DNA of 63,937 bases, the filler included, from Collodictyon triciliatum (Eukaryota), in the NCBI GenBank assembly GCA_043381765.1. It is 12 parts of 12 records of this genome, joined end to end, with 100 filler letters (N's around TTAATTAATTAA, not from the genome) between each part and the next. Parts side by side here need not be neighbours in the genome. Positions count along the whole stretch, not along the records: positions 28,234 to 33,766 come from JBHJMP010005133.1; 11 more parts are not named here. The stretch is one strand, 5' to 3'. Below the pieces are notes generated by a model, which was not told where the DNA came from, made no database searches, and saw only the letters and a program-made list of their open reading frames with translations. The position numbers and the translations under genes are program-made. Below are positions 1 through 63,937 of the stretch, piece by piece. How positions within the stretch are numbered: the stretch's first letter is position 1; the number at the start of each line of letters is the position of its first letter.

Positions 1-423
1 TCATCACCGTTGCTGCAAAGTGTGCATTGTTGGGAGACTTTGCCAGCTTTTGCCGCGCGTGTGCCTATCCATAGCTCCCTATTGGTGATATTAAGCATTA
101 GAGAGCGGTGATTTGGAAGGACTTGCGGGGTTCGTGCTTGTCTCCAGCTCGCGGTGAGCGGGGTGTGGGTGATGCCCAGTGTTTCTCCCCACCGTTGATG
201 TTTTGACTTTTTGTAGGGTGTTGGCGGCGATATTTTGTATCGAAAGAATTTGGAGTAGGCCATAGCCATCGAGAACTGCATAGACTGCGCACCGTTAGAC
301 GAGCGTTTGTTCTTGAGGTGGAAATAGAATGGCGACGGGATGTCGTATGAGATTGGTCTGCGTGAGCGCCATTTTCCTTTGTTATTCAGATTGTTGTGGT
401 CGGTATTTATTATATAGGGTGGC
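1..423 (-). mobile_element. Probable non-LTR retrotransposon (LINE) ORF2 C-terminal fragment, zf-RVT-like, running off the window start
   Basis: Stop-free minus frame of about 140 codons, absent from the ORF track because it has no stop. It ends ...ASWRQARTPQVLPNHRSLMLNITNRELWIGTRAAKAGKVSQQCTLCSNGD, resembling the region before and including the CxxC of the LINE C-terminal zinc knuckle. It is intronless and more GC-rich than the flank. Confidence 0.45.
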
Positions 424-1315
424 TAGAAATAGTATGAGTTAGGGCCACCTTAGTGTGGTATTTTGGGAATGATATCTTTGAGGTGAAAGGCAAGAGCGCA
501 GCCATATTGGGACAGTGCGAGTGCAGGAGAGGCAGGAAGCAGTATATCTGGCAAGGGATTGGCCGTTTTGGGTAAAAATGGAGACAAGCAATGAGGTTGG
601 AGAGGATTTTCTTTCTCTCTTTTTTAAGGGGAGGGAAAGAGGGGGTGCAGTAGAGTGTGGTATAGGTAGCTGGGGGTTTATTATAAGCCGAGACATGGAC
701 ATATGACACGGAAGGCAGATGGAAAAATGGGATAAACTGCAAATATATGCTAATTGATGTAGATTGATGAGAATGTGTGCAGGTAGATGTAGATAGAGAA
801 GAAATGATGAGAAACTATCAGAATGATGCAAGTAAATGTAAATGATGTGAATTGGCGAATAACAGTTCGCATCGATCTGGGCAATACTGTGCAATATAAT
901 AAACAGAACATGAATAAAAATAATAATTGCAGAAAAAATATATTAATAGTGTGATCACACTATCTATTGAAGATACTCATTTTTAACCTTCATGTTCATT
1001 TTGTTGCGTCAAGAATGTTTATTTTATATTCTTAAGCGTATACGGTAGATTCTATTAATTGGAATTCGAGGGAAGTAAACCACAGCGGCGCTGATATATT
1101 TTTAGTGAATATGTTGGCCTTAAGAACTGTAGTGTTGATGAATTTGTAGAATTTTATGTTTCTTTATTAATTAACCGAATAATTTGTATTTTTATGTTAT
1201 TTTAAAATCAAGTCTTATGCGCAATTGTTATAATTCCTGAGAAATCTGGCCATGGATAAAATTAAAGTCTGGATTCTTACTTATTGCAGCTTTGTATACG
1301 ATGAGATTATTATAG

Positions 1316-3552
1316 ATACCTGCTGAGTGCATTGGAGGGAATCCTTAATATAGTTCCTGTTCCGACCTGATATGCAGCCAAATCCAACTCGTGTGACATC
1401 TACGAAGCAAATGCAAAACTGTATTATTGGACTGTAGAAGAAAAGGTAATGCATCAAATACAAAAACTCCATCATCTTGTTACACAAATTGAAAGGAAGA
1501 ATAAATCAAGTTGGTGCGAAGACAACTTTGTTAAACCGAAATATAGTACAAATGGCTATGCATATGTTATTTATTAAGATGTATCGAAAGTTTAGGCGGT
1601 GTAGGTGCGTTTTAATATAGGGAAATGCTTATGTTTGATGAATAAAAAAGTTTATTAACTTGTAAGTTTTCTGATTGAGTTATATTCAACCAGTTCATTT
1701 ATTATCATCGTCATTATTGTTGTTGCTTTGATTTGTGTGTATCAGCAACACAATTATTAATGCGTAAATATTGTGATTTTTTTTATAAAAATCGTGCTTG
1801 GGCGGTCTATCATTGTTGGCTCTTGAAGACCGCGATTACGCTTGCCGTATGCAGTGGCTTATTGATATCTCAAAATCTTATTTTGTATCATTTGTGAATG
1901 ACTTATCAAGGAGAGTCGAATGGTTGAGTAAATCAAGTGTCCCATTATTATTTGAGACGAAATGAATATAATATTAAAAGAATATATTCATGGTTCGTGA
2001 AATATATTATTTGTAAAATTCATGTTAAGAATTTGATTATGTTAAAAAAATATAGTATGATAAAAGTGAATATCTAGTTTTTGTGCCAGAAATATGGTTT
2101 ATACTGCACTATCTACTACATTTGGACTTTGTGATTGATGGCTTACAGAAAAATGATTAGGTAAATTTTAGAAGAATAAAACTGTTAATGAATTTTATTT
2201 TATTGAACTTTAGTTGTCTTTGATATGTTTGTTTACTTTTTAAAGGGTTGAGTTTTAGAGGCGAAGGCAGTTTCCTCGGCTTTGTTTTCTCTCAATAAAC
2301 TGTTGAAAAGAAACCAAAAAAATAAAGGGTTGAGTTTGATTATTAGGTACATATTTTATTTATTTTAAAGCATCAGAGTGATAAACTATTATTACATATA
2401 ACAACAACAGCACGATTTAAAATAGTTGCAAATATCCTTGGACACACATTTAACTTATGAGCAATTTTTTTGGATTGATTAAAATACTTTCGAGAGTTTT
2501 TTCCGTTCATTTAGCATTAAGTTGATAGATTAGAGTGTATACATATTTGCAGTTTGGACGAATTTTGGTGAATTTTTTAATTGTAGTATTTGGCCCAAAA
2601 TATATGTATGCTTGAGTGCGTATGGCTCGATAGTATTATGATGGTAAGATGATATCTTATTGCTATTAACGATGGGCATTTTATGTTAAGTGATGGAAAA
2701 TATATAATCATTTTTTTAGGTCTATGTTAAAATGTTCCATGTTTTTTAAGTTTTTAACTTGAAGACATAATTTGATATTTTTGTCTTGCTAATCTTTCGA
2801 TTAATTTTTATTTTATCATAGTATTAATTCGTTTAATTACTGATGTATAATTAAAAGGTTAATAATAACTTGGTTTGCTAGACATATTTTGGTCTTGGGT
2901 CAATTCATTTTCCATCGGCCATATTCTAATGCGCCTACCCGTAACATAATGAATACGCATCGATACTTGAATGATGATGGACATGATTAAACTTTAAGAA
3001 AGTTTTGTTATTGCCTAAGGCATAAAAAAATAATCTTGCGTTTAAGTGGACGATATTGAAGTTGAAAATGAAAGTCGTGTGCAGTGCTACTTGAAAAAAT
3101 ACCGAACTATTTGGCGAAAATACACTTACCCCAGGTTACCAACCTCAATTTATTTGAACTTGATTATGAGCAGTCGTGCTTAAATAATTCCATATTTTAA
3201 AAAAGTGTTGTAGAATAAAATTGTTTAGCAGATTATAATCTTGAAATAAATTGAAATGGCTTTTTTCCACAAGATTTTATTATTAGGATATATAAATCAA
3301 TTACTCACAGATGTAGCTGACTTAAGGTATGTTTCATGGAAAGATATGTGCATATCTGCAACATAATATGAAAGATTAGCAGTGGGTGGCAGTTTGTAAC
3401 ATTGCTTGTTACCGTGTATAATCCCAGCCTTCTCTGGTGTCAAATATTGATTAATGCTACAATAGTATAATTATCATTCTTGAATATAGGATGGTGATAA
3501 GGTTTATAATAGGATTTTATCGAGATATTATGATATGACTGAACAGCTATGA
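1316..3552 (+). other. Possible multi-exon gene or pseudogene, product unknown
   Basis: Several exon-like segments with AG/GT flanks, e.g. LALEDRDYACRMQWLIDISKSYFVSFVNDLSRRVE (~1816-1922), DDIEVENESRVQCYLKKYRTIWRKYTYP (~3049-3134) and DGDKVYNRILSRYYDMTEQL* (3490-3552). No recognisable domain, and I could not assemble a full model. Confidence 0.25.
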
Positions 3553-4041
3553 ACCTCAGATTGTTACTTCAATAAAAGCATAACAGAAAGTGTAAATGAG
3601 CAAAGAAGAGTGAGAAAAATGAGAAACAAAATATCAAAAGAAAACAGTGAAGAACAAAAGAAAACAAAAGAAAACAAAAAGGCTTGCAGTGTGCGGGTGA
3701 ATGTTAAAGAATAAACCTAAACCAATCGCACTGTGGCATCAACACAAACACATACAAAACAACAAAACACTTCACTGAATAATCACAACGAAAACTGCGG
3801 ATTCAACAGAACGGAATGCAATAGGTCAAGGATTTGAACAGACCTTAAGTCAATTAACGATAAAATATAACACAGAGAAAAGGCACACAAAGCGGTGCAT
3901 GTAGTGTTACAGCTAACCATTACGCGCAACAAAGAAAAGAAAAATTATCTTCAATAATATGGTTTTTCCAATTGTGAACCAAGCGAACAACAAGACAAAA
4001 GAAAACAAAACAGAAAATACAAAATGAAAGCAAACTGTCAT

Positions 4042-4090
4042 TTTTTTATTCTTCCTTTCAATTTTGTGCGGGATGGTGGAGATGCTGGCT
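4042..4090 (-). mobile_element. Short poly(A)-tailed retroposed insert, family 2
   Basis: Minus strand reads AGCCAGCATCTCCACCATCCCGCACAAAATTGAAAGGAAGAATAAAAAA, flanked by a 17-bp TSD tgaaagcaaactRtcat (4025-4041, 4091-4107; 1 mismatch). The same 3' end occurs at 62545-62582 and, degenerate, at ~1468-1505. Confidence 0.8.
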
Positions 4091-4399
4091 TGAAAGCAAA
4101 CTATCATGAAAATATATTGACAGTTAATAAACTACTCAATATTTAGTCTTTGATATATAGTCAAGGCCGATTATCAAACAAACAGAATATGTGTCACATT
4201 TATCGGGATTGCTGGTAAGCTAAAGTTGATTTTTTTTTAAAAAAAAATTCATCCAGCCTCTGCAAACAAGCTAGCAATCGTCTGTATTCATTCAGTTTGA
4301 TGCACACCGTGATAAGGCACATGAATGCTTGTTATGGTGGAAAGGAGAATGTGAAAAGATTTTTAGTCAAATTGGTAGGGTGGATAAAAGAAGAGCCAC

Positions 4400-5539
4400 T
4401 TATTGGGTCAGCATCATCTGTGCATCCGACATTTTCTTTTCAGAGAGCTTGGTATGGAGATGGTCTGCACCATAGACTGTCCTGAAAATCGTGTTGGCAT
4501 TTTTATACAAATCCAAAGCCTCTTGGAATTTCTCCTGGTTCATAAGTAGATTGCCAATATTGAAGTATGTATTCCCAACATTAGGATGCATTTCTCCAAA
4601 CACTTTCAGCTTAATTTCAAGTGATTTGTGGTAGTACTCCAGGGCTTTCTCATATCTATTATATTATAAATTAACAGAATGATAAACATAATAAATATAT
4701 TGATTAAACATACTTTTCCAGATCATTGTAAACATTTCCAATATTATTATACAAATCGGAAATATCAGGGTGTATTTCTCCAAATACTTCCAGTCGGATA
4801 TCAAGCGATTTATGATAGTATTCCAAGGCTTCTTCATGACTATCAAATAGTTAATTAAGTATAGATAAGCATACATATATTTTCATGCAAAACATACTTT
4901 CCGAGGTTATTGTAAACATTTCCAATATTTCCATAAGACATCGCAACATCAGGGTGAATTTCTCCAAAAACTTTCAATTTAATTTCAAGTGATTTGTGAA
5001 GGTATTCCAGGGCTTTTTCATCTCTATTTAACAAAAAGTCAATATATTTCTAGATATATACTAAATGTGTATACATATATAAATTATACTTTCTGGGTTG
5101 ATGGTAAATCAACCCCATGTTATTATATGAGGCAGCAACATCCGGGTGATTCTCTCCGTACACTTTCAGTTGAATTTCAAGTGCTTTCTGGTAGTACTCC
5201 ATAGCTTTTTCATATCTATTAAATGATTAATTAATGACGAGATAAATATAAAAACAATGTCAAATAAAATATACTTTCCAAGGTTTTTGTAAACAACTCC
5301 CACGTTGTTGTAAGAGATGGCAACATTAAGGTGGATTTCTCCAAACATTTCCAGTTTAATTTCCAGTGATTTTTGAAAGTATTTAAGAGCTTTTTCATAT
5401 CTATTAAATAATATGTCAATCAAGAAATAACGATAAATACACAATTAAATAAAACATACTTTCCAAGATTCCTATAAACGACTCCAATATTATTAAATGA
5501 TGTGGCAACGTCAGGGTGATTCTCTCCGTACACTTTCAG
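4400..5539 (-). CDS. 42-aa TPR-repeat protein (kinesin-light-chain/nephrocystin-3-like repeats), 5' part lost at scaffold end
   Basis: Exons 5460-5539 (partial), 5275-5400, 5090-5215, 4898-5023, 4714-4839 (each 126 nt) and 4400-4655, with GT-AG phase-2 introns of 58-66 nt. Repeats read like [42 protein letters not shown]. Confidence 0.93.
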
Positions 5540-5639
5540 NNNNNNNNNNNNNNNNNNNNNNNNNNNNNNNNNNNNNNNNNNNNTTAATTAATTAANNNNN
5601 NNNNNNNNNNNNNNNNNNNNNNNNNNNNNNNNNNNNNNN
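5540..5639. other. Artificial scaffold linker (N44-TTAATTAATTAA-N44)
   Basis: The same 100-nt spacer, with stops in all six frames, recurs at 11228-11327, 16865-16964, 22500-22599, 28134-28233, 33767-33866, 39373-39472, 45002-45101, 50642-50741, 56270-56369 and 61892-61991. Confidence 0.98.
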
Positions 5640-5695
<56 letters not shown>

Positions 5696-6079
5696 GTGGG
5701 GGGGGGGGGGGGGGGGGGTTTGGCAGGTATTATTATTATTTTTTTTTTGTTCCTCTCAACTCTGTCTCTCATTGTGTGATCGCTACATCTATTCACATTG
5801 TGAGATATATCGGCCTTTAGGAAAATTCTTAACTAACACAAACACAAACACAAACACAAACACAAACAAACATACAGTGGAAACTTATTATATGGAATAG
5901 ATTTATTGTGATTACTTCTTTTTCTTTCAAGAAAAAATTATTCCGGAATACCGGGGTTTGGGTAGAGAATGTCGCGAGATGAAGAGTTAACAGACAGATA
6001 GCAGCCACATGTGTGTTTAGAGAAAGAGGGTCATTTTGAGAGAAAAAAGAAATACTGCTGGATTCTCCAAATCATAGGC

Positions 6080-9000
6080 TCATATTAGGGGAAGGAAATC
6101 GTGCCTAAAAAGAAAGAAAAATTTTTTTTAGCTGTGCCCATGGCATAAACAGCAAGTGGCACTTATCAAGGAGAAAATATAAACTATGTACTTGTCAATC
6201 AGCTCTTCCTTTCGTGTATTCTGTGTGCGATTTGGATTGCCTTTGCGGGCAGGTGTGATGATAGGGGGCATCTGCGTGCAATAGCATATGATTATTTTGG
6301 CCATTTATTACGTTGAAAGGGGTTTATTTAATGAAAAATTCCGTGTTTATGCGAAGACTAGCTTAGTAGTAATATCAGAAATGCATAGATGAAAAAAACT
6401 CATTTTCTTTAACATACCTTGTCGGCCTTTTCGAGTGGGTTGCGAGTGTTGTGACTTTTGTTTCCTTTCAAGCCCAAAAGCTGCGAAATGTCTAGAGTAA
6501 TATCCAATTTCTGGTGTCTCAGTTGGTTCACAAGTGCCGTAAGTGCCTGATTGCAACAAAGAGGGGGGAAAATAGTATTTAATACCATCGAAAGGAAAAT
6601 GCTAGTGAGAAAATGTCGATTCTTCTACTATATAAGAGTTTTGCAAAAAGATAAGCCAACCTGCTCAAAAATGGAAACATTTAACTTTTTGTCCAGCTCG
6701 ATGCGTGCTTCATGTCGGAATTGTTTTAGGTTCAATACCTTGTAAAAAAAAATACATAAAATTTAAGATGTAGTTTTAGAAGCCTATTCGACAGAGATCC
6801 ATAACTAAATTGTTTCGGATATATAAACATTTATTTATCCATAATAAGCAAGAAAATTTAAAGAGGGTATTCTTAAAATTAACTCCAAACAAGAAATTCA
6901 ATTTTATTACAGCTTGCAGCTTCTGTATTTTCTGGATTAAGACAACAACGAGAGTTCGAAGCTGTTCACTTGATTCAAAATCCACTATTTTTGAGAAAAG
7001 AGAGAACAAAGGAAGAGAAGGAAAGTGATAAATGATGAATACCAAAGCATAAATAACTCGAGCATGTCATAAAATAAAAATCTAGGTATTTTCAAGACTT
7101 CAGAAGACAGAAAAATTTTCATTTTACTTACAGACACCATAGAATTTTGTCAGTATTGACTGCAAATGAGAGGCAGCCTATTGAATGGTGGATTGATGCA
7201 TTAAGAGAGGAGGAGAAATACGACAAGGGAGCAAATATGAAATCACCCGGTGGAAACATTTTTAAGAAGTCAACAACCCATTCACCTGTGCGGTGGAAGC
7301 TGCCTTGACTTGGCTCGGTAGCTGCGGTTCGTTATGTGTCATTTCAGCATTGCCAGCTAGTTCGTATGGATATTAACAACGAGAGAGAAAAAAGGGAGGA
7401 ATTTGTAGGAGTTACTAATTTTTTTTTGAAAAATAATGCCATAAAAAGGATAGTAGAGTTACCGAGTCCTGGTATTATGTCTGGTGACAAAGTGCTGTTG
7501 CCTTGAAGAACGGGTGATTTTGGACCAGTATTTGCAAAACGAAGCGAAGGTGATTCAGACCCAGGACTTCTGCTCTCAGCAATGGCCTGTGGGTTTTGTC
7601 CCTCCTTTGGTGTGTCTTCTGACCCCATTCCGGCGTAGATTTGAGGCTCGAGTGACCCGTCTGTCGGAATATCTGCATGTGTTTGCTCTTCACGGTTCAT
7701 GAGCTGTGGACTTGCTGTTGGGCTGTTGTGATTAACGGGTACATTAATGAGTGATGTATACAATGTTCAATTAGATCGTATGGTTGTGTATCAGCTTTCC
7801 ATCTGCAATTACTTTTGTCGGGGTATGGGGCTTGGTGATGCGTTCAACTGCTGCGATTTGTCCCCCCTGGCTTCTCTGGCTTTCCTCTTTTCAACCTCAC
7901 GATTAAGTTGGCCAGGTATGGGGCTATATTTAAAAAGCATGGACATCAAAAGGGGAAAAAATAATAGCTAAGGCATTATAAAATTTAATGAACCTCCATA
8001 TGACTATGGTATTCATAAGGTAAGCCTTTCGTTATTAGAGGAAATTAATCAACTAATCATTGTGATAGCTTCAAAAGAGCTTTATAGCTACCTTGCGCTC
8101 GGAGAACCTTCAACAACTCGAGTGTTATACATGCCTTGGTCTTTCCTCTTTTCTACAATTAAGTTGTAAATATGAGTGAGAGATAAAGAAATAAATTGAA
8201 CCCGCTGTGCCTCGAGGGTGACTGTACTGGAGATAAACGGTGCCATGAAAATAATCATATTTTTTGGTGTTTGTATGAACCTCCATTAGGGTTTGTCTGC
8301 TGGGCCAGCTCGTCAAGATGAAATCCTGAGTTGATATCAAACGTTTCTTGGATATCTCTTAGGAGTTGTGAGACCATTAACGCGCGGAAGTTGTCAGCCC
8401 TGCAAGCGAATTAAATAGAAATTTGCATCCAAGAAAAAATATCACTCAGTGCAATTGAGTGAGTATTTCATCTTCAATCGTTCAAGAAAATGTCATTTTT
8501 TACTCTCTCAGTTCTGCATCAGATAATCCATCAACTAATTCCTCTTTGTTGATCTGAATTTTGAAGAGTGAAAATTGTGTATTATATTTACGGATAATCA
8601 TGTTCCTTCATAGTACGAATAAATGCTTAGCTTGCGCAGAAAGCTAACGACATAATACCAAAGTGATTTTAAAAAAAATACCTTTCTTGGGACTTCGTCT
8701 CGAACATACAAAGACATATCATCAAACTCTTCAAACTTTGTCTGGCAGTGGTCAGATAATACCTTCAATTCCTATCAAAGAAAATCCATAGTCTAAGTAG
8801 CATGCGGCTTCTTGGATATCGTTATGAAGAATGGTATGGGTTTTTTGTGCAAGTCGGGATTTTCTCTCGATTTTTTTTTATGAAATGTTGGTGAGAGTGT
8901 ATTGAGTGTGCTACTACCTTAAAGCATCGGGTTGTCTGACGGCTGATATCCTCTCGAACTCGTTCATATAGCTTCTCATAGATGGCACTTTTGTGCTGAG

Positions 9001-11044
9001 ATGATTCCTGTCGCAATGCTTCAAATTGGGCAAACAAATCGGTATACCAGACTTGTAGCTTGGATTGCAAAGTAGCTACCTGTATACGCCAAGCAATTAA
9101 ACATATATACTGGACGACAAAAGACGAAGAAAAATTGAAGAGAAATATATAAATGTTCACTTTTGCATTTGTCTCATCCAGATTCTTCTCGAGCATCTCT
9201 ATTCTGGTATCTGCAAGAAGAGTTTCAACTTGTCCCTGGATAACCCTCACAGTTTCCGCTTGTGTATTCATTTGTTTCCTAATATCTTTAATGTCTTCGC
9301 GCACATCGATCGTTTCCAACTACACAATGTGCGTATTCAAGGTAAATAAGTGAGAATTATTTCCGTTTGCAGTATACTAATTTTTTTAAAATTTTGATAA
9401 AGGTTAAACAAACATATTAAGTTATAATCAAAATAAAAGTAAACGGAATTACCTTTTCTTTCACTGTATGAATCATAAATGATTGTTTATCTAAGTTGAC
9501 TTGCTTCTTGGACAAATCTAGATGGATATCACTAATTTGGTGGTCGATTCGATTAAGAGCCTCTTTCATCTCTTGTTCAAAGGCTTTTTGGTCCTTTGCC
9601 TGTATTATGCGCACAAAATTTCATAAATTCTGGCGGATTCATTCACTAATCAAGGACTGTATTCTGAACGATATTCAAAGGTGAAAGATGTGGCCCCAAC
9701 CTTTTTCTGTTGTTGTTGCTGATGTTGTTGTTGCTGCTGCTGTTGTTGGGCATGACTTTGCGATGCATGTGATGCACTGGCAAGGAGAAGTGCCTGTATT
9801 TGAGCCGGGTCTAAGTCTCTTCCGTCGGCTGACTTGAATTGTGTGCTCTAGTGGAATGCAAAGTATAATTCATTCGGTCGTATCGGAATATTAGCATACA
9901 TATAAACCCTTGCGACTTTGTTTGGGAAATGAATGATTCGACATATTTGTAATTCAAAAAATACTGGGTCTCCTGTTCTAGCTGCAACCATCTGAATTTC
10001 AAGCTCCTTACACCGGCCACCGAGAATTGCTATATCGTCCTGCTTCCGGTCATTCTGTATTTGGAGCTCCTAAAAGATAGACATCATTTAGACATGAACT
10101 GTACAGGTTTAAATCGAACATCTTTCTTTTATAAATATTTTAATGAGTGGTGTGTTTTCGATGTCACATCTAAATATGAGTCGGATGGGGTTCAATCGAT
10201 ATATCTAGAATTACCCTGACAGCATATTCAAGATTTCGGATGCTCCGAGACTGCTTTTTCACTATCGAAAGAGTGGACTTCACATACGAGTACATGTCAC
10301 GGAATCCACCAAAGAATTTTGTCGTTAAGTCGCTCTCATCAATTTCATCTCTTTAAAATCGCAATGTTTGTAATTGAAGGTTAGTTAACTCTATCGAAAC
10401 TAACATACTAACGGGTTAATTGGCTAGACTAGTATTATGTATAGAAAGAAAAAAAGGCATGGGAATAAATTGAGTATGGTGCTTACCCGGATGCTGAATC
10501 AAATTTATCTACATAAGCGATTGGAGGTTTTGATATCTCTGGAAATCTAGTTTCCATCTTTTGAAAGGGTATATCCAAATTATTTTCATCTCGTTATGTG
10601 CATGGTTTCATTTCCTCTCCTTTTTTTCTTGCATTCGCTTCCTTTTTTAATGAATTTTATTTTTAAAAAAAAAAAGAGATACAGTGAATTGATTACTAAC
10701 CTGTTCTCCGGTGCTGATCAAATCGCGGTCTGAGCCATTTGTGTCTTCAAGGTCTTTAAAAGGGCAAGTATAGAAAAATTGAGGTTAATATTAATCATAT
10801 AATTTCATAGGTTCAATTTAAAGTATCGGAATCAGGCGACTCGTGAGATTTGAGACGTTATTTTGCGCTTTGTATGGAAACACCTTCACCTGATTCGCTG
10901 GCTTTGCTTCGAGACTGGTAAAAACGGAAAAACAATATAAAAAATATTTAGCTTGCATCAAGTTTTCAATTTCAACCACCCGTTTTGAATAGTTGCCACA
11001 GATGAGTAAAAAGGCGATGGGATAATAAAAGCCTACTTTCATAA

Positions 11045-11142
<98 letters not shown>

Positions 11143-11227
11143 GAACAATATCTACGGACCAGTATCCAACATGAAGACTTACCATTCGAGGGTCAAGATT
11201 CGTTCGTTGACGAGCCTGACCAGAAGG
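6080..11227 (-). CDS. Large multi-exon coiled-coil protein with a Gln-rich stretch and an S/P-rich region; function unknown, 5' truncated
   Basis: Heptad-like exons (AKDQKAFEQEMKEALNRIDHQISDIHLDLSKKQVNLDKQ; LETIDVREDIKDIRKQMNTQAETVRVIQGQVETLLADTRIEMLEKNLDETNAK), a poly-Q exon at ~9700-9810, and many GT-AG boundaries. Exact ends uncertain. Confidence 0.6.
11047..11142. repeat. (AAT)n microsatellite
   Basis: Direct reading. Confidence 0.95.
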
Positions 11228-11854
11228 NNNNNNNNNNNNNNNNNNNNNNNNNNNNNNNNNNNNNNNNNNNNTTAATTAATTAANNNNNNNNNNNNNNNNN
11301 NNNNNNNNNNNNNNNNNNNNNNNNNNNCCGCTTGCTTCCTTCCTGCCCTCCTTTTTTTTTTTTTTTGTATAAATCAGGCCGGTTCTCTGACTCACTTTCT
11401 GCTTTGTAGTCAACGAGGCCGAGTTCTTTGGCATTATGGACCAATCGTCTGTATAAATAAAACCCGAAACAAGCTCAAACAAGATCAGCTAGCCCAGTCC
11501 GAAATGACATGTCGAGCCACTGGGCCCGTAGCTACACAAAGCAATGAACAAACGCCAAGCAAAGAATCAATAAAATAAAGGCAAAATCACACCCCAAATC
11601 CCACGATACACTATCACGCTCCACAGCCTTTAGTGGCAAGTTTGTTCCAACCTGGCATCGACTGCCAAAGTCTGCCTCACAATTAGTCGAGGCAGATGTT
11701 CCCTCCGCTCTTCCCTTCGATGGTCATGACCAAAGCAGAGATGAAACATAGTTGACTTGTCAGGCCTTCTTGTTTAATTCATTCGTCCGTCATTGAGGAT
11801 TTGTCAGACTCTGATACTCAAACTTTAGGACGAGCCAAACTTCTTGTGCGCTTG

Positions 11855-14800
11855 TCAGGCACTCTTGAACTCTGGACCAAGGAACTCTCTCAAGATAAAG
11901 AGAATAAGGTCATGGTTGGTCCAGTATGAGGAGTGGCTTGCGACGGCAGCGACATACTCTGCGTAATACTCGGAGGTGGATTCCTATAGGTATAAAAATA
12001 GTTACAAATGTAATTACAAACACTGGTGATATTACAAGTAATTAAATTAAATTAAAGAAAAGAAAAAGAAGGCTTTTTGAAAAAGTTGGCCAAAATAAGG
12101 ACGATGCGAATCACTGCAGAGTTCATACTCAATAAAATGATAGTGACCTGAAATTTGTAATCAACTCGCCTTCCGTTGTTAATCTTGAACTAGGCAAAGA
12201 TTCCCATTACTCGAAGAATGGAATTATGATATAACATATGAAAGCAATTAAATCCAAAATAACCCACCAAATGTCAAGCAATTAACTAAAAATAAAATTC
12301 GGCAAAAAGCAAAAAGCAAAAAGCAAAAAGCAAAAAGCAAAAAGCAAAAACGAAAAACGAAAAACGAAAAACGAAAAACAAAAAACGAAAAACAAAGAAC
12401 AAAAAACAACACAGAAGAGGAGAGAGAAACAATAATATCTCTGGTAAAAGAAAATATCCTACAGAGGTGGAATTTGGGAGACCGCCCGACCCAGGTATTT
12501 GGGCCATAGATGATTTGTTTCCTAGGGACTGAGAGTCCGTTGCAGATGATTTCCCCATACCAACAATACTGGAAACTGTGCCAAATATATTGCTGACCTT
12601 GGAAGTAACATTCTGGTATGAAATTGAATATTACAAGATTTCATTCTCCCATTAGTGAAAAAGAAAAAGAAAAAGAAAAAGAAAAAGAAAAAGAAAAAGA
12701 AAAAGAAAAAGAAAAAGAAAAAGAAAAAGAAAAAGAAAAAGAAAAAGAAAAAGAAAAAGAAAGAAGAGTGCACAAAATACTCAAGATGGATGTATTTGTG
12801 ACACGGCAATATTATAATTTAAAAATTACTTACAGGTGAGATGAAAAGCAAATCGGAGTATATAAAAGTAGCAAACATTAAAATAAATTTAAACAATTAT
12901 CATATAATTAGCATACGCTAGCAACTGCTGATACTTCTGCAATTTTATCCTTAACATACCTTTTATATATACAAGGATTAACTCGCAGTGCTTCAAATAA
13001 AAATGAATTATTTTTATATTCAAAGACGTTTTAATAATCGTTACTGGGTATTTTCATGAATGCGGCGGTGGATAGAAATATATCCCTACGTTTTAAATTT
13101 GTTTCAGATATACAAGCTACTTTCAGTTTGGTTTTCTAAACATAGAAGCCAGTTGTTATTTTTTTCCTTTATTCGATTCAAAGTAAGCCAGTTGTTATAA
13201 TAGGTTGACTCAATGAAACACACCTGATGGCTTGGTAAGTCTTCCGGATTCAAAGAAACTGCACGAGGATCAATAATTGGCTCGATACGGTAGGCGATAG
13301 GGTCATGTGGATGAAATATATTGAAAAAGGCCTTTGTAGTTGGCAATGGCGAGTTTAATTGCAATCCCATTCCCTAGAAGCATAAACATGAGCTTTCTGT
13401 ATGAAATAGATTCAAAATCACTTTTTTACATTAAAAATTCCAATAAAAGTAATCCAAAAACCTAACCAAAACTGACAAAAAAAGAGCGAGAAGGAAAGAA
13501 GAAAAAAATATTTTTTTAAGTTATTATTTAACAACCCCCTTGATGACGGCAAACAATCCAATCGGCGACCCAATTGCAAATAGGTTCTCAAATGAAGGTA
13601 CAAACACAGGAAATTCCGATTCCTATGTACACGATAGAAAATTCCAAATAAGAGCTGTTTGAGCTTATGAGTGTTAAATTCGGTAATCACTGTCTCACAA
13701 GAGCGAGCGAAGTCGTCAAAGCATCTCCTCCTGGTTGATGGGAAAGAACATCAAAAGATATAACAGAGCCCAAACTGTGGGAAAGCAACGAAACCTATAA
13801 TATTTACACGTTGTTCAGTAAAAGTGATTGTTCTGAATATGAGCTTTTTGATTGATCGGAGCAAAAATAAAGGAAAATATTCGACTTGATTTGATTTGAC
13901 TTAGAAACCATTAAATTAACCAACCTTCGAAGACGACGTAGGATACACCTCTTTAAAAGAAGAGTACAAAGAATTAACTTGGGAAACTACCTTCACGCAT
14001 TTTTTTTTTTGTTTGTTGAGAATTCCTTATTTTAGTTCATATCTCAAATATATAAAGAAAAAAAAAGCCAATTTAAGTTTACGATGTTATCACATAATAT
14101 GTAAATGGCATGGATGTAGTTTAGTTACTTGTTCCAAAATACGCTTTCGGTGTACTGGCGTGAGGTAAAATAAAACATCTGATATAATATCCTGAGCGAG
14201 GTCCCTAATCAGCTTTTGTGATTATTTCCATCAGATTAGAAAAAATATGTCTGAAAATTGATTTACTCTCCAAAAAATGCGGCACACATGTGTTTTTTGA
14301 CACTCAATAAAGCAGCTGATTTTTTTAAACTAGGTATCTAACATGTGATTTTAGGTACAAATATGCTGAAATAAAAAATTTATTTTAAAAGTTATCTCAC
14401 AGGCACTGTTGTTAATCTGACGTTTTGAAGCTGTTTTGTGATAATTTCATCATGAACAACCATATGCCATTCAACTGATTTTAGTAAAAAGAGTTAGTTT
14501 CATGGGCCAAAAGTAAAGGTATCACAAGATTATGGCAAAGAAGACACAGGAACTTGATTTTATAGCATACTTGGTATATATCTCACGATAGGGATAAGAT
14601 TTGGCTCGACTTTCTTATGGAAGTGCATTTTGAGCATCTAAGAATGAAGGAAATAAAGAGCATGCATTTTTTTTTTGTGATAGGTACTTATATATGAATG
14701 TTAAAAATCAAATTAATATTCCCGTGTTTTCAACAAGAGACCATCATTTAAATTCGAAGAAAAATACGTCATCGTTCAATTGTCGTAGAGACTTTGTTGC

Positions 14801-16396
14801 GTCAATTATAGTATATGCACTATCTCCATTGTGAAAAGCTTCTCCGATACCATGAACAACAAACACCTATGATAAAAATTTATGAAAAACATTTGACACT
14901 AATATCCATATTTTCTTTTAAAACTTTTTTTAGAGGGAAAAAATTAGAATATACTGATAAAATTTTAAAAAACTGTGGCGGTAGAAAAAATATACTTCCA
15001 ATCACTGTGTGGTTCACACGAAAAGTGATTACACTAAATGCTACATGTTAGTTTACGATACCGATTATTTGCAAACTTACGACATGCTCGGGTACCCGAT
15101 TCATAACCTCGTCAAATGCTTGTTCATCCGCAGTAAATTCATCCACACGCCGATAAACACTTTGTGGAGGGGCGATGCTGCCTTTCGTAAGAAGATACGG
15201 CCCATTCAGTGCGGGTATGAATGATAAAATCCCCTCTGTATTAATGAATGTACAAGCGTTTTAATAGAAGATAATACTTTTACTTTTTTTTTTTTTTTGT
15301 CAAACACCATGTGATATCAATAATGAGCATTTGGAAATTGTAATGCAATACTTCCTTTTCCGGGCTCTTCTACATAAAAAGCTACAGATAGATTTGGGTC
15401 GCTCAAAGGAATAGGTTCGTTCTTAATCTTCCTTTGATACGCATCTTCTACTATATCTGAATCAGCCTCCTAGAATGAGGGTGTATTCTTTCAACAAAGC
15501 GAAATGCTAAATGCAACTGATTCTTCTAATGAGGACACCAAATTCCAAAAGAGATTAATTTTTATAGAAACAGCTCACCGAAAAAGCAATCCTATCAGAT
15601 TCTTTACTCGTAAGAGACGGGGCATAAGTCCATGTAACACGCTGGACATTGCTTTTTCACCAAAATAGTTAAATAATGAAACACGTAAAGAGAATTTCTA
15701 TAACAAACATGATTTATACATAAAAGCGACATATCAGCAACCTAAGGGTCTCATTCCAGAAAACTGCTTTCATTTGACGAGAAAACATGTTAACTCGATA
15801 TGTTTTTTGGAGCACATAAAAGTTCGCCTCTTCTTCAGTTAATGTGCCCTGATTTTTCATAATGTGAATGAAAAGGATGTACGATTTCATACTGCAAAGG
15901 GGTGACTAAAGTCTTTTATAATTTCATATAAGGTAATGGCCTACTGGTAGTCCAAATTAATCGTAGAAAGAATGAAAGGAAAAAGACACACATAAATCAT
16001 TCTGGTGATAAAGATTAAAAAAAGTGGGAGCGCACGTTTTAAGTTACACACACAAATACACACATAAAAAGACAGCTTGATTAAAAAAAAAAAGAAGAGA
16101 ATAATATAGCGATGCAGTGATTTTTTTATATAAAAAATTCCCCCTCTCCATGTAAGCAAGATGAGAGTATTTGACCTTGCAATAGTAAAAATGAAAAAAT
16201 ATCGAAAGAAATATGAATACTTACAGCTTTCATCTTAATGCGAGCATCCTCCAAAGTGCGGCTATCAATCGGACCAAATGGACGAACAACTTTATTCTTA
16301 TCCTGGTATTGCCACAAAGGATAAGGTGGAATCCTGCCCCCAGCAACACCAGGGATATCCAGTGAAGTTGCCTTTGGCTGGGCAGCCTCCTTTTGC
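11855..16396 (-). CDS. DDHD-domain phospholipase A1 (PA-PLA1/DDHD1-2/SEC23IP family), multi-exon, 5' end probably beyond the scaffold end
   Basis: Motifs WQYQDKNKVVRPFGPIDSRTLEDA, lipase nucleophile VSLLSHSLGSVISFDVL (~13745-13795), FFNIFHPHDPIAYRIEP (~13280-13330), LNNGRRVDYKFQ (~12148-12183), and last exon EYVAAVASHSSYWTNHDLILFILREF...SA* with the stop at 11855-11857. Confidence 0.92.
12657..12762. repeat. (GAAAAA)n microsatellite in an intron
   Basis: Direct reading; it explains the spurious EKEKEK and poly-F ORFs. Confidence 0.95.
13160..13184 (-). mobile_element. Ultra-short poly(A) retroposed insert, family 1, in an intron of the DDHD gene
   Basis: Minus strand ACTTTGAATCGAATAAAGGAAAAAA with a perfect 14-bp TSD aagccagttgttat (13146-13159, 13185-13198). 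Confidence 0.85.
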
Positions 16397-16496
16397 TGTG
16401 AATTAACACAAACAATTACATGTGCTTTGACTGCATTTTGATGTGTGCATCAATATGTTGCTGCGATATTAAAGATGCAAAAAATCCTACGTTAAG

Positions 16497-16826
16497 GAAA
16501 ATGAAAATGAAAATGAAAAAGAGAAAAGAAAAAAGAGAAAAGAAAAAAGAGAAAAGAAAAAAGAGAAAAGAAAAAAAGAAAAAAGAGAAAAGAAAAAAGA
16601 GAAAAGAAAAAAGAGAAAAGAAAAAAGAGAAAGAACAGAAAGAATAGAAAGAATAGAAAGAACAGAAAGAATAGAAAGAATAGAAAGAACAGAAAAAGAA
16701 CAGAAAAAGAACAGAAAAAGAACAGAAAAAGAACAGAAAAAGAACAGAAAAAGAACAGAAAAAGAACAGAAAGAAGGGAAAAATGAGAAAAAATGAGAAA
16801 AAATGAGAAAAAATGAGAAAAAAAGA
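16497..16826. repeat. Compound A-rich simple repeats (GAAAA, GAACAGAAAAA, GAGAAAAAAT units)
   Basis: Direct reading. Confidence 0.9.
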
Positions 16827-16964
16827 GAGCAGAAAGGAGCGAGATGTCGGTGCTTTACTTGCTGNNNNNNNNNNNNNNNNNNNNNNNNNNNNNNNNNNNN
16901 NNNNNNNNTTAATTAATTAANNNNNNNNNNNNNNNNNNNNNNNNNNNNNNNNNNNNNNNNNNNN

Positions 16965-17033
<69 letters not shown>

Positions 17034-17039
17034 AAAAAG

Positions 17040-18994
17040 AGAGGAGAATTATTCATGGCTTCTCATAACAGATATTATTTCATTTGCAATTAATTTGTAT
17101 ATACAGGTATTTTTTTCTTTCGCACATAGGAAAAAAAAATTTTTTTAAAAAAAATAGTGAAATAATAATAAACAGAACGAGGAGTTTGAGAAGGCTTGTT
17201 ACTTCTATGATGTATTGTACAACTCATTAAGCGCCAAGCTCGGACCTGATAACCTTGCGGTGGCTCATCCCCTAGAATCACTTGCACTATGTCACTCTTC
17301 CACTGGAGATGTACCTTACTATTTCTTATAAAAACATTTACTGGTATTTTTTTTTTAATGTGGAACGCATACTCATTCTTGACATTCCGATGGGGAACGT
17401 AGCTCTCTGCTGCTCTTAAATATTTAGATAAGGCTCTTTCTGTCCGAAAAAACCCATTAAACATTCCTGATGTAGATTTGGTATGATATACTATACTGTA
17501 ATATAGTGTCTAGTACACATATTTTCTAATGAAAAATATCACAACAAAGTAAAAATACATATGTAGGTTAGTTCAATAATTTTTAGATCATATTTTATTT
17601 TTAGGCAAAGTTGCTTCAGCAAATAGGAGATATATACACATCACTCCAACAAGCCGATGAAGCTGATAGCTTTTTTCAAGAGGTGTATTATGTTTATTGA
17701 ATTATTTCTCTTAGTATTTTCGTCTAGGATTAGATATTTGTAGTTGTGATGAGTGAACCAAGTCTACATCTATCATACAATTATTCCAAAAGAAGAAAAA
17801 CTAGAATAATCTTTTACTTTCAATTAGGCCTACCGAGTTTACAAGGATGTATTGGGAGAGTATCAAGAAGAAGTTGCCACGTTGTGTGAGGATTGGGGAG
17901 GGATGCTAGAAGTTAATAATAGACTCGCGGACGCTTTGACAGCTTATGATGTAAATTTATGATGAATGCGTGTTTTTTTCTTTTGTTAAGAAGTATGTGA
18001 TTTAGCTATAAACTTTTCAAAATAATTTTTAGTATTACATCTCTATAATTTAAATAAAAATATCGTGCGATATACTCGCTTTTCTGTCGCCATAAAACGA
18101 ACCAGTGTTTACTACATTTAAAGTCGTTATAATAAATAAAAGAAATTCAACTGTAGAAAGCGCACAGGATTCGATCCATGGTACATGGAGCCAACCATCC
18201 AGACACGTTAAAATCTATGGAGAATTTATTTTCTATTCAACTGTACATCAATCTCAGCGACGCTCATGTGTAAACTTCATGGATGCACTTCATTTATACA
18301 TTCATGGGTGTTTTCTAATGATTCACATTAGACGATTTGGAAGAATTTAAGCATTCACATATCTATTATCTAAATATGTATATTAATAGTAACATTTCTT
18401 TTATTAGAATTGCTCGAGACATATTGAAGAAGGCATCCGAAGTAATTTTTTTTCTTGAGAATCTGATAATTGTTATTTTGTTTTGGTTATTTATTAGCTA
18501 CCCAAGATATGCTAAATATTTACTGTTTTCCCAGAATGTTGATGCACATGATAGAATGGATGTTTACTATGGGTTCATGGGAACAGTTTTATGTGAAAGA
18601 GGATTTATTGAAGAGTCCATCCAGTATTTCATCAAAGCACTCACACATATCCAAACACAAACAACTACAGTCCCTGCTCGTCTTGTAACAGGTTTGGTCT
18701 TTAGATTACTATCTTATTTAATTTTAGATTTTTCTTCGAAATTATTGTTTGGCATATATAAATACCTTTCCACACCACATATATATTTTCGTAAATAATA
18801 ATCTTTGAATTCAAAAAGCACTCTGCAATCTGGGAGTCGCCTACGACAGATTATGTGCGTACAAGGTTTCGTTGGGTTTTTATACCAAGGCAGAAGATGT
18901 CATGAATGAATATTACGAGAGTAACCATCCTGAAAAAGAGGATATTTCGAAACATATCGCCTATTTAAGGAAGAAGATAGGAAATGCCTCATAA
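17040..18994 (+). CDS. TPR-like helical repeat protein, multi-exon, 5' truncated
   Basis: Exons encode ACYFYDVLYNSLSAKLGPDNLAVAHPLESLALCHSSTGD, LSAALKYLDKALSVRK, AKLLQQIGDIYTSLQQADEADSFFQE, AYRVYKDVLGEYQEEVATLCEDWG and ALCNLGVAYDRLCAYKVSLGFYTKAEDV...GNAS*. GT-AG introns; stop at 18992-18994. Confidence 0.8.
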
Positions 18995-19474
18995 ATTGTT
19001 TTCTATCCAGATATTGTTGGGTTGGTCCCTCTGATATATGTATTTGTGTTCAAGTAATGACATCGTTTCCGTATTTCTTGAGATTGAAATTCCTTGTACA
19101 AAATATGTTCAAATATTTGCTCATGCTAACGTATCATTCTCTTCCCCCCCCCCCCCCCCCCCCCCCCTCGTCAATTAATTAATTAATTAATCATAAATTG
19201 GCGACGAGAAAAAAATTATTTCTTACAAACAAAATCCCAAACTGATTCGATACAATAAAATATGCTTATGACCTTCTCCGATGGGTCACTTTTTGTCTTT
19301 AAGAGACTATTTCGACTGTGATTCTTTATTTTATTTTTATTTTATTCATCGTTTCATGCTGTTGCTTGTTGTTGCTTGTTGTTGCTTGTTGTTGCTTATT
19401 GTTGCTTGGTGATGGTGATGGTGATGGCGATGGTGATGGTGATGGTGATGGTGATGGTGATGGTGATGATGTTG

Positions 19475-22213
19475 TTATCCCAAGAAAACTTTGCCGAAAC
19501 ACTGAATACGGTTGTTTCCTTGGTCGCATACATACATGCGACCATCCAGGCCGAAACATATACCCCGAGGATGAATGAAGTTGCCATCAGCAGAGTTCGC
19601 ACGAGTTCCAAACTTGAAGAGGATCTTACCAAAGCGCGAATAGACGTGTAACTTACTCGAAGAAAAATCAGAGATGAAAATGGTTTGGTTCGGACCCTCT
19701 CGGACTGTAGCGTAATCTGTCAATTGCTGAATGTTGACTGAGCGAATGAACGAACCGCAGGGACTGAAAAACTTGACCTTGCTTGCATCTTTCCCAATCA
19801 CACAAATCTCATTGACAGAGTTTACATGAATCCATTGCGCATTTGAAACCTCACCATCCCCACATCCCTTTTGCGCAAAGGAGCATTGGTAGGTGTAGGA
19901 AGAATCAAACTTGTCAACGCGGGACTTTAAGGAATTACAAACATACAGATTGCCATCTGCATCAAAATCCAACCCACAAGGAAGAGAGAAGCCATCGAAT
20001 ACTTTTCCTGGTTCGCTTTTCGTGTGTGAACTAGAAATTATTTGAAGTAGGCTGAACGAATCGTCTAGTACTTGAATACGATTGTTTTTGCTATCAGATA
20101 TGGCGATTCTTTTATCCTTTGATATGGAAATTCCATTTGGAGTATTGAACTCTACATCTCCTGTCCCTTTCACTCCAAAGCTGTGCAAGTACTCGAGATC
20201 TTTGGTCAAGACTTGAATCCTGTTATTTCCAGTATCCGTTACATACAAGTCACCTGTTTCAGGGTGGCATGCAATTCCCCACGGGTTAAGGAATTGCAGA
20301 TGGTCGGCTCCTCTGACTCCGACTTTTTGGCATAAGAGGCCGTAGTCTGCAATCTTTCTACCTCGGAACTGTTTTGAGAGGGTATAAATCCCAGTCTTTC
20401 GAACAATATATTTTGCTTCGTCGGCAACCTTCATATCAATATGAACTAATCCTGGTTGGATAAATTCTAAATGTCCCATCAGTCGAGTGTAGTCTATTTC
20501 TTCCTCTCCTTCAAGTGGAGAAATGTCAAGCTCGGTCCAGTCGTAGTCTTTCTGTATTTTTTTGAATCCATCCAAAGATTTCTGGCATATATGCCTCACT
20601 CGTTCCAAAATCTTTTCGTTTTGAGTCATGGTGTATTCTCCCAATGCCTCCTTGCAAACTTTTTCAGCGTGTCGGAGGACGCATTCTGAGACGTCTAAGT
20701 CATGTTCCTCTATGTTTGAGGCCCTCCAAATTTCATTATGCTGCTCATTGGCCTAAAATTGCAAGAATTTTAAAAACGTTTGGTTCAATTAGTGACAATT
20801 CAGATAAATGTTAGTTTCGCATAGGTTTCAGACATTTAGATAAGCAAAGCGGCAAACTTCACTAAATAAAGGTAAGCAGGGGAAAAAAAAACGCCTTACA
20901 ATGTCGAGTAGCCTTGCTTTTAGGAGGTCGAGGGAATCCAATATCTGCCTCACTTTTTCCTTCTCTGTTTCAATATAGTTCCTTATTTGGTAAGACGTAT
21001 CTTCTGCTTTCACCTTGCCCTTAAAGGTGGAAGAAACATTGGTTGAATATGGATAAAAAAAAATAATACACATCATCATTTTTGACTTACTATACAGATT
21101 AAAGATTGACTTGCTGATAAAAATTGAAATCAAGTTTTTAAAGAAAAGAAGAGAAAAAAGCTCACATGGTAAATCATTTCTTTTACAATAGAATGTTTTC
21201 TTTCGGTTAATGACAATGCATGTGAACATTGTTGTACAAGATCTTTTAGATTTGTTATGTTCATTTCAACAATATCTTTGACTTGAGTGTGTCGATGTGA
21301 ATTATGTGATCGCATGTCCATATGGGAGCACCGAATACACATGTATGTACCGCCATTGCAATCGACACAAAAAAATTCTGCAATAGAGTTAGGATGAGTG
21401 AGGCAAGTAGGCACCGAACCACATTTTTCTGCATCTTGAGCTTCACTGCAATTATTGTCAAAAAAAAATGTTTTCAGAGCTGTAGTCAAAAAGTGCATAG
21501 AAGCTACAAGCAAAATTCCTTAGCATACCCTCCCTGTATCATGTCAATATATCCAAAAAAATTAGTCGTAATAACCATAAAAAAAATATGTTACTTCGAT
21601 TCGAATAAAGGGGAGAGTGATAAGAACAAAAGTGATATAAAAATAAGTAAATATATAAATATACAAATAGCATCCAAAGTTCACAATTTGTATTCGCAAA
21701 GACACATTACATCAAAGGGTGCTCTCTCGTGGCCAAAAGACTTTTGTGGGCAGTCGAACAGCCTTGACACAAGAACCCGCAGCCAGCTCGGCAAAAGTGA
21801 ACCGAAGGCCATGTACAACTATGACTATTGCAATTTGGTGTTTCTTTCTTTGACTGCGGTGATGCAAAGAGGTTTTCATTGCTGTTGAACTTTGCTACAT
21901 GAGCCATAAGGTCTTTGTCCAACGCAAATATATCGTGTAGAATGGCCTCTGGATCGACACTGGGATGCGAGCTTGTCGGGCTACTCACAGACATCCCAGC
22001 ACCCGAAGAAAAAGCTGCGTTTGTACGACACACAGGACATGTGACAAAAGACTGTCTTTTCTGAATGGAGCTCGTAATCCGGCTTGACAAACATGATGAG
22101 CATAAATGATGTCCGCACGGGATTTTGTGCGGCTCTGTGAGTGCGCCTTCACATACCGGACAGCATAGGTGCACCGGAATCAAGGTGCCTTCGTCTGAGG
22201 TAAAGACGCTCAT
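19475..22213 (-). CDS. TRIM-NHL-like E3 ubiquitin ligase (RING, two B-boxes, coiled coil, NHL repeats)
   Basis: RING CPVC...PCGHHLCSSC...CPVCR, B-box1 CNSHSC...HFCRAGCGFLCQGCSTAH, B-box2 CLTHPNSIAEFFCVDC...MCIRC...H, and NHL repeats FLNPWGIA...LYVTDTGNNRIQV and FIHPRGIC...YVCDQGNNRIQCF. The last exon lies in ORF 19475-20644. Confidence 0.93.
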
Positions 22214-22386
22214 GGGATGGAGACCTGCTTCAAAGTGGAAAGGGTTGACAGGAGGGTGTGAGAGAGAATGAGAGAGACAGAGGACTCGAGACCAGGAGGT
22301 GTTCCAAGTCAGTTGTTTGCCGATTGAAAAAAAACTTGACATAAAAGAAAAGGAAATGAGAATAAATAGTTTGTTTTCATAGTTCG

Positions 22387-22599
22387 TTTGTTTGTTTGTT
22401 TGTTTGTTTGTTTGTTTGTTTGTTTGTTTGTTTGTTTGTTTGTTTGTTTGTTTGTTTGTTTGTTTGTTTGTTTGTTTGTTTGTTTGTTTGTTTGTTTGTN
22501 NNNNNNNNNNNNNNNNNNNNNNNNNNNNNNNNNNNNNNNNNNNTTAATTAATTAANNNNNNNNNNNNNNNNNNNNNNNNNNNNNNNNNNNNNNNNNNNN

Positions 22600-22672
<73 letters not shown>
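22387..22672. repeat. (TTTG)n and (GT)n microsatellites at scaffold ends, either side of a linker
   Basis: (TTTG)n at 22387-22499 and (GT)n at 22600-22672. Confidence 0.95.
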
Positions 22673-22673
<1 letters not shown>

Positions 22674-22679
22674 CTCATT

Positions 22680-24820
22680 CTCCCATTACTTACCGTGCCG
22701 AATCTGAACCCAGATGTTAAAGTGGGGGAGTGGCAAAGCGAACTTAACGGTGTTCTCAAGCGAGAGACACGATATCAGCAACAATCGAGTGCTCCAGAGA
22801 TTGCGAAGAAGATATTTGGCTCTAATCCTGTTGCCGTAGCAGAGAATCAACAGTACGAAAGGGTCATAAAGTAAGCTCCTTTTTTTTTTTTTTAGCCCCC
22901 ATTGTATACTTCAGTTATATCAGAAATCTAGTCATTTCATCGTAATTTTGATTGCTGAACGAGATTGGCTTGTTTATTATGCAGTATAGAATTGAAAGAA
23001 ATCATTATGTAACACGCCATTCTTTTCACAGCGGTCTGCGGGTACAATCACAACTTATCTTGGCTGGAATACCATACTGTGAGCACTTTCTCATCTCCAC
23101 AATCCAAAAGATTACCGGTAGAGGCGATTCGTGTGACATTGAAATATATGCAAGGGTATGTTTTGCTTTTTCTTAGTTTATTTGTATTTCTTTATTCAAA
23201 ACTTTTCAAATAGCCATTTGACTCCTTATTCTGTAGTCACTCTCCTCGTGTTCATCAAGTTGATTGTCTTGATAATTTTGTTCAAATGTTTTGTTTGTTA
23301 TGTTTGTTATGTTTGTTTTGTTTTGTTTTGTTTTGTTTTGTTTTGTTTTGTTTTGTTTTGTTTTGTTTTGTTTTGTTTATTTTTATTTTTTATTTTTTAT
23401 TTTTTATTTTTTATTTTTTATTTTTTATTTTTTATTTTTTATTTTTATTTTATTTTATTTTTGCTGAAAAAGATTTCTGGATTCCTAAACGCAGGTAGAG
23501 TTTACCAAGTACATATTTGGAGTTACAGGTTTTTCACTATTTATATCATAGCATTATTCATCCTATTGATAATGAACCACAATCACACCATTTTTTTCCA
23601 ACCACAATCACATCATATTTAAGAAGGAAAGTGAGAAGAGAAAGGAAGCAAACAGAGCATAAAATAAGAATGATATGAGAGTAGGACTCAAATAAAAAAA
23701 CTAGTGGACAAACACAAGAGTTCCAAAGTTCATGGCATCCATAAAGCATTCAAAAAAATCACAGGGATTGTTGAGGGTTCTTTACATCAGGAGGCCATAA
23801 CCACACAGGAAAAGTGGATCATCGCTGCAAATCAGTTTCTGGAGGCCAATCCCGAACAAGTCCCAAAACTTACATACATTACATACTGATATACACCCAT
23901 ACTGCTTTCGCACTCTAACCAGAACTCAATACACCGCACCCCAGAACGAAGAGGAAGAGGAGGAAGAAGAGGAGGAAGAAGAGGAGGCAAGGGAAGAAGA
24001 GGAAGTCGACCATGACAGAGTCGAAGAAGCAGGAGGGGTTCTTGCCGCCCTCCCTAAACCCGAGAGTGAAGGGCAGAACGCATCGCAGCACCAAGCAGAC
24101 GAAAAGACCGACGAACTGGCCCAAGCAGCCGAAACACCAGCCCCCGATCAAACAGATAGTCCTGCCCAGCCCGCTCTTACGGCCAAGAGCTCTTCCAACC
24201 TGCCCCAGATCGCAGAGTCAGGCAACACGCCGCAAAGCGCCCAGACTCCACAGCCTCAGAAGCCGGCCAAGCCACGCCCAAAGCCACCCAAGGCCTCTGC
24301 TGTGTCTCGCATTCCTGTGAATGCGGCACCGGAACCCAAGACCACAGAAGAGTTGCTTGGGCGTACGAAAGAGCCTGATGGGCATGCCAGGCAGGGAAAT
24401 GCCTTCTCAAGCCCAGCAAACGCAGCCTGCGCAGCTGCCGCAAGCTTCCTGCTTCACCGCCAGTGGATTCTCGTTGCATCCGGCACAACCCACGCAACCC
24501 TCTCGCGTCCGTCAAAGGGACTCGCCCTTGTGCTCATCGCCCTCCTTGTGGGCCGCAGTCTCCGCACAGGGACGTGCAGCGACTGTCCTGGCGATCTTGG
24601 CCGGGCTATGCCATGGTGCTGCCGGCGCATTGGCGCTGCTAACGCGCTGATTGTGTGGAGCACAACTCCAACAAAAACGCGGCATAAACCAGAGTCCCCG
24701 CTCGTAGTGTGGCAGGCAGCAAGAACCCAAGCTTGGAGAGCCTTTGATCCGCCCCAGTCTGCCGAAAGGGAGAGAGAGAGGAAAACACAGGATATGCAGT
24801 GGCTGCCCAGGTGCAATTAG
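22680..24820 (+). CDS. VASt (StART-like) domain protein with acidic/Pro-rich linker and a possible C-terminal membrane anchor; 5' truncated
   Basis: VKVGEWQSELNGVLKRETRY..., then LRVQSQLILAGIPYCEHFLISTIQKI (VASt-like xPYxxxF motif) and KITGIVEGSLHQEAITTQEKW, followed by a poly-E exon from ~23945 and a hydrophobic GLALVLIALLVG. 3' end uncertain. Confidence 0.6.
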
Positions 24821-24885
24821 GCGAGAGAGAGAATGGTGCAGCGGAAGTGAGTTTGGTAAATGCATGCGTTTATTTATGGTACCAT

Positions 24886-25590
24886 TTAGGCCTTGACGCG
24901 GATCTGGCTGGCGACAAGGTCGAGGTCGCGCTGGCCGGCAGAGGTGATGCGGCGGCCGCTGGGATCGGAAGAAGGTCGGGTTAGAGGAGGATGGCGATTA
25001 GTGGACTGGAGGCATAGCAGGGCGCTCACCCTTCGGGCAGCTTCTCGACCACACCGAGGCTCTCAAGACCCTGGAGGGCTTTGCGGATGACGCCACCGGA
25101 GGCGGGGCAGAAGTGGGAGGGGGCGGCGCCGTTGTTGCGGTTGCCTCCGAAGACCTTGCGGAAGGCTCCGACACCGGTGCCCTGGCGGAGGTAGACGCGG
25201 CGGGCAAGGGCGGCTGTGTGGGCGGCGGTTAGTGGGGCGGCGTTGCTGCTTCCCGCAGGGGAGGCACGATCGGGCGCGAAGGGTCTCAGCTCTTTGTCTC
25301 TGAGCAGGCACCCACGTGGGAGAAGAATCGGCAAGTATAGAGAAGAGAAAAAAAAAAAGAAAAGAAGAGAAAAGAAGAGAAAAAAAGAGAAAAGAAAAGA
25401 AAAGAAAAGGCAGACCGGCACGGACGTAGAACCAGTCGGCCTCATAGGGAGCAAGCTCCTTCATGCTGGAGGTCTTGACAAGGTCGACCCACTGGGGGAT
25501 GGGCAGCTTGCCCTCCTTCTTGAGGTGTGCGGCATAGGCCTTGATGAAGTCCTGGGCGGGGATGTCCTTTACGGTGCACGACTTGGGCAT
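24886..25590 (-). CDS. RPS19: 40S ribosomal protein S19 (eS19)
   Basis: Exons 25416-25590, 25030-25213 and 24886-24958 give [82 protein letters not shown]...[19 protein letters not shown]. Probable 5'-UTR intron at 25601-25837. Confidence 0.97.
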
Positions 25591-27623
25591 GTTGGCGGAT
25601 CTGTGCCGGGCAGATGCGGCCACGCAGGTAGGGGCAAGAGGGCGGCATAGAGGGAGAAGCTCGGCGTGAGTGGGTGTTTGCTGTGTCGGGTCGGACTTTC
25701 TTTTATGCCCGCCTGGGGAAGACTTCGAGAAAAGTGGCGGAGGCGACAAGTCGCTTTGTGCGCGTTGTTGGAAGGTTGTGGGGTCGATAACAGGGACGGT
25801 GCGAGAAGAGAAGGCGGGGGCGCAGAGGGCCACTCACTCGTGTGGGTCTGGGTTGTTCTGGCCGGCTTTGGTCAGGGGACGGATGCTGGAAACCACGCGG
25901 GAGAGCGAAAAGAGGATTTGTGATTTACGTCGGAAATTACACAGATTCGGCCTTTTTCCATTCACATATACCAAAGCCTCCAAAACACGCTCTCAACAGG
26001 GCAGACACAAAAAAATTATTTTGACGAAGGCTCAAACTATTGGGTTTTTTTTCGTTTTCCTTCGAATTCACTATGAAAAAATTTTCTTCCCTGGGTGGTT
26101 TGGCAAGGAAAAAAAAGAAAGAAAATGTGACCACTTTCGATGAAACTATACATAACTGGATAATATTTTCTCATACGTTTCATACTCCTATTATTGTATT
26201 TAGGACAATGATTGTGGTGTAAATTAAAAATATATATAGAAAGAGACGAAAAAAAAGTCCTAAATGTAAAAATGCATTGAGGTTATGGCAGAAATAATAA
26301 TTTGTAAACAAAGTCAATAGATTGTCTCTCTTTCTGCTTGCCTCGAGAACTTTGCTGCATGGAATATACAGAGAAATCGTACGATTCAAAAGTTAACCAC
26401 AAATAAATACAAAATTGGAAAGAATTCCTGTTGGGATGGAAAGCCATTCGATTCTGGGTGTCCATACCAGTTATGAATGCGCCGCTATGTTCGTGTATTG
26501 GAACGCCCCTGGTTCCTCTTTTCTGGCCGCCCTGTGGCACATTCCGTGGGTGGTTGGTTTGTAGGGTAAAACGTATTGTTTTTCGATGACACTTCAGTCA
26601 TTTCCCCATTTCCTCACTCATGTAGTGATTGTGAACCACGCTCGGACATTACGAACCTCTGCAAAGTAAGATAAATATATATTTAATTTTATAAAAAAAA
26701 AAAAGCCTACAAACGAAATCTCTATCTTAACTGATTGTAACTTGACAAGAGGACATGTCCAAGTATTCATCGATGTAACCATATGTTTATAGTAGTATAG
26801 ATTAAATTCGATTCAGGCACATATGGAATCTTAGTGGTACAAAAACTCGGAGTGGTGATGTGTGTTTTTTACTTTTAAATTTTTCTTTCGATTTCTTAAT
26901 GCAAACAAGATATGCTGAATGACAGGGAGAAGGCACTGGCAAAGAGGAGATACGATAAGTTTCTTTTCTTTTCGTTTGTCCAACTCCAAATAATGCAATC
27001 GAATAAAGGAAAAATAAACTAAAAATAATGTAGGGAAGGATAGCTGACTGGGTTACATAAAAAACTATATAATTGATAAAATAAAAGCCTTATACCTACT
27101 ATCAAACATGTCCAACCAAAGTATGATAATTGCGTTTTGAAACAGTAAGCGCGAGCAAGCATAGAAAATGAAAGGTTTGTTGTGCCTGACCAAAAGAATT
27201 ACTCCTTGTGAGTATCTCGAGTGGAAGTATTTCACAGAAATGTTTTGTAAGGTTTCTACATGAACGAAATGTATCTGAACATAAACCAAATAAGAATCGA
27301 TGTTCCATATGATATAGGTATTTCTGCAGTCAATTAATATGAAGACACCTTGAACCAATATGGTTGTAGGTAGCGCCAAAGAATTTCCACAGCCGCATAT
27401 GATAGAGTTATATATTAAGCATGATTCAACATCAGCATGCTTGACTGGACAGAATTCTTTGGTAAGGCTTCCCATGGCAATCAGCCCGTTCCAAAATGAT
27501 TCGTGTGGAAGCATTTGACGCACTGAGGTGTATTAGCACCCCCACGGGTTTTGGTTGTAAGGTTTCCTGTCTGGTGCCGTTCTAGGAAATTATGGTTCTC
27601 TGTGGCACATTTGAAGCACCGTG

Positions 27624-27722
27624 CAAAGTGTTAACTTGCAAAATGGTTCTCCCATGCGCTCCCATCCCGCCCCTTTGCATGGCGTAACCTCGCTACACTT
27701 TGAATCGAATAAAGGAAAAAAA
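27624..27722 (+). mobile_element. LINE 3'-UTR fragment (family 1, longer copy) with poly(A)
   Basis: 27648-27683 matches 31637-31672 (tctcccatgcgctcccatcccgcccctttgYatggc). It ends ACACTTTGAATCGAATAAAGG(A)7, linking the ultra-short inserts to the LINE. Confidence 0.75.
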
Positions 27723-27881
27723 TTCTTCCTTCCCTTGGGTCGAATAAAGGAAAAAAAAAAGAATCTCTTCCTTATGCATGCAATAATTTTATTCATAAAT
27801 TCCAATTACAGAACTCCACGAGTGAACGAATTGCCGCGAAGAATCCGTTTCTTGTCCAGAAATAGATCCACTCAAAAACAT

Positions 27882-27908
27882 TTTTTTTTTCCTTTATTCG
27901 ATTCAAAG
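27882..27908 (-). mobile_element. Ultra-short poly(A) retroposed insert, family 1
   Basis: Minus strand CTTTGAATCGAATAAAGG(A)9 with a perfect 18-bp TSD agatccactcaaaaacat (27864-27881, 27909-27926). Confidence 0.9.
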
Positions 27909-28056
27909 AGATCCACTCAAAAACATAAATTAAAATTGCCACATCTGTTAGAATTTGAACTAAATTCGATCTGATCAAAAATTTGAACGTTCTGCCTTCT
28001 TGCGCTTCTCCACAACCAACATTTGTCGCGGGCTTCAGAAGATTTATTACACAAGA

Positions 28057-28345
<289 letters not shown>

Positions 28346-28416
28346 ATAAATGGATTGCCAATATGGTTGTCATTCCTGAAAACATGACATCTAAACAATT
28401 TAAGAAAAATCGCAGA

Positions 28417-30314
28417 CTACGCACTTATTGAAGTGATCCAGTCCATCACACTAGGCACCCTGAGGTAGACGCCTATGCTCATCGAATCAAAACACTGGTC
28501 TCCATAGTTAAATATTCCAACAATAACACTTCTCCCTTTTCCAGTAAATAATGGCCCTCCTTCATCTCCAGGACAACTTCCAACTCCTCCGTATTCGCTC
28601 TATGCGTCCAATATATACATATTAGTAATTATAACTTTATCTAAGCAGATGATGTGAGAGGTTTTCTCCGTTCTTCGATTATTGGTGTTTTAAAAAAATA
28701 TAAAACTAATATTTAGCCAGATTGCGATTCAATTGGTAGATTTTCTTGTTGAACTTCATCAACTAATTACTTTGAATCGAATAAAGGAAAAAAAAAACTT
28801 CATCAACTAATTGTAATAATTCATACAAAATAACCCGGAATACCAGCGCAAAGCTCATTCCCTGTCCAATTCGAACTTAGGTATTCGATGCATCCGTTCG
28901 TAAGATCCACAGGGATTTCAGTTTCGTGTAAGACGGGGTTTATGTAATAATCTAAACTAGATGTGTACCCCCAACCAGCCACCCTTAAGATTGAGCCTGT
29001 CTGCGACAAGTAGGAGCTTCTGAACGTGCCCAAAGAGGCCCCCTTGATATCAGTTGGGCTTTCATATTGGATAAGTAAACCATTTATTAACCAGAATTCA
29101 TTATTGTAAATGAAACTTAGAATGGAATTGAAGCTGTCATTGCATTAGCATAAGATCATGTATCTCTTGTATTTCATAACCTTATTACACTTTGAATCAA
29201 ATATAGCATATATAAAAAAAGTATTAAACCAGGTGTCTGAAAGTCAATCATACATTTTTGGCATAAAAACAAAGTAAATTAAATGCATTTCATTCCACCA
29301 GANNNNNNNNNNNNNNNNNNNNNNNNNNNNNNNNNNNNNNNNNNNNNNNNNNNNNNNNNNNNNNNNNNNNNNNNNNNNNNNNNNNNNNNNNNNNNNNNNN
29401 NNNNNNNNNNNNNNNNNNNNNNNNNNNNNNNNNNNNNNNNNNNNNNNNNNNNNNNNNNNNNNNNNNNNNNNNNNNNNNNNNNNNNNNNNNNNNNNNNNNN
29501 NNNNNNNNNNNNNNNNNNNNNNNNNNNNNNNNNNNNNNNNNNNNNNNNNNNNNNNNNNNNNNNNNNNNNNNNNNNNNNNNNNNNNNNNNNNNNNNNNNNN
29601 NNNNNNNNNNNNNNNNNNNNNNNNNNNNNNNNNNNNNNNNNNNNNNNNNNNNNNNNNNNNNNNNNNNNNNNNNNNNNNNNNNNNNNNNNNNNNNNNNNNT
29701 CTTCGATAGCGGTTATTCCAAATCATGGGCATCAATACTAACAGTATTTGAAAACAAAAAAAAATAATAAAACAAATTGATCAAAAGAACTTTGGATTAG
29801 ATTTATATATGGTAGAAATAAAGACCGTATGTTCCTCCCTTAGCCGCGCAGGTTGCTGATGTTATGACATAACGTGGGTGAATGAGAGATCCGATACATT
29901 GATGTAAAAAGTAGTCAAACATGTTTGTCGTTGAAAAAGTAATAGAGGCGAGCCATGGATACTGCCACGAGGCAGATGCATATCCTCCAGCGATCCGCTC
30001 TTCTGATTATTTTTAATTTATTTCATTCATCGTCAGAGTTTACTTCAATACTGCATCATATTAGGCCTGTTCATAGGATGTATATTTGTGTAGCAAGAAA
30101 AGACATTAATGCATGGTACTAAAAACTCCTTCGCAGGTACTCATAAACAGGAAGCGAGAGGACCGTAGTGGGCCAATTCCAAAACAGACTTGTGAAATAT
30201 ATGAAATCATTAAGCCATCTTCTTGCCTTTTTGTCGATCGCCACCATGGCAGAGAATAGTATGGCCCATGATTACAAGTATTACAATTGGCAATAAAATC
30301 GTGAGAAGCTTCAT
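28417..30314 (-). CDS. Secreted trypsin-fold (S1A) serine protease homolog, catalytically inactive
   Basis: Signal peptide MKLLTILLPIVILVIMG..., activation site ER/IAGG, then QYPWLASI, CIGSLIHPRYVITSATC (His to Thr), VAGWG, NELCAG, SCPGDEGGPL (Ser to Glu) and GVYLRVPSVMDWI. The first intron needs a GC donor (30226). Assembly gap at 29303-29699. Confidence 0.88.
28769..28797 (+). mobile_element. Ultra-short poly(A) retroposed insert, family 1, intronic
   Basis: ACTTTGAATCGAATAAAGG(A)10 with a perfect 17-bp TSD aacttcatcaactaatt (28752-28768, 28796-28812). Confidence 0.9.
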
Positions 30315-31220
30315 TGTATCACAGGGATAGTCTGTCTGGGGATGTATGTTCTGTAATTGCAGAAGTAGACCCTAATCTAGTTCGACTAGACACACAAGAG
30401 ATAAAGAATCACTAACAAACACATATTTGTGTATATTCCAGAGCTAATTACAAATTATTTATCGTCCCTTCTCCTTCGCTCGGCTCCATTAATACTATGC
30501 CCTTACATTTTTCTTTTCTTCCTCTTAATTCTTGTGCACTGAGCAAGACCTCATCACAATATATATATATATATATATATAAAGCTACACGAAGAGATAA
30601 TTGCCGATAGAATATCCGGATTAGAAAGCAACACCCCAACGAAGAACCCCCCTCAATCCTCGAGAAGATTCCCTCTGGGATACTTGCATGAACCAATAAG
30701 TTTCAAGCTTAATCAAGACAAATCAATAAAATAAAAAAAGGAAAAGTCAAAGCTACACTTAAAAATCCGCACATACTCCAGTCCTGTTGAGATCACTCTA
30801 TGACGAAGGGAGCAACTACCCCCTCTCTGCAATCTTAGGTTTCTTCTCTTTAGGCAACCACCTGTAGTCGATCGTGCCAGGCAATCCAATATCGAGGCTG
30901 CGCATGAATCAAATGATGTAAGATTAAAGCTATTGATTAGTCACTTTACAAGCGACAACTGCAAAGGCACATCGCTCTCTTATGCAGCGCAAAACTTTAG
31001 CGACGATAATCTACTTATATGTCCATACACAAAGCATTTTATAAATTAAATATGTTATAATATAATATAGGAAAAGATCAGTGGAATATATAGTTAATAC
31101 AAGCATATAATGATACATTAAAAGCAATTATAAAATATATTCCACAATTATTTTACCGTTATTAACAGTTTCCTTTTGCGGGTGACGTTAGTGCAGGATA
31201 ATAGAATTGGTGATGGTGTC

Positions 31221-31715
31221 CCTTCTCAGCGTGCCTGACATCCTGTTTGGCCCACAATACCAAATGACCCACGACTCTAGAATACTCTGGACAGTCACAA
31301 GAAGACATATGCTGTGGGCCTTATGGAGTGTGCGTGCATTCTCTTGCTCCAATGATTCACCCGAACGAGAAATCAACGTAGCCAGGCTTGAGAGCCTCGT
31401 GCAATACAGCTTCCTGGACAGCTTGCTGAAACATGCTCACATTCTTCGCTACTCTGACCGCAAGCGGAGAGAGATGTGGGAATGTGTCGTGCGATATCTC
31501 CCACAGCATATCCAACCCCTGCTACCCACGCAACCAATCAACCAGTTGGGTCGCGCGCCTGACCAACTTGCTATCACTGATTTCATTCCAGTGCTACCCT
31601 CTCCACGGTAGTGTCTTCTCCTACTCGCGTTTGCTCTCTCCCATGCGCTCCCATCCCGCCCCTTTGTATGGCATAGCCTTGTGACACTATTAATTAAATA
31701 AAAGGAAAAAAAAAA
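31221..31715 (+). mobile_element. 5'-truncated non-LTR retrotransposon (LINE): ORF2 C-terminus, 3' UTR and poly(A)
   Basis: Intronless ORF ending at TAG 31609-31611 with RHMLWALWSVRA (like the L1/Tx1 C-terminal WxxWxxR motif), a 3' UTR, AATAAAAGG(A)10, and a 13-bp TSD tggtgatggYgtc (31208-31220, 31716-31728). Confidence 0.8.
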
Positions 31716-31769
31716 TGGTGATGGCGTCAATCAGAGTGATGAATTTCCGCGGAATTTTAAAATTACTGG

Positions 31770-31882
31770 AAGGAGCACAACATCTTTCATTGGCAAACCT
31801 GGTTCGCTATATCCAAGGTCTCACCACTTTTTTCACAGGTTGTGTAGTGGTGAAGGCTGCCAGGAAAGACCCGACAGCCTGT
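31770..31882 (-). ncRNA. Candidate Fanzor omega-RNA scaffold
   Basis: Three abutting hairpins directly 3' of the Fanzor reading frame: 31855-31879, 31821-31853 and 31797-31819. Hairpin 1 pairs fully only on the minus strand (G-U pairs). Possible 6-bp pseudoknot CACAAC/GUUGUG. Boundaries are inferred. Confidence 0.55.
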
Positions 31883-33060
31883 TATTTTAGAGGTTTATGC
31901 ATTTTTTGAAGGATTAAAAGAACTTTCTCGAGTATATTTTTAGCGCTGTTAAAGTCCCTTGTCAAGAATACACTTTGTTTGCTTTCTCAGCGATTGCATT
32001 AATTACATATGAGACATCTTTTCTTTTTTTTTTTGTATTTCCTTTCGGTGTCATGTATCAGTTCTTTTTCGCGTTGCAGCACATTTTGGACGTTATAAAT
32101 TCATCTACATTAACTGTTTCGAAATGTTTGGATAGTATTTTTCGTAATCCTCTTCTGATTGTTGGCATAAAATGTTTCATCGTAGATTTTCTGCTCCAGT
32201 TTCCATACGCCAGTACAACATTCTTGCCAAATGTCTTTTCGATTCGGTCCATAAACAACGGTTCACTTCATTTTGTTCTAGCATAATGTCTCCGTCTCAC
32301 CTTTCGAAAAGTTACTTATTCATAAAATCTGGAAAATTCTATCCGGTATCTTGATTTTATAGATACATATTCTCAATTTTTTTCATAATCGACCGTGCAT
32401 GAATATTTTTACTCGGTTCTGTCTCTAAATCGATTAAAGATAATCTTACTGTCTCAAACAGCTGATTCTCTTCAAAAGTCATTTGACCAAAAGAAAAGGC
32501 ACTTTGTAAAACTGTTGCCATGCATATAGCTGAAGCCTTGTACTTTATATTTCTCGCGCAAGAGTATTTTTTTGATTTTTAAAGGATTTGCTCTCATGTC
32601 TTCTTTGGTGTGCCGTGTAACGTGATTTCTTACCTGTCTCATCCACTATGTAAACAAAATTAAACTTGCCTGGATCCACTCCAACTATTTTATTTTATTT
32701 TTTGTCGCTAATAATGATAACTGCTCTTCGGAAAGTCCATCTATGTGGACATATTCTTCGGTTTTTTTTTATTACATTTTGAATTTTGAATTTGAAATGC
32801 CTTTCTTTTTATACAATAATGTCACTACCAAGCTGTCTGTTTGTATCATGTATTTGAAATTGTAGTCTCTGTGATGAAAGACCCTCTTTATTTCAAAGAC
32901 ATTATTCCCACATGGTCTCTTTGCATCCTGATATATTCTTCAGTAATGATGTTTTCCAGATGATACTAATAGACCTATCGAACATGCAGTACCTAGAGTA
33001 ATATGACATGGTGTAGTGTTAGTTCTTATAGAGATTGGTCGAAACAGTCTGCGTCGAATG
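31882..33060 (-). pseudogene. Fanzor1 (eukaryotic TnpB-like RNA-guided endonuclease) pseudogene
   Basis: Ordered motifs: RLFRPISIRTNTTPCHI; YNFKYMIQTD; YVHIDGLSEEQL; RuvC-I IVGVDPGK (D at 32674-32676); RYTAHQRRHES; TVDYEK...FRKVRRRHY; TFGKNVVLAYGNWS...HFMPT..GLRKILSKHF..VNVDEFITSKMCC (E at 32100-32102); second CxxC; RuvC-III FLTRDFNSAKNI (D at 31954-31956). Many stops and frameshifts. Confidence 0.88.
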
Positions 33061-33669
33061 TCCTAAAAAATGCCATTGATGTAAAAAAGAAAAAAGAAAC
33101 GGGTGAATGAATCAAAGCAACCAATACTTAGCAAAATATTCATACTTATCTTGCTACCCGTGGGTCGATAGCAGAACTTGAATCATATGAACCCTTTCTC
33201 CAGTGTCTCTTGTTCTCTTCGATTCCTTGCGCGGAGCGCTTGGTCATGGAGCCTTTCATCTCTTTGCTGGGGTATCTCCCTTTGGTGTCTTTGTCAATCG
33301 TAAACCCGGATCTTTGTTAGTCTGCCTCCCTTTCTTCAGGCGTGTCTTTTTGCCTCTTGACTTTTGCAAGACCACTTTTTCTCTCCCTCGCTGTTTTTTT
33401 TTTTTTCATCTTGCTACTCGTTTTCCAGGTCAGGGCTCCTGGTGGTTGCAGCTTTTAGAGTTGTAATTATCCTCGACTCACTCGGGTGCGTAGTGATGAG
33501 CCATAAATCCAGCCTCCGTATCCAGCCGGCCTGCACCCTTACCCAACACGCTTCACTGCTTTCAACTAAGGTGCACACAACAACATCGGACTATAAAAAA
33601 TAATAATCTAAAAACCCTTCCTTCCCTTGAATCAAATAAAGGTGAACCCCCCAACCCCAACCCCAAGCC

Positions 33670-34009
33670 AAACAAAACAAAACAAAACAAAACAAAACAA
33701 AACAAAACAAAACAAAACAAAACAAAACAAAACAAAACAAAACAAAACAAAACAAAACAAAACAAANNNNNNNNNNNNNNNNNNNNNNNNNNNNNNNNNN
33801 NNNNNNNNNNTTAATTAATTAANNNNNNNNNNNNNNNNNNNNNNNNNNNNNNNNNNNNNNNNNNNNTCTCCTAATTTTGATTTCATTTTGTACCAGCTTA
33901 ACTTAGATATTGTATTGTATTGTATTGTATTGTATTGTATTGTATTGTATTGTATTGTATTGTATTGTATTGTATTGTATTGTATTGTATTGTATTGTAT
34001 TGTATTTTG
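33670..34009. repeat. (AAAAC)n and (TATTG)n microsatellites at scaffold ends
   Basis: Direct reading: 33670-33766 and 33908-34009. Confidence 0.93.
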
Positions 34010-34096
34010 AACCATAAAATTCTACATAGAATACCAACTATTCCAATAAGACCACCGAGATAGTAAATTTGTTTATCAACTTATTTTTGGATACAG

Positions 34097-36466
34097 GTTC
34101 ACTCTTTGGTGAAATATCATTTTTGGAGGGTGGAACTGTCAGTGCAAATGTGATTGCAGATGAAAACCCAACAGCAGTGTATATTATTGATGGGACATTC
34201 ATCGAAGGTATGACATCACTTGATATTTCCTTTCTAAATAATTTACAGATATTATGGAATCCTGAGAAAAATTGAATTGACAGATTAATTATTATGGCAT
34301 CATTTAAAAGGGCTATTGAAGGTCGAACCAGGCTTGCCAGGAAGATTCTATAACTATCTTGCTATCCAACTTGCTGACCGTCTTCGAAGCCGAAAGGTTG
34401 CTCTGCACTTTTTTATCTTAAAAAAAAAATCCTATTTTAACTTTTCATTTTTCTTCGAGTATTCTTTGTTATTTATTATAAGTTATTAAATATTAAATGA
34501 AAATGTGTCCAGATGCCATCCAACGCAGTTGTAGATGATAGCCGAAGCAAGTTAATCACAGACGAAAAATTCCAAAAGGCCTTCAATCTTCCAAAGGAGG
34601 AAAACCTGAGGCAACGTAATAATATAATCAATAAGCCATCCTTAAAAAAAAAATAAAATCTTCAGCTGATTTTCGGTTTTTGTTGATTTTCTTATTGAAT
34701 ATAAAATCATCTACCATCAGACTGGGCTTGCTGTATGGAAAAAAAGATGAAATATCACGGGGTTGTGTACATATCCACTAATTTCATTTGTTTCTCTGCC
34801 AAAGTTTTGGGAATGAAGACAAAGGTTTGTCGTCTAGTATAAATCAGGCACATAAATTCTCAGTTCTTTTTCTCTCAATGAAATTATCTCTACTCATGGA
34901 AATGAAAATGTATTCATAGGAGGTGATATCTTTGAAAGAGATATCGACAATCACTGCAAATGATTCAAAAATTGAAATAACAACAGCCGACGAGAAAGAG
35001 GTAGCTTTTTTTTTACTTCATCTCCTCAGTTTGCATTATGTTTTTTGTCCTTCTTTGTTTTGTTTTGTTTTGTTTTGTTTTGTTTTGTTTTGTTTTGTTT
35101 TGTTTTGTTTTGTTTTGTTTTGTTTTGTTTTGTTTTGTTTTGTTTTGTTTGGTATTTTGCATTTTGCATTTTATCTCTTTGTATTTTATTTTATTTTTTT
35201 GCATTTGTGGTTAGCTTACACCGCACATGAAATCACGATTTGTAGTTCACCTTTGGTCAATTCGATAACATCCAAGAGACGCATGAAATTATCTCTGGTG
35301 TGTGGAGACAGTGCAAGGTATTGCCCAAGATTAAGTATTAGTAAATGTACTTCCATTTTAGATTTTGTGTCTAAACCGCTCTTTATTAATTTTGAATCAC
35401 GTCTTGGCTACCGTTATTCTCTGTGTTATGCGCCAGGCAACCACCCGTGCAATACAGACAAGAAATCAGCTCACAAATCCCGAGAATTCAAGTCGTGAAG
35501 CGAAGGTTGGCTCATCAAAAGAAGTTTTGTCCGAAAAGGTATGTAAGGGAGTTAAAAAAAAATAATGAATAAAACCGTGACTAACTTTGAAATGGCACAT
35601 GATTATGAAAGTACAATCGCGTGTATCAGGGATTTGTAATACGCTGTGATAAAATAGGATTTGAAGATGCTTTTGACTGGAGCAAAGCTCGTGTTTTTCA
35701 AGAAAGATGAGATTGTTCTTGCCGAGGGAGGGTAAGACTGTAAATATGAAGACATATTCTGATTAAAAAAAAAAAACATTATGATGGCAACTAGATCTCT
35801 TTACTTGACTTGTGCAGTCTTCTATTAACGTGTTTCTACTCTTGTTAAAAAGGAAAAAAAAAACTATTGAAATGAATACTCCTACTCCATGGCCTGATGT
35901 GTTGTTTTCCTAAAGCAATTGATCGTTTCTATGCAGACGTATGCGATGTTTGTACCAAATCGGTCGAGGAACTGTGCGCGTTGAAAAGGGAAATGGAACG
36001 GACCGCGTTGTATTTCGCAAGATGCACCCTGGCCAGATGTTTGGAGAAATGTCCTTTTTGGAACCTGTGCCTGCTTCTGCCTCAATCGTAGCCGATGACG
36101 TTAGATTTGATTGAACTATTACATTTTCTGTTGTTTGATATCACGAAATAACCAGTTAATTTGTATCAATTAATCACGAAGCTGTTTTCTTTTAAAAAAA
36201 ATAAGAGAAAATTGGTATGTATATGTTATATAGCTACATTTTGATTGTGCATCATTTCCAATATCAATATTATTCACTGGTGATTTTTTTTTTTTATTTT
36301 CTGCCCCGAATTGTGGCAACCATATCTGTGCATAACGCAGACCGGCGCAGATGTGTATATTATCGAGCGCTCTTTTGTAGAGGGACTTCTCTATTTGGAC
36401 CCGGAGCTTCCGGGGCGCTTTTATAAGTTCCTTGCCCTTAATCTGGCTAATCGGTTAAGGAAGTAG
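34097..36466 (+). CDS. Cyclic-nucleotide-binding protein with cNMP-GRAM-cNMP architecture; 5' truncated
   Basis: cNMP motif FGEISFLEGGTVSANVIA, GRAM motif FQKAFNLPKEENL...YHGVVYISTNFICFSAKVLG, and second cNMP motif FFKKDEIVLAEG...LYQIGRGTVRV...GQMFGEMSFLEPVPASASIVA. Both cNMP units end PGRFYxxLAxxLAxRLR. Stop at 36464-36466. Confidence 0.88.
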
Positions 36467-37085
36467 AGCTCCCCCGCAAACTCCCATCCTTTCACAAACA
36501 AACACTTTCGTTTCTCCTTGGTTGCTTATAACTGAATCCAAAACCACAACATTGACGGCAAACGAATCAAGGAGAACAGGAGGGATATATTTCAGAGGCG
36601 AAAAAAGAACAAGAAGAAAGTAAACACTGCGGATTGCATATTCTTCCAGGATTCACGGTCACTTTGACTCCAAAAGAATAAACAAATAACATCAACTCTT
36701 TTTAAAAACAAACAAACAAACAACGTACAGAATTGATGTCGGGGAGAAAAAAGGAGGGTTGAAATAGTGCATGTCATGACCTGGAGTAAGTCTTTCTTTT
36801 CTTTTTAGTCCACATAATTTGGTATATAAACATTTGGTGACGGGCTTCTATGCCAACAAAAAAAATGGTCTCGGCTACACGCTGCTGACAGACTTCATCA
36901 TTCCCTGGGGGGATTGGGCATGGATGTGAAGACATTTGACAAACAAAGCTACCCTGTGAATATAAATAACCCCACGCACAAAGAACTTGGCGAGAGAGAT
37001 TTCATTGTTTGGACTGGGATTATTAAACTCTGACTTCCACGAAGCCGCGTGCGATTGATTTATTATAATGGTTTGATGGTTTGAT

Positions 37086-39110
37086 TTAGACCAAAGTTGT
37101 AAAGTCGATCTGGCCTACGCGGTTGCCAATTGAGCTGACCATATCATAAAGGATTCCTTTTTCTGTGACAAGCAGCTTTCCTGCATCGAAGCGGTTCTGC
37201 GACATGAGAACAGAGGATGGGCCAGAAAAGACCTTTCCACTGTCACAAACAACAGTCCCTTGTTTCCATAATGATATGTGATTGGTTAGATGAAGTAGGT
37301 TGTATGTGCAGAATAGCCCAAAATGAAAGGGACATTCAATGTTTCCCGTCGTCGTCAAGTAAAGGGAGGTATTGAAAAAAAGAAAAGGACTGAATATGTC
37401 AAAACGACACGGGGAGAAAATAAAGAAAATACTATGTGCCATATGTTTAAGAAAAGGGGAATGGAATAAGAGTACCCCTAAATCGATCAATAATCAGCAC
37501 GCGATTTCCAGTGTATTCTGCAATAGCAATCCAGTTCCCGTTGTTAACAAACGTAAAGTCGTCCAAGAATACAACGAGGCCTCTCAGCTTTGAGATTGAC
37601 ATAATTGAATATGTTTCGCTCAATGAGGGCATTACTCCAATTTTCATTTGTTAAAACATGATGTCATCGTCATAATTCTCAAAATCAAGAATGGCAAGAC
37701 TTCAAGAGAGAAATGAGAGGGAGGCAAACAATTATTTTGAATGAAAACATATAATTATAGTTATATTAAGAGAATGTGAATAAGAAAAGAGGAGAAAAAA
37801 AGAAACAATAATACTTTGGTTACAACACTAATCGCTCCAAGGTCGCCGTTGGAATCAACAGGAATAGAAAAGATGGAATCAGAATTTGAAACAAAAAGAT
37901 TGCCTTCATAATACTTCATTCCATTCGGACGACTTAACCCCGATGAGAGAACAATTCTCTCTTCAGTCACCTATATATGAGCTATTATCTTAGTATTCTT
38001 GGATGTAAAAAAACTTTTCTTTGAGATTTCCCGGTAAGAAAACGAGCCCCAGGGGGTCAAATGTATTTTCAATTCCAAAGGAAAGTCTACCCGTGTTGGG
38101 TTGCTGCGGTCGACACGAATTCTGATTATGTTGGACTTAAGCATATCGGCCAAGTACATCGCATCGCCTAGTTTCAGAGATAAATCATTTAGTGTTGAGA
38201 CCGCGGTAAGGTTGTGATGATGTAGTGGCGAGTGATATTTTAAAATAACGACTATAGATATTTTTCATTTATATGTAAGGGATCTCTATGGTTCATGGCC
38301 TTGGCCAAGGTAGTGTACTTTATCCAACAGCATGTCATGCTTTAATTGTAAAATAATTGTAAACCAATAGCTCAATTACCTCTAGGATTCACGCCCATTC
38401 CATTAGGAAAAGAAACAGATAGCTCGTGAATAATTGAGAGGGTGGGCGCTGTTCCGTTGAGTGGCATGGCAGTGAGATAGGAATTTAGGCCAGTGTAATA
38501 AGCTGCGTAAACATAGTTGTTCAACTCAACAATCCCTATATTGGACAATAATTGTTCAAAATGGCCCATTTTGATTGAAATATTTCTTTGGTGTGATAAC
38601 ACTTTCATGTCAAACCAAACTTATGTCGCTAAATCAAAAAACTGTTTTTTAATTGGACATTCCTTTGGGATGTAATATGTTTTTTTTTTTAAAAAAAATT
38701 ATCAACCCAGCCTTTACCTAAGAAGTAATTGAAAAGGAGACCGGTAGGGTCTTGAAATAGCTCACGTGATGTATATGAACCCTACATAATCAGTTGGTCA
38801 AATTTTTCCTCCATTTCTTCTATTGTTTGTATGATTCGGTAAGCAACTATATTTTTTTTGTGCAATTCATATTAATTATTGACTGCAAATGCTTCTTGTA
38901 AAATATGGTGAATATTTTTTTTCCTTTATTCGATTCAAAGAAAATATGGTGAATATTGATATCAGGTATTTGTGGTACATCAGCAAGTCGGGAAACTTCA
39001 TAGGCGTTTTTCCCGCCTGTCACCAAATAGCGACCATCAGACGTAAAAAGTTGGTTCTCTGCGTCGGGAATTTTCTCAATTACGACCGAGTGGGAGCCAA
39101 AACAAGTGCC
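37086..39110 (-). CDS. Beta-propeller protein (SMP-30/gluconolactonase-like), multi-exon; 5' end uncertain
   Basis: Blade-like exons DAENQLFTSDGRYLVTGG, SFPNGMGVNPRG/DAMYLADMLKSNIIRI, GLSRPNGMKYYEGNLFVSNS, FLDDFTF...IAIAEYTGNRVLIID and FSGPSSV...LLVTEKG. Confidence 0.7.
38917..38940 (-). mobile_element. Ultra-short poly(A) retroposed insert, family 1, intronic
   Basis: Minus strand CTTTGAATCGAATAAAGG(A)6+ with a perfect 17-bp TSD aaaatatggtgaatatt (38900-38916, 38941-38957). Confidence 0.9.
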
Positions 39111-39934
39111 TTCTGGTGTGTTGTAAAGATTAATGTGCGTTAGATTTACATAGAAAGAAAGGAAAGAAAAAATATTTTGAAGGCACGCATGTTTGACCTT
39201 ACTATTTGTTCTGGATGATTAACAAGACAACTAAGTTAGTGGCGACGCAAATATCGATGTTTTGTGCTTTGCGATTTGTTTTATTATGCTCTACTTTGTT
39301 GTCTGTTTTTTTTTTGTTTTTTTGTTTTTTTGTTTTTTTGTTTTTTTTTTTTTTTTTGTTTTTTTTTTTTTTNNNNNNNNNNNNNNNNNNNNNNNNNNNN
39401 NNNNNNNNNNNNNNNNTTAATTAATTAANNNNNNNNNNNNNNNNNNNNNNNNNNNNNNNNNNNNNNNNNNNNAAACAAAAAACAAAAAACAAAAAACAAA
39501 AAACAAAAAACAAAAAACAAAAAACAAAAAACAAAAAACAAAAAACAAAAAACAAAAAACAAAAAAAACAGAAAACAAAAAAACAGAAAAAACGAACAAT
39601 AAAACAATAAAAGAAATACAAAAGTATAGCAAATAAAGACAAAAAACTGAAATTAAAAAAGACAAGCCATGTCATAGCTGTTTGTTTGGCCGCCTCCTCT
39701 TATTTATTATTGGGATTCTTTTCCTTTAAACCTTGGCATTTTCTGTCATTTTTTCTTTTTGTCTCTTGAAACCACCACCGTCGACCATGCGAGTCGTTTT
39801 CGCCCGTTGATTTTGAGTGAGAAAAATGAAAGCCACCTCTGAAACAGCACCTTGCACAAACACAGTGTTCAGAGAAAGGAGGCTTCAACTTCAGACCGAT
39901 TCGCTTCGAGAGACTCCAAGCCACTCTCGATCAG

Positions 39935-42900
39935 ATGCCTCGTTGTGTCTGGTTGGCCATCGTCACTGCTCTCGTCAATCTTGGTAAATATGAATACAGT
40001 CCTCTCTTAAGCCAATCTTTGATAGCTCCCCTTTTTGCATGTCTTTCATCCGTAGTTTATTGCAACATACATAATGCATTATTTATTTTTTTACTGTCTA
40101 TGATTATCTTTGAATGATGAATTCTCTATTGACATGCATTTTCCTACATTTATAGTGTTAATGTATAATAATGAAGAAATAGTCTATGATCAGAAAAAAA
40201 AGAGACAAGCGAAAGTCGATCATCATATTATCTTTTTTTAGAAAATATTATTCGGGATCTTGAATTGTTAATATCGCATATTGTATATTTTTGAAACGAA
40301 TAAAGGGAAAAAATCGCATAATTGGATATCCAAAAAAAAACATGACACATACTTTGACCCCAACTCTGACGCATTTTTATTTTCATATTATGTTAATATT
40401 TATTCCTTTTAATATGTGAAATATGGGAAATTTTTCACATTCTGAGTTTCATATGTATTGTAAATTACACTCATTTATCTAATGGCCTTTTTTTTTTAAA
40501 AAAAAACCCAAAATCTAATGGTAAATATGCATATTAAGGCTTTGTGCTCAGTGACCCACGTTGCGAACTTCCTGCTGAAGGTCTCTCATGTCATGAAATC
40601 AACTATCCGATATTCATCAACGACACATCCCAAGTTCGTTTCCATCATCTGCTGATTTCTGAAATAATATGTTCTTAAAAAATTGTTATAAATTATTTAT
40701 CCCTATTCGTCGTGCAAGATCACCAAAGCTCAACTTCCAAAGTTCCATATCCTGGTGATTAAATGCAAGAAAAATACATGAATCAGAAAATGTGAATATA
40801 ATTTACAAATCAATTCATGATAGGAATATTTGGATTTATTGACACAGCCCGAGCTGGCTTTGTCTCGTTTCGATCCACCTGATTGTCAGGCAGTGATTCG
40901 TCCCTTGATATGCGGCATGTTTTTACCACATTGCTCCGAATCGTCCGTCGATATATATCCAAAGGTAATGCTCCATCAGTGTCTCTACTATCTTGCTCCT
41001 TTTCTTTTCCTAAATCATACTTCTAGATTTATACTCCTTAAACTATCATGAAACCTTTTAACTATAATTTATTTATTTATTTTTTTGCTTTAATTTTCTA
41101 GTTTTCAGCTCAAAATTTCTTACATAGTCACCAGTGATTTTTTGATATATTTAAAATAATTTCTCTTGAAAACAGAGAATATGCAGGTCATACTGTCAGT
41201 TTATCAAGGCACAAACATCCCATTGTGCATACTCTCTAGCGTTTTTACAAAAGATTGACTGCGAAGATGAAATGTTTTTTTCCCCAGATAACGGAGATGC
41301 CGCGTCTCTCTCTTGTTCCATGATGAATGATTTTAATTGTTAGTCGAAGCTTCATTTTCCTATTTAAAATGCAATAAAAATTGTAAAAATCAGTTATCTA
41401 AACCTTTCGAAAACGCATATGAATACCAGCAACAATTGATGTATCGGCCTTGGGGTCGTGTGAGAAGGTGAAAAATCAAACGTGCTCTCACATGTTAGAC
41501 CTGCAACAGGAAAGAATTTACAATAACATACCGGTCTATGTACCATGTAAGCTTTTTTTATGCTAAAATCATAGATATAATATTTATATGAGATATGGTT
41601 GATTTTACCTGCATTCCTTTTGTAAATTAGTTATATGTGTATGTATATAAAACATTCATAATATTTACATTTCGTTTCAAGATGTTTCGACCTTTCTTCA
41701 TTTATCGGTTGAACTCTTCAGCTCATCGTTATTTTCTTTTTAATAGATGGGGCTGATGTTTCATTACTAGAACAAATTGCCAGTTCTAGAGTGTATCCAT
41801 TTAATCTGCTGCAATCCACCAAAACAGGAAAGACATGCGCAGAGCAATTGTATCTTTTAACCTGCATGGCGACTTTGAGACCGTATGAATTCACGTTTCC
41901 ATCTTCACAGCATTATGTATCATGACAATTTGATTAACATTTCTGAGCGACCATTTCTGCCCAATTTTTAAATTTATTATTATGGCATTTTTTTATACTT
42001 TTTTTTTATTTTTATTCTATTTTTAATTTCCTAGATGCAAGACTTCAAAGTTTACATTGAGCCTAGAGCAAACATTCTTTGGCAATTTGACATCTGTCAT
42101 AGAAATATCTTACCCAGATAAAGTTCCATGTCGCTCTATGTGCTTAATTGCCGGAATTTCGTGTATGTTAATTATCCGAGACGATGGCGATGATTCTGAA
42201 ACGTTATCTTGTGATCAAGTAATGTCGTTGCAGATTTATATACACTTTACTGTAATATTTTTTCTCGAAATATCTGAAATGACATACTCTTGTTGCATTC
42301 CAAAGTAGAACCCTATGTTCTTTTGACGTTGGCAATGATGTTTAATGTCTTTATTTATTTATTTTTTTTTAAAAAAAAAAAGATTGAGCCTCTGTATGGG
42401 ACACCCCTATTCCCAGCAGATGACTCTGTTATTGATGTTGCCCCTGGCATAACAAGTTCTTGTCTCTCAGCTTCTGAAATCAATTCAATGACCAGCAGTA
42501 ATAATTACATTCGTTTATTTATATCACTATAAACATCAAGTTGTCTGTACTTCTCAAGATATAAAAACATATTTCCCACGATATAAACGGAAATCCACCA
42601 GTATCTCCGTTGGAATGTGTTAGTCCTTTGGTGTATGAAGAAGGCAGTGACCCTGTATGTACAGAGCCATGCCTTATGTACATTTTTTCTGAATCTGAGA
42701 CGGAAAATTTGCGATCGGTACTTTTAATCATGTTTCATGATCAATACTCTATATTTATTTTAATCAAACTTCAAGAATGTGGCATTTCATAATTAAATCC
42801 TCTTTGTTAAGTCATTGTTTTCTCTTCCTTCAGGCTGTTATAGTATGTGCGCATTTTTCTTTCATCTTGGATTTGATGCTGCTCGTTCTATACGCCGCCT

Positions 42901-44527
42901 TTCCAAACAAGAGAAAATTTCCAAATAGCATTGCATGGTCAGTTGCATGCATAATTTGATCTTATTTTATATCTTGGAGCCATAATATGGTATATTTACT
43001 TCCCCTAATAGCCTTTATTTCTTGCAGGCAAGTTACCCTTATATCAACCCTCATCGCATTTCTGATTGTTTTATCCTATTGGATTGGCTACGAACAAGTT
43101 TTTTGCAAAACGAATACCACGCGCTTTTACCTAGAGGGCTTTTGCGGTTTCCAGGGTGCGTTGTAGATCTATAACATTATGATAAGAGTCAAGTGCATAC
43201 GATTAATTTTGAAATATAATGACCCCTTATGATTTGAATTCTCATATCGCTATGTGTGTCCGCATCCTAGCAATTTTTACCTTGTGGTTTGGTCTTGTTG
43301 CGATATTTTTATGGCTCATTCTGATTATTTCTGTGTGGAGGACGGTTGTGTATGAGAAGGACATAACCAGAATGCAACGAAAAACCATGTATCTGTTCAG
43401 CTGGGGCATACCAGCCATTCTCGTCATTTATGCGATATCCATTGACGCTCTGGGATATGATGGATTTTCGTTTTTGTCAGTGTCTTTGAAATTTATACAT
43501 ACACGGGCATCATTTTCCTTCCCAAATCATAATATACACTAATTTCCAAATAATACCAATATAGGTGTTCTTTTAGTGATAAAGCCGATGCCAATGATGA
43601 ATTTTTGATCCTTTTTGGTTGGATTGCAGTCGCTATATCTGTAGGCCTTCCCCTAGTGATCCGGGTTTTAGTTCATCTGGCCAAGGTTATAATTTTTGTT
43701 CGTTCCCTGAATGAAATTCTCGGCTATGTAAATATATGTAGGCAATAAATGAACATAGCTTAGATTTCTCCCATCTTTTTTTTTTTAAAAAAAAAAAGGT
43801 GGCCCGGACTGTGCAAAAGAGTTCAATGTTCCTTAGGTCATATATCAAGCTTTTCACATTAATAATTTCTATGATGATCCTCTTTGTTTTCACGTTTTCT
43901 GTTCGTCTTGATGTTCGTTTGAAGGAGGATGAAATAACGGTATCTAAATCAAATATGGTCTTAGGATACAACAAATCATGAATATGTGTATATAAACCAA
44001 ACTTGATGCTACATTAATGTCATCGGACTTCATTACTTTGTGCGCATCGTTGAACTAGGATTTGCTTTTTTATATCCAGGAGTCCATGAGGGATGACATC
44101 ATTTGCCGCGGTTCGTCGCAGTTTCATGATTGTCCCGACCCAAAGAAACCATCCAAATTCTTGTGGATAATTGGTTCCATTACTCCAGCTATCCAGGTAA
44201 GATAAAAAAAAAAGTAGAGTTGGAAGAAATGACAGGAAACAGATGCTTCGTGTTACTTAGCAGCATACGTGTTAATAATCATTATTTCTATGACAGTTCA
44301 AAATTTAAATAACGCTATCGACTCGTTAGGGTATTGTTGTCTTCCTAACCTTCGGTGTAAGTAAGGATAACCTCAAACTATCGAAAGAACTATTGCGGAA
44401 GTTGCTTTCAAGCTCTCATTGGATCTCTCTCCGCTCCAATATGAGCTTGGGTTCTTACCATTTCTCAAAATCTTCAGAGACTGAACTGAGAAGTAGCCAT
44501 AATCAGGCATCAAAGCAAAACCTTTGA
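39935..44527 (+). CDS. Frizzled/Smoothened-like GPCR with two cysteine-rich (Fz/CRD-like) domains and a 7TM region
   Basis: Signal peptide MPRCVWLAIVTALVNL; CRD1 CQAVIRPLICGMFLPHC...ICRSYC; CRD2 CAEQLYLLTCMATLRPC...PCRSMC; linker CVSPLV...CTEPC; TM motifs RKFPN, CGFQ, LWLIL and LFSWGIP; last TM QGIVVFLTFG. Stop at 44525-44527. Confidence 0.85.
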
Positions 44528-45101
44528 TTATAGCAATCAGTGCTGAAATACATTTTGTTTGTTACTTTTCATCGCTCCGTTTCTTTGGAAGGTGAATCCA
44601 CCAAACGTTTTTCCAAAATAAACTGACGTATAAACAATTAAATGTTGTGTTCCCTCTTAATATACAAGACAGTCAGAGTTTTGGCCATGCATGGAAATGT
44701 GTCGAAGATGATTTTATATTCCTCCATCAAACTTTGAGCTAAATCTCAGAAGAACAAGGGAGACCAATAGCGTGCCCTGAATGAAAGCGTATGTTACAAC
44801 GCGAGCAGGAATGCGTGTGCCGCGAGTTCTCCATCCTACAACCTGATAACGGTGGCAAACATAATATTTAGTTTTCTACAACGTACCTATGAAGGGGGGG
44901 GGGGGGGGGGGGATTTTTTTTTTTATTTTTTTATTTTTTTAAAAATAAAAAAATTTTTTTAAATTTTTTTTTTTTTTTTTTTATAATCACAGGAACATTT
45001 TNNNNNNNNNNNNNNNNNNNNNNNNNNNNNNNNNNNNNNNNNNNNTTAATTAATTAANNNNNNNNNNNNNNNNNNNNNNNNNNNNNNNNNNNNNNNNNNN
45101 N

Positions 45102-45175
45102 TCAAGCAGGTTCAAAGCAGGCAAACAAAGAGGAAAAGAAGGAGCGCAAGAAAGGAGATAATGTCTGTTCTTTCT
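45102..45175 (+). repeat. 74-nt terminal direct repeat of the scaffold (identical to 50568-50641)
   Basis: The first and last 74 nt of scaffold 45102-50641 are identical (tcaagcaggttcaaagc...gataatgtctgttctttct). Confidence 0.95.
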
Positions 45176-45805
45176 GGCGACGAAATACGCAAGGCCATCG
45201 AAGCAGGGTTTTTGATTTTCTTCGCCATCGCCGTTCTCTCTTTTTTTTTCTTTTTTTTTTAGTTATCATTTGTGTTTCCTGCTTAGTTTTTTTTTTTTTG
45301 GGTTGCACCTAACAAAGATCTTTTCCTGTAGAGAGATCCGAATCACCCCGTTTGATGAGAGCGCCATCGGCTGCGCAAGGTTTGGTGCAGACTCTTGAAG
45401 GAAACTTGTTTTTTTTCTTGCCACGGAACAAACTACACATATTGAAGACAGCAGGGAGCATAACATCCCAGCCATTCCTTTAATTATTGCTTTCGTCTTT
45501 TGTTTTTCATTTGCTTACTGTATCGTTGAGAAAAAGGAACAGAGATAAGAGGAAATGGGGCTTGCGAAGGTTGTATGTGCTGATATTCTGATTCGTAGTG
45601 TTGATCTGCGCCTGAGCAACTCGTTTCGCATGTACCGCCACCAAAATAAAGTGATTGAAATCCGGGAAGAAACAGACTACAAGACAATCACCGAGAGAAT
45701 CGACTTGGAGGAGGGTCAATCGTTCCTATTGCCACCTGGCCAGGTTCGCTTTCTCCGTTTCTCCGATATACTCGATATGATGGGTATTATTATTATTATT
45801 ATTTA

Positions 45806-45902
<97 letters not shown>

Positions 45903-46991
45903 TTATTATCATATTTTCTTGTTGAATATGATTCTTTTATTTTAATTTTTCTCTGCTTCAGTTTCTCTTATTCCAGTAATCTAATTCTATTTTATTTGGT
46001 TCAAAGGGCATCATTTTTTTATCAAGTGGAGTCGTCTTTATTTTATAGTTTTTTTTACCTTTTTATAATTATTATATAAAAAGGCATGTCTTGGAATCAC
46101 AGTGGAGGAGATTCATCTGTCTCCAGGTCTTTGCGGACTTCTGGGTATGTTTTTGTGTGAAAGAGCCTAAACACTTTATCGCTGATATTTCATCAAGTTT
46201 ATGTCCAAGCGTTCCATGCTTCGAAGGAGACTTTTTTTTTCTGTAATTGATATTTTACTAAACTTCAGTCACTCTTGTTTGTTCTATTAATAATGCTCTT
46301 TCTGTCTGAAAAAATATTTTTCATGGAGAGGGTCGCTCAAGGTAGAACTCAATACGTTTTGATTTCCTTCTGCTTCATGTCCCAAAAGTAAAAGAAAAGA
46401 AACGGGTGCCAAAAAACAACTGTATTCGCTATCTGAAGTAGAAGAGCAAAACCAGCTCATTTAACTTGGTGACTGTTCAATTTTTTTTTTTTCAGATTTG
46501 CCCGCCTCGGCCTCTTCGTCCATATCACCGCTGGATTTATGAACCCAGGCACGGTCCATTCTATTTTATCGAACGACTCAATCGAGAATACATTTGTTTG
46601 CAAAATAAGTAAATGGAAGACTAATAATAAGTATAAAAAATAAAATAAAAAGGAATTGCCAACCGCCAAGTTCTGGAAATCTACAATGCCTCCAATGTAA
46701 TCTATGAACTAAAGACTTAGGGCTCTTCTATCTTTTTATTATAAATATGTGTTATGGATGACATCAGCTCTGAGAACTTTCTATTTTTCTTTTTCCCACA
46801 CATGGAACTCTTAAGAGGCTGACCCGCTTCTTGGTACGCTTTCGCTGTGTTTGAAATATCCTGAGTTTTTTTTCTTTTTATTATAGAACACCATTGCGCT
46901 TGTGCCAGGAACTCGTGTTTGCCAGTTTGTGTTTATGCGCATGTCGGGAACAAGCAAGTACGAGGGAAAGTTCCAGGCACAGGAATTATGA
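45161..46991 (+). CDS. dcd: dCTP deaminase (trimeric dUTPase superfamily), 7 exons
   Basis: The spliced product is MSVLSGDEIRKAIEAGEIRITPFDESAIGCASVDLRLSNSF...FLLPPGQACLGITVEEIHLSPGLCGLLEGRSRFARLGLFVHITAGFMNPGIANRQVLEIYNASNNTIALVPGTRVCQFVF...YEGKFQAQEL*. It includes a 13-nt exon (46329-46341) and a GC-AG intron (46549-46652). Confidence 0.92.
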
Positions 46992-47755
46992 TTCATCCGC
47001 ATCGGAGCACGAAATGGTGGAAAAATAAATTTGATTGAAAGATTGTCATGGATTAGTAATTTTACCACAATCCTTCCTTTTTTTTTTTTTTAATGTATTG
47101 TTTCCTTGTGTTGCAAACTCAATTTATTAACCAGCTATGTATCAGAATATTCTATCGAAACTGAAGCAAGGATACAGATATCTATGAATAGCAAAAGAAT
47201 ATAAAAGAAAAAATCAATCATGCTAAGACAACGGAATCTTGTGATGTAGCCCTGTATTTCACAGCAAAAATGGGCTCTTTTTTTTCTCTATTTTATTTTA
47301 TTGGGATAGTGAGCGACATTGTATGATTAACATAAATGCTGGATGGAGTATCACAACATCTCGTCTTGGCGACATAACCATGAGAGATATCTACAATCAT
47401 ACCAAGCATGTGAATACGTCTTTGAGTCTTTGAGTGTATTACAGCCGTGTAAGTCCCAGAAGCGTCCTCATGGAAGTCGCCTTCGCTCATATATACCACA
47501 AACTTTGCTTTCCAATTTAGAGTTTCATCTGTATATGACTTGTTGTATCGTGGTACAATTGTGCTATTTTAGATGGCTATATGTACCCCCGATATTGTAA
47601 AAGTCCAAATCATCCACAATCGTCTTAACTCAATGATAAACATGGATGAGACGGCATATATTATAAATCATCAACATAAATATATCAATCACATGCAAAA
47701 GCGTGATAGAAAGAGTCCTTTAATATTTTATTCTATCATATGAAATATCCTGATA

Positions 47756-59433: not shown

Positions 59434-61401
59434 CTATTGCGCACTGGCATAATGCACGTCTGATTGGTTGGATGCAGTCGATTTGCGGTCGGAAGAAGGA
59501 GACGAGTAATACCCACTCATCCGCATAGCTCCAGACCAAGTCTGTCCCACTTTTCGGGCAACAGCCTCCACCCACGCTTTCTCTTCCTCCTATGCATGGA
59601 CAGCAGCACGCAAGTTAGCTCCCGTGTTTTCTCACAAGCGGATGGTAGGTACTACTGGACTTACCTCGTTCATGGCACACATAAAGTATTGCCTGTCCGG
59701 GGTTTTGATGCTGAATGCATAATTTCTGCCAACGTCTGAGGAGCAGCGTTCTACCGAGCCTTCTTTCAAGCATAAAATACCCTTTGGGTTCTCATCCTAG
59801 TTGAAGTATGTTGTTCCAAAAAAAAAATAATATAAATTTCACAATAAATCAACCAATCAACAGATCAATAAATGTATGACAATATTATTCAAGGAGATGG
59901 TGCCCAAAAATGTTACCCCTTTTTCTCCAAAGTAAAATAAGTAATTGTCCTTCAGTATAAACCATCTCTTCTTCCATGTTTTAATACTTTATATAAATAT
60001 TAAAGCAATAATTAAAGTCAATTTGAATTATTATCTACGCCATCCATTATTTTTTTCCCTTATTGTGGAGGGAGAAAGGTAAAAATTTAATTAAAGGAAA
60101 CCTTCCTCCTTGCTTAATCAAGTATCCTTCAATGTCAGGGTCGTGTAGTGCTTGCGGGTTCTGCAAAGAAATATAATTAATGCTTATCATCACGCCATTT
60201 CGCCCGATAGATTCTTGTCCCCAAAAGGATCTGCGGATTGCATACTTGAATATCGTTTTCATTTGTAATGATTAAGTTAAAGGGTGACCATGATGATATC
60301 CCCGAGTTCTTTTTCGTGAGACGGCTCACTTTTCTCTTTGTTAAATTGTTCCTTGGCCTGTCTGAGACAGTGAATCCAACTAATTATTTCCTATACCCAC
60401 CGCAAAACAAAACCGTTAGGAGCTAAGGTCACAGATGAGGCGATATTTTTATGTGACATATATTATGCGCCAATAACGATAAGTAACAACCGATATTTCT
60501 TCGTGCCAAATCTTGCACTCCCTTTCAGGAACCTTAATTAGTGCTCCATGACCTTCTACAAATAATAAATGAATAATAAGAGCATAAAATAAACAAATAA
60601 ACAAGGGAGTTGTATATGAACGAAGTGATTTGAGTTACGATATCAGATTTCTAGAAAATATAGCTACTTTTCTTTCCATCCTCGACGAATGTCACGGTCA
60701 AATCGCCGACTGGTAGAACTTCTGAGGCATATGAATCCTAGAAAGGTGAAATGAATGTGTTTGAATAGCGATCAAATACGAACTATCGATATTTTTAACT
60801 TAGTACATGTACGCCGTAAATTTATGTACAGAAAAAGACACTCTACTTTAGTATTATTTTTGATAAAATGGATCCCTACTGTTTTGTTGTGAAAGTACGA
60901 TAAGTTGTTGTCGCTTAAGACAAACCAACGCAAAAGCCATTTTTCTTTCTTTGCGGGATTGGATTTGTGCAGCCACCCTTGCGTCACAAACTATTTAAGA
61001 TGAAAAATAAGAGCCTCATTAACGTATTCAACTGAGGGGATTCCAACGAGAATGTGCAACAAACTTGCAAGGGCATTGATCCTGGAATGAACTCTCTCCG
61101 ATCATATTTTGCTTTTATGAAATTCTCTCGGATGAAACTAAAATGATGATGAAGCGCGACGAGACAATCCTTTTTCAGGTTTAAAGCTTGGGATGCTGTT
61201 GAATTTGTCACATGATAGGTTACATATGTAACAACAATATATTGTGGGCACATACTCATTGTCTGGCAGTTCTGTAGGGCGCATGTAAAATGCTGGAAGT
61301 TTCGCCTCCCAAAATCTGTTTGCCTCTTCGTTTCCTTTGCTTTCAATTGACTGTCGGTAGATGACAAAAAAATAAAAGGCGTAATACCCAAATAAAAATA
61401 A

Positions 61402-61449
<48 letters not shown>

Positions 61450-61680
61450 GCAAACAAGGCACTCAAATACTAGGGCTTCGAAGACATAGATAAATGGATG
61501 AATTTCGCTGAGAAAGATATGAGAGAAGAGTATCACAACCACAAACCATGATCTTAGCTTCGTCCCAATCCTTTGTCGAGAGAGCAATGACATTAGCAAA
61601 AACTGATCCCATTGCACGGTGAACTTTGCTGCATCGACTGCAGAGGAATATTCCGAGATCAATAGAGACATGTTCAACAT
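59434..61680 (-). CDS. ArfGAP with two PH domains (ADAP/centaurin-alpha-like); 5' truncated
   Basis: ArfGAP VSIDLGIFLCSRCSKVHRAMG, KGNEEANRFWEAKLP and RENFIKAKY; PH1 QGWLHK...WLLRWFVLSDNNLSYF; PH2 EGYLIKQGG...KTWKKRWFILKDNYLFYF...EEEKAWVEAV. Stop at 59434-59436. Confidence 0.9.
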
Positions 61681-61821
61681 CTGCAAATGATTTTTTCTTA
61701 GTTGAGCGCCGATGACAAGCGTCATTTAGCGAGAATGCTTTCTTTTATTTTCGACGAAAAAAATCGCACGGATTGGCACTTTCAGTCACGCTGAAGAGGT
61801 AGGTTTGGTGCATAAGTGAAT

Positions 61822-61891
<70 letters not shown>

Positions 61892-62168
61892 NNNNNNNNN
61901 NNNNNNNNNNNNNNNNNNNNNNNNNNNNNNNNNNNTTAATTAATTAANNNNNNNNNNNNNNNNNNNNNNNNNNNNNNNNNNNNNNNNNNNNTTTTTTTTT
62001 TTTTTTTAATTTTGGGTTTTTTTTTTTTCTTTTTTTTTTTTTTTTCTTTCGTTTTTTTTTTATTTCATGAAAGATTCTTCAGTATTTCCTGTTTTTCTAC
62101 TCCATGGAACTCGACCGTTCATTAAAATGGGATAGTAAAGGAATACACAGAACACTGAGACCATAGCC

Positions 62169-63617
62169 TTACAGTGTATATTGGCAGAGAAGAGGACGGT
62201 GATCGGAGAGGTCAAAATGATCCATGAAGTTCTGTTATGGAGAGGATGATAAAAGGAATACAGTTAATGAATATAATGAGCACGAGCACCGATTGTATGA
62301 ATAAAGCTTCAATAAAATAAGGAAAATTATAATAGAAAAACAAACTTGTTCGGTTATTCCCTCAGGCAATAGATATGCCTCCTTGGGTGTGATTATACGC
62401 TGGGATTCATGCGATTGTCCAATAAAAACAAAATCAACCGCCACTTCGAAACCGTTGTGGTTTATATGAGTCACTTCCGGTTCTTTACCATGGATGCTCT
62501 GAGTTAAAATATGTAGAAAGTCAATTTTTATACGAGCAGTTACCTCATCCTGCACAAAATTGAAAGGAAGAATAAAAAAAAAATACGAGCAGTTACCAAA
62601 ATCATTTTTCTTGAAAAAAAATGTATTGTCATGGTTGGAGAAAAACCTCGTGAGTGGAAGAATAACCCTTTTGCTTCAAATGCTGAATAACGTAGTCATC
62701 TGACTCTCCATTTAGGTCACCGGCGATGAAAACGGGTACGCCAGCAATAGAGTTCCTTTTGAGAAAAAAATAAAGAATACGTCCTCCAATTAAGTCATAT
62801 ATACATTTCGTCATAATTATATTGATATTAATACAATTATGATGACAATACATGATGTAAATATTTCGATGCCATTATTTGTCTCTACCTCGCAATATAA
62901 TCATCGGCATATTGACTGATTTTATTTATTTGTGTTTTTCTAAGCTTATGATCAAAGTCTCCGTGGGGGAATGTAAGGTGTGTGTTCAACACTAGGAACT
63001 GGATGTTGTAAACGAATTGTATCATCCAAGCGGATGTAATGTATAATTTATAGAATCAATTGTAAATATAAATAAAATGATACGTGAAAATTAAAACCGT
63101 AATGTGTATCATATCCATAGGTACATACGTTTCTTTCTTTGTGGGTGAGGTTCATGAGTAAAACAACACTGAAATGGCCGTTGCATAATAAAGTAATTTT
63201 TAGTATGTACAAATAGGCAATACAACTATTTACAGTAGCTTAAACAAATCTCCCAATTTTGCTAAAAAAAAAAAAAAAGGTAGTGAAACAAAGAAGACAA
63301 CCAAAATGTCATCGCTAGGTACGTATATGTCAAAAGTACTACAAAAAAATGCAAAAAGAGGCACGTAATTATTTGACTGGTTGAAGACAAGTATATATGG
63401 AACATGATATTAAGTACCGGTCTCCAGCATCTTGGAAACAAAATGGAGCCTCTTGATTAACCGAAATGTGTTTTGAGACGAGGGTGACTACTCCATCTTC
63501 TTTCAAATTGGTTCTCTTAAGGTAGTGCAAAGAGTAATTTGGGCGCATCATTTGCTCAAACTGTGCTACGTATTCTTCCGACTGCACCCAAAACTCTTGC
63601 AAACACACCACATCAGG
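62169..63617 (-). CDS. Endonuclease/exonuclease/phosphatase (EEP) family protein; 5' part beyond the window
   Basis: PDVVCLQE, LVLNTHL, VFIAGDLNG, VTHINHNGFEVAVDFVF and LSDHRPL in order; stop at 62169-62171. Confidence 0.9.
62545..62582 (+). mobile_element. Short poly(A)-tailed retroposed insert, family 2, in an intron of the EEP gene
   Basis: TCATCCTGCACAAAATTGAAAGGAAGAAT(A)n with a perfect 15-bp TSD atacgagcagttacc (62530-62544, 62583-62597). Confidence 0.88.
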
Positions 63618-63937
63618 CTGTGATTAAATGTTTGATTGGAAATATACATAAATTAACTCTAAGAGAAGCTAAATACCCATAACATATATGTATTTTCAAA
63701 AAAAAAAGCCAATAAAATAGATGGGTAAGGTCGATCATAGCCGACACGAAAAAAGAAAAAAGAAAAAAGTCAATGATAATCATGAAAAGTGATATTATTC
63801 ATTCTTTTCTTTATTTTTTCTTTTTCTTTTTTTTCTTTTTTTCTTTTTTTCTTTTTTTCTTTTTTTCTTTTTTTTCTTTTTTTTCTTTTTTTTCTTTTTT
63901 TCTTTTTTTCTTTTTTTTCTTTTTAATGCGCTTTTCT

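Follow-up and report, generated by a model that had tools for sequence, protein, structure and literature searches.

A decayed Fanzor1-type gene at the locus

The DNA analysed here, which we call the window, is a stretch of 63,937 nt from the genome of Collodictyon triciliatum (GCA_043381765.1). In the contig that occupies positions 28234-33766, the minus strand carries a decayed Fanzor1-type nuclease gene (31810..33089), hereafter the relic, which corresponds to residues 227-605 of P0001 followed by a C-terminal tail. P0001 (626 aa) is an intact relative, and a 69-aa piece of the relic matches it at E 8.7e-19. A tblastn search with P0001 split the match of its residues 227-605 into four pieces, which lie at 33089-31885 in alternating reading frames and contain 9 stops; counting the TAA at 31884, the relic has 10 in-frame stops, and it has at least 3 frameshifts. 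Its frame is not open over the full length, and P0001 residues 1-226 are without a match in it. The RuvC-type motifs VGVDPG, VDEFITSKMCC and RDFNSAKNI are still readable, as is VLAYGNWS, and these motifs together with significant similarity to Fanzor1 proteins mark the gene as being of Fanzor1/TnpB type. Pfam searches with six pieces of the relic gave nothing above cut-offs.

The protein family of the relic is large and is found mainly on giant-virus contigs: 1433 of 2928 candidate proteins reach E <= 1e-5, and the cluster representatives that reach E <= 1e-3 number 3476. One of its members, P0085, matches SpuFz1 (8gkh, E 2.7e-27), GtFz1 and PpFz1 in the PDB (range E 2.7e-27 to 1.9e-24), and through P0085 the relic is, as judged by sequence similarity, related to the solved Fanzor1 proteins. 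Intact giant-virus relatives share 40-55% protein identity with the relic, and 49-58% over the 69-aa core piece; none of the 372 viral loci encoding a relative exceeded 58% over that piece. Protein searches returned nothing closer than P0001 among longer proteins, and nothing for the 70-aa read-through among proteins near that length. Scanning with relic peptides revealed no relative in the viral contig collection or in the genome contig collection, and the 588 pattern matches obtained in metagenome contigs included none that could be confirmed. A degenerate DNA pattern over the RDFNSAKNI codons picked out 10 metagenome loci, none of them related by blastn or tblastn, and a 21-nt exact pattern across hairpins 1 and 2, described below, had 0 matches in the genome contig collection. 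In the window, blastn and tblastn detected no copy beyond the single relic, and none of the 64 kb holds an intact Fanzor gene.

Many related contigs from public sequencing runs have 1-2 bases extra or missing relative to the window at 31888-31890, 32058, 32887-32889 and other positions; at 32058, where the relic shifts frame, they have 2 additional bases. Because related contigs carry these indels, some of the frameshifts appear from the sequence comparison to be private to the window copy, and the consensus of the family may come nearer to an open frame than this copy does.

The present stop codon lies within the ancestral coding tail

The present frame ends at a TAA (31882..31884, minus strand). 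We built a profile HMM from 96 distinct tails of the family, each taken from the RuvC-III motif onward to the C-terminus, and its positions 1-48 aligned whole to RDFNS...KPLK-X-QAVGSFLAAFTTTQPVKKVVRPW (38.9 bits, E 1.7e-11 in a six-frame search of the window). Similarly, the final residues of many 624-aa relatives align through the TAA to 31816 in the same frame. Extending the relic by its same-frame tail raised the score from 32.5 to 45.6 bits (+13.1), with 32.0 and 31.3 bits for the other two frames, and the real score was reached by 0 of 200 shuffled tails (mean 32.2, maximum 37.8). The distal half of the tail (31845-31810) is significant on its own (0/300 shuffles); for the proximal half the count was 1/300. 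On the strength of this homology, the TAA at 31884-31882 is a premature stop, not the gene end.

The tail homology is collinear through the TAA, which indicates that the ancestral Fanzor1 frame probably ended at the TAG at 31807..31809 (minus strand), where the relic tail reads ...KKVVRPWI* and family tails read ...EKVRPS*. With the ancestral stop at this TAG, hairpins 1 and 2 and the 5' arm of hairpin 3 would stand in old coding sequence. The earlier note had placed the hairpins immediately 3' of the Fanzor frame; this is true of the present, broken frame ending at the TAA, but not of the ancestral frame, as the profile aligns through that codon. One further candidate, a repeat unit ending at the A-run 31833-31828 as a retroposed mRNA copy would, was dropped, the distal tail (31845-31810) being homologous to the family C-terminus.

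Three abutting hairpins fold on the gene strand

Three hairpins abut one another on the minus strand. Hairpin 1 (31854..31880), within the ancestral coding tail, is formed by GGCUGUCGGG/CCUGGCAGCC around a UCUUU loop; 10 bp at 31879-31855, two of them G-U, are extended by an extra A-U pair to 11 bp at 31880-31854. Hairpin 2 (31821..31853) consists of 8 bp, UCACCACU/AGUGGUGA, reaching from the F-T codons to the V-R-P codons, and RNAfold predicts an inner 4-bp tier, CACA/UGUG, in its loop. Hairpin 3 (31797..31819), ACCuUGG/CCAGGU, has 6 bp plus a bulge and the ancestral stop codon in its loop. Together, the three span 31880-31797 and cover the last 25 codons and the ancestral stop, and they lie, as is expected of an omega-RNA, on the strand of the nuclease gene and at or across its 3' end. 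The post-stop stretch (31729..31806, minus strand), the expected site of the remaining scaffold, holds the palindrome TTCCGCGGAA at 31745-31754 and GUUGUG at 31781-31776. The sequence features that the earlier note had described, the palindrome included, were all found.

The 140-nt stretch folds on the minus strand at -42.5 kcal/mol, as against -32.4 +/- 3.4 for shuffled sequences (z -3.0, with 1 of 200 shuffles as stable), whereas the plus strand gives z -0.6, with 55 of 200 shuffles as stable. The claim that the fold is best on the Fanzor strand, by virtue of its two G-U pairs, thus stands. For the 86-nt core (31797-31882) the value is z -4.0, again with 1 of 200 shuffles as stable. Folding no better than shuffled controls had been named beforehand as an outcome that would refute a guide-RNA scaffold; by the z values just given, the stretch folds better than chance. 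The structure is real and non-random. A search against Rfam gave no match above the gathering score, and two matches far below threshold (14.5 and 11.2 bits).

A real structure may still be accidental. The hairpins could be chance products of a decaying low-complexity coding tail, arising for example from a GTG duplication opposite CACCAC or from a small inverted duplication, without ever having had an RNA role, and their likeness to the viral stems described below would then be a positional coincidence. We consider this unlikely. In its favour, z <= -3 is reached by 2 of 168 tile-strands of 140 nt (~1%), in a background sample that covered the first 12 kb of the window with 25 shuffles per tile. 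Against it, strong hairpins are sparse: counting nested registers separately, 62.6 kb holds 24 listings per strand of perfect hairpins of at least 8 bp and 35 minus-strand listings of at least 10 bp with at most two G-U pairs, a density of ~0.3-0.5 per kb per strand. At this density two strong hairpins abutting at a chosen place are unlikely to arise by chance; from the hairpin densities in the window we estimate roughly 1 in 1000 for one chosen 100 nt. The G-U pairs, which make the fold specific to the gene strand, also speak against an accidental origin.

A pseudoknot had been suggested as well. CACAAC in the loop of hairpin 2 (31844-31839) is indeed complementary to GUUGUG (31781-31776), but a 6-nt complementarity would by our estimate occur by chance in roughly a quarter of such cases, the CACA of this motif pairs locally in the predicted fold, and the word 'pseudoknot' does not occur in the main text of the Fz1 structure paper (PMC11423790). 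A pseudoknot has been described for the TnpB of ISDra2 and IS607 and suggested for Fanzor2 (bioRxiv 10.1101/2023.08.09.552727); unlike those systems, the relic offers a single 6-nt complementarity, a candidate pairing.

Giant-virus relatives have covarying stems at the same place

We examined the 3' ends of intact Fanzor1 genes from giant viruses (GVMAG / IMG-VR). In the family of P0085 (77 loci), conservation persists for ~95 nt past the stop codon, and column identity then drops from ~0.9 to 0.45 directly after ...AAGGTGTAAA; such a collapse is the signature of a transposon right end. RNAalifold applied to 37 sequences of this family gave a structure with a coding-tail hairpin and a terminal long stem enclosing an inner hairpin, in which 6 of the 26 pairs are changed on both sides. 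The coding-tail stem-loop was then represented by 69 distinct versions pooled from all viral loci. Over its 13 pairs, 96.9% of 897 cells are paired, compared with 42-61% in slid controls, and 78 cells are changed on both sides, compared with 19.3 after shuffling (0 of 500 shuffles reached 78). Its core is 7 bp long and stands between the F-T and V-R-P codons. This length agrees with that reported in the main text on three Fz1 structures, where 'SL1 consistently contains seven base pairs' (PMC11423790).

In the P0127 family, represented by two distinct sequences (z -5.0 and -4.8), a 10-bp hairpin at the RP motif abuts a tiered hairpin that starts with ACC UUC ACC, and small hairpins followed by a terminal stem lie beyond it. 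Comparing the two loci L088 and L089, we observed one compensatory change in each of the first two hairpins. The viral families also have a variable hairpin over or just past the stop codon, for example GUAGG..CCUAC. An extra hairpin resembling hairpin 1 is restricted to some of them.

By analogy with SpuFz1, GtFz1, PpFz1 and SfAV Fanzor1, we infer that the viral stems are the guide-RNA scaffold. For SpuFz1, a 75-nt scaffold with a 14-15-nt guide is reported (PMC10432273), and for the Fanzor1 of the ascovirus SfAV a reRNA of ~120 nt in three stems with ~20 nt of guide (bioRxiv 10.1101/2023.08.09.552727). The omega-RNAs of SpuFz1, GtFz1 and PpFz1 are described as a first stem-loop of ~7 bp and then variable stem-loops, with a scaffold of at least 75 nt and a guide that comes from the flank past the right end (PMC10432273, PMC11423790). 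The SfAV Fanzor1, a viral protein of ~600 aa, is comparable to the system described here, and the last stem of its reRNA includes the element end; that reRNA was demonstrated by small-RNA sequencing of infected larvae (bioRxiv 10.1101/2023.08.09.552727), whereas that of the relic is predicted from DNA.

Some features of the viral loci are recorded here in their own right. The loci L001-L077, L088-L092 and L173-L252 belong to a very large giant-virus Fanzor1 family with a covarying guide-RNA-like scaffold, which ends sharply at ...GGUGUAAA. The P0127 ORF extends ~90 nt further over the same RNA core. At ~3940-3975 of L040 the scaffold is shortened and the reverse complement of the element end (TTTACACCTTT...) follows, which suggests that a second element inserted head to head and that the 3' arm of the terminal stem is the right inverted repeat.

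The relic shares the architecture, not the pairs, of the viral stems

The C-terminal tail of the relic is collinear with those of the giant-virus Fanzor1 proteins (P0085, P0127), and its hairpins stand on the same codons. Its 11-bp hairpin abuts an 8+4-bp hairpin that starts with GCC UUC ACC and ends in the V-R-P codons, and the two match the P0127 hairpins in order, size and position in the tail; hairpin 1 corresponds by position to the 10-bp P0127 hairpin at the RP motif. The relic also shares TTCACCACU / UUCACCACU with the L214 type of viral stem-loop. This same architecture in the same codons as in the viral relatives leads us to read hairpins 1 and 2 as inherited guide-RNA structure, with hairpin 2 probably corresponding to stem-loop 1 of Fanzor1 guide RNAs. 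We infer that the relic hairpins descend from viral-type stems on the grounds of place and architecture. For hairpin 3, set beside the variable stop-codon hairpins of the viral families, there was no pair-level evidence. Intact genes, the conserved linker UUGAUUUUAC, a terminal long stem around an inner hairpin and an abrupt right end set the giant-virus families apart from the relic, in which none of these features is recognisable.

The hairpins of the relic were missed by every sequence or structure model that we applied, as might be expected if they were accidental. A covariance model of the whole P0085 scaffold (R1) gave no match at the relic at E <= 10 in the window, and with filters off its best score in 31600-32000 was 3.8 bits; as a control, it found the P0127 family at 23.6-27 bits. 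A covariance model of the coding-tail stem-loop (R2) scored hairpin 2 at -0.4 bits; as a control, L088 was found at 14.3 bits only within 251 nt, and in a large search both L088 and L089 were missed. These controls show that the models, whose effective sequence numbers were only 1.3 and 5.6, have limited, not zero, reach. With nhmmer, hairpin 2 appeared only at E 32.

Pair by pair, too, the stems differ, which is again what an accidental origin would predict. A MAFFT alignment sets the 3' arm of hairpin 2 against AAAAAGUAAGAC, the motif that follows the stem in the viruses, and the pairs of the relic are therefore not the same pairs as those of the viral stem. Where a first stem-loop of ~7 bp is expected, the viral relatives have a covarying 7-bp stem and the relic an 8+4-bp stem between the same codons. 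An accidental origin would, on the other hand, have to place the hairpins exactly where two viral lineages have covarying ones.

Viewed as inherited structure, the relic hairpins share with the omega-RNAs of SpuFz1, GtFz1 and PpFz1 (Saito et al. 2023, PMC10432273; Cell 2024, PMC11423790) their strand and their location where a Fanzor1 gene ends. In contrast to the three systems described there, the first hairpins of the relic and of its viral relatives lie inside the coding tail, and the relic is without a recognisable guide-proximal stem, an inverted repeat or a working gene.

A retroposon occupies the expected right end of the element

Downstream of the post-stop stretch lies a high-copy, retroposon-like insert (31221..31715, plus strand), which ends in AATAAA..A10. 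A 13-bp direct repeat flanks it, the two copies differing at one position; this target-site duplication reads TGGTGATGGCGTC on the right (31716..31728, plus strand) and TGGTGATGGTGTC on the left (31208-31220, plus strand). In X2, one of the public sequencing runs considered below, depth is 327-2700 over 31200-31696 and 1.3 over 31697-31767. The insert lies 91 nt past the ancestral stop; the right end of the viral template is ~95 nt past the stop, which corresponds to a position near 31712. The retroposon thereby separates the relic from its former downstream flank. The proposal that the scaffold ends at 31743 with the guide just beyond it was not borne out, the viral template putting the right end near 31712, where the retroposon now is.

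We searched for other signs of an element end. Neither the fold of 31700-31890 nor that obtained after removal of the insert showed a guide-proximal terminal stem, the R1 score staying at or below 3.8 bits, and none of 31 pairs of candidate terminal inverted repeats was convincing. A sharp, conserved right end is clear in the viral families; in the relic the expected end at ~31712 is occupied by the retroposon, and X2 depth falls at 31840-31852, a drop bridged by contigs of two other runs, X3 and X4. A long-range pairing of AAAAAAGUGGUGA with UCACCAUUUUUU was dropped, as its U-run belongs to the poly(A) of the inserted retroposon. As to the insert itself, there were 0 tRNA genes in the contig that would indicate a tRNA-derived origin, and it had no Pfam match. 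Below 31225, contigs from two of the runs no longer follow the window sequence, as they would after 5' truncation of the insert, and a 76-nt piece of the insert recurs at 27648-27722 in the neighbouring contig.

Intact stems beside a broken gene

Hairpins 1 and 2 have 23 predicted pairs between them, and every one is intact (2 as G-U), in a relic whose reading frame is thoroughly broken. The earlier note had taken the good state of the stems as a hint that an active nuclease still uses the RNA in trans. In simulations, 23 pairs remained without a broken pair in 19%, 3.6% and 0.6% of cases at 5%, 10% and 15% divergence, respectively. Splitting the divergence between lineages would put the window copy perhaps 5-10% away from the common ancestor, and with 4-19% of simulations intact at that divergence, intact stems are poor evidence for selection. 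The hint is thus unsupported.

The corresponding reading of the locus has a precedent in the 'ghost' omega-RNA loci proposed for Spizellomyces punctatus, which keep the scaffold without a working nuclease gene (PMC10432273). Here the gene would be dead and its RNA still transcribed and loaded by an intact Fanzor1 encoded elsewhere, which we regard as highly unlikely. Besides the precedent and the contrast of 23 intact pairs with 10 stops and at least 3 frameshifts, the number of related copies speaks for it, X2 alone holding 368 related contigs. In its full form, with the coding-tail hairpins kept by selection after the death of the nuclease, many decayed copies feeding an intact Fanzor1 and a giant-virus-type family multiplied to many copies, we likewise give it very little credence. 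The guide-adjacent part of the scaffold is unrecognisable, and the retroposon lies between the scaffold and the old flank. No intact Fanzor is present in the 64 kb, and none above 58% identity was found in any collection searched. The ghost loci, moreover, are conserved, bounded by inverted repeats and hold the whole 75-nt scaffold (PMC10432273), whereas in the relic only 5' hairpins can be seen, beside a decayed gene. The 3' half of the scaffold being unrecognisable, the expected right end occupied by a retroposon and the gene broken, the locus is most likely inert.

Related copies in public sequencing runs

Four public runs were compared as contigs only, and for X2 the kind of run is a guess, so that its depth is not readable as expression. 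None of the public runs holds more than 0.18 of the sampled words of the stretch, and the holders include no RNA run, which makes them uninformative on expression. The 368 related contigs of X2 are 80 to >99% alike, and the divergence of other copies from the window copy is about 1-18%. X2 depth over the gene (31839-33045) is 93-537; it is 284 over 31839-31909, 17.7 over 31768-31838 and 1.3 over 31697-31767. Most related X2 contigs stop near 31840-31852, ~35-45 nt past the present stop, and the drop in depth is spanned by contigs of X3 (31810-31955) and X4 (31735-31887).

The fall from 284 to 17.7 to 1.3 implies that most X2 copies are without a window-like 3' arm of hairpin 2 or hairpin 3. 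On sequence likeness at the 80% level, hairpin 1 is common to many copies, and the 3' arm of hairpin 2 and hairpin 3 are common to few. This is a further point in favour of an accidental origin of the hairpins. The drop itself may reflect a truncated or diverged subfamily, transcript ends or the assembly.

The same contig ends raise the question of a role at another level, in which the hairpins would signal the mRNA 3' end of the truncated gene or govern the stability of its message, or would form a DNA structure at the transposon end recognised by a transposase. If X2 were RNA, the ends near 31840-31852 would fit such a signal; and in about half of the X2 depth and in the sole X3 contig there, 2 extra bases at 31888-31890 create a stop immediately ahead of hairpin 1. 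Against such a role, what kind of run X2 is can only be guessed, the hairpin region has no partner among terminal inverted repeats, and the tail homology marks the stretch as coding in the ancestor. We consider a role of this sort very improbable.

A fossil guide-RNA 5' part of a dead Fanzor1 element as the preferred reading

Taking these observations together, we think it fairly probable that the stretch preserves, as a fossil, the 5' part of the guide RNA (omega-RNA/reRNA) of a dead Fanzor1 element. The idea of a candidate omega-RNA at the Fanzor 3' end is upheld to the extent that the hairpins share the strand of a Fanzor1-type gene and occupy its 3' end, where the nearest intact relatives have covarying stems; the stretch is most likely not a working RNA.

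In working elements, according to our model, the last 60-140 nt of the gene and the following 50-95 nt to the transposon right end would be transcribed from the gene strand. The scaffold would begin with the 7-bp stem-loop in the coding tail, preceded in some lineages by an extra hairpin, continue with a variable hairpin near the stop codon and close with the terminal long stem containing the element end; the 15-20 nt of flanking DNA that come next would guide the nuclease. In the relic, hairpins 1 and 2 would be this lineage's version of the coding-tail hairpins, with hairpin 3 over the ancestral stop. The 3' half of the relic scaffold would have been lost or become unrecognisable; a retroposon occupies the expected right end, and the nuclease gene is broken.

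The locus offers no new mechanism or tool and is most likely an ordinary fossil of a known system. It does teach that, in dead Fanzor genes, the stop codon of the relic is not the gene end. The coding tail of this Fanzor1 lineage contains the first hairpins of the guide RNA, and what looks like a 3' UTR structure may therefore be old coding sequence with an RNA overlaid on it. A giant-virus-type Fanzor1 family that has multiplied in a eukaryotic genome from freshwater samples may also be of interest to studies of giant virus-host exchange.

Other features of the window

The window is made up of parts of ~5.5 kb in roughly descending size, joined every ~5.6 kb by linkers of the form N44 + TTAATTAATTAA + N44 (5540-5639, 11228-11327, 16865-16964 and onward); stretches on either side of a linker are not genome neighbours. 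A further run of 397 N is found at 29303-29699. The contig of the relic (28234-33766) also holds exons of a trypsin-like protease at 28821-30006 on the minus strand (Pfam Trypsin, E 3.9e-6 and 1.5e-4), and the next contig has pieces of cyclic-nucleotide-binding domains at 34030-34275 and 35923-36114, both on the plus strand; genes of these kinds are ordinary in eukaryotes. At contig ends (33680-33766, 33900-34010 and 35050-35200) there are long microsatellites with pentanucleotide units, (TTTTG)n and (ATACA)n, which probably account for the assembly breaks.

Follow-up and report, generated by a model that had tools for sequence, protein, structure and literature searches.

A probable dead, 5′-truncated Fanzor1 copy on the minus strand of a Collodictyon triciliatum contig

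Fanzor1 proteins are eukaryotic TnpB-like, omega-RNA-guided RuvC endonucleases that ride in transposons, and as the eukaryotic counterpart of TnpB and Cas12 they are wanted as compact genome editors. A minus-strand stretch of the Collodictyon triciliatum assembly (GCA_043381765.1) raises the question of whether DNA that is almost invisible in a list of open reading frames is the remains of such a nuclease and, if so, of what kind of element. The stretch lies on the contig JBHJMP010005133.1, which occupies positions 28,234 to 33,766 of the window, that is, of the whole 63,937 nucleotides of DNA analysed here, filler included. This window is a chain of ~5.5-kb contigs. In agreement with a preliminary description of the locus as a Fanzor1 nuclease in decay, we find that it is very probably a dead, 5′-truncated Fanzor1 copy in nuclear, eukaryotic DNA, the debris of a transposon family that has multiplied.

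The homology rests foremost on a profile HMM that we built from 39 full-length relatives and searched against every stop-to-stop piece of at least 8 aa in the entire window. Among the 3783 six-frame pieces, five match at E < 0.01, all of them inside the relic, on the same strand and in the order of the profile (Table 1), while the sixth-best piece has E = 1.7. Because the relatives were recruited with the 69-aa piece 4, the E-value of this piece is partly circular, and it is the other four pieces that serve as independent tests. Against 1.84 billion representative proteins, piece 4 has 535 matches at E ≤ 1e-3 (E 3e-21). It is the best-conserved piece, and none of these proteins is more than 65% identical to it. 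The alternative that short motifs came together by chance in AT-rich non-coding DNA, to which the lack of a Pfam match for single fragments might be thought to point, has a probability close to nil and is refuted by the five collinear matches (E 6e-4 to 3e-33, with the next best at 1.7) and by the protein-search E-value.

Table 1. Features of the relic, with positions counted along the whole window and codons given in reading direction
Feature	Position	Strand	Evidence
Whole relic: probable decayed, 5′-truncated Fanzor1 copy with short 3′ tail	31838..33086	−	Frameshift-aware alignments, contigs of other copies
Piece 1, RLFRPISIRT	32943..33062	−	Profile 233-262, E 6e-4
Piece 2, FKYMIQTD	32775..32939	−	Profile 285-324, E 1.2e-5
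Piece 3, RuvC-I IVGVDPGK and RYTAHQRRHES	32548..32694	−	Profile 356-399, E 4e-15
Piece 3 codons: Asp; Pro; family-invariant Glu	32676-32674; 32673-32671; 32595-32593	−	
Weakly conserved middle, FRKVRRRHY at its end	32285..32544	−	Alignments only
Piece 4, VLAYGNWS, VDEFITS and first zinc knuckle	32061..32267	−	Profile 465-532, E 3.4e-33
Piece 4 codons: Gly; relocated Glu; TS	32204-32202; 32102-32100; 32093-32088	−	
First zinc knuckle CCNA: Cys; Ala	32081-32076; 32072-32070	−	
Second zinc knuckle (RCLIC); Cys codons 32016-32014, 32007-32005, 31998-31996	31996..32016	−	
Piece 5, RuvC-III TRDFNSAKNI	31885..31986	−	Profile 558-589, E 2.9e-5
Piece 5 codons: Arg; Asp; Asn; stop closing the frame	31959-31957; 31956-31954; 31950-31948; 31884-31882	−	
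3′ tail of the repeat unit after the stop codon, with 11-bp hairpin 31880-31854	31838..31884	−	

Frameshift-aware alignments join these pieces into one reading. Relative P0009 aligns across the relic with residues 234-616 of its 634 (33086-31851, 164 of 418 columns identical), P0154 on 33146-31891 and P0160 on 33089-31885, while P0002, a 209-residue fragment, aligns on the middle only. P0160 (626 aa, 55% identical) is the only protein found among the 10 candidates in a search for longer homologues. The peptide strings first reported for the locus are all present on the minus strand between 31882 and 33062 in the ORF list and the sequence, with FRKVRRRHY and the second CxxC recovered through frameshift-aware alignment. 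In the ORF list, the pieces that carry the other strings run over 32940-33062, 32772-32939, 32545-32694, 32058-32267 and 31882-31986. The middle part has no match of its own to the 39-relative profile; it contains a lineage-specific insert, also present in P0002, the closest fragment. In the reference alignments this part has between three and six stops and changes frame two or three times.

The assignment to Fanzor1 follows from the relatives' profile and the solved structures. The profile matches Fanzor 1 of Parasitella parasitica (PpFz1, 9cf0; E 3.6e-99), SpuFz1 of Spizellomyces punctatus (8gkh; E 1.5e-95) and Fanzor1 of Guillardia theta (9cer; E 4.5e-85), the matches covering profile positions 7-598 of 608 and nearly the full length of the three proteins, whereas no Fanzor2, TnpB or Cas12 chain is found among the solved structures at E ≤ 0.01. 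The remaining chains at this threshold are two named 'LaTranC', which match in the zinc-ribbon stretch alone. Taken singly, piece 4 has PpFz1 as its best solved match (E 2.8e-7), while piece 3 matches a single solved protein, SpuFz1 at its D383 site, and does so weakly (E 0.17). Pfam is of less help: seven single fragments of the relic gave no relevant family and two weak unrelated matches, a null result that does not weigh against homology because the pieces are short, and PF07282 reaches the Pfam curated cut-off in 3 of the 14 relatives scanned. It is because of this poor coverage that the assignment rests on the purpose-built profile and the solved structures. Across the relic, neither the ORFs of the plus strand nor the other ORFs of the minus strand match a Pfam family above noise, so that there is no rival coding reading. 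More generally, frame-aware reading can recover relics to which ORF lists and Pfam are blind.

These comparisons leave very little room for a prokaryotic TnpB or an IS607-type Fanzor2, whether as contamination or as another branch. Such proteins do share the layout of D, TS, zinc ribbon and RD with Fanzor1, as a passage in Bao & Jurka (2013, PMC3627910) sets out, and some of the relatives touch PF07282; against this, the profile finds three Fanzor1 structures and, among the solved chains at E ≤ 0.01, none of the alternatives, the relatives are of Fanzor1 size (590-700 aa), and the contig bears a eukaryotic split gene, which makes this reading extremely improbable. The split gene consists of three exons of a trypsin-like gene at 28420-30006, on the same contig and strand as the relic. 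Judged from the sequence, the setting of the Fanzor1 relic is eukaryotic, since this intron-bearing gene shares its contig. Around the relic there are microsatellite repeats only.

What survives of the active site is consistent with a Fanzor1 of the usual build. The Asp of DPGK, the Glu of VDEFITS and the Asp of TRDFNSAKNI share profile columns with D383, E541 and D606 of SpuFz1, given in a passage of Saito et al. as Mg ligands or catalytic residues, and the claim that all three acidic catalytic codons survive is upheld. So too is that of a rearranged site of Fanzor type, in which Pro follows the first Asp, the YG.WS motif keeps its Gly and the relocated Glu occupies the E541 column. The Gly falls in the invariant YG.WS column, 34 residues ahead of the relocated Glu, and both columns are invariant across the 39-sequence alignment. 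That this Gly stands at the canonical place of the RuvC-II Glu is confirmed as regards the Gly and its column, while the equation with the canonical place is taken from a statement in Jiang et al. (2023, PMC10530073) that Gly replaces the canonical RuvC-II Glu in Fanzors. Bao & Jurka (2013, PMC3627910) give the Fanzor1 signature as D-X(125,275)-[TS]-[TS]-X-X-[C4 zinc finger]-X(5,50)-RD and name a Gly and a Glu conserved in Fanzor1 (G500 and E536 of SPu-1-1p). The relic retains the order of this signature, with TS ~194 codons on from the first Asp and RD at 31959-31954, though with an incomplete C4 zinc finger, and it has both of the Fanzor1-specific residues. The zinc ribbon, claimed earlier without reservation, is found only in part: both knuckles are there, but the first reads CCNA, with Ala in place of the Cys aligned with C540 of P0009, and two stops fall at the second knuckle, one within it (32001-31999) and one directly after it (31989-31987). 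The ribbon is therefore no longer intact.

Outside the zinc ribbon, too, the reading is broken. Each relic-spanning alignment (P0009, P0154, P0160) requires 15-16 breaks, made up of 6-10 frameshift steps and 6-9 stops, in keeping with the description of the locus as decayed, and that of P0002, in the middle only, has 4 frameshift steps and 3 stops; the exact count varies with the reference, with a minimum of five stops and five frame changes. Three stops (33065, 32001 and 31989) recur in every spanning alignment, and two more (32318 and 32270) recur in all four alignments. The longest open piece in the relic is 69-73 aa in the ORF list, and there is no uninterrupted frame of ~600 residues. Ahead of the KLFQP block, moreover, the N-terminal ~230 residues are lost: profile positions 1-232 have no match among the pieces of the window, and when the N-terminal parts of three relatives are compared with 33100-33766 they score 31, as against shuffle maxima of 33-40. 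An N-terminal part that is not recognisable, as first described, is thus what these scores give, no better than shuffles; the scaffold end named in that description is a contig junction, the contig in question being 28234-33766. The relic retains only the counterpart of P0009 residues ~234-616, the C-terminal part in which RuvC and the zinc ribbon lie. Because the N-terminal ~230 residues are lost and the remainder has stops and frame changes, the relic cannot make a nuclease, and we infer that this Fanzor1 copy is dead.

The distribution of the breaks bears directly on whether they could be introns and assembly errors in a live Fanzor1 gene. At least five stops lie within well-aligned conserved blocks and not between them, and 6-10 frame changes occur in 1.2 kb without matching alignment gaps, even though eukaryotic Fanzor genes can carry introns, as stated in Jiang et al. 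(2023, PMC10530073), and 4 of the 10 frameshift steps on the P0009 path are at homopolymers of at least 5 bases and are possible assembly errors. A pyrimidine tract followed by AG directly ahead of piece 1 would also suit a live gene, but the 680 bases of contig that are left show no N-terminal homology, a zinc-binding Cys has been exchanged, the fetched relatives are mostly uninterrupted single matches, and other copies differ from this one at two stops and four frame changes. A live gene is therefore most unlikely and close to refuted.

The other copies place this dead Fanzor1 copy in a repeat family. Contigs of public runs contain this ~1.2 kb in many diverged versions, several of which lack the breaks of this copy. 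Run X1 has 168 contigs at least 85% identical to the relic (8 at ≥99%, 45 at 95-99%, 61 at 90-95% and 54 below 90%), run X3 has 71 and run X4 has 20. The depth of contigs is not to be read as a number of copies, the single organism named for X1 may not be the species of the window, and the share of words common to the window and the public runs is small (0.05-0.12); no RNA run was listed among them, X1 being RNA only by guess. Contig cover is limited to about 31828-33043 and falls off on either side, and the likeness of other copies ends at 31842 in two contigs of X1 and at 31838 in one contig of X4. The stop codons 32001-31999 and 31989-31987 have a different letter in every aligned contig of other copies, and the frame changes near 32567, 32905, 32951 and 32403 correspond to a one-base length difference in all or some of them. 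The relic thus belongs to a repeat family of which at least one sequenced organism has many diverged copies, and it is because of these many copies that we regard it as debris of a transposon multiplied in the lineage. Intact copies may exist elsewhere, as was suggested at the outset, and the contigs of public runs make this more likely; since other copies are free of several of the breaks, an intact, distinct Fanzor1 may be findable in the full assembly.

Relatives outside the window suggest what the carrier was. Related loci were sought with a six-sequence alignment and 159 were fetched, in the 15 best-matching of which the best-conserved piece is 49-57% identical. Among full-length relatives, the closest are intact genes on contigs that resemble giant-virus DNA, and those fetched are mostly single uninterrupted matches. 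In 14 of 80 relative loci, and only in these 14, the opposite strand carries a DDE_3-like gene upstream. At one locus, L002, an element of 3316 bp is bounded by perfect 32-nt inverted repeats and holds both an intact 634-aa Fanzor gene and a DDE_3+HTH_28 transposase. Loci of this type are among the nearest tree rows of the relic, where the smallest well-supported set that holds the relic has 75 of the 154 rows. If these loci are a guide, the Fanzor gene probably lay at the right end of a carrier of Tc1/mariner type (DDE_3) that was bounded by TIRs. Guided cleavage has been described for SpuFz1 and other Fanzors; on this model, the intact ancestor, about 600-680 residues long, would bind the transcript of the element's 3′ end and would cut dsDNA matching the guide beside a TAM, with a single RuvC site made up of Asp (DPGK), the relocated Glu (DE.xTS) and Asp (RD.N).

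Elements of this kind are already on record. Mariner/Tc1-type Fanzor1 elements include PGv-1, PUl-1, HMa-1 and their relatives in Bao & Jurka (2013, PMC3627910), and Jiang et al. (2023, PMC10530073) associate Fanzor1c with Mariner/Tc1. The nearest full-length relatives of the relic, L002 and two further loci (L001 and L003), have the same build, with a DDE_3 transposase and Fanzor1 between inverted repeats in giant-virus-like DNA. The relic differs from such elements in that the window contains no left end, inverted repeats, target-site duplication or DDE transposase belonging to it; no transposase relic is found in the window, where the best tblastn match of the L002 transposase (E 0.049, at 12648-12487) is on another contig.

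The affinity to viral DNA deserves separate consideration. Full-length relatives have 391 confirmed stretches in IMG/VR, and L002 lies in gene-dense DNA of 26-34% GC, with 2C_adapt and SET (both below Pfam cut-offs), DUF5755, CP12 and a ribonucleotide reductase small chain as its neighbours; its contig of 254,533 bases also holds the locus L081, the record name of which is tagged GVMAG. Repetition limited to the ~1.2 kb of Fanzor sequence is nevertheless as for a mobile element and unlike a viral insert, the flank is the trypsin-like gene with its introns, the best-conserved piece reaches only the identities given above, and the gene in viruses is itself inside a transposon. We therefore consider it very unlikely that the relic is a piece of a giant-virus genome that became integrated, and not a host-spread transposon copy, while noting that a viral origin was proposed for the Hydra Fanzor element in a passage of Bao & Jurka (2013, PMC3627910). 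Arrival with a virus and subsequent spread as a transposon are compatible with each other.

When compared to the three solved Fanzor1s, the dead transposon copy has the same block order from the KLFQP block to the C-terminus and shares their D/E/D columns, the Pro after the first Asp, the Gly of YG.WS, and the TS and zinc ribbon before RD. It differs from them as a pseudogene without the N-terminal ~230 residues, with 15-16 breaks and with one zinc ligand lost, and its intact relatives are only distantly like them in sequence. TnpB (IS200/IS605) and Fanzor2 (IS607-type) are likewise described as RNA-guided and transposon-borne, with a single RuvC and a zinc ribbon. Most TnpBs, however, are shorter and keep the canonical RuvC-II Glu, where the family of the relic has Gly, while the relocated Glu is also present in Fanzor2 according to a passage in Jiang et al. 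(2023, PMC10530073).

The relic is an ordinary dead copy from a family that is already known. The copy itself is of no use, but it flags a lineage with a repeat family, and its giant-virus-borne relatives add one more data point to the idea, printed in 2013, that large viruses ferry elements between eukaryotes. We raise only tentatively, as something rather doubtful, that the host carries a fairly young, many-copy Fanzor1 family of its own, with active full-length copies possible elsewhere in the genome; if true, with the nearest intact kin in Tc1/mariner-type transposons of aquatic giant viruses, such a family would be an instance of transposons passing between giant viruses and a eukaryotic genome, and could yield a new natural RNA-guided nuclease.

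Finally, the 3′ tail is a candidate remnant of the right end of the element or of its omega-RNA region. At the nucleotide level it does not resemble the right ends of L001-L003, and it has no inverted partner in the contig. Rfam gives one chance-level match and nothing meaningful on the contig of the relic at E ≤ 1, and none on the entire window at gathering scores, where no tRNA was found either. The repeat unit in the window ends about 42-46 nt past the stop codon, and the L002 element 47 nt past its Fanzor stop. The RNA fold of 31820-32020 has z = -3.44, equalled by 1 of 200 shuffles, and that of the 3′ 200 nt of L002 has z = -5.9.

Every peptide string in the preliminary description was recovered on the minus strand, either in the ORF list or by frame-aware alignment. 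Pfam recognized none of seven single relic fragments, so routine annotation misses the relic, which had aptly been called almost invisible. The 69-aa piece that contains VLAYGNWS and VDEFITS, searched against 1.84 billion representative proteins, matches 535 at E ≤ 1e-3 and 72 at E ≤ 1e-10, with the top protein at E 3.2e-21 and 65% identity. Its nearest proteins are short fragments (57-65% identity); many of the matches are proteins of 590-700 residues aligned near their C-terminus, and these carry every motif originally listed, in the same order.

A profile was built on 39 of 41 relatives of 570-730 residues, leaving out two near-copies of P0009, a 634-aa database relative. Among the columns invariant in this alignment are Asp in DPGK, Glu in QRR.E, Gly in YG.WS, and Glu in DE..TS; Asp in RD.N comes close to invariance. 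Among solved structures, the profile matches the Fanzor1 proteins of Parasitella parasitica (3.6e-99), Spizellomyces punctatus (1.5e-95), and Guillardia theta (4.5e-85) across almost its entire length. The sole other solved matches at E ≤ 0.01 are two "LaTranC" chains, in the zinc-ribbon stretch only, and no TnpB, Fanzor2, or Cas12 chain appears at this threshold. Compared directly with solved structures, the 69-aa piece finds Parasitella Fanzor 1 as its best match (E 2.8e-7), and the RuvC-I piece finds SpuFz1 as its sole, weak match (E 0.17). PF07282 (Cas12f1-like TNB, the old OrfB zinc ribbon) is present at E ≤ 0.01 in 10 of 14 relatives scanned, in 3 of them above its curated cut-off. Among the 3783 stop-to-stop pieces of the window, five match the profile at E < 0.01 (next best, E 1.7), all on the minus strand and collinear at profile positions 233-262, 285-324, 356-399, 465-532, and 558-589. 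The fourth piece served to collect the relatives, which makes its E-value partly circular; the remaining pieces are independent. Similarity to Fanzor profiles and collinearity of the motifs, whose absence had been named as grounds for rejecting the reading, are both found here. Judged by its homology-defining features, we take the relic to be a Fanzor1 gene copy by descent. The overall reading of a decayed Fanzor1 is thus real and was correctly interpreted, as a further member of an already published family type: the relevant parts of the literature describe Fanzor1, its rearranged site, many genomic copies, Mariner/Tc1 carriers, and presence in giant viruses and metazoans (PMC3627910, PMC10530073, PMC10432273).

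Positions of the relic's pieces, its alignments to four relatives, and the neighboring gene
Feature	Position	Strand	Basis or result
RLFRPISIRT	open piece 32940-33062	-	ORF list
FKYMIQTD	open piece 32772-32939	-	ORF list
IVGVDPGK + RYTAHQRRHES (RuvC-I piece)	open piece 32545-32694	-	ORF list
VLAYGNWS + VDEFITSKMCC (69-aa piece)	open piece 32058-32267	-	ORF list
TRDFNSAKNI	open piece 31882-31986	-	ORF list
FRKVRRRHY; second CxxC (RCLIC)	within relic	-	frame-aware alignment
Asp in column of SpuFz1 D383	32676-32674	-	profile alignment
Glu in column of SpuFz1 E541	32102-32100	-	profile alignment
Asp in column of SpuFz1 D606	31956-31954	-	profile alignment
P0009, residues 234-616 of 634	33086-31851	-	164/418 identical columns; 10 frameshift steps; 6 stops
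P0154, residues 141-540 of 547	33146-31891	-	169/436 identical columns; 7 frameshift steps; 9 stops
P0160, residues 227-605 of 626	33089-31885	-	140/416 identical columns; 6 frameshift steps; 9 stops
P0002, residues 1-200 of 209, middle part only	32655-32053	-	105/201 identical; 4 frameshift steps; 3 stops
Trypsin-like exons	29806-30006, 28824-29144, 28420-28599	-	Pfam Trypsin, E 2e-9 to 1.5e-4

In SpuFz1, two magnesium ions are coordinated by E541, D383, N385, and D606, the last termed catalytic (Saito et al. 2023, PMC10432273). With SpuFz1 numbers taken as structure-chain numbers minus the 394-residue tag and read from the profile alignment, D383 maps to the Asp of "vgvDPGk", E541 to the Glu of "lvdEykTS", and D606 to the Asp of "lnRDvn". 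The relic pieces occupy the same three columns, and the survival claimed for all three acidic codons is therefore correct, as is the claim of a Pro directly after the RuvC-I Asp. In YGNWS, the Gly (32204-32202) precedes the Glu by 34 residues. Bao & Jurka (2013, PMC3627910) give the Fanzor signature as D-X(125,275)-[TS][TS]-X-X-C4 zinc finger-X(5,50)-RD and a Gly and Glu (G500, E536) as Fanzor1-specific, and Jiang et al. (2023, PMC10530073) report Pro or Gly at the canonical RuvC-II glutamate of Fanzors, with an alternative downstream glutamate required for cleavage. Our placement of the relic Gly at the canonical RuvC-II position follows the latter account rather than a TnpB alignment. A further Glu just after RuvC-I, in QRR.ES (P0009 E399; window 32595-32593), is invariant in 39/39 relatives and kept in the relic; it is not one of the residues given by Saito et al. 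as metal ligands in SpuFz1 (PMC10432273).

Four relatives were aligned with the minus strand by dynamic programming that allows for frameshifts, and the three relic-spanning alignments, each with 6-10 frameshift steps and 6-9 stops, bear out the description of the gene as decayed. Stops at 33065, 32001, and 31989 are seen in all three of these, those at 32318 and 32270 in 4/4 alignments, and that at 32375 in three; the stops are substitutions. Frame changes recur near 32951-32955, 32903-32906, 32688-32691, 32567-32573, and 32058-32072. Homopolymers of at least 5 bases lie at 4 of the 10 frameshift steps of the P0009 path, and these four might be assembly errors. Of the proposed zinc ribbon, the second CxxC was found, but the first knuckle reads CCNA, with Ala for the second Cys (32072-32070). 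The N-terminal part had been called unrecognizable, and indeed profile positions 1-232 have no match among the window's stop-to-stop pieces, and on 33100-33766 the score reached with N-terminal parts from three relatives is 31, versus shuffle maxima of 33-40. The relic thus lacks roughly the first 230 residues, along with the open frame and intact zinc ribbon of a working Fanzor1, and because of its stops, frame changes, zinc-knuckle Ala, and missing N-terminal part, it cannot encode a nuclease.

Seven public sequencing runs were listed, five with 5-12% of sampled words, and contigs of four runs were compared at 85% likeness. The run labeled as a single organism yields 168 contigs (8 at ≥99%, 45 at 95-99%, 61 at 90-95%, and 54 at <90%), and three freshwater metagenome runs yield 1, 71, and 20; one contig, of 242 bases, matches the window without a difference. 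Contig depths do not equate to copy numbers, yet this range of identities demonstrates that the family consists of diverged copies. Cover by other contigs is high from ~31828 to 33043 and drops on both sides, and, judged from the loose ends of three contigs, the low-side repeat limit lies at 31838-31842, ~42-46 bases past the stop codon. Among the differences listed, beyond which lie 230 more differing places and 45 more length differences, the stop codons at 32001-31999 and 31989-31987 have another letter in every matching contig. The frame changes near 32567 and 32905 correspond to a one-base length difference in all matching contigs of the single-organism run, and those near 32951 and 32403 in some. 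Some, at least, of the breaks are therefore private to the relic. Just upstream, 33108-33427 is covered by contigs of the single-organism run separately from the Fanzor part, with a summed depth of at most 160 at 33364-33427; this is probably a different repeat, possibly a sign of what removed the relic's 5' part. A neighboring contig holds a candidate for a tiny second Fanzor-like remnant (27133-27309, plus strand) that resembles the FETV..TSK..C stretch; with tblastn E 0.007-0.08 and frame-aware scores of 53 and 51 versus shuffle maxima of 38 and 43 (15 shuffles), it is possible, though not significant alone.

Scanning metagenome contigs with a six-sequence alignment gave at least 598 pattern matches, with 463 confirmed among the matches listed, and IMG/VR gave 441, with 391 confirmed; of the 80 metagenome loci kept, most match over the full length in one unbroken stretch. 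The 69-aa piece matches 159/159 fetched loci (49-57% identity in the best 15). In a FastTree phylogeny of 154 rows, the relic is nearest to P0154 (44% identity, 353 columns) and the group of environmental loci L001-L003 with P0155/P0156, a position that is not pinned since the smallest well-supported set containing the relic comprises 75 rows. Locus L002 is an intact element of 3316 bp (4637-7952) in which a 634-aa Fanzor1 gene (6001-7905) adjoins a divergent DDE_3+HTH_28 transposase gene (4638-5678), both enclosed by perfect 32-nt inverted repeats (4637-4668/7921-7952), the right one beginning 16 nt past the Fanzor stop. The element is a 40-48% GC island in gene-dense DNA of 26-34% GC; by Pfam, neighboring ORFs include DUF5755, CP12, ribonucleotide reductase small chain, and, both below curated cut-offs, 2C_adapt and SET. 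The same 254-kb, giant-virus-like contig recurs in IMG/VR (L081), where its name bears the tag GVMAG. The right repeat is shared by L001 and L003, which diverge directly past it. Of the 80 metagenome loci, 14 have a DDE_3-like gene upstream, on the opposite strand. As the window contains neither a transposase relic nor an inverted partner of the relic's 3' tail, we infer a Tc1/mariner carrier from the relatives; it is consistent with the Mariner-type Fanzor1 elements described by Bao & Jurka (2013, PMC3627910) and the Fanzor1c-Mariner/Tc1 link described by Jiang et al. (2023, PMC10530073).

The relic's final 200 nt form a better fold than shuffled sequence does (z -3.44, 1/200 shuffles equal), with an 11-bp hairpin at 31880-31854, directly past the stop, and a second stem spanning the inferred element end. 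The equivalent 200 nt of L002 are strongly structured (z -5.9). The relic's 3' fold fits the published omega-RNA placement at the Fanzor-proximal end, as a candidate only.

The window contains 22 runs of exactly 44 N, paired 12 bases apart at ~5.6-kb steps, and one 397-N gap. At 33767-33866, the only pair whose letters were read, the 12 bases (linker 33811-33822) are TTAATTAATTAA, with a stop in all six frames. The spacing of N44, 12 bases, and N44 (5540-61991) indicates ~5.5-kb contigs chained by linkers, and "genes" on either side of a linker are thus not genomic neighbors. The relic lies entirely inside contig 28234-33766; what had been called a scaffold end is a contig end, at 33766, with a (CAAAA)n microsatellite ahead of it. 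Long tracts of (TTTTG)n/(CAAAA)n and (TATTG)n occupy contig ends or their vicinity (33668-33766, 35054-35152, 33888-34012), and TTGGGG occurs three times at 33648-33666; the assembly probably broke there on account of these repeats.

On the same strand, ~1.8 kb downstream of the relic, is a trypsin-like gene of at least three exons, part of which is swallowed by the 397-N gap. Its product has TSATC and GDEGGP at what we take to be the places of the catalytic His and Ser motifs, respectively, and for this reason looks like a non-catalytic serine-protease homologue. The three-exon gene shows that the relic's surroundings are eukaryotic nuclear DNA and, judged from it, this DNA is probably from an animal. 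No other family was assigned to ORFs across the relic on either strand.

Elsewhere in the window, 24001-26000 on one contig has 59% GC versus 26-43% in other 2-kb steps, and could be a compositional island or another organism's DNA in the assembly; the same contig carries a ribosomal protein S19e exon (25063-25833, minus strand; Pfam E 8e-20). Another, with a 425-aa open frame with NHL repeats (19475-20752, minus strand; E 3e-25) and a RING-finger frame (21707-22300, minus strand), looks TRIM-NHL-like, and an F-box-like frame lies on a different contig (52980-53552, minus strand).
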